Of a stretch of 64,000 nucleotides of DNA, positions 1 to 64,000 are shown in pieces (the stretch's first letter is position 1; every line of letters begins with the position of its first letter). The notes beneath the pieces were generated by a model. The model had not been told where the DNA came from. It did not search any database and worked only from the letters and a program-made list of their open reading frames with translations. This DNA is from Botryllus schlosseri (lineage: Eukaryota). The stretch lies in the NCBI GenBank assembly GCA_051294905.1, contig CM119371.1, forward strand, positions 28,150,001-28,214,000, written 5' to 3'. Both the position numbers and the translations under genes were made by a program.

Positions 1-601
1 TGATGTAGTAAGTCTTCTTTTAGTAAATTGCAGATTTTTAAAGGTTGTTAGTTTTAGTTCAAGTTCTCATTGCGGGTTTGAAAAGTGAGTAGTTCTAGTT
101 CTAGTTGCGTCCTTTAAAAAGTGAGTAGGCTATAAGTTCTAATTTTAGTGTCGAAGAGTTGATAGGTGTAGTTCTAGTTTTAGTCCTAGTTGCACTTTTT
201 GAAAATCCAATAGTTTGTACAGGCCTGCCGCGAGGTAACGTCTGAAAATGAAGGCGTATGATGTTTGAATTCATAATATATAGAATAGAGTCACATAGAG
301 CCAAGTCTTTGGTATTTTACTATGCGGTTGATATATGGGATCATCATAAGATCGGTTTCGTAAAATGTCATCCTTTTCCGATTCCAAGATAACCCTATAT
401 AGTCACTGGCATCCTTGCATCATTGTGACAGGGGAAATTACATAACAACTATACGATACAGACTCTGTATGATCGCAAAAAATTATTTCGATTAGCACAC
501 AACAATAAAACAAATCAATCTTGCTATTCAATGAAACGCAGATATATCGAATTGTATGCACCTCACAGTCATAGTCACAAACGTTTTTCGTCTAGTAAGA
601 A

Positions 602-1732
602 ATGGCCCATCTCCAACGCCGTAACGGCTGCAATGATATTATATGCGAGGTATGCGGAAAAAGCTTCACCACCAAATATTATCTACCACGACACATGAAA
701 ATCCACGCCGCATCGAAGGATTTTGATTGCGACATATGCGGTAGAAGCTTTTCGCAAAGGAGTTCCCTGACAAGGCATCTATCGATCCATGCAGCAAAGA
801 AAGATCATAAGTGCGACATATGCGGGGGATCATTCCACACCAATTGCAACTTGAGAGAACACGTAAAAATTCACACCGAGGTAAAAGAGTTTGAGTGCGG
901 AATATGCGGGAGAGATTTCTTAAGGAAGGCTGACTTGAAAACACATTATTTGAGCCATACTGCAGCGAAAGATTACGAGTGCCGAATATGCGCAAAAGGA
1001 TTCAAAACAGGATCTCAGCTGAAAAGTCATTATTTGATTCACGTCGGAGGAAAAAAACATAAGTGCGAATTCTGCGGGAAAGCGTTCCGTACGAAGTTCA
1101 ACCTTAAGGGACACATCCAGATGATACACTCGATTACCAGAGAATATGCGTGCGACATATGCGAGAAAGCTTTTGTGCAAGAGTCTCACCTCAAGCGTCA
1201 CTATTCCGTCCCCATTGAAATAAAATACCATTGTCAGGTATGTGAGAAACCATTCAGGGAAGAATTGGGTATCCGAAGGCATATAAAAATTCACGTCGGA
1301 TTGAAAGAGTTTGAGTGCGATGTATGCGCGAAATCATTCTTCAAAGAATCTCACATGAGAGCACATATGAAACACCACGCCGCATTGAAAGATTTTGACT
1401 GTGAGATTTGTGGTGAAGCATTCCGTACGAGGTCGTACATCAAGATACACATGGAGTCGGCTCACTTGCATACAAAAAGATATGAGTGCGATATATGTGG
1501 GAAAGCCTTTGGACTATTGGCCAACCTAAGAGGTCACTGTACCGTCCACGCGGAATGGAAGTACCAGTGTGAAGTATGTGGGAAAATACTCAATCACATA
1601 TCCAGCTTGAGAAGACACAACAAGATTCACTTGGGAGTAAAAAAGCATCAGTGCGAGATATGCGGAGGAACATTCAGAGAAAAAAGTACTCTCTTTCGTC
1701 ACTTACGAATCCACCGAAGAGACAGGAAGTAA
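602..1732 (+). CDS. Polydactyl C2H2 zinc-finger protein, 376 aa, 13 fingers (finger 7 degenerate, last His replaced by Pro), single coding exon, no effector domain visible
   Basis: Continuous ORF of repeated CxxC-x12-Hx3-4H units. Linkers are non-canonical (AASKDF, TEVKEF, VGLKEF). An acceptor-like tttttcgtctag lies just upstream of the ATG. Confidence 0.93.
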   Translation: MAHLQRRNGCNDIICEVCGKSFTTKYYLPRHMKIHAASKDFDCDICGRSFSQRSSLTRHLSIHAAKKDHKCDICGGSFHTNCNLREHVKIHTEVKEFECGICGRDFLRKADLKTHYLSHTAAKDYECRICAKGFKTGSQLKSHYLIHVGGKKHKCEFCGKAFRTKFNLKGHIQMIHSITREYACDICEKAFVQESHLKRHYSVPIEIKYHCQVCEKPFREELGIRRHIKIHVGLKEFECDVCAKSFFKESHMRAHMKHHAALKDFDCEICGEAFRTRSYIKIHMESAHLHTKRYECDICGKAFGLLANLRGHCTVHAEWKYQCEVCGKILNHISSLRRHNKIHLGVKKHQCEICGGTFREKSTLFRHLRIHRRDRK

Positions 1733-4700
1733 GGATGCGACGATCCGTGGAACAATTTCAGGAACCGATGAATGAAGTGGAAATCATCATTGCTACTAAA
1801 ACATTCGTCCATTACACCCGTGGGAACGTTTTGTAAAATTTAAACGATACCATATGATATTTTGGTAACAATTAATTAGTCTGTTGCGGTACTGGCGTCG
1901 GTCGCATCATCGATTACATAAAGACAAAAAATCATGAATATAACGCAGCGAAATGCCATTTGAAACTAGTCTAGAACACCTGGGTAATAGAATTGGCCTC
2001 ATTTACACTACCGAAATCCAAATCTAGGTGGAATGTAATATCTTTGCTTTCGACGAATGATCCATTTTCTTTTCAAAAGTACATCGAGCATTATATGATA
2101 ATTTTAGGCACCTGTTGGGGTGGGTGTGTATACACACTCTTTCAGTAAGAGTGTAATATAATCTCACATCCTACACTGTAAACGAAAATGGTGTGTTTTC
2201 GCAATTCACACCCTAGCGTACGGTGTGTTTTGGGTCATCACACCTATTGGGTACTAAATTTGTCATTTACACCTAAGCTATTGGTGGAAATAAGCCGATC
2301 ACACCCCTACACACACATACCATAAGATATACACCCCAAGCATTGGCATTTGGGGAGAATTGTTAAAGATTACACCTTTTGTCAGACAAATATGAAGTTT
2401 TGGATTCAATCCGCGCTAGCCGCTTCCACAAAACTTGACTGTTGAAGTTTTAAGTCTGTGTCGGTCAGAAGCCTGGTTAAGCAGGCAGGGGTGCGGCAAG
2501 TCTGCATTCTTGTTAAAAATTCAGTCGAATCACTGTACTGATCATTGTATGGGCACTTGAGAACTTCTCTGCTGTGTCTAACTGTAGGTCGTGTAGGACA
2601 TATTCTCTCTGGGGTTGAATTATCCACCGAAAATGCGTGTTTTCGCCCACTTTATTGTTGTCCATGTCTTTAAGGCTTCTTGGGTAGGCTTAGGCAATGT
2701 TCCATTGTTCAGTTTTTATGGATTTAACCCGGTTCGATCAAGTAAATTCGCCTACGCATATAGTTTCAGCTTCAGTGACAAATAAGCATTCGTTGCATAA
2801 GTTCGTGTGCTACATTGACATGAATGAATAATAGCTAAGTCCGCAATATCATATTGTAATTCACATTTATCGTGCACTGCGGTACTCGTACTTTGGCTGA
2901 AATTTCACCCTGTCTACTATAGTGTGACCGATGTATCTCAAGTGTGTGGCAAAAATACGACACATTATGAAGTTGTCACGATACTGGTTTATAATTCCTT
3001 TCATGTCACGTCAAATGCACAATTGTACATTGTACGTAGGCTATATGTACAAAATATATCGGGCCTATTATTGACAGCAGCATTAGTGTATAACCACAAT
3101 ATAATGCAGGTTAAGGGTATTTAGAGCTGGGAATACTAGAAGGAGTTAAATTTCAGCCACAAACTTATATGAGCAGTACGCAATATGGGCGTAGTAAGAA
3201 TTCAAATTAGAATGGAACACCAGGTTACGTCACGGAACAATCATTGAATTGGGCGAAAGAGGGACTAAATTGGGCAAAGTTTCCTGGTTATTTTCATTTT
3301 TAAATTGATGTGTTATTCACTATTTGGTAGCTTTATGAATTGCACACTAAGCCTAACCGACAATTCGCATACAGCTTTCGGATCGTATCAATGGTTCGAT
3401 CTATGAAGATAAATCTAGTACTGCAAGACTTTTTGAAGCTTATTATGATGCAATCTGCAGCTTCACAGCTATAAAATCCATATTTCCGATAAATCAATTA
3501 TAGTATACATACAAATATTCCGGAGATCCTAAACTTCAATATAGTTATTACATCAGTGAGTCAATTGTCACATCATAATGCAATATACAAACCGTCGTCA
3601 CCAGAACAGCTGCTGCTATGTTTCGCTACAGCTATGTAAAATGTTTCGTTATATTATAGATAAGTAACCTACGGAGGTTGGTTATCTATAGTTATATGCC
3701 GTATTTCCGCGCTTAAGAGACCAGACTGGCTATCGACTGACCGTATTAGTTGTCGCGAATCTGTGAAGAAAGCCTCTTTCGAGATTGAAAATATCTGGAT
3801 GGTGAGTTACATTTCGTATCGGTACTATTGTAGTAAAGAACATTTGTTCCGTTGCGTTTCCTGTACAGATCCGATTCCTGTTACTCAGTGTCGCAGCTGT
3901 ACTGAACAGAATTACATGTAGAAAGTTGGAATTTTAAACGTACCGGTAGTGACGATACATTGAATTCACATAAATTGTTGTATCACCAGTACCGATACCA
4001 ATCTCCAAGACACAGTAGCTCAATGGCTCTAATGGAGATACTGTTGACAGGTCCAGCATTAGCTATGATTATAAACTACGGTAATTTGGGTTTGAGCGAC
4101 ATCGTTTGTAAGTGCATTGAAAAAAAAATCGACTCGATTGTCGTTATATTGATTACCAAAGCACATCACGACCTGTTTAAGTATAAAGGGTAGCCTACCA
4201 CTGACTTTGCAGAGCTATGTTTATAGGCCTATCACCCTGTCATTATCACTGAGCTATATACACATTATATATTATGTTATGTTATGGTAGGAAGGTAAAC
4301 ATATTATCTATTCTACTTCAGACTTGCATGGGCAAAGCTAGCAAATTTTTGGCTCTTGAAGAATGAAATTATCGATTTCTCCTCATGAGAAAACAAGTGT
4401 AACATACAAACAGCAAAGGGCTGAAGCATATGAAGCAATGGTATCTGCGAGGTGAGCAATGGACATTTGATGAAAGCTTTCGATCCCCGTAAATTGGGGC
4501 CAGTAAATGTTGATGATATTATGACATGGGTGAAAATATGACGATGCTATATTGCTATCACTATGAATATGAGAGACTTGACTATAGGAACAGGCTTACC
4601 TCATTGAACATATTTTGCAGTGGCCCCTCAGACTAGCTGCTAAGAGTATGTGACCCATCAACTAGACTACTTCTTTTCAAACTACTTCTCCGAGTTCTGT

Positions 4701-5435
4701 TCATATATTTATTTTAATTTGAAGCAGCTTGACATGGATTTGACATAGCCACTTCTATATGCTTGTCATTGAGTAGAAATTGACATCTATTGCTTGAGTA
4801 GCAATGCGCACTACTGCGGTCAACTCGGTGTGCAACAATGCACGGATTAGCTGGGTCTTCAATGTTTTGACCAATATGAAGAGGCAAACATAGCCTTGCC
4901 AAAGTTTATCAAACTGACCTTTCGATCAATATAAACAAATCATAATATATGCACTTCTTGACTCATGATATGACATACACACGATCTGTGCATATGCACA
5001 AATCTGCTTTTTGTTAGATTCAAGGACTGATTGCTATTAGTAGCAGACTCTTACTCTGTGAATGTGAAATCAAATATGTTGTTGGTGAGTAATATACTAT
5101 GCGTAGAAGAGTTACAAAATTGTACTTTAACTCGCTTATTTACAAGCATAAAGCAAGTCAAGGCTACAACATCAGTACACGTTTCGGATGTCTTGGGCCT
5201 TTCGAATCCAATCCAAATTGTCAACTAAACGTTTACCGTATGCCTCATGGTTATTTTTTCAATTTTAGGATGCTGCTATACAAGCTAATATCAGGGAATT
5301 TCAACCAAATCAACGTCACATTTAACGGTAGAAGCGTATGCTGTGAAACAGTAAAGGATCGTTATCAAACAGCTTATATTCCAAGGTAATCATTATCATT
5401 CAGCTAATTTGCAAACTTCCATGTATAGGCTAAGG

Positions 5436-5781
5436 CAGTGGTTCCCAACGTGGGGGCGATTTGGGGGTCTAGGGGAGCGAAAATGACGAAGGGGGCGACA
5501 GGGGGGCGAAAATGGACAAAGGGGGCGACGGGGGGCGAAAATAGCGAAGGGGGCGATGACGCGTCAAAACGGCTGACCTTTTTTTTTAGTCAACCCACGG
5601 AAATTTAGTTACAAAAGTGTGTCGAATTAGACATCGAGCCGAAAATTTGACTTTTTTTTTAGTCAACCCGCCGGTGATTACAGTTTGTATGCCCAATTTT
5701 CGGTACACAAAATTTTGGGGGTGATGATCGGTGTTGACCTTGAAAAGGGGGCGATGGGTCGAAAAAGGTTGGGAACCACTG
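5436..5781. mobile_element. hAT-type MITE
   Basis: TIR CAGTGGTTCCCAAC...GTTGGGAACCACTG; perfect 8-bp TSD GGCTAAGG; internal GGGGGCGA repeats. Confidence 0.92.
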
Positions 5782-6420
5782 GGCTAAGGCAAGTCAAGGT
5801 TTCCTAATCAGACCTGTATCTGCGGTCGCTTTGAATCCATTCTGAAAGTCAATATTGCCCAACTAGAAAACGTTTCGTGTTTTGGATTAATACCAAGTAG
5901 TCAAATTTAAATCAAGTCCATGCATTTCTTTCTCTGAATATTTTTCATATTTTAGGATGCTGCTTAAAGACTGCATGCTGCAAGAGCAAGATTATATCAC
6001 AGGAACTAACCGAGTTTAGAAGTATGCTGCGAAAACTGAAAGACTCGTTATCAAGCCAGCAGGTATGACAACTTTGTTAACGACACCTGATGTCAACTTT
6101 CGTAGTCGCATCTATGAGGTAAACCAAAGCAGAGATGGTCAAAGTTACCAGCGTTGCTACTCAAGTCGATGTAGAAATACCAACTTCAATTTATACTCGA
6201 TTACAAGTAGATGCAACAGTTCCTAATACAAGTCCAAACTACGCCAAGTGTGGAAGTAGAATACGAAATGTTGGAAAAATAGTCAAGTATGGTACGCAGA
6301 TTTTCAGAGGATTCTACTTTGAAAATTGCAATATGAATCTTCGCGACTAATATAAAATTACTAATGGCATATGACACTACTAACTAAATATTCAGTTATT
6401 TCTGATATAGGCGGTGTTGC

Positions 6421-7563
6421 CAGACTTGGACAACTATAGATATTCTAGTTGTCTAATTATCCTAATTGAAGCTATTCTAATTGGTGAAATGTTTCTATGC
6501 TCTAATTCCAATTCTAATCGAATGTATGAAATCTGTCTATGGTCTAATTTTAAACCTAATCTAATGTCTGGTTTTCCTGGAAATGCTACAGGAGAACTGT
6601 ATAGTGCGAAACAAGCCAAGCTTGCTGTACAGTAGGGGTGTTAAAAATGAATCTTTATTCTCAAATTCTTCTGGCTACTTGGTAAAATTGTTAGATTACG
6701 GAATTGAAGCCTAAACACCAAATTTGGTTCAATTCCAACCAGTAGCCGCATTGCTACAGGAGAAGAAAGTTATTTTATTTATTATTTAAAAATTAGTAAA
6801 AAAATTCAAAATTTTCTGTTCACCCATGAAATTGTAAGGTTGTCTATAGAAACGATGCCCACCAAATTTGGCTCAAATCAAACCAGCCAAAGCGGAGTTA
6901 TTGATTTCGAAAAATTTGGATTTGAATAAAATAGTATTTACGGTGGACACAACAGTCATAAATGATTAAAGAATCGTTCACCGTAAATACTATTTTATTC
7001 AAATCCAAAATTTTGCGACGGCAATAACTCCGCTTCCACTGGTTGGAATTGAGCCAAATCGGTTGAGAATTGTTGCTATAGACAACCTAACAATTTAATG
7101 GGGTGAACAGAAAATTTTAAATCTTTTTTCATTCATTTTCATATAATAAATAAAAAACTTTCTTCTCCTGTAGCAATGCGGCTACTGGTTGGAATCAAAC
7201 CAAATTTGGTGTGCAGGCTTCAATTAGGTAACCTAACAATTTCATCAAGTAGCCAGTAGATTTGAAAGAAAAAGTCATTTTTGAACACCCCTTCTGTACG
7301 GTAGACATTTGCTATTCTCATGCTCATAAGATGAACTATGATTTGATGATAACGGAGTTTGATTCAACTTTTGGCGATTGCAGTAATTCTAATTCTAATC
7401 CAATTTGAAAAAACCTGTTAGCTAGAATTATAATTTTAATCTAATTTCCAACTGTGTAGCTCAAATTTTAATTCTACTCTAATTCGAAAAAAAAAACTTG
7501 TAGTTGTAATATAATTCCAATCCAATTTGGAAAAAGGGAACGTTTTCTAGTTGTTCAAGTCTG
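6421..7563. mobile_element. MITE with TTCTAA-rich subterminal repeats, host of a nested foldback element
   Basis: Ends CAGACTTGGACAACTA...TAGTTGTTCAAGTCTG; a related left end at about 18410-18620; TSD not clear. Confidence 0.6.
6630..7296. mobile_element. Palindromic (foldback) MITE, Tc1/mariner-like
   Basis: TA|CAGTAGGGGTG...CACCCCTTCTG|TA; imperfect arms of about 315 bp around a loop of about 30 bp near 6947-6976. Confidence 0.85.
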
Positions 7564-9433
7564 CCTGTTACATGCGGTTTGCATGAAAACTATCCATAAA
7601 TTTTCATCTTGTCGATGCGTAATTGCCCACACATAGTGATCGTGTGTGAACATGTTTCCTATAGCAGTAAGTTCACCCTATCGGACCACAGTCTGTGCTG
7701 CAATTCCTTAGCAAGTGTAACATTTGATTTTTTGTAAGTACTTTGTAAAAATATATATACTTTGTAATGGCTTCTATTTTTGTGGTCTTTCATTAAGTTA
7801 TGCATGTTAGCATATGGGCCTGTTATTTGGGTTGTGAATATGCATTTTGATTTCAGTAATATGCCACAAGTTCTTGCTGAAGATAGTGACTCAGCCTTCG
7901 CCGTACAAGAGTGTTCTGCGGAAACCTGGAGGAGGCGACTTCCCAATACTACATGGGCAATGTTCTTCGAGCAGTATTTTCAGTGAATTATTTTCTCCGT
8001 CGCTGGGATCTCTGTTTTTGTTATTTCACGAAATATGTTTCCATTTTATGTTATTATGGTTCAATTGATATCGAATATATGCAATCAAGAAAGTTTATTT
8101 GCAATACCGTGCCATTTGGAAGAAGATGCAGGATTTCAAGTGGGGTGTATATATTGAAATTCCGCCCCAATCAATTCTAAGGGCTAGGGTGAAATATCCG
8201 ATATACACCGCAAGGAATGGGGTGGATTCTGGTCATTCACACCGGCAGGGTTACGTAAGTTCTGTTTTCGTGTACCACCTTTTGGGGGGTGTATAACCAC
8301 TCTTTTCGCTAAGAGTGTACTGCGTTCAAACAGGATTGATAATAAAGTATTCGAAGGTAAAACATACGCCATGGACTTTGAGGTAGGTTAGAGTTAGATC
8401 ACAGTATTGTATGGCAGGTAGAACATCTTCGAGGGTTGCAAGTGTAACATGACAATTGATTGTTAGTAATATACGATAATACATGATATTTAGACTTGGA
8501 ATTCTGATATCGATCAGGGATTAGAGCCTGATTAGAACCTTTCAACCAAATACAAGATAGGAATATTTGTATTCGCGAGTTACTTGACTATTCATGGTGC
8601 TTGCGGACTACTATGGTCATTTACACCAGGCCGATATTCTTCATTTTTCTTCCGTAACTGCCGACTTATAGCATGGCCCCGTTTTAGGCTTTTTGTAGTG
8701 TGCTGCTACAGATTCTCAGATGCACCGCGAGTGTTTCTTGGATTTTGGGAGAGCACACAAGCAGATGCGAATTAAAAACACCTGTGACCATGTACAAGAG
8801 TCCAATGAGGGCATTGCCGATGAATAGGGTAGTGACCAAATCATATTTGCGCTGCTGAGTCTTGATAAAATTCTTTGATTCGTTTCAAATCAACTCATAA
8901 ACTAGGAATCGCGCCATAAAGCCATGAGAAAATTGTCTTGTATTCAACTCACACTTCAACAATACTTCTCAGGATTTGCTGCAAACAAATATTGTTATTT
9001 TTATTTGTACCTGGGTGGGTGAACATGTTCTTTTCCGTTTTTACTGAAATTATAAACAGTAACCGAGAGCCAATGCTTCGAAAACGACGAAATGCATGTG
9101 TGTTTGTCAAAAATTAGACATCGTTTCAGTCAGGTATATGTTTTTTTATAAACAAGCACAGCCATCGTATTTGCTCGTGAATAGATTTTTAAGCAACTGT
9201 CTTGTAAGTGTGCGCAAGCATTTTATAATTTTTCCAGTGTGCCACATGTCGAAAAAGTTTTGGAACCACTGATTTTGACCAATGCTGTCGGTGGCGATAT
9301 CCAGTGTCAGTTTGAGTTTATCATTATTATCATTTCAAAAAACCAAAATAAACTGCGATACAATGAAAAGATATGAACGTGTAGAAACGACTTCGAGTAA
9401 TCTTCGAAATCAGACATCCACATGGGCGTAGGC

Positions 9434-9768
9434 TTCCACTTTTAAGAGTATTTGTCCTCCTTTTTGACGTTTTTGAAAGTGTCCTCGAAGGACGGCCTTT
9501 TGTCCTCTTTTTTGAGAATTATGGTCATATTCATAGCAAAATTCGACTGAGATGCCGTAAATCAGTACCGAAGTGACGCTCCGGCGGGTATTTCGGGAGC
9601 TGAGCGGAAATTTGACCTTTTATTTTTAGTCAACCACGCGACAACGTGAAGGAAAAAAGAGTATTTTGGGCACCGAGGGAGAAAGTTGACCATTCACCTC
9701 CGGTTTTACAAGTTTGAAAATTCTAAAAAAGTGTCCTTATTTCAGATTTCCAAAATATGGTAACCCTA
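9434..9768. mobile_element. hAT-type MITE (TAGGGTTACCA family), left TIR lost
   Basis: Right end TATGGTAACCCTA; 8-bp direct repeat GCGTAGGC on both sides; homologous to 11125-11496. Confidence 0.75.
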
Positions 9769-11124
9769 GCGTAGGCGATGTAACGTAGAGGATTCACATT
9801 GAATGAAAAGTAAAGCAGAGAATATAAGAGGCAAACGACAAAATGAGGTAGCATCAGGCGGAAGACGGGATTGATAAGTTAGGTCTTGGCCCGGTAATCT
9901 GGAGAAGGTTTTCACAAAGGGTTGTGTTTACATGCGGATGTTCAATTGTTCACCCAATGAAATATTTGATGAAGCTACAGTGAGTGCAATTTTACCAACC
10001 AGAATCAACGTTTCGAACTGCATATAGTCAATTAACAATATTCAAGGCAATGTCTTTCGTAGTTAGATATTACTGATGGTGAGATATTTTCATCACCAAC
10101 CCACGCCTGTGACAGTCATATATTTCCAATCCCCGATCCAACTCTAGATACAAATATTTCGACTTCGGTATATAGCCCAGATGCGACAAAGTGAGCATAT
10201 ATCGTATGTTAACGTAAGCAGAGTGTTGAACTGCTCGTTGAAAGCCGTCCAGGGCCAGTTGCAGTTACGATAATTTACGATTATATAAATTACACGGCAC
10301 CGTTTATAATTCAATAATACATTAGGATTAAAATGTTGACATGGTTCGGAAAGATTATTACCATGTGATACACTATGATGAGACTTTCGATATGTCTGGC
10401 GGTCCTCTCAAATGTAAGTCAAATTAACATTCATTGATGTGCCGTCGACCAAACCTTGGGAAAGCGCGCCATCTACTATATACACTATATCTAGGTCGCG
10501 CTTTCTGTTTTGATAAGTTTATTTATTCAACGTGCCATCTCAAGCATGAAAGCGGTATCGTTAATGCCAATCTATGTGTCTATCACTAATAACAGTGTCG
10601 TGATTGAGAATTAAGGGTCCGTGATGTTATGTGATGTTCTTCTGTACTGCTCATCTTGTTTAGATTTTTCCCGTTCTAGACGAGATACAGTTGAATGGTT
10701 AGAAAGTAAAACTAACTAGCTGAGATATTGAAATGACTTGTAATATATCGGGTACGCAGTACATATTTAAGGTAAAGTTCTGCGCTTTCCGTCTGGAATC
10801 GTTTTGTTTTATTGTGGCGGCATTTCTATGAAACAATATGTTTCATTGCGGGTCTCTAATCATCGGTTTCGTTTCTGATTCCCACAGCATAATTGTCAGG
10901 TAGCGACATTTCATGTTATAAAGCGATCTCTGTTACCCGGTAGAGGCCGACAAGTGGGTGCAGAACCGCAAATACACGCAACAACAACATCTTGTTAGAT
11001 AACTAGGTCAGAGTTATCCAATTATTTTACTACCACGCCACCCTGGAGTAACAATATTTCAGCTTGTGACTTCTATAGACCGGACAGAGCGTGTGTCGTG
11101 CAGATATTCACATATGATATATAG

Positions 11125-11496
11125 TATGGGGTTACCATACGTCCTCCTTTAGTAGAATTTGTCCTCCTTTTTCAGGTTTTTGAAAATGTCATCCTTTTTG
11201 AGAATTTGTCCTCTTTTTGAGGGTTTCGGTCAAATTCATAGCAAAATTCGACTGAGATTCCGCAATTCAGCACCGAAGTGACGCTACGACGGGTATTCCG
11301 GGTGCAGAGTGGAAAGTTGACCTTTTTTTTTCTTAGTCAGCAGCATGATAAAGTGAAGGAGAAATCAGTATTTCGGGCGCTGAGCGGTTGACCTTTGTTG
11401 ACCTTTTTTTAGTTAACCGACTGCGAATTGAAAAAATTTTCTCAACTTTTCAGGATTTTCCACCGGCATTCTAAGTTTAAAAATATGGTAACCCTA
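11125..11496. mobile_element. hAT-type MITE (TAGGGTTACCA family)
   Basis: TIR GGGTTACCATA...TATGGTAACCCTA; TSD ATATATAG; GTCCTC subterminal repeats; another end of this family at about 57680-57701. Confidence 0.85.
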
Positions 11497-13603
11497 ATAT
11501 ATAGACCACATCAGTAAGATTATTGTCACTATGTCTGCACATTTAGATCTTCAATATGTGGTTCGAATTTTGAGAGAGGACAGTGTAGTTCTCTTCCAAC
11601 TCTTAGCCTATTCCTGGCTTCAGTATTTCATGGCAGCTAGGTTAGAGAATACAGCTTTGCAACGGTACACCGAATCAAGCTTAATTATAAGAATCCGGAA
11701 CGCCTGTGTGGAGTCACGAGGGTAGAGATGATAGCACTCTGCCAAGCTGAGCTGCCTAACAAGATTAACCCAATGTTATTCGTACGCTAGCTCAATCAGT
11801 AAGCGTGAAAGCAAATTAGCATGACTTGTGATCACATAGCTGCCGTATGCCAAATGTAATTTTGGAAGCTCGATGAGCGGTTTGATTGTCTCATATAGCC
11901 TGCAGACAAAACAAAAGTTGCCGATCATCAATGAGCACTATTATCACGAATCAAATTTTTTTCTGATCATCTCCACGATTTTAAGTGACAGACACCTTCG
12001 TTGCCACGTTTGCTGGATGGAAAATGCTGAAGATGTTACGGTGGTAGAGGGAATGGTTTTGTTATTATTGTTCTATCGACTGTATATGTCAGCACGCGAA
12101 TGAAAGAGGCTACACCGCGGACGGTGTGATACACAAGATACACAAATCGGCGCTATGTCTTTATCCCAATAGATCATGCCAGACGTGATTTCGAAAAATC
12201 ATACACCAGTACAGATTTGGATATGGCAGCAAGTGACATGTTTACAGCGTTGAACTTCTTAAGACAGTATAATCCTGAATTCTCATATCCTTTCCATTGG
12301 GTGGAACGTCACCATATAGTCAACAAACACATCAAGCTGTTGGCTATATATGAAATTTATCAGGCGTTGACAGGTCTCAAGTGTAATAGTGTAGTGAGTG
12401 TTTCGATAATATTACCCTAATGCACAGGACAGTATGGTAGTTATATTGTCACTACTGAATCTGATGCGGCATCATCCATGTCCGGTTGTAATTTTAATGT
12501 CGAGGTCGCGAAGTTTACTTCTACACAGTATGATCCATACTGATGGTGGAGTCTGGAGTCATTTTGGTCTTTAACTTTTCAATCACAATAACGATATGCA
12601 TATAATTAGCAAAATGCGCTCACATTAATCACAGATATGTATCACCTCGCCACATGTATACATCGACTATAGTCGATTGAATGGGATCAAAATATTAGGG
12701 CGAAGTCGATGGTGTTTCTGGTTATGACCGTGACTTGAAATAGGTGTTCAGAATTCAGAATATATAGAGTCTCATAGAGTCAGGTCTTTACATGTTGGTA
12801 TTTTACCATATACTTCATGGTTGGTATATGGGATATCATGAAATGTAGGAGATCTCAAGTATCAGACCCTTGTTTTAAAAATGCACGTAAATCTTGACAT
12901 ACAGGCTACTATGGAAGCTACGAATATATATATATATCAGGTCAACACGGACATATCGGTTTTGTGCCGCGTAAAAAGGTGATCACTGCTCATTGACGTA
13001 GTTCCTTTATATTTTCGAAAGTCCGACGGGAATTCTGTTTTCTTCGACTATAATAGTAGCCTACTGAGTTGCTAAGGTCAGGGATATCCCTGGCTAAAGT
13101 TTATAGCCATCTTCAGTTACACGTTAAATGTTTTAAAGAACAATCACTATGTTTCGACTTGTGGAGGCTTTCAGGAGAAAATTGTATTGAAGCATATTCG
13201 CATCACCTTGACGATGGAAACTACGTAACAAAACTATTCGTTACAGACTCTGAATGATCGCAAAAAATTATTTCGGGTACTTCTCATATCTCTATTTGCT
13301 ACTTCTATTATAGATAGTTTTGACATGCTCCGAAAATCACTACTTTGTACTTGCAATGCAAATTGACGGTATTACAATTCGACAGTTGCTTATCAGCAAT
13401 AAATACTTTCACTATACCTCTGGCTGTGTAATCGAGTAATCGTCTTACGTGATTCGTTAATATGTTTTTTTATGCTGTAATATTTTTAAAATGTTAACAC
13501 ACGACGATAAACCAAATCACTCTTGATATTTAATGACAGGCTGATACATCGCATTGTATGCACTTTACAGCTTAAGTCACAAACGTTTCTCGTCTAGTAA
13601 GAA

Positions 13604-14181
13604 ATGGCCCCTTCCCAGCGTCGTAACGGCTCCAATGATAATATTTGCGAGGTGTGCGGAAAAAGCTTTATCCTCAAATGTAATCTGACAAGACACAAGA
13701 AAATTCATGCTGCGTCGAAGGATTTTGAGTGCGACATATGCGGTAAAAGCTTTTTGCAAAGATATGCAAGAGATGCAAGAGATCATTCAACACGAACTGC
13801 AACTTGAGAAATCACGTGAAAATTCACGCAGGGGTAAAAGATTTTGAGTGCGAATTCTGCGGCAAAGCATTTCGTACGAAGTCAAACCTTAATAGACACA
13901 TCAAGATGATACACTCGAAAACCAGAGGATACGAGTGCGATATATGCGAGAAAACATTTGCGCAAGAGTCTCACCTAAAGTGTCACTATTCCGTCCACAC
14001 GGAAAGGAAATACCCATGTGAAGTATGTGGGAAAATATTCAATAACATATCCAACTCGAGAAGACACATCAAGATTCACTTAGGAGTAAAAGAGCATGAG
14101 TGCGAAATATGCGAAAGAGCATTTAGTGAAAAGAGTTCTCTTCTGCGTCACTTACGAATCCACGGAAGCGACGGGAAGTAA
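13604..14181 (+). pseudogene. Frameshifted, contracted paralog of the C2H2 zinc-finger gene at 602-1732
   Basis: Same N-terminus (MAPSQRRNGSNDNICEVC) and C-terminus (RHLRIHGSDGK). A deletion from finger 2 into finger 3 at about 13761 shifts the frame. Fingers equivalent to 4-5 and 8-11 are absent. Confidence 0.85.
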
Positions 14182-15032
14182 AGATGCGAGAATCCGTGGA
14201 ACAATTAGGAGACGGATGGTCATGGATCCAGTGAATTCGTCTGTTACATCCGTGGAAAAGTTTTGATAAGTAGAAGTGATATCATATTACATCTTGGTAA
14301 GAATGAATTGGCGTGGTGAGGCATTGAGGTCGGTCGCAACATCGATTACATATGAGACCAATAACTATGCATATATCGCAGGGTAAGGCAATTTATGAGT
14401 AAGTAGACGTTTCGTGCAACCATTTTTAAACTAGTCTAGGAGATCTGGACAACTGAATTGGTCTCATTCAGACTACCGAAATCGAAATCTCGGTGAAATG
14501 TAATATCCCTGTTTGCGATGGAAGATTTCTTTTCAAATGTACATTGACGATCACACGATATCTGCAAGAAAGCGGTTATTATACGCATAGCTGTTGCTAA
14601 CAGCGTTCACGTTCAAGGATTATCGACGTTTTCTTCATCGGATGGTGCTTCATACTGTAGCGTACTGGGACTTCATACTATAGCGTTGCTACTTGAATCG
14701 GCTTATTGCTTGACTTGAAAGCCAGCACCCTTTGTTGAGCTTCCTCTTTCCGTTTTCGAACCGTTATCATCAGTATATTGTTATTATTCGTGCTGCAAGC
14801 ATCGCAGCGTTTTTTTTTTACTCGTTTTAATAAAAATGTTACTCTAATGTCTTAGCTTGATCAGTACAGAGTCTGCGGACGCAAGGTAACGAGCTATCGA
14901 ACACCTCGTCATAATGCTTATAGTAGATTTTGGTCCTAATGATGCAATCTATACTTCAGAACAAATCCTCCAGCGGCATACGGCTCTAAGCAGAGATTAC
15001 ACTATTTCGCTTACTATCAATATTATACAGGC

Positions 15033-15461
15033 CAGTGGTTCTCAAACTTTTTAGACATGCCCCATTTTTAATAGTGAGAACTTCGCGCCCCCGCTATCGT
15101 GATATCACATAATATTAAAGAGAGAAATCAGAATGATAGCAATCCCAACGTTACGTGGCATTGAAGGTTATGTGAAGAGCTTCTTGGAGGTACAGAACTT
15201 CAATATACAATTGAACAGTATATTCATATTGAAATCAATCCGAATATTTTCGGCTGACACTCGTCAGGGGTAATCGGCAGCAACTAGTAGAAGGTTATGT
15301 CTATTGCTGACAGAATTATAAAATATTACATCTGGACCGTAGACAAAGTAACTACCACGAGGTAGAAGTAAATTGCGATTAGCTCGAATTTTTTTTTCAG
15401 GTAACTGTGGCTTCGCGCCCCCTTCAGATGCTTCCACGACCCCCCAGTTTCAGAACCACTG
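15033..15461. mobile_element. hAT-type MITE
   Basis: CAGTGGTTCTCAAAC...GTTTCAGAACCACTG; degenerate TSD ATACAGGC/ATATAGAC. Confidence 0.78.
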
Positions 15462-16822
15462 ATATAGACGCTGATGACTATCGGAATTGCTTACCTTTCA
15501 GTCTAAACCGCAGTGTCAGTGTCAACGTGCATTATGGGCAGTATTTATTCAGTATCAACTGCTCACATTTTTTATCGTATGTGAACGACGAACATGCTTG
15601 AGTGCAACCTGCTGTCTGGTCGGAAATTGATCTAACAATCGGGGCCAGGTGAGAAACTGAGCGCTGTGTTATAGAGATTGGGCGATTGCGATTACTGCTC
15701 AGGGTTGTGATGGCTCGAGTCATGACTTGACTCGAACAAAGGCTGGTTGTTCAACTGCCAATTTCAAGCTGTCCCCGTGCGAGTCGAATTATTAACGAGA
15801 GTTGATCATTATACTCATGAAACAGGCCCGCGGATAATGCAATAATACATTAGAATTAGAATGTTCACATGGCTCGGAAAAATTTATAAATTACGATAGA
15901 CTATGATGAATCTTACGAGTTATATCTTCGCTTCATGGAGACACGGACAATCAGCTATAAACCATTTGTGTAAAATTGCCGACACGCCCTAGGGCAAGCG
16001 CATAATCTAGGTCGGTGGTATTGGGATTAATTAGTCTATTTCAACAACGTGCTTCTTCAAGCATGAAAAGGGGAGAGTTGATGGTAATCACTTCCAGTGG
16101 TAGTCAGTGTGATAGATACAAGGCCGTAAACTGTGCCATCCGTGTTATTGCTATCAGAACACTTATATAGCAGCGTCGTGAAAGAGTAGGGCACGTATTG
16201 TATATTTAGATTGTTATGGTCGCTTCTGTTGTTTTGATTTTTGTCGTTGTAGTAGATGAGAATCGTTCGAGTATGGTTGGAAAGTTGAAATCAAGAGTTG
16301 TGTTACTGTCCTATGCTGTCATTTATATATTTAATTATCTTGTCCGGCACGCATATTTAATACCTAGTTTGAAATAACGCTAGCGCATTCTGTCTAGCAT
16401 CGTCTTTTACTGCGCTATTAATTCTATGAAACAATGTGTTTCATTTCGTATAGTATATCTGATTATTATCGGCTTACGTTCAATAATTCGTGATACGTAC
16501 ATATTACTACGTCTGATTTGTACAGAAATTAATCGCCCTGTAGCTGACAGATGTCGCAGTGATTTACGTTCTCGATGAGTGTGTAAGGTGCAGCATTACA
16601 GCACACCACGGCTCTCGCCTCTCTTTATCGCATGCCGCTGTGCAGTGCAATCGATTCTCGCTAAGGAGGCACTGATAATACGAATTGCTGAATTGCGAAT
16701 GAGCGAAGAAATATTCGATATATATACGATCGGCATTTCATACAGACGTTTAATAAACGAAGTTAATAAGGTCAAGAATTTGTTTTCCAAGTGAGTCTAT
16801 TCCCAACCAGAAGGCCCTAAAT

Positions 16823-17592
16823 CAGCGGTTCTCAACCGGGGGTCCGCGAAGCATTTCTAGGGGGTCCGCGAAGCCTCTATAGATTTGTAAAAAAATTATA
16901 TTAGGGAAAACATGAGACAGTTTCGCTTCATAATTGCTAAATACTCAGGAATCAGATCATTCGAATGGTTCTCTGGAATAAAATATCCTACTGCACAAAC
17001 TCATTTCAATTGGCGAATTGCCAATAGCCTACTAACACAATCATATTGCTGATTAGAGACGCTTTGTTGGGGTCGTTTGAAATGGCAATTCCTGATTTTT
17101 TTTGTTAACAAGTCCCAATCAAAGGATTGAAACATCGCAACGAAGTCCATTTTCTACAATAATATACATAACCACTATTCCATAATAACTTCAAGATGAG
17201 ATGCTATAGTTATAAATGACTAGGCTGGATGTTATATGTTAATTAAAAACTGTGCTCTTCAATTTTGAGGCCATATATGCCGTGATCACACCGAAAGGTG
17301 TCGTTGTAAGCGTGACGCGAGTAATATTACATTCGTCAGAACCTATATTTGTGGAAACATTTTCGGTACTCGTTTTTATCAAATCGAAGACTCGGATTTT
17401 CATAACAATGTAGTATGATGTTATTTTCATCCAAAGTCATTTTTTGGCTGTTGATCAAAAGCCTACAGTTAATATTTGCGCAAGACAGATGACGATTGTA
17501 CGATAATGGAGCTGATTTTGATCGAAAATTTGAGGGGGTCCGCGAAGTCCCCGACGGCCCAAAAGGGGTCCGCGAAGAGAAAAAGGTTGCTG
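16823..17592. mobile_element. hAT-type MITE, right TIR internally deleted
   Basis: CAGCGGTTCTCAACC start; GGGGTCCGCGAAG repeated twice at each end; perfect TSD CCCTAAAT. Confidence 0.88.
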
Positions 17593-19379
17593 CCCTAAAT
17601 TCACCACAATTGGGGTATTCTCCATCAGTTGGAAACACCTGCATAAGAATATATCTTCAAATACAACTTTACATGACTACAATAATTTTGCGACAGCTGA
17701 TCAAATGTCTATTTTCTCTGCTAATCTGTGGGTCACACTATTTAGCTTCATTAGTCAATATCAAGGTGTCCGCTGTCCATCAGAAATACACAGATTTCTT
17801 GAAGTTACAATGCGTGTTGTAGGCCTGCAGATCGTGAAGTCGCTTCAAGGCAAGCTAGATATTGCGAGATGAGCCTCCTCTCAAAGCGCGGAAAATTATT
17901 TCCAAGTTCAACAAATTGATAAAAGTATTCATGTAACTACTACATTCTCAGAGTCTACGATTTTAAAACTACATCGGCTATTTACGTAGTGGAAATTACG
18001 ATAAGCGAAATGCAATTGTAACGCGACAGCGGTCAAATATCATTCCTTTTTAATAATTAACCATAGTATTATTTTCATTCATATGCACGTAGCGAAACCT
18101 TGTTGTCTTCGAATAGATGTCAACCGGGATGGGTGAGTCATGAATCACAATTTGAGATATGAACATAGACAGTGAGCAATTTTATGTGGTATGCAATCAA
18201 TTTGACAAATCGAAAGTAGTATTATTGTCATGGTTCTGGCAAAACTGTCAAAGAATGGAAGTATGGAAAACACATTCCATACCATACTTAGAAAATTTCC
18301 ATAGCATACCATACTTGCACTCTTCAATATTCCATACCGAAATTTCGTTCCATACCATACGATACTTTCATACCATACCATGCCATACCATGCCCTGTTA
18401 CCAGGTAACCAGACTTGGACAACTAGATAATTGTAGTTGTCTACATTCATAAATTAGAGCGAAATGCCAGTAATCATATTTTATTCTAATTTTTGAAATG
18501 TTACCATGCTCTAATTCTAATTCTAATCTTATTTGTGAAATGTTATTATGCTTTAATACTAGTTTAATTTGTGAAATTTCCCTATGCTCTAATTTCAGTT
18601 CTAATCTAATTTATTGTTTGAAAATGCGTCTTTGTCCGAAGCATTTTACAGCGAGGGAAATCCAGTGCGAAGCCGCAATCGCCTTACTTACTCCGTGCAG
18701 TCATATAGTAACCTATAGTTATAGTGACGAGTAATAGCCTACTAGCATAGTAGCCTGTAGGCTGCGAACAACATTCTAGTTTTAAAACTTTACGTTAGTA
18801 GATGTTAGTACAACGCCGTGCTGACTAAAACGGACGATGCTCATGGTTACCTCAAAAGAAGTAATATTTTAAAAAGTAGTACAAATGCAACAATAAATAC
18901 CATGATCATAAACGTCATTTTATTTTGAACTGAGAGCTGCGCACGATACCCTACAACGCTTTCCAACAAATAATGGATCAATATTGGGGCTAGCCAGATA
19001 TGTTACTAGCTGAAAGACAATCTCATCCTAAAGATTGATTTTGTGGGGACGTCATATGCCGTTTTCTAAGCATCTCTGTCTTGTCAGTGTCTGGGCCATT
19101 GCAAGTCAAGGCGATAAGCTTAATGATATCAGCTGATATCTAGTTCTAGTTCTAATTTTACATTTCGAAACGCGAGAAGTGATAGTTCTAGTTACGGATT
19201 GTGTGAGTAGGTCTAGTTTTGTTTTGGTTGTGGATTTCAAAAAGTAAGTAGTTCGAGTTACAGTTATAGTTGCATATTTAAAATAATATTAGTTGCCGAA
19301 CATCAAAAAAACAGGTGTCATCATTTGGTGTGAATCGTGATACCGGTGTTCTGTTGTGTATGATGTTCTTACCTGTAGG

Positions 19380-19803
19380 CAGTGGTGACTTTTTAGGTGG
19401 GCGAGGTGGACGGTCGCCCGGGGCCTCCTGGTCGAAGGCCCCCTCTCTCTGGTTTATGCGCTATTGTCAGGTATAATAGCGAATAAACATGGAAATCCGT
19501 GTACCAAGCAAGAATATGTTTCCGTACAGATGTGTCAATCATCATCGAATCTCTGCATTTGTTAGAAAAGTCCCGTATCCCTGTAATCATCACGTCTCTG
19601 CATGCGGTAGAATAACGTAGTCTATCCTTGCACATATGCAATATTAGATATGGTCCAATCCAGCATATGGCCAAACCTTGACGCGGTGAAAGATAGATAT
19701 CTATAACAGACGCGAAAGGGGGGTCCCCCGTTTAGATACTTATAGGGGGGCCCGCGGTAAGTCTCGCCCCCCCCCCCACACCCCGTTCATAGGGCCACCA
19801 CTG
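19380..19803. mobile_element. hAT-type MITE
   Basis: CAGTGGTG...CACCACTG; TSD CCTGTAGG/CCTGTAGC. Confidence 0.82.
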
Positions 19804-20227
19804 CCTGTAGCTATTGTCAGCTCATAGTCAATAAAACGAACAGTGAAGTAGCCAGGGGAGGATGTTGAGATCGAATTCCTGTCATTTCAAAATCGAAACG
19901 GCGTCCCTTTGAAATGCTGATACTATATGTCCAATATTTCCGATATAATAAAAATTAATCAGTTTCCTCGAGCAGTATGGAGATCTAAACCTATATTGTC
20001 GGTTTGTTTTATTCACACACAACAGTGGCGCTTGTCACCTATAAGGTCATTTGCGCCACTACAGTGATTTGAGTTATTACCGGGGTCTTTTTGGTATTTG
20101 TGATATTTCGGACGACTTCCGTTCTCGACCTTTTTCACCATCGGACTCTCTCGTTTTCATGCTCTTTACTGCCGACTTTTGGCTCGGCTCATCTTCACTC
20201 TGGGATTTTGAAACACCGCTATGACAC

Positions 20228-21033
20228 CAATGTTGGGATGACTCGAGTCACCTTTTTCGCCTGACTTGACTTGTCTTGGCATTTCAGAAATGTGGATTGA
20301 CTCGTGACTCAGAACTAAATTTACTAATCTATTCAAGTCATCGAGTAGTTGGTGTCGATCACAGTCACCGTATCTCGCATATTTGCCAATGGTTCGCAAT
20401 AACCTGGTGTGGCCTGTGAGAGCAAACGAAATGATCGGAGCTTACTGCTTGCGTTGTCGTAAAGTAGTAGGAAAATAATCGAATATAAAAGTATATATCT
20501 CTGTTCTATAGACTGCTCATTGTGGTCAGTGCTCACCTCAACCAAACCTGCTGCATGATTTATATCGAATTTGTATGGAGTTTGTAAGTTTATGTTACTC
20601 GTCAACCACTGACGCGGGCATAAATTGAATGTTATAGATGTGTAGGTGATTATGTATTGCATCATATTAATTCGTTTGAACTTTCTGAGGTTTCGTATTC
20701 CATCCTCTATGTTGTCTGATAATTATCGACTGAGGCTATTCAGTTACTTGTGCGTAGTTTAGCATTTTTTCATTTATATTTAACTCTATATTCGTTCAAA
20801 TCGATTGTAAATAAATGGCGACTTTCAAACAGCCATTAAAATCCAATCACGTAATCATGCCTCGCATTTCGAAAAGGCAACTTGACTTGAATTGGGACTT
20901 GAGTCGTGACTTGTCTTGACTCGATTTCACTCGAGTATCAACCTATAATCGTGTGACTTGACTTAACTCGAGTCATCTTCAAATATCGATTGACTTGACT
21001 TGACTCGAAGATAGTGACTTGTTCCCAACACTG
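20228..21033. mobile_element. hAT-type MITE with GACTT/GACTC subterminal arrays
   Basis: CAATGTTGGGA...TCCCAACACTG; TSD TATGACAC/TATGTCAC; related pieces at about 15715, 27170 and 55385-55770. Confidence 0.82.
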
Positions 21034-22429
21034 TATGTCACGTGACAGAGACTCAGTGAGGTCAGCGATGAGGGGACCAGATAAACCTCCGACACATAAA
21101 TTGTAGTCCAAACCCACTTTTATTAATGTTGTGACGATGGCGTCTTAACCTACTGCGCCAGTCGCTTCCCCGTCTTAACCTTTGTTGACCTGGGAACCCT
21201 TACGCCAATCTGCAAGCCAGCGGGGAACCCCTAATTTTCACTGACTAATAAAATCACAAATTTACCTCTTTACACATCTAACTACGCATTTCGGAAGTTA
21301 CTATGTATTACTAGTGCTCGAAACCATTAAAACATGATTTCCACACCATGCGAGAACATCATAATGTTGTTTATTGTTAATCATAGGCCAGAGTCCGGAA
21401 AAATACAAGCTTTTTCATCTAAAAATTTGTCAGTTGTCAAAAACATTATTTTAGGCCCATCAAGAAGCCCATGATGAAAAATTGTGATATAGACAGCATT
21501 GTCAGAATGAAGCAACACGGTTTTTCAGCAGCAGTGTACGCAAAACTTCAGGGTTATCAGCAAACACAGCAGGGAAATACACTTTCTACCCGAGAATGTA
21601 GTGAAGTATCTTTTGTTGTACTAAAACAAATTTTAAATATTTCTACCATAATACGTGATGTAACTACTGGAATTCTTCATAGACCAGATTCCGGAAAATA
21701 CAAGCTTCTTCATCTAAAAATTAGTCAGTTGTCAAAAACATTAATTTAGGATTAACTACTTCGTAAGGACTAACAGTTTCAATCAGAAATGAAGATAAGT
21801 GGAACTATTCTACAATCATGTGCGAAAACACTTAATTTGTATTCAAATTATGTTTTTTTTAGGTCAAAAATGCCAAAATTCTAGTTTTTAGGTCAATATC
21901 TTCTGTTTGGGGTCAAAAAATTGCCCTACTAATCAGTATGACATCTGCTGTTCTTTTCAGAGACAATTTCATATAGTCTCGGGGCTTCAAATTATGACAG
22001 TAAAGCGCCATCGTGTTGTCCAGTCCTAAGTTCCCATTTCGAACAACAACCTACGCCACGGCACACGACGTACCAATAAAGCAGTCACAATTCGAATGCT
22101 GATCGAACATAATTGCCTGCAACCAATGTTGGTCAAAACGGGCTTGTCTTTGCAAATCATATTGATGAGTTTAGTGTGTGCCGTGACCTCTGGGGATCCC
22201 GCTGAGACTGGATCACGGAACCCTGCGGCTTTCGAGAAAACACGATCTCGTTAGTTGTGCTTTAATTAGTTAGTTGCGGATTTTTAAATGTCGTTAGTTA
22301 TAGTTCCTGCTATAATGACGAGTTTTAAAAAGTGGGTGGTTTTAGTTGTAGTGGAGGTTGCATTTAAAAGAAAATGTGCTTCAAACAAATGCCTTTTAAA
22401 ATAAACTAATTGTGCGAGTTCTTTCGAAA

Positions 22430-22740
22430 AACATGTGTGGCATGAGCCTATACGGACGATTCGCACCCAACAGAGTCGACGTATACGATATGGAGTGGCT
22501 GGAACCCCCGGAATCTTCGTCTGTTCGACAGTTGCAGAAAGTAGATGTAGATCATTGTTACGGGATGGGTGTTCTGATGATGGTGACAGCCGACCGTAAA
22601 ATTGCTACATAGCAGTGTAGTCCTGCCATGGTTGAAGATATTTTTGGTCTGTTATGACGGTGGTCGGAAGCCTGTTTCGTCGAAGGAGCCATATTTACCT
22701 TATATTTTCAATTGTGAATGACAATCCAAAGTTTTGCTCC
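22430..22740 (-). mobile_element. Decayed LINE APE-endonuclease-like fragment (second copy at about 42900-43190)
   Basis: The minus strand gives GR...MIYIYxLxLxNRRRF then, after a frameshift, TLLGAN (TIIGAD in the other copy). This resembles the GR...IYAP...R..F...iiGDFN pattern of L1-clade endonucleases. Many differences between the copies are synonymous in this frame. Confidence 0.45.
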
Positions 22741-23067
22741 CACCATTACTTTGTACTTCTACCACAGGTAGTGTTGACATGCTCTGAAAATCTCTACTTC
22801 CGCTTTTGATTGATAAGAATCAGATGTTAATATAGTTCTACTTCTATTTGAGTACTAGTATTAACTATTTTGACTACATCTTGATATGTTTTAACGAATA
22901 ATGATATTCTGTGATTCGAAAAAGCATATCTTTTTATGATATAATCTTTTGAAAATTCTAGAACGCAGCAATATTCTAACTTTACCACGATATTTGATGA
23001 AAGACCGATAAATCGAATTGAATGCTCATCGCAGCTTACGTCGCAAAGTATACTCGCAAAGTTTGAA

Positions 23068-24453
23068 ATGGCCCATTCCCAACATCGTAAAGGCTACAAT
23101 GATAATATTTGCGAGGTATGTGGAATGGGATTTATCATCAAATATTATCTGACAAGACACATGAAAATTCACGCCCCTACGAAGGAGTTTGAATGCGAGA
23201 TATGCGGAAAAAGCTTTGTGCAAAGGCCTTATCTAATAACTCATCTCGCGTCCCACGCGACGAAGAAAGAATATAAGTGTGACATATGCGGGAGATCATT
23301 CAACGCTAGATGGAGCTTGAAGAAACATGTGAGCATCCACGCCGGGGTGAAAGATGATTGTGAGTGCGAAATTTGCGGCAAAGGTTTCGCTAGTAAGGGT
23401 TATTTGAAAACACATTTTCTGAGTCATACTGGAGCCAAAGATTACAAGTGTCATATATGCAGCAAAGCTTTCGCAGACAAAAGTACTCTTAGAAGTCATC
23501 AGTTGATTCATATCAAGGCGAAAGTTTACGAGTGCAATATATGCGGAAAATGTTTCCGACATAAAAGTACACGGAACACTCATTACTTGATTCATAAAAA
23601 GTCGAAAGATTACGTGTGTCAGGTATGCGGCAAAGGTTTCCGAAGCAAATGTGACCTGAAAAGTCATTTTTCGATTCATATTGCAGCCAAAGATTACGAG
23701 TGCCGAATATGCGCAAAAGGATTCAAAACAGGATCTCACCTGGAAAGTCACTATTTGATTCACATCGGAGATAAGAGACATAAGTGCAAAATTTGCGGGA
23801 AGGCATTTCGTTGGAAATCGAACCTTAAGGGACACGTGAAGGTGATGCACTTGAATATGAAAGAATATGAGTGTGATATATGTGGGAAAGCATTTTTGCA
23901 AGAGAATCATCTAAGATATCACTATGCAGCCCATATGGATAAAAAATACCAGTGCGAGGTATGTGGGAAACCATTCGATCTTAAATCCAATATGGAAAAA
24001 CACATGAACGTTCACGTCGGATTGAAAGAGGGTGAATGCGATGTATGTGCGAAACCATACGTAAACAAGTCGCAATTAAGAGCACACATGAAATTTCACG
24101 CCGGATTGAAAGAGTTTGAATGTGAGATTTGTGGCACAGTATTCGGATCGAAGTCGTACGTTCAGATACACATGGAGTCAACGCACTTAAACACGAAAGG
24201 ATATGAGTGCGATACATGCGGTAAAGTCTTTCGGCAACAATCAAACCTTAGAGCTCACTATTCCATCCACACGGAAATGAAATACCCGTGTGCAGTATGC
24301 GGGAAAATATTCAATGTCAAATCCTACTTGAAAATCCACAGCAAGATTCACTCGGGATTAATAGAGTATGAGTGCGATATATGCGAAAGGATGTTCGGTG
24401 TAAAGAGTTCTCTTCTTCGTCACTTGCGAATCCACGGACGAGACGGGAAGTAA
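23068..24453 (+). CDS. Polydactyl C2H2 zinc-finger protein, 461 aa, 16 fingers, single coding exon, no effector domain visible
   Basis: Intact ORF of 16 tandem C2H2 units, colinear with 602-1732 plus three extra fingers; homologous 5' and 3' flanks. Confidence 0.95.
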   Translation: MAHSQHRKGYNDNICEVCGMGFIIKYYLTRHMKIHAPTKEFECEICGKSFVQRPYLITHLASHATKKEYKCDICGRSFNARWSLKKHVSIHAGVKDDCECEICGKGFASKGYLKTHFLSHTGAKDYKCHICSKAFADKSTLRSHQLIHIKAKVYECNICGKCFRHKSTRNTHYLIHKKSKDYVCQVCGKGFRSKCDLKSHFSIHIAAKDYECRICAKGFKTGSHLESHYLIHIGDKRHKCKICGKAFRWKSNLKGHVKVMHLNMKEYECDICGKAFLQENHLRYHYAAHMDKKYQCEVCGKPFDLKSNMEKHMNVHVGLKEGECDVCAKPYVNKSQLRAHMKFHAGLKEFECEICGTVFGSKSYVQIHMESTHLNTKGYECDTCGKVFRQQSNLRAHYSIHTEMKYPCAVCGKIFNVKSYLKIHSKIHSGLIEYECDICERMFGVKSSLLRHLRIHGRDGK

Positions 24454-26639
24454 GGATGCGACAATTCGTGGGACAAATCGAAGACGGTTCGCTGTGGTAG
24501 AAATTGTCATCGCAACCTGAATATTCGTCCGCTGCATCCGTGGAGACGTTTTGATAAGTAGAAGTGATATCTTGGTAACAATGAATTAGCCTGCTATGGT
24601 ATTGGTGTCGGTCGCAGCATTGAATGCATATACGGGACTAATAAACATTATTATAATGCAGCGTAAACCAATTCAAGAGTAGGTACTAAGTAGACGCTTC
24701 GCACAACCACTGTAAATTAGAATAGAGGGCCGGGGCTATGGAATTGATCTGATTCATACTATACCGAAAGAGGATGGCAATAACTGTGTTTGCGACAAGT
24801 TGATGTATTCTCATTTGAAATGTAAATTGGGGATTTTATGATATTTTGAAGAGCAATGAAATTTCACGCGAACGCTCGCTGATAGCCCTTGAGCGTGTTC
24901 TTTTGAGGATTAGCGATGTTTTCTTTATGACATGGTGCTTCATGCTTCTAGTATATTTTACGTTGTCATCAAAGCTATGCTTCAGGAAGTGCAAGTTCGC
25001 GAGCTTGATGCGGCCCATTGCCGCCATGTCAGCATGCATTGGGCAGTAGTTATTTAGTATCAACTGTTCGAATTTAAAACAATGTAAACAAAACAATGAA
25101 TACAATGCTTTTTAATGTGTAGGGTACTCTGCGTCAACGACCAGCTAACGTGCGGCTTATTGCCTGGTTTCGTGTGTCCTTTCCTTTGCTCGTCAATGGA
25201 AATGGTGATTTATGCAAGTCGACTATGTAACTTTTCAACTCGCAACGACGAATGTCGCATTACGGCCGCTATCAATATCTTATTGTCGCGAATACTTGTC
25301 CCATGGTTTGTGACCGACGTGAACCCGCATATAGCAGTATTTTTTAATACCAATTGCTCGAATTTTGTGTTGAATATGAACGACAAACATGCTGCTTGAG
25401 CTTGAGTGCGGTCAGTTTTGTGGCCGGAATTTCATCTGACAATCGGGTGCTGCGTTCTAGACAAAGGGCAATTACTGCTTTAATGTAATCGATAACAATT
25501 ACAGATTGCGATATTAGTGGTTCCCAACCTTTTTCGACTCATTGCCCCTTATCCAGCTCGACACAAATCCACCGCATCCGAAAAAGAGGACATATAGGCT
25601 AAACAGGAAATCTGTTCACCTATTTCTCATCGCTGATGAATTGACCACAGAAGACATTTTCTGAGTATCTGCTCGAAAGACTGGTTTCCGTTGAGTTGAC
25701 CTCTTTGTTTTGTCAACTTTCGCGACATATGCAGAATCGTGTAGATCGTGTAAACATGTTCATGCCAATCCGTGACTAGCACCAATGGCCTCATCGACAA
25801 ATGGTTACTCCATCTCTTAAACGAAGGCGACTGATCAATGACGAGCCTTGGGTGGAAAGGCGTTTCATGGTATCTGTTATATTGACGTTAAAGTGGAATG
25901 ACATATATTTCTACAACGGAATCGGGCTTGAAAAAAAGGTATGAGCAGTGACGACGTCCACAAATGCTACTGTACCGTATCTAATTTAAATGATAATTAA
26001 TGAGCAATATTTTTCGTAGCCTACATATTTACAACTCCTATTTATTAGCAACCTTCATATGGTGTGGGCGGATCGACAAATTTCCTGGTCCGAATCCAAC
26101 CATGTTACTCTAAAACGTAATTCGGTTCCTATCTGGAACCGGTCGCATTAAAAAAAAAGTAATTCCGGCTCCGGTCCTGCACCGGTCCAAAATTAAAACA
26201 TTCTGCTAATATCCGCTTTGTTTGAAGCTCAATCCTGTGTCATGAACAGCGCGAATCCGGTTCGACTACAGAGATGCTCCAGCCCCGGTCAAGAATTAAA
26301 AAAAATCCGATCGATAGCCACTGCTGTTCCACTCCATGCTCCGCTCTCCTGGCATATAGCCTAAGATAGATTGATTCATTTGACTCACAGACGTTTAACT
26401 GTACGGAGGATGCATTTTAGTTCCACACAAGTGATACAGATCGTAGCAATTTATATGTGCTGGTTGTGGTGACATCATTGTGCCAGTAAAAGGCATACTG
26501 AGACTGTCATGTCGCTACTGAAGGAATCAACCTTGTCGAAAATGTTAATGAAAATGGACCGCAGCAGATAAAGGATTGCTGCTGATAATCTGATTATTAG
26601 ACACAAGTCAGCGTATATTTCCCGTACGTTGATCAGAGT

Positions 26640-27900
26640 CAGCTGATTCACAGTTGATTGACATTCTTGCGGGACTGCTATTCTTGCGGGAATTACAATT
26701 CAAAAAATAGGACCAATATGGCACTTATGAGGGAAAATTTTCCCGACCCTTGATTTACCGTATGCATCTTACTTTTAAATACACTTACGAAAAACATCTA
26801 TACCAGATGAGCTCACATAAATTCAGGTCTCACGTTGAAAGTAAATATTGATGTTTGATCAATTACTTGTGCAAACAGCAGTGATATTGGTTACCTTATA
26901 TGGCAGCAAGGACGCTAGTCTTATTGCACCATTAAATGCGTACAACGGAGCGATTGCCAAAACACAATATCTTTCGGTCATACCAAATGATTTATGATCG
27001 ACACACAAGCAGGAACGCTGCGCTATGGTACGGTATTTTAGGATTTATGGTACTTCCTCTTTCTTCAATATTCACCCGTACCGTACCAATTACATGGTGT
27101 GAGTAATGGCTACATTAGCGGTGATTGTTCGGCTATGTTTCGATCAGCGTTTCGATCAAGTCCCCAATTTCGAGTCACACGTCACCTCGAGTCATTGCAC
27201 ATTTTACACGAGTCAACTCAAATTGAATTTTACAAGTATGAAGTTGCTGCAACGTTATTACATTGAGCTAGCCGTTTGAAACACAGATTGATTTTGCATC
27301 AAATAACGAATATAAGTGAATTACAGTGGCTGACCCTGACTAAGCCAAAAAGTGATACTTTAGTCATTAACATCACAAATTCCACTGTCAGTCTACTCAA
27401 GTTTTGGTTGGCTGTGCAAGTTCACAATAATTATAAGTCCAATTATTCATTTCATGACGTAACTAATTTCGAAAATAACATCGCTAGCCCTTCAAAACCT
27501 AATAGAGGAGTGGTAAAATGTTAATTGTGTTATCGCAAGTTCCTCGTATCGCAGTAAGGAAGTGGAAAATTATATTACAGTTTTTTTTTCGGCCACACTC
27601 ATGTTTAGTGTTCTCATATAATGTTTATATAGTTTGTTGGCTATTTGAAATAATCCGTGGACCATACAAGGCTGTGGACTTTTTCACCTATACACAGAGG
27701 TTGTCAGTCACGAAGTACTTCTACTATTTCGAAATAGCCAAGTATTATGCTCTACTTGCAATATTTACTCAAATAAATTTATTTTCCGTTGCTTTTACTT
27801 CTATGTCGTCACGTTATCTGACTTACTTACTAACATTTCGCTATTTACAGTTTGTCAAGTAGAAGTATTTCATACTTCGAATAAAGGGAGAGAGAGATAC
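26640..27900. repeat. Old segmental duplicate, inverted copy at about 54895-56260
   Basis: Colinear reverse-complement blocks, e.g. TACCGTATGCATCTTACTTTTAAAT, ATTGCACCATTAAATGCGTAC and CTATTTACAGTTTGTCAAGTAGAAGTA. Confidence 0.85.
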
Positions 27901-28869
27901 AACCAATAAACATTCACGAAAGCATCGGTCAATATTGTTGATGTAGCAGCTGATTGGTTCATGTGCGCATTTTCAGACCGCATTGTCGACCATACACCCG
28001 TTTCATCAGTTGAGCTCAACAAAACGCTCCGGATTATACGATCTACCATATTTTCAGTTGCCTTCCTAATCGCGCAAAGTGTTAACACGGCATCAGGTAC
28101 AACCTATCCGTATTGCTCATCGTGTTATTAACTACGGGCTTTGGAGTACGAAGGCGGGTGCCATACATCACTGACGTGGCCAAGAGGGGCGTAAGGGGCC
28201 ATGCACCCCATAAATTGATTGTAAAATTTCGTAAATCAATATAGAATAGACTGTTTAAGATAGATGAATTAGACCAAAAGTTTTCCATGGCGCCTCGCAC
28301 AATTTAGCGTTACTATATGTCCTAGTTTTGTTATGGAAACCCCTCTCGAATCAACTTTTTTATTTTCAAAAAATACGCATAATTTCCATAATTTTGTTCA
28401 ACTGTATTCTGGACTATTACTGGTGATGTTGATCAAATTCATTCATCTACATCAAAAAGTTTTCGGGCTTCGCGCGATTCCAACTCATTTTTTTACTGGA
28501 TTTCATGACATGATTTCGACTATGAACACTGTTCTATAGCAAAGGTGTAGTTTGTATCACATGATGCGGTCAAAACCTTAATCTGTTTAAAGTATATACA
28601 GTTATCTTCTGCATGGAATGTAGCAACACAAACCCAGCTCTCTCCACCGACAGCATTTGTCAATTTCAAGGTGTTGAAAGTCCATAGGAACGTATTATGA
28701 CCGCTTTTCGAAAGCACTTACTTACTTGATTAGCTTTTAGAGACAGCAATTCCGACTTCTACTTGGAGTAGTTTAGGGCTGTGTAGAAAGCCACAACTTC
28801 TACTCGTACTTAGTAAAATTCTGCGTCGCTGCGTCTACTTCTTCTTGAGTAGCTTTCTTAACTGCGAAT

Positions 28870-31200
28870 ATCTTATCAGGGGTGATCGGCAATGTAAACA
28901 ATGGCTTATTCTACGCAGCATTACGTCTTGTGCAAGCTTTCTCATATCAGTGGTATCGACTCCATAGTGAAAGTTGATGCACTATCATCACGTACTCAAG
29001 TGTTTTTGTCTTGTTTTCGGAAGCACTTTTAACCTCCTTGGTTGGCTTGTTTGAATAGTATCGAAGTGTCCTACATTTTGTCACAGAGCTTGCAACTCCA
29101 GGCTGTTATCATGGGGTTTTGTTCTGTAACCGCCCTTGTGTCTCTGCTGGCAAAATCAGTCATTGCTACATTGTATACTGTACAGTTCTAATGAAAGGGG
29201 GAAGTGTTATTCTGCTCCGATTTTATTAGATGCTGTCTATATCAATGTGTCTCCCTTCGCTACAATAATCTGCAAGTCTCTGGATACAGTTAAAGCTGAA
29301 GGATGGTAGCCATCCTCCTCTGACAGTTGGATGGATCAACGACCATACCGTTGGATCTGGCTTTAGTGCTGTAAAGCTCTTTTCGAGAGAAAGGCACATG
29401 GACTCACCAACTTTCGATTTTCTTACCTACCGTACTAGTGGGTGCCACACAGGTACAATATTATAATAATATCATGCTGTAATTTCGTACCGATATCGTA
29501 CATTGGTCGGGTCAGCTCAAGTGACTGGTAAACATTACCAAGTGGGTAAGGCATTGATTGTACATTTTATCGAGTATGTCGCATAAGTTCATGTTCCCCC
29601 TCCGTAAAACCGATGGCGGTTCAATTTCCATATACTATAGTTTGAGCCGTATCGATAAATTCGTTGCATCTGCTTTGTTAAAACTCCTGTAGGATTTCTG
29701 TTCGTCCAAAGTAGAACATTTTGAAAAACATAACGCGGTCATGGCTTTGTACTGCGTACTCGAAACAATACATATCGGTGGAGCCGTAAGGGGTTATTGC
29801 AGTATGCGAAACATGATCAACCCTAAATGTCAAAGTTCAAAATTTAGAACAATAGTGCGTTCTGCTTTTCTCACTCCTATTAGTACTTGTTCAATGCACA
29901 ATGCGCATCGCACATATATACTGCACGCGTTCGCCCATGGTGAAGGGTAGGTTCTAGTGTACGGTGAACGTAGACTGTCGTTTCGAACCCTCCCTAATTC
30001 ATAGATCCTACGATCATGTAACACCCCACGATAAAATGCGTTCGTTACTATGCTCCTGCCACATTATGATTAATTTGTATATCATCATATTTCAGGGTGG
30101 CCCAACAAAACCATAACCAGCTGCACTAATTTTCTGCTATAATTTCAATATATTTACAAGCGCTAAATTCGAGTGCAAATTTAAAGAACGCGGCACAGTA
30201 TAATAAATCTTGCTAATAAATAGAAGTACGGCGAATACATCTAGCGGCGCCCATCTAAATTCAAATTCCACGTCAAAGTTGAATGTTCGATAAATCACCA
30301 ATTCAAACAGTTGTTATATTAGTTACCTAATAAGGCAACGAAGAAGCAAGTTTTATTGCTTCATAAAATCCGCGTCGCCAAGCGATTGATGCGACGACAA
30401 GAATTCGGAGCTACATTAAATAATTTACGATCAACGCACATACGGCAAGGTTTTGATGTTGTATTCGTTTCGATTTATCGTACTTCCAGTTGGTTACACC
30501 CTCAAGAAAGCGCGTGATTCACAGAAACGAATAAATATCAACGTTTCATCCAGCATGCGACTCTTCGATGCCCACAGTCAAAAAGCGGCGACTATCAAAC
30601 CTTGATCAAAAACCACCGACGCATGTTTGCCAAAACCGCTGATCTTGATAGGCCCTGTGCAGAAATGACAGGCGACGAATACTGCCGCTCAAGCAACCTG
30701 ATGCGGCCGATGACGAAATACCGTATTCGAATAATCTGCGTGTCGCTACAGGGGTTTTCGTTTAGTTCGGTGTGATACGTGCCAATGATTCAAATATATA
30801 TTAATTACCTGCAATCACATGTGGGGCGCTTTCACTGTTATCTATTTCAATTGCAAATCAAGATTACCCCATCTCCAGTGACAATCTGATAATTGAAAAT
30901 CCATAATAATTTGTCTGATTATAATCCAAGTGGTGAGAAAGTGACTTGCACACAATCCCAATTAACCATCAAAAGTACATCCCAAAAAGCGGGATTTTTC
31001 TGTTGGCCTGTTGACCTGTGTTCATAATTGCTTATATTACACCTGGGCCTACGATATCGTAGGCCCCGATTACACTTATACCATACCTAAGTCTGAATAT
31101 TGTTGCAGACTCGATAACTGCAGAGGAAAATCAAAATAACTATAGGCTGTTACTATTGTGAAATTATGTTCCGCGAACGTGTCGCAGGGAAAAATACGTA
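28870..31200 (+). pseudogene. Decayed intronless leucine-rich-repeat gene (Toll/Slit-like), copy A
   Basis: Fragmentary translations GLTNFRFSYL, LETIHIGG..GYCSMRNMINPKCQS (LRRCT-like), SIINLAN and NNLRVATGVF, with many stops and frameshifts. DNA homology to 38598-39265, 42520-44480 and 62665-62750 (minus). Confidence 0.55.
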
Positions 31201-32133
31201 GTGAGTATTATAGTATTATAGAATTATTTAATGCCGATCCTGACACTCTGTTTTGTACTAGACGAATATTCAAATTCAACCAATATAATTTCAAGAGCCG
31301 TTGAAGCAATGAAATGAGGAATGGTCTTTTGGCAAATCAGAGCAGCCATAGTACTTCGTTATTGACTATACATTTATCACCAGAGGTTGTCAGCAGACAT
31401 GGGGTGATTACTTCGTGAATGTAATCGATCGCGATTACGATCACTTCTGAATCACGCGATTACGATTTCATACAATTCAGGAAGTATAGTCGATTACGAT
31501 TGCGATTACATTGGAAAAGTAATCACGATTACTCACGATTACATTTATTTTGCTTCTTAGAACTAATCTTGGAAGATATATTGATAGACAATACAAGTAT
31601 TGTGATGAAAAGGCGTAATGAGATAACAACTTTGTTTATAGTTAATACGTCATTTGCTTGTTACGTCATGAGGTACCCAATGCCCAACTTTATAGGGGAC
31701 GAATTATCGCACCCATCGTTTTTCATTCTTGCCAAGTCAGTAACTGAAGCACCCCAAACTCTTCAATTGGGTGGGGAACGAGCTCGAATGAGACTCAAAA
31801 CTATTTCAGAAATCAACATAAATTATAGGGTATTTTCGAGAGATTTAATTAACGCGATTTAATGTCTAGATAACTTGATTTTGAAATCCATACGTCTCTT
31901 CAAGAGAAAAAGCATGCCTAATTTATACGAATAGGCGTTTCGGTGCCGGTAATTACCAAAAGACATGCAGTTTCGGCCTACATGCGACTCCGCGAAGTGT
32001 GCTATCCACGAAAGACCTAGGCCGAAACTTTGGATATGTGTCCATTGTGAATCGCCGCGCTGGATGGGCGTGACGAATAGTCATGTCCTTCCAATCGGAG
32101 CCCCTCAATACAAATGCAATCGGGGGCACCCAC

Positions 32134-33882
32134 TAGAGTTGGATCAATAACATTATTTCAGTTCAATTACAATTACAATTACTTTCATGCATGTTTCAAT
32201 TACATTACAATTACAATTACAATTGCTGCTGTTGAACATGTAATTGAATAATCATAAATTCAACCGTGCTCCTTGATAACCGTAGCGTCGTAATTAACAA
32301 CAATTCAAGTATTCATGTTTCATTCATGATACGCAAATACCCGTTAACTAATAAAAAGAAAAACGCTTTCGAACTATTCCTAATCATAGGAAACGTTGTT
32401 AAGCGACAGTTAACAACCAAAAGTTTGAGCGACTGGCAATGACTAACAACGAATAGGCAGCAAGATGGGCAATGAAACGCAATCAAACGAATAGACAAAA
32501 CTGAGCAACGCAAATGAAATGTAGCTCTCAAGACGTCAGCGTGTGTAAAATTCAGGTAAATGCAAATGGAAAGAAGCTCCTGATACCATAAATTACAATT
32601 TTTGTTTGCATTTACATTTTTCCTTGTTCAAAAACTGCTGGATTGCATTTAATGAACATTAAAGTGCGAAAAGTTTCTGGCACCAGTAAATGTCATTGTC
32701 ACGTAATATAAGCGTGTTTTGTATGCTCGGTAATTATGGCTCACGTAATTGGAAATGTAAAATGTTATTTACCTAATTTCCTATGGGTTAGGGTTAAAGA
32801 TAGGGTGCAGTATGTCGTTGAAGAAAGTATATAGTATATAATTAAAGAAATAATATTATTTTTATCGAGAGACGTAGGAATTACGATGAGGAGTAAAAAC
32901 AAAACCGTGCTTTGTCAGATAAGACGTTATATAATGTCCAGTGGTCTGGTTAGTTAGCCAGACGAAGTAACGATGCAGCATCGTGATCTGAAATCGCATT
33001 GTAGAATGCCAACCATCGGATAGATGCGCAAGATGTGAGTCACGAATGAATTTACCGACAAACGTACTGCAGAGCCGGCTAAAAGCAGCAAACTTTGTAG
33101 TCCTAGAGCTGGCGATCCAAGCGTCCAAATTTGATGCATCTGGTCTTTATCGTAAGCTATTGATGCACTAATTCTGAAAATACAAATTAAAATCTCGTCA
33201 GGGCAATGTAACTGTTCCAAAATAGCCGTTTAAGGCCGACTGTTCTGAAAAGTGAGAGCGCCGCAGCAGCATGACCACAACAATGACCAATTACGCCCAG
33301 CGATTGTTCAGAACAATGCCGATTCCCAGACTTTCACGACTATTTTGGGATGGTACCATTGCCTGGAAATATACTTTTATTGCGGAATCAGTGCGATACT
33401 AGCTTTCGATTAGGATCATACATATCAAATTTCGACGCTCGGATCGCCAGCTATGGGACTGTCAATTCTGCTGCTTTAAGCCGGCTCAGCAGTTCGCTTC
33501 TCGGCGTATTCAATCGTGCGAATCCATCCGTTGGTTGGTAATCTGATACACAATGGCAGCCGAGGCCAGCATAGCGGTAAAAATAAAAAAAAATCACCCG
33601 CAAGGGCGCAGTCAAGGGCTTCCACGAATGGATCCACCAAATTCCTAGTCGATATTTAAAAATAATGCATTATAATTCAATTATTTTATGTTGTGCTTGT
33701 CAGGTCTCAATAGCAATTTAATGTAATTGAAATTGTAATTGAGCAAAATTTTTGTCAAATTACAATTACAATTACAATTACACAAAATAAAAATGCTTCA
33801 ATTACAATTACATTACAATTACATTGAAAAATGTAATTAAATACATTCAGCTCAATTACAAATTACAATTGATCCAACTCTG
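32134..33882. mobile_element. Nested hAT-type element with AATTAC arrays
   Basis: TAGAGTTGGATCAAT...ATTGATCCAACTCTG; perfect TSD GCACCCAC. Confidence 0.9.
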
Positions 33883-34123
33883 GCACCCACAGAGGAATGA
33901 AGACATGACAATTTGTGTGTGCGTCTCACGAAAGTTTTACTCTGCTAGGTTTGGGTGACAACAATATATTTTGATTATATAACAGACGGAAGGTCACGAA
34001 TTAACAACATAGAATAAAGCAAATATTACTACATATCATATGTTATAACTATGAATTACGTGCCCCCAGCTCTACGGGTAAATCTGACCATCGGGGGTCG
34101 AGAGAGGATTAAAAATGAATAGT

Positions 34124-35186
34124 ACCCTTAATTTTCCAAATATAGTATGACGCCCACATGTATAATACGCACCCTTAAATTGACGTGTAAATTCTGTGGG
34201 AAAGCCTGTACCCATGTATAGTACGCACCCTTCATTCGCAGTACATGGATTTGAATGGTTATGTTTTAGTATTCGATGTCATTCTGTTTTGCCATGTCAC
34301 TGTTGAACAATCATGACATAACGATCGGTAATGATTATACCCTTAACCACATTGACTCTGAACCAGTGGTTTTGAAACTGGGGGGCGCGCAACCCCTTGG
34401 GACGCGTGAAAACAACCGAAAGGGACGCGAAGCTGCGGTCAACTGATTTTTTTCCTCCAATTCATAATTATTTCTCGGTATATAGTCCTTATTTTACATT
34501 TGAGAATTCTCTCATCAATAGTGATAACCTTGTATGCCATCGAACTATCTGTTGAGATTGCTAGCATTTTGGTTCCATTTTGTGATATGACGATGAGGCG
34601 GGCGCGAAATTTTTCACTATCATAAAGGCAAGCGTGTCTAAAAAAGTTTGAGAATCACTGCTCTAAACGATAGTAGATAGCAGCCAAAGCCTGCGAGGCA
34701 CGCGACGCGATAGTTCAGGCCAGCGACATCTTGCGCACGAGGCCTATTACAGATGCGACTGCTCAGGCCAACGATTTTGTCGTGCGCACCAGGCCTGTTG
34801 GAGATGCGACTGTAGTGTTTAAGGCCAGCCATTACATCTTGCGCACATGGTGTGTTGTATATGCGATTGTTCAGGTCTGTCGTTGACGTGATGAATTAGC
34901 GAGGATTGCCGCGCGCGCGTGCAACATTCGTTTTTATAGACGGATCTCGCTAATTGGCAACACGCTTCTCGGTGATTGGCAGCGCGTAACACTGATAACA
35001 CGAATTACTGGACACGATGGCTGAATGTGATGCGCGATTAAAACAGACATGAAGAAAGGTGTCATTTCAAGTTGTATTTCGAGGAAGATTTTCTTCATGG
35101 CTTGTTGTACCCATGCATAATGCGCACCCCTTATTTTAGGACAAAAAATCGATAAAATTTTGCGCATTATACATGGAAAATTACGG
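34124..35186. mobile_element. Tc1/pogo-like MITE (nested)
   Basis: Degenerate CCGTAATTTTCC-type ends (right end GGAAAATTACGG) and repeated CATGTATAATACGCACCC motifs. Confidence 0.55.
34364..34660. mobile_element. hAT-type MITE (third nesting level)
   Basis: CAGTGGTTTTGAAAC...GTTTGAGAATCACTG; TSD CTCTGAAC/CTCTAAAC. Confidence 0.82.
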
Positions 35187-36314
35187 CAATATAATGCAAT
35201 TGCCAATATTCTGACGAAATTTAGTCATCAACCTGAAAACTGTCCACCCTATGTGGCACACGACAAACATTTGGAGTGGGGGACGAATTGCTGTTTTGGT
35301 CCTGATTCTGGCTACAACCCAAGCTAACATGCTGTATAAGCGGCTGGCTATGGTGCCAGTTCCAAATGTTGAGTAAAGAATTGCGAAATTGGCACCCGTT
35401 TCAAGTAGAGTCATATGAGAAAAAGATAAAGTGAACATAAAATTCTGCCTTCCACTTAATACAGATACTGCAAGCTGCCGTTACGAGAAACGGCACACAG
35501 CGGCTCGGTTATGATATATCAACAGCTGTTGGTTTCTAATGCTTCATTGTGGAAAACGCATTGTTTCTTTCACTTGACTAGTACAAAATTCCAAATCTTT
35601 GTCCGCCAAGCAACAACGGTCAAGCTGCGTTTAACTAGGCATAACCAGACATCAATACATAGTTACTATTTGAAACTAGGCAGCGTTATGTTTATTACCC
35701 TGCTGCGAGGTATAGTGGCGTCTGGACTCTGGGGTGCATTGGTAACCTGATATACAACATGACAGGTGTTTTTACGATCACACTGCAATGTTCATCGAAT
35801 AATTATTTCCTATGTGTGGTCACTTCTTACGCAATGACAAGCAAAGCTAATATTTCTGTCGTAATAATGAGCAGTGGCGTTTGAACATCAGAAGTTTGTG
35901 CTATCAGTAAACCTGGTATATCTTCATTGTTCATAATGTTCACGTTCACGAATGTCCAGTTTACTTTATGTCATAGTCCTTGTAAAAAGTAATCGTTCTA
36001 TCACAAAAAAATCGATTACGATCGAAGCAGTCGATTACGATTACGATTACTTCGGAATTTTTTCGAATGTAATCGATTGCAATTACGATTACTGCAAAAT
36101 GCTGTAGGCCTAATCGATTACGATTACTAATCGCGATTGCCCCATGTCTGGTTGTCAGTAACGACTTACATTCACTTTTCGAGATACTTCAAATTGATTT
36201 TGCCTACTCAAACTATTTCCTCAAGTCGTTATGATTTGAGACTAATTTTACTTCTACTTAACAGTGTAGCCGCTTTTTAGGCAAAACTATTCTTAGAATA
36301 CTTACCCTTTAACA

Positions 36315-36814
36315 CAGTGGTTCCCAACCTGTGGTACGCGTACCACTAGTGGTACGCGAAGGTCTTCCAGGTGGTACGCGAGTAGATTCTGTTTTTTTTT
36401 TCGACCGAAGGAAGTTATTAGTTCAGTTGGGTTGATTTTGAATTTTTTGAAGTTTTTTGACTAGTGGTGAAAAAACAATTCTACGCATCTCAGCAACCCG
36501 GGCTGATAATGCCTGGTTTAATAGAATTTGTTATTACTAGGGTGATTTTTCTTTACAAAATTGAGCGTTAAGTTAAAAAATTGTCAAAATTATTTACAAA
36601 GTCAAAATTTTTTGGACCCCTTCATTTCGTTTGTATCGTAGATTTTGATATTTTCCAGCTTATAGCCCAAATAGCTCAAATACGTGAGTATGACGTCAAA
36701 AATGGTGAAAACATTTTTGACTGCCTACGGCGTACGTAAATTATGTAGGTGGTACGCGAGCACTGCATAAAACCTCGAAGTGGTACGCGGGTTGAAAAAG
36801 GTTGGGAACCACTG
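36315..36814. mobile_element. Young 500-bp hAT-type MITE
   Basis: Perfect TIR CAGTGGTTCCCAACCT; perfect TSD CTTTAACA; GTGGTACGCG repeats. An inverted copy lies at 37218-37716. Confidence 0.95.
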
Positions 36815-37716
36815 CTTTAACATATACCTTTAAATCGCTACTTCTACTTCTATATGAGAGTATAGTGCGACCACATCATGTTTATTACTCGTGAGGTTGT
36901 TGCTAGCTCGTGAACGCAGGACAAGCGTCGTGGCGCTGTTAAAGTGCTGCTATTGTCATGCTCACATACAAAGTCGAGTGGCATTTGGCTGATCAACTCA
37001 AACAATAAACAACACAATATTCATTATTGTTTGAGTTGATCAGCCAAATGCCACTCGACTTTGTATGTGAGCATGACAATAGCAGCACTTTAACAGCGCC
37101 ACGACGCTTGTCCTGCGTTCACGAGCTAGCAACAACCTCACGAGTAATAAACATGATGTGGTCGCACTATACTCTCATATAGAAGTAGAAGTAGCGATTT
37201 AAAGGTATATGTTAAAGCAGTGGTTCCCAACCTTTTTCAACCCGCGTACCACTTCGAGGTTTTATGCAGTGCTCGCGTACCACCTACATAATTTACGTAC
37301 GCCGTAGGCAGTCAAAAATGTTTTCACCATTTTTGACGTCATACTCACGTATTTGAGCTATTTGGGCTATAAGCTGGAAAATATCAAAATCTACGATACA
37401 AACGAAATGAAGGGGTCCAAAAAATTTTGACTTTGTAAACAATTTTGACAATTTTTTAACTTAACGCTCAATTTTGTAAAGAAAAATCACCCTAGTAATA
37501 ACAAATTCTATTAAACCAGGCATTATCAGCCCGGGTTGCTGAGATGCGTAGAATTGTTTTTTCACCACTAGTCAAAAAACTTCAAAAAATTCAAAATCAA
37601 CCCAACTGAACTAATAACTTCCTTCGGTCGAAAAAAAAACAGAATCTACTCGCGTACCACCTGGAAGACCTTCGCGTACCACTAGTGGTACGCGTACCAC
37701 AGGTTGGGAACCACTG
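36315..37716. repeat. Near-perfect palindrome with arms of about 694 bp and a 15-bp spacer
   Basis: 36315-37008 is the reverse complement of 37024-37716. I found only one homopolymer indel and one substitution by eye. Spacer ACAACACAATATTCA. Confidence 0.96.
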
Positions 37717-38349
37717 CCTTAAAGGCAGCACATATTTGCACAATTGCACATGTATATAGTATAGTTTCGTACATTGACTATAGAAGTGAATATATATGGA
37801 TATATATCCTCGTAGGCATTGGTGTCAATTCCGGTACATATCGAAAGCCACGGAGATCATCATATGTCTCAAAAACCATAAAATGACCGTGTATCTACTC
37901 ATTGGGCGGCTTTTGCATTTGTATTTTTAATGTGATTTATTTGCTTTATTGTAAATATTTGGTTCGTCATGGAAGGGCGGAAGACTGTCGATATGAAGTT
38001 GCATTAGCGCCCATAAGTGCCGTATTTCGGCATTCAACATAGCCCGTGCGCGATTTGCGTAACAGTTATTGCGTATGCTTGGGAAAGAGATTTCCTTTTG
38101 CTCATAATCGCTACTCTTCGAACGTGAATCAAGAAAACCTCTCTATATAATCAGCAAACTCAACCCATTGAGAAAACTACTTTTATTCCTATGCAATACA
38201 TGAAGAGGTCAGATTACAGAATTGCAGTAGATTAAGAACTGGCAAGGGTTGCAGAGCAGAGGTAGAGATGATTGAAAATGAAGAATCGAGATTACAGAAA
38301 TTTTGTTGTGATACACGCGCACAAGTGTAATTTTAGTCCAGTGTGGTGC

Positions 38350-38550
38350 ATTCAAGGCCTTCCGAAGAATCTGCACAGTGCCCAATAACGTGATCTTTTG
38401 AATCATGTCGAATCGAACATTTCCCGGAATCTGTTGGATATGTCCGATGACTATCGGTGCAATGTTTATTTTGCATCGCCACATCTTCTCACATTCCATT
38501 TGGAAGTCTGCGTATTTCGGATGTTTTTCTGATTCTTTTTGTATGACCGA
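38350..38550 (-). mobile_element. 3' relic of an R4/Dong-like non-LTR retrotransposon (restriction-like endonuclease C-terminus)
   Basis: KESEKHPKYADFQMECEKMWRCKINIAPIVIG...MIQKITLLGTVQILRKAL matches the KE.EK..KY.DL...MW...PIVIG...QK..LLGT..ILR signature, with an internal deletion. Confidence 0.8.
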
Positions 38551-38597
38551 TTAGGTCTTTTGCACGACGTATGCATGGTGACTAACGTACACAAGAG

Positions 38598-41500
38598 GAT
38601 ATCTTATCAGGGGTGATCAGCAATGTAAACAGTCACTTACCTCCACGGCATTAGTAATTGCGCAAACCATCACATACCAGTGATATCGACTGTGTTTAGT
38701 GAACGTTTCTGTACTTCCATCACGTACTCATGTGTTTTATATTGTTTTCGGAATCACTTAAATGGATAACCCACGTGGACAACTTGTTTAAACAGTATCA
38801 AAGTCTCTTACTTATTTCCACAGGGCTTGTAACTCTCGGCCCCCATCATGGGGTTTATCCCCGGCACAGATAAGTTTCATGGAAAATTCGAATCGACGAA
38901 TGCATTGTCTCCTAACCGGAGGGGGGATTCTTCACTAATAGGGAATTTGCGTTTTGTAGGGAATCTGGCTTAATCGCTCTGATGTATCTGCTGGCGAAAT
39001 CAGACGTACATACAGTGATGCGGAGTTCTGATGAAAGAGGGAAATGATGTGCTGCCTCGATTATAATTATCTTCGGTATATGTAGATGTCTGAGTAGAAG
39101 GGTCTGAAGTGTTACCTGAAGGATCGTAGCCATCCGCTCCTGGCGGTTTTATGGATCAACGAGCATGAACTGCATGTTGCATCTGGCTTCAGGATTGGTA
39201 AGCTTTATCAGGGGAGAGGCATCTGGACTCACCTACTTTCGATTTACTTACGTACCGTACTAGCGTTATGAAATAAAAAGGGTACCGTACAGGTACGATA
39301 CATTGATAACATCATACGACAATTTAGTTCCTCAGTTTCATTATCAGTTTAAAAATATTTTCATCATTTCAAAACACTGCAAAACGCAGTTTTCGAATAC
39401 ATGTTTTCTTCTTGATCTTTTGCGCGAAATGACCTGCCGTGGACGTGACATTCATAATTACAAACTCGACTTACAAACATCGTCATAGCTACCCAGTGCC
39501 CACGTTCTTGATTGGCTAAGTAGCTCTGTAGCACCGGCGGTTAGATATACGGTGTGGGCGTGTAGCGTAATGTTATATGTTACGGTTACGATCGAATACT
39601 TCGAGAGTTGAGACGCCGAAAGTTACATTTGGAATCGGTGTAACAGATATCCCTGCATCCGATTAGTATCAGTTACAATGAATGTAAGATACTTACGATG
39701 TATGACTTTATCAATGGTGAGCTTGGCCTGTCTGTGTCTTACCTCTCGTTTCGCGCTTGATTTTTAAAACAATAAATATGCAAAGTATGTGATTTAAGGA
39801 GAAAATGTTCAAAATCATGTCATTCATGAACATTGATTGAAAATACCAATAGCAATCGAAGGTTTCGCAATTTTCGTTCGCTCATCCTACCAGTCGATTT
39901 TATGGCTTGTCCTTTTATATTTATCAGCTTTGATTTTCAATTATTATGCATGCCTCCTCATTACATCGCATAAGCCCAGGTGGGTATCTGATTTCAAAGA
40001 CTACTCCTAGTCGTTTCTGCATATTCCTATCTTTCATTGTATTGCACTCTTGTGATGTTTTGAAGCGGCGAAATCTTATGAATGAACTTGAACTTAAACA
40101 AGTGGTGGAACTGCCTCACTTGCCTCACTTGCCTCACTTGCCTTCCCTACCCAAACCTACATTCTCGTAACTCTAGTTTCGCACGCTCAAATAAGTCATC
40201 CAGCATGATAAATACGAGTTTTTACAGAGAGAATGCGGCGCTCGCGACAAATACCGAGTCGTGAGTTCAAATTAGTGATACCACGACGTCACGAATTTTC
40301 ATTTGTGACGTAACAGTCGATTGACATGTATGGCTGTTTAGGAATTTAAATGGAAAAAATAGGGTCAATATGGCTCTTTGGACATAAAAGGTTCCCCCCT
40401 CCCCCCCCCCCATCTGACCTAGGCGAGCTAAAGGAGAGGCATTCACACTGAATGAAAAGTAAAGCAGATAATATGAGCGGCAAGCGTACATTGGTCGTTT
40501 CAGTGAAAGTTACAGTAGACGCATTAGCAAGAGGGTAGGGTATCGATGGTACATTTAAATGAGTATATTGCACTGGTTCATGCTCTACAGCAGTGGTTCT
40601 CAGCCGCCGGTCCGCGACGACCTTCCTGCCGGTCCGCCAGGTATTTTACAATTTTATACCTTGATTTCAAGATGCGAAAGGTACGAGCTGACTCGCCAAA
40701 CCGCGCAGTTTGCTCGATGATTCGTTTTCGATTCATTCATTTCGTGCAGAACTACCGCACCCAAGCCCCCTATTGAAGGAGGCCCAAAGTGATTTCGTGA
40801 ATGAACATAAATTATAGAGTATTTCTTTGAAACTTCATCCAACTTAAAAAAAAACAATTCCGCGCTTCTCCCGACTTAGTCTCACTAAATGCCTTGATTA
40901 TTGGGTGACCTTCCCCCAAGAAACACGCATGATATACAGGAATAGGCATTCCAGCGTCAGCCATTGCCGCGCTGCGACGCACCAACACATAATGAAGTTT
41001 AGGCGAACATAGGACTCCGAAAAGTGTGCCAAAGATTCGGCAGAGAGAACACCTTTGCCCTTTGTTGACCCAAAACTTCGATATATATGTGTCACATTGT
41101 CTATAGGCACCAAAATGGCTGGCGCAGAATTTCGCCGACCTGACAATCTGTGCCCAACAAGACAAATGCCATCTCACAGAGTACAGTTATTTTCCAGTGA
41201 AGAAATACTAATTTGGAATTGTGTGCGTATTCTAGTTTGGTGCGCTTGGGCGATATCAATATCTATTCACTATATATAACAGACAGTACGTCATGAAATA
41301 ATGATATACAACAAAGTAATTATTCCAACACGCCCGCCGAATATGTTTAATATTGCTGACGTGTCCTGAATTTTTCAAGACAACGCCTTACTCAGCTCTA
41401 CCGGAAAATCTGATAATTCTGAAAGGATTAAAAAAATAGAGCAATATATACGCAATTAATAATATTATTGACCGATTCGGTCATGAATTATAAAAAATTT

Positions 41501-44480
41501 CCCTGCTTCGCGCGATTAGGCTACATATACTCTCTGCATACATGGAGTAGAATCGATGTGTTCGCGAGTTCTGGTGAAAAAATCCATCTAACTGTAGGAG
41601 GAATAAGGCCAACATTTTTTGAGGGGTTGGGTGACGAAGTGGTTTTGCGGCCCCGGTTTTGTGGATGGCCAGGTGTAGCTGTAGTCAGGTGTTTTAGTGC
41701 GGCGCATTGTATCTGTAGTAGCAAGAGTTGCCTACGTCTGGTGTTGTTGGCAATAAGCATTGAGCAAAGTAGCACGACAAGGTGCTTGGTTCGACTCCGA
41801 AAAACTTCATTTATCGATATTGTCGAAGAGAAGAATATTGTTCTAGGTGGCGTGGTCGTTTACATCCATGGCCAACGGCGCGAAAGACTGTAAAAGACTC
41901 TCGGCGATCGCACGTGTGTCTGCGCAAGGCAATTTTACTTCGACTCAGCCGACTCACTACCGTAAAATCACATGGATGTCATCATGAACATCATCAATTT
42001 CGGCCAACCCCTCAAAATGTCACTCTATAGCACCATATACTTGCAAAAAAACGGCAGCATACTTCAACTTTTCGGTTGATTTCAAATTTTGAAAGTCCAC
42101 CGGTCCGTCAAGTATTTTTCGAAATTTTACCGGTCCGCGAGGTGAAAAAGGTTGAGAACCACTGCTCTAGAGTAGGCCTAGTGGTACTCATCCTTTGGGA
42201 CGTCGCGGACCTGTGAAATTTCAAAACAAATGTTGCTGACTGGTAAACCTTCAAAAATAAAAATCGAAGAAACTGCAGTGTACCTTATCATCGTGTGTGC
42301 GAAGTACGCCAACGAAAGGTACCAGTTTAGCGATGCCTTACTGGACTTGAGAGTACCCTTCATCATGGAAAATATACTAACTACCGACTATATATTACAT
42401 CTGCTGTGGGAATTTTCAGCGAAGACAAAAAACAATACTAAATGGTTTCGTTGAATTCATTTATTATCGCCATATCAATTCGATTAGCAACTGCACATGC
42501 AGTTGTGACGCAAAAGACAACAATTGTTATATGCATCACTCGAATTGTTCGTAAATATAATAATACTCGAAAAAAATAAACATATCCGTGGAATTGTGGG
42601 GGGTTATTGCGGTATGCAAAACATGATCAACCCGCAATGCCAAAATCCAAAATTGAGAATTTTGGTACGTATTGATTTTACCCCTCCTGTACACTCTTGT
42701 GCACGCAATTCACGTTGTACATGTGCATGCAGGTGCCGTACGCGTCTGTCTATGGTTAAGGACATATAGGGTTGCATTCGAAACAAACAGCGTTTGAAAA
42801 CACTTAGTTTATAACATGTTTTAAACAGTTTTTGAACAAATGCTTTTTTATAAAAAAAAAGTTTTTTTTCAAACGTTGTCCAATTATGCTGTAATACGTC
42901 CAAAAACATGTAGTAGGAGCCTATGGACGATCTGCGCCAATAATTGTCCACGTATTCGATGTGAGGTGGCTGGAACCCTCGAAATCGTCGTCGGTTCAAC
43001 AGTTTTAGGCTGTAGATATAAATCATTGGTACGGAATAAGTGTTCTGAGGATGATTATCGCCGATGGTAAAAATGCTGCGTAGCGATGTAGCCATGGTTA
43101 AATATATTTTGGTCGGTTTATGACAGTGGTTGGCGGTCCTTTCCGTCGAAAGAGCCCTATTTATCCTAGATTTTCAATTATAAATGTCAATCCACGGTGA
43201 CGTCACAATTAAATATTCCTGACGTCATGGCTAAAACACACACAAAAAAGCAATTAAAAACATGTTTAAACAAGGGCCTTTGGTTTTAAATTGATTTTTG
43301 TTTTAATGCAACCCAAAGGACATAGCTGCTAGTATGCGGTGAGCGTGGACTCTCTATGTTCAAACCATCCCTATTTCATGGATCCCATGATCAAGTATCC
43401 TCGTCCGATGATACGCGATCAGTACAATGCGCCTTACCCATCAAAGTCTATATCATCATGGCCAAACACTACCGTAACCGACTGCGCAAATTTCCTGATA
43501 TAATTTCAGTAAATTTATATGAGCAAAATTCGAGTGTAAATTTAAGGAACGCGGTAGAGTATAATAAATCTTGCTAATAAATAGAAGTATGACAAATATA
43601 TATAGCAGCTCTCCCCTAAATTCATATTTTACGTCATAGTTAAATGTCCGATCAATCACTAGTTCAAACAGCTGCAATTTTAGTTACCTAATAACGCTAC
43701 AATGAAGCGAGTTTTATGGCTTCTTAGAATTCGCGTCGCCCAGCAATTGCGGCAACACAAAATTCGAAGTCATAAAAAATGATTTACGATCAATGCATAA
43801 ACGGAAAGATTTTTTATGGTACGTTTGGATTTACCATAGCCTATTTCTAGTTGGTTACGCCCGCAAGGGAACACGTAATTCACGGAAACGAGGGAATAAT
43901 CAAGTTTAAGGCAGCATGCGACTCCTGTAAGTCTGTAGCTTAAAAGATCAGAGGCTGTTAGACCTTGCCAAAACATTCCGCCGCATGTTAGCCAAAACTG
44001 TAGGCCTTAATGTCCAGTGCAGCAATGGCCGGCACCTGATAGTGCTGTCTTCCAAAACTGATCCGGATCATGACAAAATGACAAATTGGCCTAGTCGGCG
44101 TGTCACTGAAGGACTATTTCTTTAGTTCAGTGTGATACGCGTTGAAGATTCCAATACATATTGACTGTAGTAATAATCTGACATTTGCCGCTTACTGCAT
44201 CAATCTAATGTGTTACATATACAGATCACGATCACCCAATTTCAGTTAACATCCGCATCACACGACCAAAATCAATTATCAAAACAACAGTTCAAGCAAC
44301 TGGATTTCGCTGTTGGCCTGTTTGTCTTTATTAAGAATTGCTAATAAAGCACTTATATAGCATCGGTAAGTCTTGATTAGTTCTGCAGATTCGATCAATA
44401 GGCGGAGAACAATCAAAATATCCATCGATTGTTGTTTCGATTGTGGAAATATGTTCCGCTAACGTTGTATAGCGAAAATA
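38598..44480 (+). pseudogene. Decayed LRR gene, copy B, split by insertions (homologous blocks about 38598-39265, 42520-42770 and 43480-44480)
   Basis: Colinear DNA homology to copy A; fragments LHLASGLVSFIRGEASGLTYF (about 39177-39240) and PWNC / YCGMQNMINPQCQNPKLR...SCARNSRCTC. Confidence 0.55.
40591..42164. mobile_element. hAT-type element
   Basis: CAGTGGTTCTCAGCC...GGTTGAGAACCACTG; TSD CTCTACAG/CTCTAGAG; CCGGTCCG repeats. The interior at about 40750-41520 is homologous to about 57810-58570. Confidence 0.87.
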
Positions 44481-44848
44481 TTATGCAGTGAAAATTATGG
44501 TCTCCCCACGCACCCCCAGCGTAAGCCTTAGACCACTTAAGACTGCTTTATTGAAGAATTCGCGATTATACGTTTCACGGGATACCTAAATTAAAAGTTA
44601 TGCTTCATAAAGGCTTATTTATACAACAATATTGATAGCGGTGATTAGCTATGTAAACGGTGACTCATACGGTTATACCCCTCGCCCTCGGATTTATTAA
44701 TTGTATGAACTGTAGCATACCGGTGTAAATTGAAGCTAGATGTGCTCTCATGATGCACTCATGTCATACATTTATCTTGTTTTGCGAGTCACTTGAAACG
44801 TTTACCCGCGTGGACGGCTTGTTTGAATAGTATCAAGGTCTGCTATAC

Positions 44849-45826
44849 CAGTGCTTCTTAACCGATGGGCCGGGAAGATATTTTAAGAAACGATCATAGA
44901 TCCAAATTTGTAGGTCTGTTCTCTACCACGCAAGTCAAAATTAGCAAAAAATGTCAAAATTTTCAACGTTTTCTTCACCTTTCGTATGATGATTCCGGAA
45001 CATGTAATTGACGGACAAGCGAGGCTCGTGCACTTTCGGACCTAACTCAGTACAGCCTTACGGAGAAAATGTGCTTTTGGTCCGAAAGTGCATGAGTCCC
45101 GTAGTAGTCCGGTTTCGTCAAATTCAGATTTGGGAATTAGGCTGCGTGATTCGCAAAATATGAGTTTTGAAATGTTAGTCACCTTTATAACTCCCAGAGA
45201 AATGCAGAGATACCTCAAATATGTGACAGGCGGTACTGACCTTGAATAGTGCTTTCAGAACTATATTGATTGCAGTTGAATTTGTTACCTCAAATACTTT
45301 TCGTTTGTCCCTTATCAAATTTCCAAATATTCAAAATATTTCATATTCTCAAGATTAGAAAAGTAATTTCACATTCTCCTTCTTTAAATTAAATTGTTTT
45401 GCGCGAAAAGCTCACAATTCGGTAGTCAGATTTTCGTCACAATCATATTGAGTGGAGCGTGAAATCCGACAGTGCGTTATTGTGTATGGAAGAGATTGAA
45501 ATTAATTCTTTCTTCAAAGTCTTTGCGAACATTGATCGGGAAATGTAGCAATCCAGCCCAATTATCACAAATCAAGCTCCTCATAACCCGTTAATTCGAC
45601 GTAATAGACGAATTGCTGATTGGATATTCGCTTTATTGTCTGTTTTTGTCTGTGGTATTCATGGCGTTCTGGTACTAGTAGGCGCGACGAGATAACTGTA
45701 CCGCACTGAAAACATAAAAAATGGCAACCAGGAGCAGTGGTTTGTCGCGAAAGGGTGTCTGGTGGGCCGCGCTATGAAATTTGGTTGAAAGGTGGGACGC
45801 GAACTGAAAAAGGTTGAGAAGCACTG
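44849..45826. mobile_element. hAT-type MITE, 978 bp
   Basis: CAGTGCTTCTTAACC...GGTTGAGAAGCACTG; perfect TSD TGCTATAC. A partial inverted copy runs from about 52209 into the gap. Confidence 0.92.
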
Positions 45827-46339
45827 TGCTATACCTTCGTATTGCCACATACCATGCGACTCTCGATTGCCATCATGGGGTTGAGTCATACCATACCATA
45901 GCGTGCTCTTCAACCTATTTGAGCACCGTCCGCACATTTTTGCATACCATTACGAACCATAATAAAATGATTCCGCGTATGCGTTGATCGTAAATCATTT
46001 AATATTACTCCGAGTTTTGTGTTGCCGCAATCGCTCGGCAACGCGGATTTCATGAAGCATTAAAAATCGCATCATCGTGGTATTATTAGAAAACTAATAT
46101 AGCTGTTTGAATTAATGATTGATCGAATATTGACATTTGACGAGAAATTGAAATTTACGTGAACGCGGCAATATATATTTGCCATACTTCTATTTATTAG
46201 CAAGATTTATTATACTCTACTGCGTTCTTTAAATTTACACTCAAATTTACCGCCCTGAATTTACCGAACTGAAGGCTAACCAATAAATGTGTCCTGTCGG
46301 TTATGTCGATCTTGGACCCCTCTGATATATGATGAAATA

Positions 46340-48294
46340 AATATACCTTAATATGAAATATGTAATAGAATACCTAACAATAGTCTATTCAGATGTGCGA
46401 CATGTAGGCTATCGTTTTAGGCTATCATGTGTGTCAGCAAAAAGACAACTCTTTTTCTCTCTTTTTGAGTTCAACTATAGCGCACATAAACCCCTTTCAG
46501 CGAACAAATTTTGGGTTTTATATAAGTACTTCTAGTGGTTGGAAGGTCGGGTCTTTATAAGAATCTTCCAGCGCTCCTATCAAAAATACGTCATATTTTC
46601 TGCAAGTGGAAAATGCTTGCTGGCAGCAATCGATTTTATTTGTATGACACACTAAGGTCTCGGAGGGTCCAGTTCGTTGAAGGGGTGCAAAATCCAATTG
46701 TTTGCTTTAATACTTCTGATGGATAAGAAAATATGCTCGAAAACTATATCAAAGAGAGGACGTACATTGTTACTCGCTGGCTACCTTATGATGCGCTGCT
46801 CCAATATGTGTTGTATTATTTTAATTTCCCATTTTCTGCCCCGCTAATAAATGAGAAGAGCAAAAAAGCCAACGATACCGCATGTTCTGCACTTTAACTT
46901 AATCCAATGTGAAAGGTCATAGCACTTCAATAACCTCAAAGCTGCGATTCATAAACATTTCAGAGCGCCACCGGAACCTGAGTTTTATTTGCATCTCCCT
47001 ACTCAAGCCTCACACATCAAAAATAACTGATTTATAATCTTATAATATTATGCTCCAATTTTATGAGCATGTATGACAAGGAGAACGGGCAGACAACAAT
47101 TGTACGCAACACACGCGATATCAAATAGAGGTGAATTATTTTCCTCTGCATGTTGCATTTGGACTACTGTCTTGTGTCTACTCATATTACCAGGACGGGT
47201 CTATTCGTTGCCGACTGGCTACCATTTCGACGACCGATCATATCAATATCGAGAGTTTTGGCAAACCAGTGACGGTCATTTTTGCCCAAAGTGTTGTCGC
47301 CGACGGTATACACTTTGCGACCCATGCTTTAAAAACCCTCCTTAAAGGGGTAAAATACCTCGTTATTGTAATACGGTTATTGTGGCGACCCTGGCGACAA
47401 TATAGGTATGTGACTTAAACACTTGCTACATCAGTGTTTCCCAACGTGGGCGCCAGCGCCGCCTGGGGTGCTCGCAAGCGTGAAGGAGGCACTGGTCATG
47501 AAATGGGCGAATGGGGGACGCTGGCTATAAAATTGGGCGGTAGGGGGTGCTGAGAGCAAATGTGGGCGGTGTAGGTTTAAAAGGCAACTGCTGGGTAGTG
47601 TTTAATCGATTGATAAATAAAGCAGCTAAGTACGCAAAAAACTGCAAAATCGATACAGTCAAGGCAATTTAGGATCATCCGTCGTCGTCCGTTCAGCTGT
47701 ACGGAAAAGTCCATTGTTACATGTTAATCTTGATCCTGCGTATCAATAAACTCCTTTAGCAGTCGACAGACCTCCTAGAAAGCGTGGTTCATTATGTGCT
47801 GTCAGAACTACGGAGTATTTGAGCAGTTATTGCTTACTGCAAGAGTGAGGACTTTTAAAGACAAACTGTCTTGCGTGATTTTATTCTCTGTTTTAAACAA
47901 TCGTGGATTTTTACAGTGCTGCGACCGTGGTCTTCGACATGGTACTCTGGTTGCGAGAAACGATATCAATTCTACTTGACGGGCATATTTTCCAAAATTT
48001 ATACGTAGAATATATCTATTCTTAAAAATGATGAAACCTGATAAAGGTCCGGATTCATTGATAAGCTCGTGATATTTTGACGAAACTTTGGGAGGCGTGA
48101 ACTGTTTCAATTATCAAGGTTGTAAGAGCTACCGATCAAGCTTGAATACCTGATTTTGATGGAGAAACACATATCAATCATCTCAGAAAACTGAAACGAG
48201 GACATGGTGATTTGATTCCAGGATATATTCCAATCAGAAATTCCTTATCGGATAATCAATCCATTCTGCAAAGTTTCCGAGCATGGAAATGATT
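46340..48294 (+). pseudogene. Decayed LRR-receptor fragments (mirrored at about 49668-51690 on the minus strand)
   Basis: IEYLTIVYSDVRHV, GLYKNLPAL, EGVQNPIVC (LRRCT-like), LQCCDRGL (LRRNT-like), VLWLRETISILLDGHIFQNL and LPIKLEYLILMEKHISIISEN. Confidence 0.5.
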
Positions 48295-49667
48295 AAGGAG
48301 GATAATAGAGAAAACAAGACACAACGACAAAGCTCGTACTAACATAACGATACTGAGAGTAAGGTATGGAGAGAATGCACAAAACCTAAACTACGAAAAT
48401 TTATTCAACAGAATCCGAAGAAACGTAAACCAAATTAAAGGGCAACGATTAAGCTGGATCGGGAAAATAAAAGCAACGAAAGCGATGATTGCACCAAAGA
48501 TAACATACACGGCTTATGCATCGCCGCTAACTGCCAAACAAGTACGAGAGATACAGGGAGAACTATTTCGAATGCTCTGGGCGCCGGAAAAGATCGAAGC
48601 AAAAAGCCGGAGTACTCTTATAAAAGAAAGAAAATACGGAGGTATAGGAATGATTGATATAGTAACCCTTATCAAGGCAAAAAGATTCAAACGAGCCCAA
48701 ATTCTAAGTATAATAACCGAACCGGAGGAAATATGGCATCAAGAAGCAATATATAACATGGGCACCAGTATAAAAAATATTAACCCAACGTTATATCATA
48801 ATAATATGCCACACAGGTACAAGCCGACGAAGAGCTTTACGGAAGAAATCACAACATACAGCAACATAATAGCCGAATGCGAGGATCCTGAAAGAATCAC
48901 GCAAAGAGAAGTATATGAAATATTGCTAAATACCGTAACCGAGTCCAACCAAGAAATGCAACACTGGAAGGAAATATGGCTAACATCCTCGGTCATAACT
49001 AAATATATTAATAACCAAGAAAGAGAAATATCATACCGAATAGTAACCGAAGCTATATTTACAGGATCAAGAATGAAAAAGGCAAAATGGACCCACAGGA
49101 AAAATATGCCAAATAAAAGCCAATGCAAACTATGCGGGATAGAGAATGACACGATGAAGCACATGTATGTAGAATGCCAAACATACAAAGAAATCTTTTA
49201 TTTTATCAGGAAAGAACTCGAAGAATAGTCAGAGCAGACATCGATATAACCGAGGAGCAAGCATACAAAAACACATACTCCGGTCCACACTGAAAATCCA
49301 CCACAGTGGCATATACGAGTGCAAAAGGCGAAATATGGAGATTCAAAAGACATATGGACATTATCAATCATTACGCAACGGCCCAAGAAATAAACGATCT
49401 CAAGGAAACAATAAAAAAGAAAGTTAAATCAAAGATACAAGGAGTGTGACGAAAAAACGCCATACCGACCCGACGCGCGCGAATATAATAATACCAAATA
49501 TTCATATAGAATCGCCATAAAAATATATATACCTACAATGGTCTACCGCTTAAGATAAGATACATACATATCTTACAAGCACTTGTGTATTTTCTTTTCA
49601 TGTTATGTTATTTTTCGATAATACTGCACTTTGAAATAAAATCACAAAAAAAAAAAAAAAAAAAAAA
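48293..49667 (+). mobile_element. 5'-truncated L1/Tx1-clade LINE: ORF2 C-terminal part, 3' UTR and poly(A)
   Basis: Frame open 48293-49228 with LSWIGKIKATKAMIAPK, YGGIGMID and CKLCGIENDTMKHMYVEC (zf-RVT-like). The coding strand is A-rich. AATAAA at 49635-49640; A22 tail at 49646-49667; no TSD. Confidence 0.92.
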
Positions 49668-52600
49668 GGTGGATTGGAGATGATATTGAACTTTGGCTTG
49701 AACTCAAAATAGTTCAGCACTACAATAGAATCAGCACCTCAATCATTTCATGCTCGGAAACTTTGCAGAATGGATTGATTATCCGATAAGGAATTTCTGA
49801 TTGGAATATATCCTGGAATCAAATCACCATGTCCTCGTTCAGTTTTCTGAGATGATTGATATGTGTTTCTCCATCAAAATCAGGTATTCAAGCTTGATCG
49901 GTAGCTCTTACAACCTTGATAATTGAAACAGTTCACGCCTCCCAAAGTTTCGTCAAAATATCACGAGCTTATCAATGAATCCGGACCTTTATCAGGTTTC
50001 ATCATTTTTAAGAATAGATATATTCTACGTATAAATTTTGGAAAATATGCCCGTCAAGTAGAATTGATATCGTTTCTCGCAACCAGAGTACCATGTCGAA
50101 GACCACGGTCGCAGCACTGTAAAAATCCACGATTGTTTAAAACAGAGAATAAAATCACGCAAGACAGTTTGTCTTTAAAAGTCCTCACTCTTGCAGTAAG
50201 CAATAACTGCTCAAATACTCCGTAGTTCTGACAGCACATAATGAACCACGCTTTCTAGGAGGTCTGTCGACTGCTAAAGGAGTTTATTGATACGCAGGAT
50301 CAAGATTAACATGTAACAATGGACTTTTCCGTACAGCTGAACGGACGACGACGGATGATCCTAAATTGCCTTGACTGTATCGATTTTGCAGTTTTTTGCG
50401 TACTTAGCTGCTTTATTTATCAATCGATTAAACACTACCCAGCAGTTGCCTTTTAAACCTACACCGCCCACATTTGCTCTCAGCACCCCCTACCGCCCAA
50501 TTTTATAGCCAGCGTCCCCCATTCGCCCATTTCATGACCAGTGCCTCCTTCACGCTTGCGAGCACCCCAGGCGGCGCTGGCGCCCACGTTGGGAAAACAC
50601 TGATGTAGCAAGTGTTTAAGTCACATACCTATATTGTCGCCAGGGTCGCCACAATAACCGTATTACAATAACGAGGTATTTTACCCCTTTAAGGAGGGTT
50701 TTTAAAGCATGGGTCGCAAAGTGTATACCGTCGGCGACAACACTTTGGGCAAAAATGACCGTCACTGGTTTGCCAAAACTCTCGATATTGATATGATCGG
50801 TCGTCGAAATGGTAGCCAGTCGGCAACGAATAGACCCGTCCTGGTAATATGAGTAGACACAAGACAGTAGTCCAAATGCAACATGCAGAGGAAAATAATT
50901 CACCTCTATTTGATATCGCGTGTGTTGCGTACAATTGTTGTCTGCCCGTTCTCCTTGTCATACATGCTCATAAAATTGGAGCATAATATTATAAGATTAT
51001 AAATCAGTTATTTTTGATGTGTGAGGCTTGAGTAGGGAGATGCAAATAAAACTCAGGTTCCGGTGGCGCTCTGAAATGTTTATGAATCGCAGCTTTGAGG
51101 TTATTGAAGTGCTATGACCTTTCACATTGGATTAAGTTAAAGTGCAGAACATGCGGTATCGTTGGCTTTTTTGCTCTTCTCATTTATTAGCGGGGCAGAA
51201 AATGGGAAATTAAAATAATACAACACATATTGGAGCAGCGCATCATAAGGTAGCCAGCGAGTAACAATGTACGTCCTCTCTTTGATATAGTTTTCGAGCA
51301 TATTTTCTTATCCATCAGAAGTATTAAAGCAAACAATTGGATTTTGCACCCCTTCAACGAACTGGACCCTCCGAGACCTTAGTGTGTCATACAAATAAAT
51401 CGATTGCTGCCAGCAAGCATTTTCCACTTGCAGAAAATATGACGTATTTTTGATAGGAGCGCTGGAAGATTCTTAATAAAGACCCGACCTTCCAACCACT
51501 AGAAGTACTTATATAAAACCCAAAATTTGTTCGCTGAAAGGGGTTTATGTGCGCTATAGTTGAACTCAAAAAGAGAGAAAAAGAGTTGTCTTTTTGCTGA
51601 CACACATGATAGCCTAAAACGATAGCCTACATGTCGCACATCTGAATAGACTATTGTTAGGTATTCTATTACATATTTCATATTAAGGTATATTTATTTC
51701 ATCATATATCAGAGGGGTCCAAGATCGACATAACCGACATGGACACATTTATTGGTTAGCCTTCAGTTCGGTAAATTCAGGGCGGTAAATTTGAGTGTAA
51801 ATTTAAAGAACGCAGTAGAGTATAATAAATCTTGCTAATAAATAGAAGTATGGCAAATATATATTGCCGCGTTCACGTAAATTTCAATTTCTCGTCAAAT
51901 GTCAATATTCGATCAATCATTAATTCAAACAGCTATATTAGTTTTCTAATAATACCACGATGATGCGATTTTTAATGCTTCATGAAATCCGCGTTGCCGA
52001 GCGATTGCGGCAACACAAAACTCGGAGTAATATTAAATGATTTACGATCAACGCATACGCGGAATCATTTTATTATGGTTCGTAATGGTATGCAAAAATG
52101 TGCGGACGGTGCTCAAATAGGTTGAAGAGCACGCTATGGTATGGTATGACTCAACCCCATGATGGCAATCGAGAGTCGCATGGTATGTGGCAATACGAAG
52201 GTATAGCACAGTGCTTCTCAACCTTTTTTCAGTTCGCGTCCCACCTTTCAACCAAATTTCATAGCGCGGCCCACCAGACACCCTTTCGCGACAAACCACT
52301 GCTCCTGGTTGCCATTTTTTATGTTTTCAGTGCGGTACAGTTATCTCGTCGCGCCTACTAGTACCAGAACGCCATGAATACCACAGACAAAAACAGACAA
52401 TAAAGCGAATATCCAATCAGCAATTCGTCTATTACGTCGAATTAACGGGTTATGAGGAGCTTGATTTGTGATAATTGGGCTGGATTGCTACATTTCCCGA
52501 TCAATGTTCGCAAAGACTTTGAAGAAAGAATTAATTTCAATCTCTTCCATACACAATAACGCACTGTCGGATTTCACGCTCCACTCAATACTGATTGTGA

Positions 52601-52852
52601 CGAAAATCTGACTACCGAAATGTGAGCTTTTCGCGCAAAACAATTTAATTTAAAGAAGGAGAATGTGAAATTACTTTTCTAATCTTGAGAATATGAAATA
52701 TTTTGAATATTTGGAAATTTGATAAGGGACAAACGAAAAGTATTGAGGTAACAAATTCAACTGCAATCAATATAGTTTCTGAAAGCACTATTCAAGGTCA
52801 GTACCGCCTGTCACATATTTGAGGTATCTCTGCATTTCTCTGGGAGTTATAA

Positions 52853-52952
52853 NNNNNNNNNNNNNNNNNNNNNNNNNNNNNNNNNNNNNNNNNNNNNNNN
52901 NNNNNNNNNNNNNNNNNNNNNNNNNNNNNNNNNNNNNNNNNNNNNNNNNNNN
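52853..52952. other. Assembly gap (100 N)
   Basis: Run of N. Confidence 1.
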
Positions 52953-53114
52953 AATAAACCGTAATGACTAGCCCGGTTTCTTACATAATGAGTGTAGAGC
53001 ATGGAATCAATCAACATCACGGACATAATCCGTAGCAACATTTTGATCCGAGTGGAAGTTTCATTCGGCAATAAAATACGACGAGCAGCCAGTTTATAAA
53101 TAGTTCATCTAGTA

Positions 53115-54279
53115 CAGTGGTTCTCAGCCCTTTCTTGGCCGTGGCCCATTTTCCGGTTTTAAAATGTGCTGTGGCCGACCTCTTATCTTGAGTCATAATC
53201 CTGTTCAATGCGTGGTAATCGACTGCTTCGATATGCCTATTTCTCTAATATATGCGCATTTGTCTCTTAATTTACTGATGATATTGAAGTGTAGACTCTC
53301 GCACCATTCAATCGAGCGTAGCGCGTCGAAAATTTTCAAGTCGAATAAATATCCTTCAACGAACGACCAACGAAATAATCTTGGGCCCCTTCGAGGTCCC
53401 GGAATCGGGGGTTTGGGTGCAGCAGTTACGGCATAGGTAGATCATAGGTCGAAACTCCTGTGTATATTATGATCGTACGCTGCTTCATTCGCGTCGTGAA
53501 ACACAATGATCAACTCCACGCATCCACTGTGTGATTGGGATTTTAGTCCCACTATTGTGGGGAGTAAATATAATCATTCTGGGTCATGTTCAAACAATTC
53601 ATTGGTGAATGGGGTACTACAGGGAAGTGGAGAAAGATTTTTTTATTATGCATGCAATAACACATCTTGTGCCAAACCAATTGAAGTTGGGATATCAGAA
53701 TATTCAATCCAATGATACATTTAATTTATGTGTCTCTTGGATTATGTACAATGATATCAGTGCGGGTATTTTAAACCGACTCCATATATTATTGCACTCC
53801 GCTAAATCCTCAATTCATTATGATTCGTTGCGGGGGTGCAGTGTACCTCCACCAGAAGTTACTAATAATTTGGAATTATGGATATTTTTATCTTGCAATA
53901 ATACGGCTTGCCTAAGTAGCCTATAGTAACTCTACACATCAATTACATTTCATTCCGAGTTTATTGCACACATTCCCTTCAACGGCATACGACATATGCC
54001 CCATCCCCTTCCGGAATTCTTGGTTACTTCAGCATTACCTTCCAGTTATTATTTACTCGAAATTATTTTAGTTGCCGTTAGCCCCGTTTTGAACTTGTAC
54101 ATGCTGACTCCGTACGTGTCAACACGTCTCATCAGAGTCGGATGAAAAGCTTTAGGTAGCCTACTTACAATTAGATAATATGAATTTATTTTTAGCGATT
54201 AACAAAACAAATATAACTAAACTTATATAAATTTAAAAATTTTCTAAATAGCTCATGGCCCACCCTTTGAGAACCACCG
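53115..54279. mobile_element. hAT-type element
   Basis: CAGTGGTTCTCAG...TTGAGAACCACCG; perfect TSD ATCTAGTA. Confidence 0.85.
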
Positions 54280-54559
54280 ATCTAGTACCTAGATTGTTGT
54301 TTAATAAATAAAATAAAAACTAGGTGTTAGCACTTGATGGTCTTTTGCACCACGGCCGGACGTTGCATACAAACAAAACTACCATGGTCGAAAATAATGG
54401 CATTGAAATGAGATTTCAGGAAATATGAGTTTGGTAGGATGAGAATTGAAATCAAGGCACAGAAATCATAAAGGGCGAATATAATATAAAACGAATTCAG
54501 TGGCGTATGAGGATATATTCCGATCACTACAAGATTCCGCACCTTCCGCAACGAGGAAT

Positions 54560-54850
54560 CTACCAGGGGGAGCATTATCTTGAATAATGTGCGTCTAATT
54601 CTCGATATCCGAAGTGGACGGGTTACATGTTAGCTGTAAATGACATTTTCATGTACTTAAGTTTGCTTTGAATGCGCTGTTACCAATACTTCCATTAGAC
54701 TTGTCGACCAAATTTTGTGCTCGTCCGTAAATTGTCATTAATGATTCTTATACGTGAAATGAAGTTTCTCTGTTATTCTGACGACGTCACAGTCTTCGTG
54801 ACTTCACAATGTTTATGTTAGATTTAATATAATTTGAAGAAGCTACGATT
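54560..54850 (+). mobile_element. Heavily deleted L1/Tx1 reverse-transcriptase relic
   Basis: GSIILNNVRLILDI, then KFLCYSDDVTVFV (YxDD motif, about 54762-54800), then FEEAT, in the expected order. Confidence 0.65.
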
Positions 54851-57119
54851 ATTCGGTCTCGCGTTTTTCCTTTATATATGCGCTCTCAAATGACTCCATC
54901 CCTCTCCTTTATTTGAAGTATAAATTACTTCTACTTGACAAACTGTAAATAGCAAAAAGTAAGTGAGTAAGTACTATAATGCAACGAAGTACAAAATAAA
55001 AGTATCGGATAATAGATTTTCTTAAGTGAGTATTGCAAGTAGAGAAAACTACTTGGGTACTTCGAAATAGCAGATCTACTTCGTTACTGACAACCTCAGT
55101 GTATATAGGTGACAAAGTTCACAGACTTGCATGGTCAGCAGATGTTTGTTTCTTCAATTTATTTACCTATAGGTAACACACAATTAAATGAGAAAACCGA
55201 ACATTGCTAAGGTAGAGAAGAAGATTGACGTGTCGTTTTCACCATCTTTACTGCCATGCTAGGAACCTGCAAGCATAAAATCACCATTTTACCAATCCTC
55301 CATTAGGATGACTATAGAGCTAAATCCTTTAACGTATGCAGCCTCGTATCGAAAACAGTTTAAGGATGACTCGTTTTCGTATGGCTTGACTTGACTCGAC
55401 TCACTTTGCAAAAATGACTTGCCTTGACCAGGGGTTCAGAAATGTGGGTTGAGTCGTGATTCGGAGGAAAGTCTACGAGTCAATCTGTAGCTATACAGTT
55501 ACCTACTTATTTATCAGCAGTTAAACGTATATGCGTGAGCGATAAAACACCTTTTTGCACTATACCTCGCTTTATATTCGGTATTTCATGTGAAATCAAT
55601 CTATGTTTCAAACAACTAGCAAAATATAAGGATTTTGAATACTTCGGAAATCCAATTTGACCTGACTTGGCTCGAGTCATCTTCGAAAATCGATTGACTT
55701 CACTTAACTCGCGTAAAATATGCAATGACCCGAGGTGACTTGTGACTCAAAGGTAATGGCTTGATTGCAACACAGACCGAAACACAGCCGTACAAGCACG
55801 ATAAGTATATAGCACTTCGTCAAACTATGTATTCGGTACGGTACGGATGAACATCAAACAAAGAGGAAGTACCATGAAATCCTAAAGTACCGTACCGTGC
55901 CATAGCACAATCTTCCTGCTGGTGGGTCGATCATAAATCATTTGATATGACCGAAAAATTTCGTGTTTTCGCAATCGCTCCGTGGTACGCATTTAATGGT
56001 GCAATATAACTAGCGTCATTGCTGCCATATACGGTAACCAATATTACTGCTGTTAAAACAAGTTATTGATCAAACATCAATACTCACTTCCAATATGAAA
56101 TCTGAAGTTATGTGAGCTCTCGGGGTATAGATGTTTCCCGCATGATTATTTAAAAGTAAGATGCATACGGTATTTCAAGGGTTGGGAACATTTTCCGTCA
56201 ACGACGCCATACAGGACCTATTTTTTGAATTTGCCAGAATAGCAGCAACGCAAGAATATTTGGCAAGATAACGCAGTGGTATGATCAGCAGCTGCGACAT
56301 CAATGGGTTGCGAGTCCGAGTCCGACCAAGGTCGACTTCCGAATTCCTACATAAGGGTTGAAGGTTTGTCTAGGCTCCGCCCCGCCACCTCATCCAGTGT
56401 TGCGTCCGAAGAATTAACAAGTCGTAGTTCCGAGTCGCATTTCCTTCTCTGATTTTAACGTTAGATCCGACTCAACTCGAGTCATTTGTATTTAATTACC
56501 CAGTCAATCCGAAATCGAGTAATTTTACCGAAAGCTCGCACCAAACCAAATCACAATTTTCAGTTACGACTCATCAACGGGTCCTGTTTTATCGTCATGA
56601 ACTAGAAGTGTGACGTATCAGCTTATCTTCTACTGCATGGTAGCTTTCAAAAGTGATGTGATAGTGAAGTTTGTTGAGATTTCAGTAATTTTCATAGTAA
56701 CTTCAGGGTGAGCATCAAGTTCTAATATGTAAAAAAGATATAGGGCACTTGACTGTATTGTTGAATACTTGAAATTCCAAAATGCCGTCACGGGCCGCAC
56801 AAAATGCTCTCGTGGGCCGCGTGTTTGAGACCTCTGCCTTATGACGTCTTGAAATAGATTTAATTTTGAGAATGTCGCTTGACTTATTCCACTTCTGGCA
56901 CTGCTACATACTTCACCTACAGCCCTATTCCCGTATAGTGGCATAGATATCTACATCTGAGGTACAAAATAGTTCGTGAGTTCCGAAGATTTTCTTGGGA
57001 TATATTATAGTTAGACCAAAGAGTAATTGTCATCATAACATTTTGAGATAAGACATTTCGTTGAAGTCATATCGTAGCGAGTGTAATCCAAGGAATGGAA
57101 ACAAGCGTATACTCTAATT

Positions 57120-59106
57120 CAGTGATTCCCAAGCGCGGCCCCCAGATAGCCTTCTTGTGGCCCCAAAAATTTATAAGGAAATCGATTTATGACAAAAAAA
57201 AAATTATATTTATAAAATACTCTTGCTTGGCTTGGCCTCTGTAGTTTTTGCCTCTGTAATTATAGAATTGCAGGAAAGTTGTGAGTATAGACTGCTAACT
57301 TTACGTCACTGCTGTTTCAAAGTGATGTGCCATAACTTTCAAGTTGAACGAGCAATAGCTATACATATAAATAAATATTTACAACTTTCAAAACCGGAGG
57401 AAAATCCTAAAGAATAATGAATTTTTCCCACTTCGTGGTCGCTTGACCAAAAATGAAAAAGAGGCAGTTTTTCTTTCACATTAACAGGCGGTCGGTCCAG
57501 CTCCCGAAATAGCCGCCGTAGCGTTCCTACAGTGCTGACCTAATGTATATCAGTCGAATTTCGCCCTGTATGTAACCAAAATCCTCAGAAAATAAGACAA
57601 AATCTCAAAAAAGAAGAAATTTGGGCGTCCGCCGAGGACACTTTAAAAAAAATCAAAAAAGAGGACAAAATCATCTTAAAAGAGGACGTATGGTAACCCT
57701 ATGATAACTAGATGTGCAACACGTGACTCACGGTTGAATACGTTGAGATGCATACTGCTTAGCCGGCAAAAAGCAGAATAATTGGAAGTCCCATAGTCAG
57801 GGACGTAACTGCCGCACCCCAAACCCCCCCAATTGAGGGGACCGAGCTCGAAGGGAGCCAAAAATTATTTCGTAAATTCGCATAAATTATAGAGTGTTTT
57901 TTGAAAATTTATGAAACTTATTCAACAATTTTTCACGTTGTGCGCGATTTCTATTTGCAACATATCTTGATGATTGGGTACTCTTCTCCAAGAAAAAATA
58001 CGCAAGATTTATAGAAATGGGCATATCAGCGTTGGCCATGACCGCACCACAACGCTCCAAGACATATAAAGTTTTAGGCCATGTAACATGTGACTCCAAG
58101 AAGTGTGTCAGAACGATTGGCAGCGAGAAAGCCTTGGCCATAAAGGACTGCTTTCATGCTATTCAAAAACTTCGAAATACCAAAAACTTCGTTTTATATA
58201 CAAAATACATATAGGCGCCATATAGGCGCCTTAATGACTTGCGCAGAATGTTCTTGTCTCGGCAATCTGAACCTCACAAGACAAATACCATCTCGCAGGA
58301 AAAAAAATTATATGCCAGTGAAGAAATACCAATCTGAAATCGTGTGATCTTTCAGTTTAGTAGGTTTAGGCAATTCTACATTTTTTGATACAGCAGACAG
58401 GAGGTCACGAAATGACATCATGTAAAGAAGTCATACCTAGGGGTCCGCCCGCCCGCCCAAAGACACCTCTCACTCAGCTCTACCGGTAAATCTGATTACG
58501 TGGGCAAAGCGGACAACCATACAATTCCCGATCTTATTCACCGATTTTATCATGAAATATCGGAATATTCGCGAGTCGCGCTGTCTCACTAAACAGTACA
58601 ACTTTAATTTCGTGGCAAAAGCGAACAATGTGATGCGGGGTCAGTTTATCACCCGATGGGAGCCCGGGGTCCTGACGAAGTGCTGTTACGTTCCTGCCAA
58701 CGGGTATACCCCCGGAGATGTTTAATTACTATTGAGGGGGCCTATACCTTTTTAAACATACCTCACTCAGCTCTACCGGTGAATCAGATTACGTGAACAT
58801 GAGACAGGATGAAAATTGATAGCAATACATGCAATTCCCGATATTGACCGATTAAGTCATGAAACTAAAGAAATTTTAGGCGTTTAGGCGAGAAAAGCTG
58901 ATACACTCAACTAACCCTCAATGCAACAGATGAGTAGCGGTAAACAGTGTACAGTTTTGAAATCTCGTTAGGGCAATAAAACTACTTCGAAATAGCCATG
59001 ATGACTGTTTGGGTCCGTTTCATAGCCGTATAGTATTCGTGCGGCCCCGACCGTACTCTGAGATTCTAAATTTGGCCCTCTTACCGAAAAAGTTTGGGAA
59101 CCACTG
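57120..59106. mobile_element. hAT-type element with nested insertions
   Basis: CAGTGATTCCCAA...TTGGGAACCACTG; TSD CTCTAATT/CTTTAATT. Contains CAGGGACGTAAC...GTTACGTTCCTG (57798-58696). Confidence 0.78.
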
Positions 59107-59299
59107 CTTTAATTAACGGATATTGCATCCATGCCTCAGCAATATATTTTACGGACAGGGGTGGATGGAAAGGCTAAAGTGGTTTCCTATGCATTATCGA
59201 TGAAAAAATTTGCAAAAGATTCAAATCAGATTTTTGCTCATTCTGAGAACCCAGACCGAAACATGTAGGCTATGTAGATTTACAGATATATCGATGATT

Positions 59300-62200
59300 G
59301 CTTTAAATTAGCATTGCGACGTCACTTGACATCATTCTTCTTCTCGATCGCATGCAGAGAGCTTTAATAGAAGTTTGTGTTCAGGTGAATCAGAAACTTT
59401 CCGGTGATCGCCCATTCTCAAATACTCTTCCCTTCAACGCGACCGTTCTAGTCCCTGATCAGACCGATATATCACTAAATATATGAACTTGGTTGCGTGA
59501 GGTTTGTATTAAAGAAAGGGTTTAGTGGGGTGGTGTTATTTGATTATATGATATGTGAATTAGTGATGGTATGATCCGATTGATTTCAATTTCATGATCA
59601 GAATGTTTACATATTTGGGAGGTTCGCCCTTAACTACAACTCACAAGTTAAATGCATTGTGCATTTCAAGCTACCAATCACTATATATGCGCACTGTCAC
59701 AGTATACATAGCAAAGCGCATATATAAGCGGGAGAGCAGAAGGTACTGATTAGGGATGGTGTGAACGTGAGGTTAGCATTCGCGCTGTCTGTGAGAACCT
59801 CGGAAATTTGGATGTTCAGGTTCACATACAAACATTCGTAGGTTATGCACTGTCAAACTTTTTCATTTATTACAATTTTCACGTCATAGAACATATGTAG
59901 TTGGAATTCTTTGTATTTCAACTTTGGACCACTCTATGCATGGCACTCGCGCCATAAAATAATCATCATTAAACGAGCATGCACTCTGCCAATCTAAAAA
60001 CTTTTAGTTGCTTTGCTACAGAAGTTCAATCGAAAAATCCAGCTTTCAGTTTGTAAATATTTAGAGATTCTCTGCTGTGAGCTTGACCCGCAATCACAAA
60101 AGATCAAGAAGGAAATGGCCTACCCTACATGGGGACATAGTAAGCGAATGATGCTTATTAAACCAGCTATAAAATGAAGAATACAACCTTGTATAATGTA
60201 AAATATATAGCAGGCATACGGGTTCCATATTGACTTTTAAACCAAATCCATGCGATCGTTGTGTTGGCTACTGTATTACTTGTTTATGGGGTAATTTTGC
60301 TAGCAAGTATAGAAACCCGTTTTATGCTCTAGCTCGATTTCAATTATGTAAAAATAGTCAGAAGCTGAATAAATTGTCCGGTCTGGTCTATAGGTCTATA
60401 GACCGTTAAGACGTAAGCTTATATTCCATTGGAAGTCCTCGTCAAAATTGTTGGCAAAGCGAAGGAAGATATTAATTTTAATAGGTTTATTATAGCATTG
60501 GATTGCAAGACTGAATACATTTGGTGACGTTTTTAAAGTCAGCATGTACTTAGCATAGTGCCATAATGTGACCTGACCTGGCGTCGTGTACACTGTACAA
60601 TAATATATCACTTCAGTGAAATAGTTTCACGTTCACACAGAACTTTTCAAAAAGGCTGTGCAGTAGGGTTATGACTAAAAAAAAAATTTGCCTGTAGCAG
60701 GAATTGATGAACATTTTGGTATAAATTGATAAAATTATAATCATTTTGTTCAAATCGAAAAAAATGTCCCGCACAAACTAACATCAATTTTCGACACTGG
60801 TCCAAATATGGAAAAAATTTAAAATTCAAAGATATTCTTTGCTACAAATTTGATCTTCAAATATATGTCCTTTTACACTTATTGTAAAGTTCATTCATCA
60901 ATTTGACTTCCCTTTCTGTTATTATGTTAAAGCCAGGGACATCTACGACGGACATATCCGACTTCCAATGGGGTTTTGGGGCACTTTATCGCTGCAGGAC
61001 ATTCGACCGCAAAGATAGCAGCAAATAATCTTTGATATATTCTAGAGCCCGACCGATATTGGATTTTTGGGTCGATACCGATAAAACCAATATCTCACAC
61101 CTTAGCCGATAACCCCAATACATTCAGCCGATATTCAAAAGAAGTTGGATGTATAGCCTACATAAGCAAATCTTCAGAGGGCATTTATTTTAATTGAACA
61201 TCTTTACAGCTATTGTTACACTTGAACATGAAATGCACTAGAAAGGCTGCATCTGGACACCTGTAAAGTGTAAGCTATATGAAATATATCAATATTCTCA
61301 GTCTAGCGATCAAAGATTATAGTTTTCTGGCTTCCTTCCGCCATGTTGTGACGTCACACGCAAATTGCCGTTAATTTTTCAACTCCAATGGCCGATACCG
61401 ATAATTCTTTCGAAGTGTGATATCGTCTCGATATTATCGACGAACCGATAATCGGTCGGGCTCTAGTATATTCCATCTTTAGACATCTGGTTAGAATACC
61501 AGTCTTCCTGACACGCATTCGCGATAAATAAGCATCTCCAGAGTTATTCTCTATCTGGGGAAGTGGAAGTACGCAACGCAACCCTTGAGCACCCTCTCGC
61601 ATTGCGTAGAGATGGAAGTTTATGCCATTTGATCAATGGTAATCTATACTATTTTATTTGAAAGAACGGCATGTTCTGCACATGCCATAGATAAACCTAA
61701 AATCATCTATACATCCTCGGTTTTCTAATATTTTCATCTGAAATTCGTGCTTGGTGGATTGCACCTAGTTTTCGTAGTGTTTTACCACATCATCTCCAAA
61801 TTTGTAGCTGAGAGTTGGATTTCTTCAAGACGTTGGATCGAAGAACTCTAATATATGCTTTAAGAATCGATAATATGATGTTGGCAAGGGATATGAAAAC
61901 CCATGCTTATTATTGCACTTCGCAGTTTCGAAACAACGTCATCCTGCCGTCCAGTATCAACAGATGCTACGGTGTCACATATGATATATGAGTTTTTCAA
62001 ATTTTCCTGTACATCATATTCTTCTAAGCGGTTTTCTAGACCGCTGAAAATACCTAGAGTTGTTCTACTTTCGCCTTTTCGAACACCCAGTTTGATTTTT
62101 GCCAGACAAATTGAAATTATACGATATATACAGTCTACATCGAAAATCGGAATTAATAATTATTTATTAATTATTTAATATTGACTGTAAACAAGAACAC

Positions 62201-63010
62201 GATAGGAATAATTCAATCTGGGCGTTCAAAATGTACCAAAATACTATTTTAAATCTTCGCAATTGGAATTGGGTCACTTAAATTCAAATCAGTAGATATA
62301 TAAATTATATAGTCTGTATCTACAAAAGAAAGCCTATCCTCCATACAGTGAAAACTGGAAATTTTTTGTGCGGGAGGTTTTTGTTCAAACAGTCTTAACT
62401 TTTGTGAGTTTTGAAATCAGGACACAAAAGCTCATCATTTGTGACTACAGGCCACACAAAATTTTGAAATTTTTTTTCTAGTCATAACCCTACTGTGCAG
62501 TGTGCAATGCACTGTGCATGCATATTTTCTGTACCACCACCATTGCCGTCTGTTGGTTATGTATTTTGGTGGGATGAAAATAAAGACTCTCTCTTTCACA
62601 CACTCTCTTTCACGTTCACACGAAACAGAACCTTTCAGGGGTTCGCACCATCCCCAGTACCGAAGATCTCAAATTTGGATTTTGACATTGCGGGATAATC
62701 ATCGATCGCATACTGCAATAACATTAGATCATATTTGGGTTTGCGTGAACCCCTGCGCCGCTTCGCATGTACGCAGTATGATGTCACGTTGATAAATAAT
62801 TTTTGCAAAAAGTACCAGTTGATACTAACGACAATCGTATGAGAGTGAGTATTATACGTTCTATATCCAATACAACTAAGCGTTGTGAGAGGCAACGACC
62901 ATGTCCACTCACCTTCAAGTATTTTACGGCAGTATATACATGCCACTGTTTTCCGGGGTAGAAATTCTGTAGTGCGAACCAATGTAATGCATTAATTTCC
63001 ATGTTCATAC
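59300..63010 (-). pseudogene. Decayed intronless LRR gene (Toll/Slit-like), minus-strand copy
   Basis: In minus-strand order: RLVVLDIERIIL...VSTGTF; HANP...CYCSMR..IPQCQNPNLR (LRRCT, about 62750-62665); GIFSGLENRLEEYDVQEN (62054-62001); QRLEEIQLSATNL; LLSLRSNVL; LKAGFFD...QLKVFRLAECML. Boundaries are approximate. Confidence 0.65.
61043..61465. mobile_element. hAT-type MITE with CCGATA repeats
   Basis: TAGAGCCCGACCGAT...ATCGGTCGGGCTCTA; TSD ATATATTC/GTATATTC. Confidence 0.87.
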
Positions 63011-63652
63011 GATGCCATGCCTTCTTAGTATTGCCCTGTCAGTCACTTTAGTTAGCCCGGCCAACGTACGATTGTGATAGGGAATTACGGTACGATATTA
63101 TGAATATTCCGTACCGGTACGATACGGCATTTAGTTATTACCTTTTCTCTCGTAATGAGGAAAATTGAATGTACCAAGTACCACATTCCAGAAATACTAT
63201 ACCGTACCTCGTACCAGGACCTTATTGTCGTTTTTGCATCGATCATATATCATATTTATAATACTGCAATCGCGTGGCAGTGTGCATTTAATGAGCTAAT
63301 AAATATTTTGTCATTGCTGCCTCATAAGATAACAAATATCACAGCCGTTTTGGAATAGCGATTGCTCGGACATTTATTCAACTCTTTTGAATTAATGTGA
63401 GCGCCGGTATGGCGCCATATATCTATTTGATATTATACAATGTACTCTGCCGCGTTATGCCAATTTACATTGTGTATTTAGCCCTCGTAAATTTACCTAA
63501 AATATGCCAGTAAACTATTCCAGTCAGTTATGTCAACATGTATGCAATAGTTAATAGCAAGTGAGATCTACTTTTAATTTTTTGTGGGTAGACAAATTAC
63601 AAAATATATTGGTTCAAGTTGGTTACAAAATCATCATCGCTATGAATTATAC

Positions 63653-64000
63653 CAGGGGCGGGCAACATACGGCCCGCGGGCCGGATCCGGCCCGCGATGA
63701 GATTTTGTCCGGCCCGCGGACAGTTTTCCGCCTTACATGATAATGTGGCCCGTGGCCACAGTCTTCCGAGTTTCCCCACTACTTGGTTACATGCATCAAA
63801 TTTTAGTGACTTTTTATCATCAATATTCAATATACACATGTATGCGCAGCAAGCGAGGGTGGAGCTTACGCGCAAGTTCGTCGACGCCAGAAGACTTTCA
63901 ATATCGGTATTTACGATGTACTCAACCCTAATTTCATTTGTAGTAATCATGGTGCTTGTCGACTACAATGATCATTTACACCACGCCGATATTTCTTATT
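63653..64000. mobile_element. Left end of a hAT-Charlie-like element, probably running out of the window
   Basis: CAGGGGCGGGCAACATACGGCCCGCGGGCCGGATCCGGCCCGCG terminus with CGGCCC repeats. Confidence 0.7.

Follow-up and report, generated by a model that had tools for sequence, protein, structure and literature searches.

An assembled LINE-bridged inverted duplication beside a scaffold gap in Botryllus schlosseri points to a sequencing artefact or a rare molecule more than to inheritance

The stretch of Botryllus schlosseri DNA analysed here (the window, 64,000 nucleotides of contig CM119371.1 in assembly GCA_051294905.1, numbered from its first letter) carries three paralogous C2H2 zinc-finger arrays (599-1953, 13494-14544 and 22945-24667), whose DNA is 76-84% alike, and two older, imperfect palindromes of MITE- or foldback-like character (6627-7299, 84%; 33041-33518, 75%). 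A BLAST self-comparison returned a single long inverted pair, 45185-48298 against 52852-49737, with 99.6% identity over 3120 columns. A second near-perfect palindrome lies at 36306-37725, where arms of ~700 bp, separated by a spacer of ~15 bp, differ by one indel and one inner substitution. Each of its arms is composed of a 500-bp MITE, presumably hAT-like, and ~200 bp of host DNA; the left MITE (36315-36814) is bordered on both sides by an 8-bp target-site duplication, and on its outer side the right MITE (37218-37716) adjoins different sequence. To judge by its sequence, this smaller structure resembles an inverted duplication with a transposon end as its boundary.

The left arm of the long pair (45185-48294, forward strand) is a mosaic of transposon fragments and single-copy pieces. 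The clean match between the arms stops at 48294 on the left and at 49741 on the right, leaving a spacer of 1446 bp that consists of the 3' part of an apparent L1/Tx1-like LINE (48295-49645, forward strand), an A22 tail (49646-49667, forward strand) and a 73-bp host piece (49668-49740, reverse strand) that occurs once in the window. The right arm (49741-52852, reverse strand) repeats the left in reverse complement, apart from 10 one-base indels and one substitution, and it ends at a scaffold gap of 100 Ns (52853-52952), beyond which the sequence holds no continuation of the arm. As a description of the assembled sequence, the original prediction of an inverted duplication of at least 3.1 kb around a 5'-cut LINE is exact. 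A stop-free frame does open at 48293, where the left-arm match stops, and the A22 tail does abut about 73 bp that extend the right arm and have no counterpart in the left. What was called host DNA at the centre, however, belongs to a high-copy repeat, at ~80x single-copy depth over 47775-48173. This repeat, which spans the inner end of the left arm (47587-48294, forward strand) together with 49668-49740, hosts the LINE junctions; no Pfam match was obtained in the four open frames of its right-arm copy.

The stop-free frame of the LINE (48293-49225) encodes 311 amino acids and matches human L1 ORF2p residues 782-885 (E 7e-6). It also matches the Pfam family zf-RVT with an E value of 2.4e-5 and 25.3 bits, below the cut-off of 27.5, and its best Atlas clusters are eukaryotic, with zf-RVT in 56% of the members of the first. 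Two breaks interrupt the reading frame, near 49220 and 49290, and a 3' UTR with a poly(A) signal follows. On the strength of the ORF2 homology, the C-terminal zinc knuckle and the A22 tail, the element is identified at the sequence level as the 3' end of an L1/Tx1-like ORF2; the Tx1 part of the label is an assumption from sequence motifs, the RT core lying outside the fragment. Target preferences occur in many Tx1 families, according to the accessible text of PMC4494074. A search for LINE sequence upstream of 48295 gave no match by DNA pattern and 44 candidates by protein search, none of which was confirmed. Behind the gap, no RT or endonuclease match to the remainder of the LINE was found in the 11 of 23 and 5 of 31 listed frames that were scanned, the single match (MurB_C) being at chance level.

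The two junctions share a short motif. At junction 1 (48294-48298), where the left arm passes into the 5' end of the LINE, the host strand goes on as GAGGTG; at junction 2, the host piece that follows the tail starts with GGTG on the LINE sense strand. The chance of finding GGTG at both junctions is 0.018 within seven positions, a post hoc value, and the chance of a fold-back point as close as 73 bp to the LINE tail is ~0.05 if such points are uniform over the 1446-bp spacer. The junctions thus look biological. Read as nicks, they would imply that both strands were cut after CACC, 73 bp apart, and that the cDNA became linked to the strand recessed at that same end. The claimed lack of a target-site duplication also stands: a comparison of 48256-48310 with 49646-49760 gave no direct repeat of at least 8 bp at the LINE ends, the 25 longest matches listed all being inverted. 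An ordinary insertion into an older palindrome, which would have made such a repeat, was rejected on this ground. In the assembly, a polyadenylated LINE therefore bridges two nearby inverted breakpoints with no target-site duplication, as in TPRT/L1-mediated fold-backs, and the geometry matches published junctions carrying polyadenylated L1, as these are presented in the available passages of PMC7058536 and bioRxiv 10.1101/2024.12.14.628481. Fold-backs of this kind with poly(A) have been explained by sister-chromatid bridging (PMC7058536, in part) or, in an alternative account, by replication or fusion of one broken end (bioRxiv 10.1101/2024.12.14.628481, in part). By analogy, the mechanism originally proposed belongs to a known class, described from human tumours and cell models, and fits the junctions.

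Copy number was assessed in four runs (X1-X4) of one sample, which hold 0.71-0.75 of the words of 43900-49745; they count as one observation because they are possibly the assembly's own source. Runs X5-X9, with word shares of at most 0.11, were left out. The data are contigs rather than reads, aligned to 37800-49745 (flank, left arm and spacer), and the depth table comprises the 32 longest or joint-bearing pieces of ~81,800 (20 flank, 10 arm and 2 LINE). We used the per-contig depth of single-copy pieces, summed depth being no measure of copy number. Where compared, the left arm agrees with the sample without gaps, in contig pieces covering 45799-46212, 46191-46887 and 47082-47586. The ratio of arm to flank depth, taken over the listed arm and flank pieces, was 1.05 in X1, 0.91 in X2, 0.70 in X3 and 0.92 in X4. 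On average, the 10 arm pieces have 0.91 ± 0.15 of the flank depth, with a maximum of no more than 1.09 of the flank mean of their own run, and in the deepest run, X1, the ratio is 1.05 ± 0.04, where a heterozygous duplication would be expected to give 1.5 and a homozygous one 2. The arm thus carries no duplication relative to the flank, and short duplicated arms are largely ruled out. As in a fold-back read, arm depth is single-copy, relative to the local 7.4-kb flank. The original prediction of a recent germline duplication is not supported: it had itself set a check of arm depth, and one of the results that would count against it, single-copy depth on the arms, was obtained locally. Arms of more than 10.5 kb lie outside the test, because flank and arm are doubled alike once the arms pass 37800.

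Several features of these data bear on how far the depth values extend. The innermost single-copy value ends at 47586, and the values cover the arm outside 47587-48294. Summed depth in the bin 46179-46577 is 184, 37, 20 and 26 in the four runs, ~1.8x that of single-copy bins, which we think is attributable to a repeat at 45952-46248, whose end falls in the bin, together with the summing of all contigs at 88% likeness. Neither junction is among the listed contig rows; another 420 joints and 6810 loose ends exist beyond those rows and 49632-49745 was skipped as repeat, so this shows nothing. The idea that the arm belongs to a high-copy family of giant palindromes was rejected, since the arm holds single-copy pieces. 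Over 37800-47586, single-copy contigs are nearly substitution-free against the window, with variable sites listed at 39912 and 42184, and the apparent heterozygosity of the sample is very low in this region. At the other end of the flank, the X1 and X3 contigs over 37800-38212 carry ~350 further letters upstream (37449-37800), and the X2 contig has its first letter at 37717, where the smaller palindrome has its outer edge.

The differences between the arms resemble those of a sequencing read from its reference. Twelve alignment columns differ: 10 one-base indels, one substitution near the gap and one substitution at the junction edge. The right arm has six extra and four missing bases, equivalent to a one-base indel rate of 0.32% between arms, and four of the 11 differences inside the arms fall within 300 bp of the gap (P 0.016). 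In genuine divergence, substitutions predominate. Four of the indels (46294, 46557, 46634 and 47436) lie well inside the listed gap-free contigs, and all 13 run-by-site observations at these testable positions have the left-arm letters; the right-arm indels are therefore errors, and the right arm reads like one uncorrected long read. As expected of a fold-back read, the arms represent one locus and their differences are read errors. Young divergence between the arms is rejected, the differences being error-like and absent from the listed contigs.

Neither the age nor the copy number of the LINE decides between the explanations. Its family is low-copy (1.5-6x single-copy depth), and the LINE contigs have 1.42-1.54x the flank depth, against 1.60-1.68 and 1.30-1.34 under two models. 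This lies between the full- and half-copy values and fails to separate models of spacer copy number. At eight of 11 listed sites one or more runs have the LINE letters of the window, with depths of 0.5-2.6 relative to single copy; at the other three (48788, 49371 and 49384) they occur in no run, contigs being prone to drop rare variants. The suggestion, raised by the word shares of 0.71-0.75, that the LINE is missing from the sample was not upheld, given the letters at those eight sites and the loss of variants from contigs in repeats. Compared with most family contigs, the LINE of the window differs at no fewer than 11 listed sites in 1.35 kb, against one substitution in 3.1 kb between the arms, which weakly suggests that the LINE predates the fold-back. 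Its two frame breaks are no sign of decay, as they fall within the 3.7 indels expected at the right-arm error rate.

We tentatively favor a reading in which one fold-back long read, or very few, at the contig end gave rise to the right arm and probably to junction 1, and we regard a sequencing artefact or a rare molecule as more likely than an inherited rearrangement. The single-copy depth of the arm relative to its flank, the error-type differences and the position of the gap all speak for such a read. The animal would have the region once per haplotype, and in the true allele the LINE would lie antisense behind the 73-bp piece, within the high-copy repeat. At some step of library preparation, amplification or sequencing, a strand would have copied the arm, the 73 bp, the tail and 1.35 kb of LINE and then folded back onto the arm, and the apparent 5' truncation of the LINE would be the joint of the chimera. 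The assembler would then have closed the contig on the fold-back read, with the scaffold gap next to it. The passages available from PMC12870357 give a fold-back frequency of 0.55-0.6% in ONT genomic reads and figure one read with ~2 kb between its arms; among chimeras of whole-genome amplification, 85% are inversions with an intervening deletion (PMC1855051, in part), and amplification inversions get into assemblies (PMC6218980, in part).

Several points count against the fold-back read. The 73-bp offset (~0.05) and the GGTG at both junctions (0.018) would be coincidences, and if the LINE were truly present, normal reads in good number should have been there to correct the right arm and to carry the assembly further, such that an unexplained drop-out is needed. 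The bin 46179-46577, at ~1.8x single-copy bins, is also contrary, and the four runs are one sample seen as contigs only. Fold-backs are virtually absent from PacBio HiFi data in PMC12870357, which would count against this reading if the library was of that type.

A real, constitutive inverted duplication with arms of more than 10.5 kb, the rest of the right arm being collapsed or in the gap, is an unlikely alternative. LINE cDNA would have been primed at the 73-bp overhang and linked to the opposite, recessed strand of that broken end (or to the sister after replication), with the distal chromosome restored through a second junction; an older LINE at which the fold-back happened later would give an identical picture. 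Arms of this length account for the break in the contig and for arm and flank being equally deep, both then being doubled, and fit the 73-bp offset and the GGTG at both junctions. The LINE letters of the window stand at 0.5-0.9 of flank depth at some sites, the few flank variants (39912, 42184) could be differences between the arms, and the geometry is that of TPRT fold-backs arising by replication or fusion of one end, as excerpted from bioRxiv 10.1101/2024.12.14.628481. Against this, the right arm would have to continue unseen for at least 7.4 kb and a chromosome-scale piece would have to contain a second junction, and the many reads expected to span the centre should have given a clean right arm beyond 3.1 kb. 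The 1.4-kb palindrome at 36306-37725 was assembled almost without indels, and the LINE contig depth of 1.4-1.5x flank separates no models.

Rather unlikely, too, is a rare molecule: a somatic retrotransposition fold-back (or hairpin-capped end) formed on an empty allele in one cell lineage and captured by one long read. Such an event would unite single-copy depth and single-read errors with integration-like junctions; the two frame breaks are within the 3.7 indels expected, such that the element may be intact and young, and its family is low-copy, at 1.5-6x single-copy depth. However, the assembler would have had to choose one read over the normal path, the LINE letters are unmatched in all contigs at three of the 11 listed sites (though contigs drop rare variants), and comparable events are described from tumors and induced cells. 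Both the sequencing artefact and the somatic event require a cause for the failure to assemble the normal path, and none is at hand.

We consider it distinctly unlikely that the locus is an inherited LINE-made fold-back in an invertebrate, in which the endonuclease nicked the same CACC motif on both strands at a distance of 73 bp, the end was closed by the cDNA as a hairpin or fused to the sister, and a palindrome with arms of more than 10 kb was stabilized in the chromosome and passed on. An inherited fold-back of this kind needs a second junction because the locus sits inside a chromosome-scale piece. A short real inverted duplication (less than ~0.7 kb and confined to the high-copy repeat) that arose as the LINE inserted and that a false join extended to 3.1 kb is improbable. 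The stretch concerned, 47587-48294, does lie inward of the last single-copy depth value (47586), but a 0.7-kb repeat is unlikely to mislead long reads and the DNA after the gap starts without arm sequence. Local inverted duplications next to L1 insertions are described in the available passages of bioRxiv 10.1101/2024.12.14.628481. The inherited duplication of 3-7 kb originally pictured, heterozygous or homozygous, is very improbable and largely refuted: the assembled sequence itself and the bin 46179-46577 at ~1.8x single-copy bins speak for it, but none of the 10 arm contigs exceeds 1.09 of the flank mean of its run.

As the evidence stands, the locus serves chiefly as a warning: where inverted arms are nearly identical, differ by single-base indels and stop at a gap, depth and junctions should be checked before the arms are taken for a young rearrangement. 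Were the structure real and inherited, LINE-made fold-backs, described from human tumors and induced cells, would be extended to the animal germline, and it would offer a starting route for long palindromes and segmental duplications. No germline or invertebrate LINE-made fold-back was found in the literature searched, which comprised listings and passages, with few subscription papers.

The assembled structure resembles four known systems, each described here from the accessible portions of the papers cited. With the L1-bridged or TPRT fold-backs of cancer (PMC7058536; bioRxiv 10.1101/2024.12.14.628481) it shares a 5'-truncated LINE with a poly(A) tail that lies between two breakpoints close together and alike in orientation, the absence of a target-site duplication and a short single-copy host piece on the tail side. 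Those events, in contrast, are somatic and read-supported, with a copy-number step on the megabase scale and a distal part that is lost or translocated, whereas the contigs here give no depth step over 10 kb; the breakpoints are offset by 73 bp here and by 5.5 kb in a published lung case, and the GGTG that follows the LINE tail differs from the cancer fold-backs. Long-read fold-back artefacts (PMC12870357) likewise read one locus on opposite strands, with breakpoints within 200 bp or, in one figured read, ~2 kb apart, and are said to tangle assembly graphs; the middle here differs in being a tailed LINE end that can be recognized as such. Whole-genome amplification yields inverted chimeras (PMC1855051, PMC6218980) that combine an inversion with a single-copy spacer of less than 10 kb and produce false inverted duplications in assemblies; they are primed by homology of 2-21 nt, and amplification is off record here. 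Finally, the human germline inverted duplications with a disomic spacer (PMC3907307) differ in their terminal deletion, translocation or ring and in a spacer that is pre-existing DNA, with no new insertion in the cases as described, and are alike in the normal copy number of that spacer, which measures 766-70,466 bp there and 1446 bp here.
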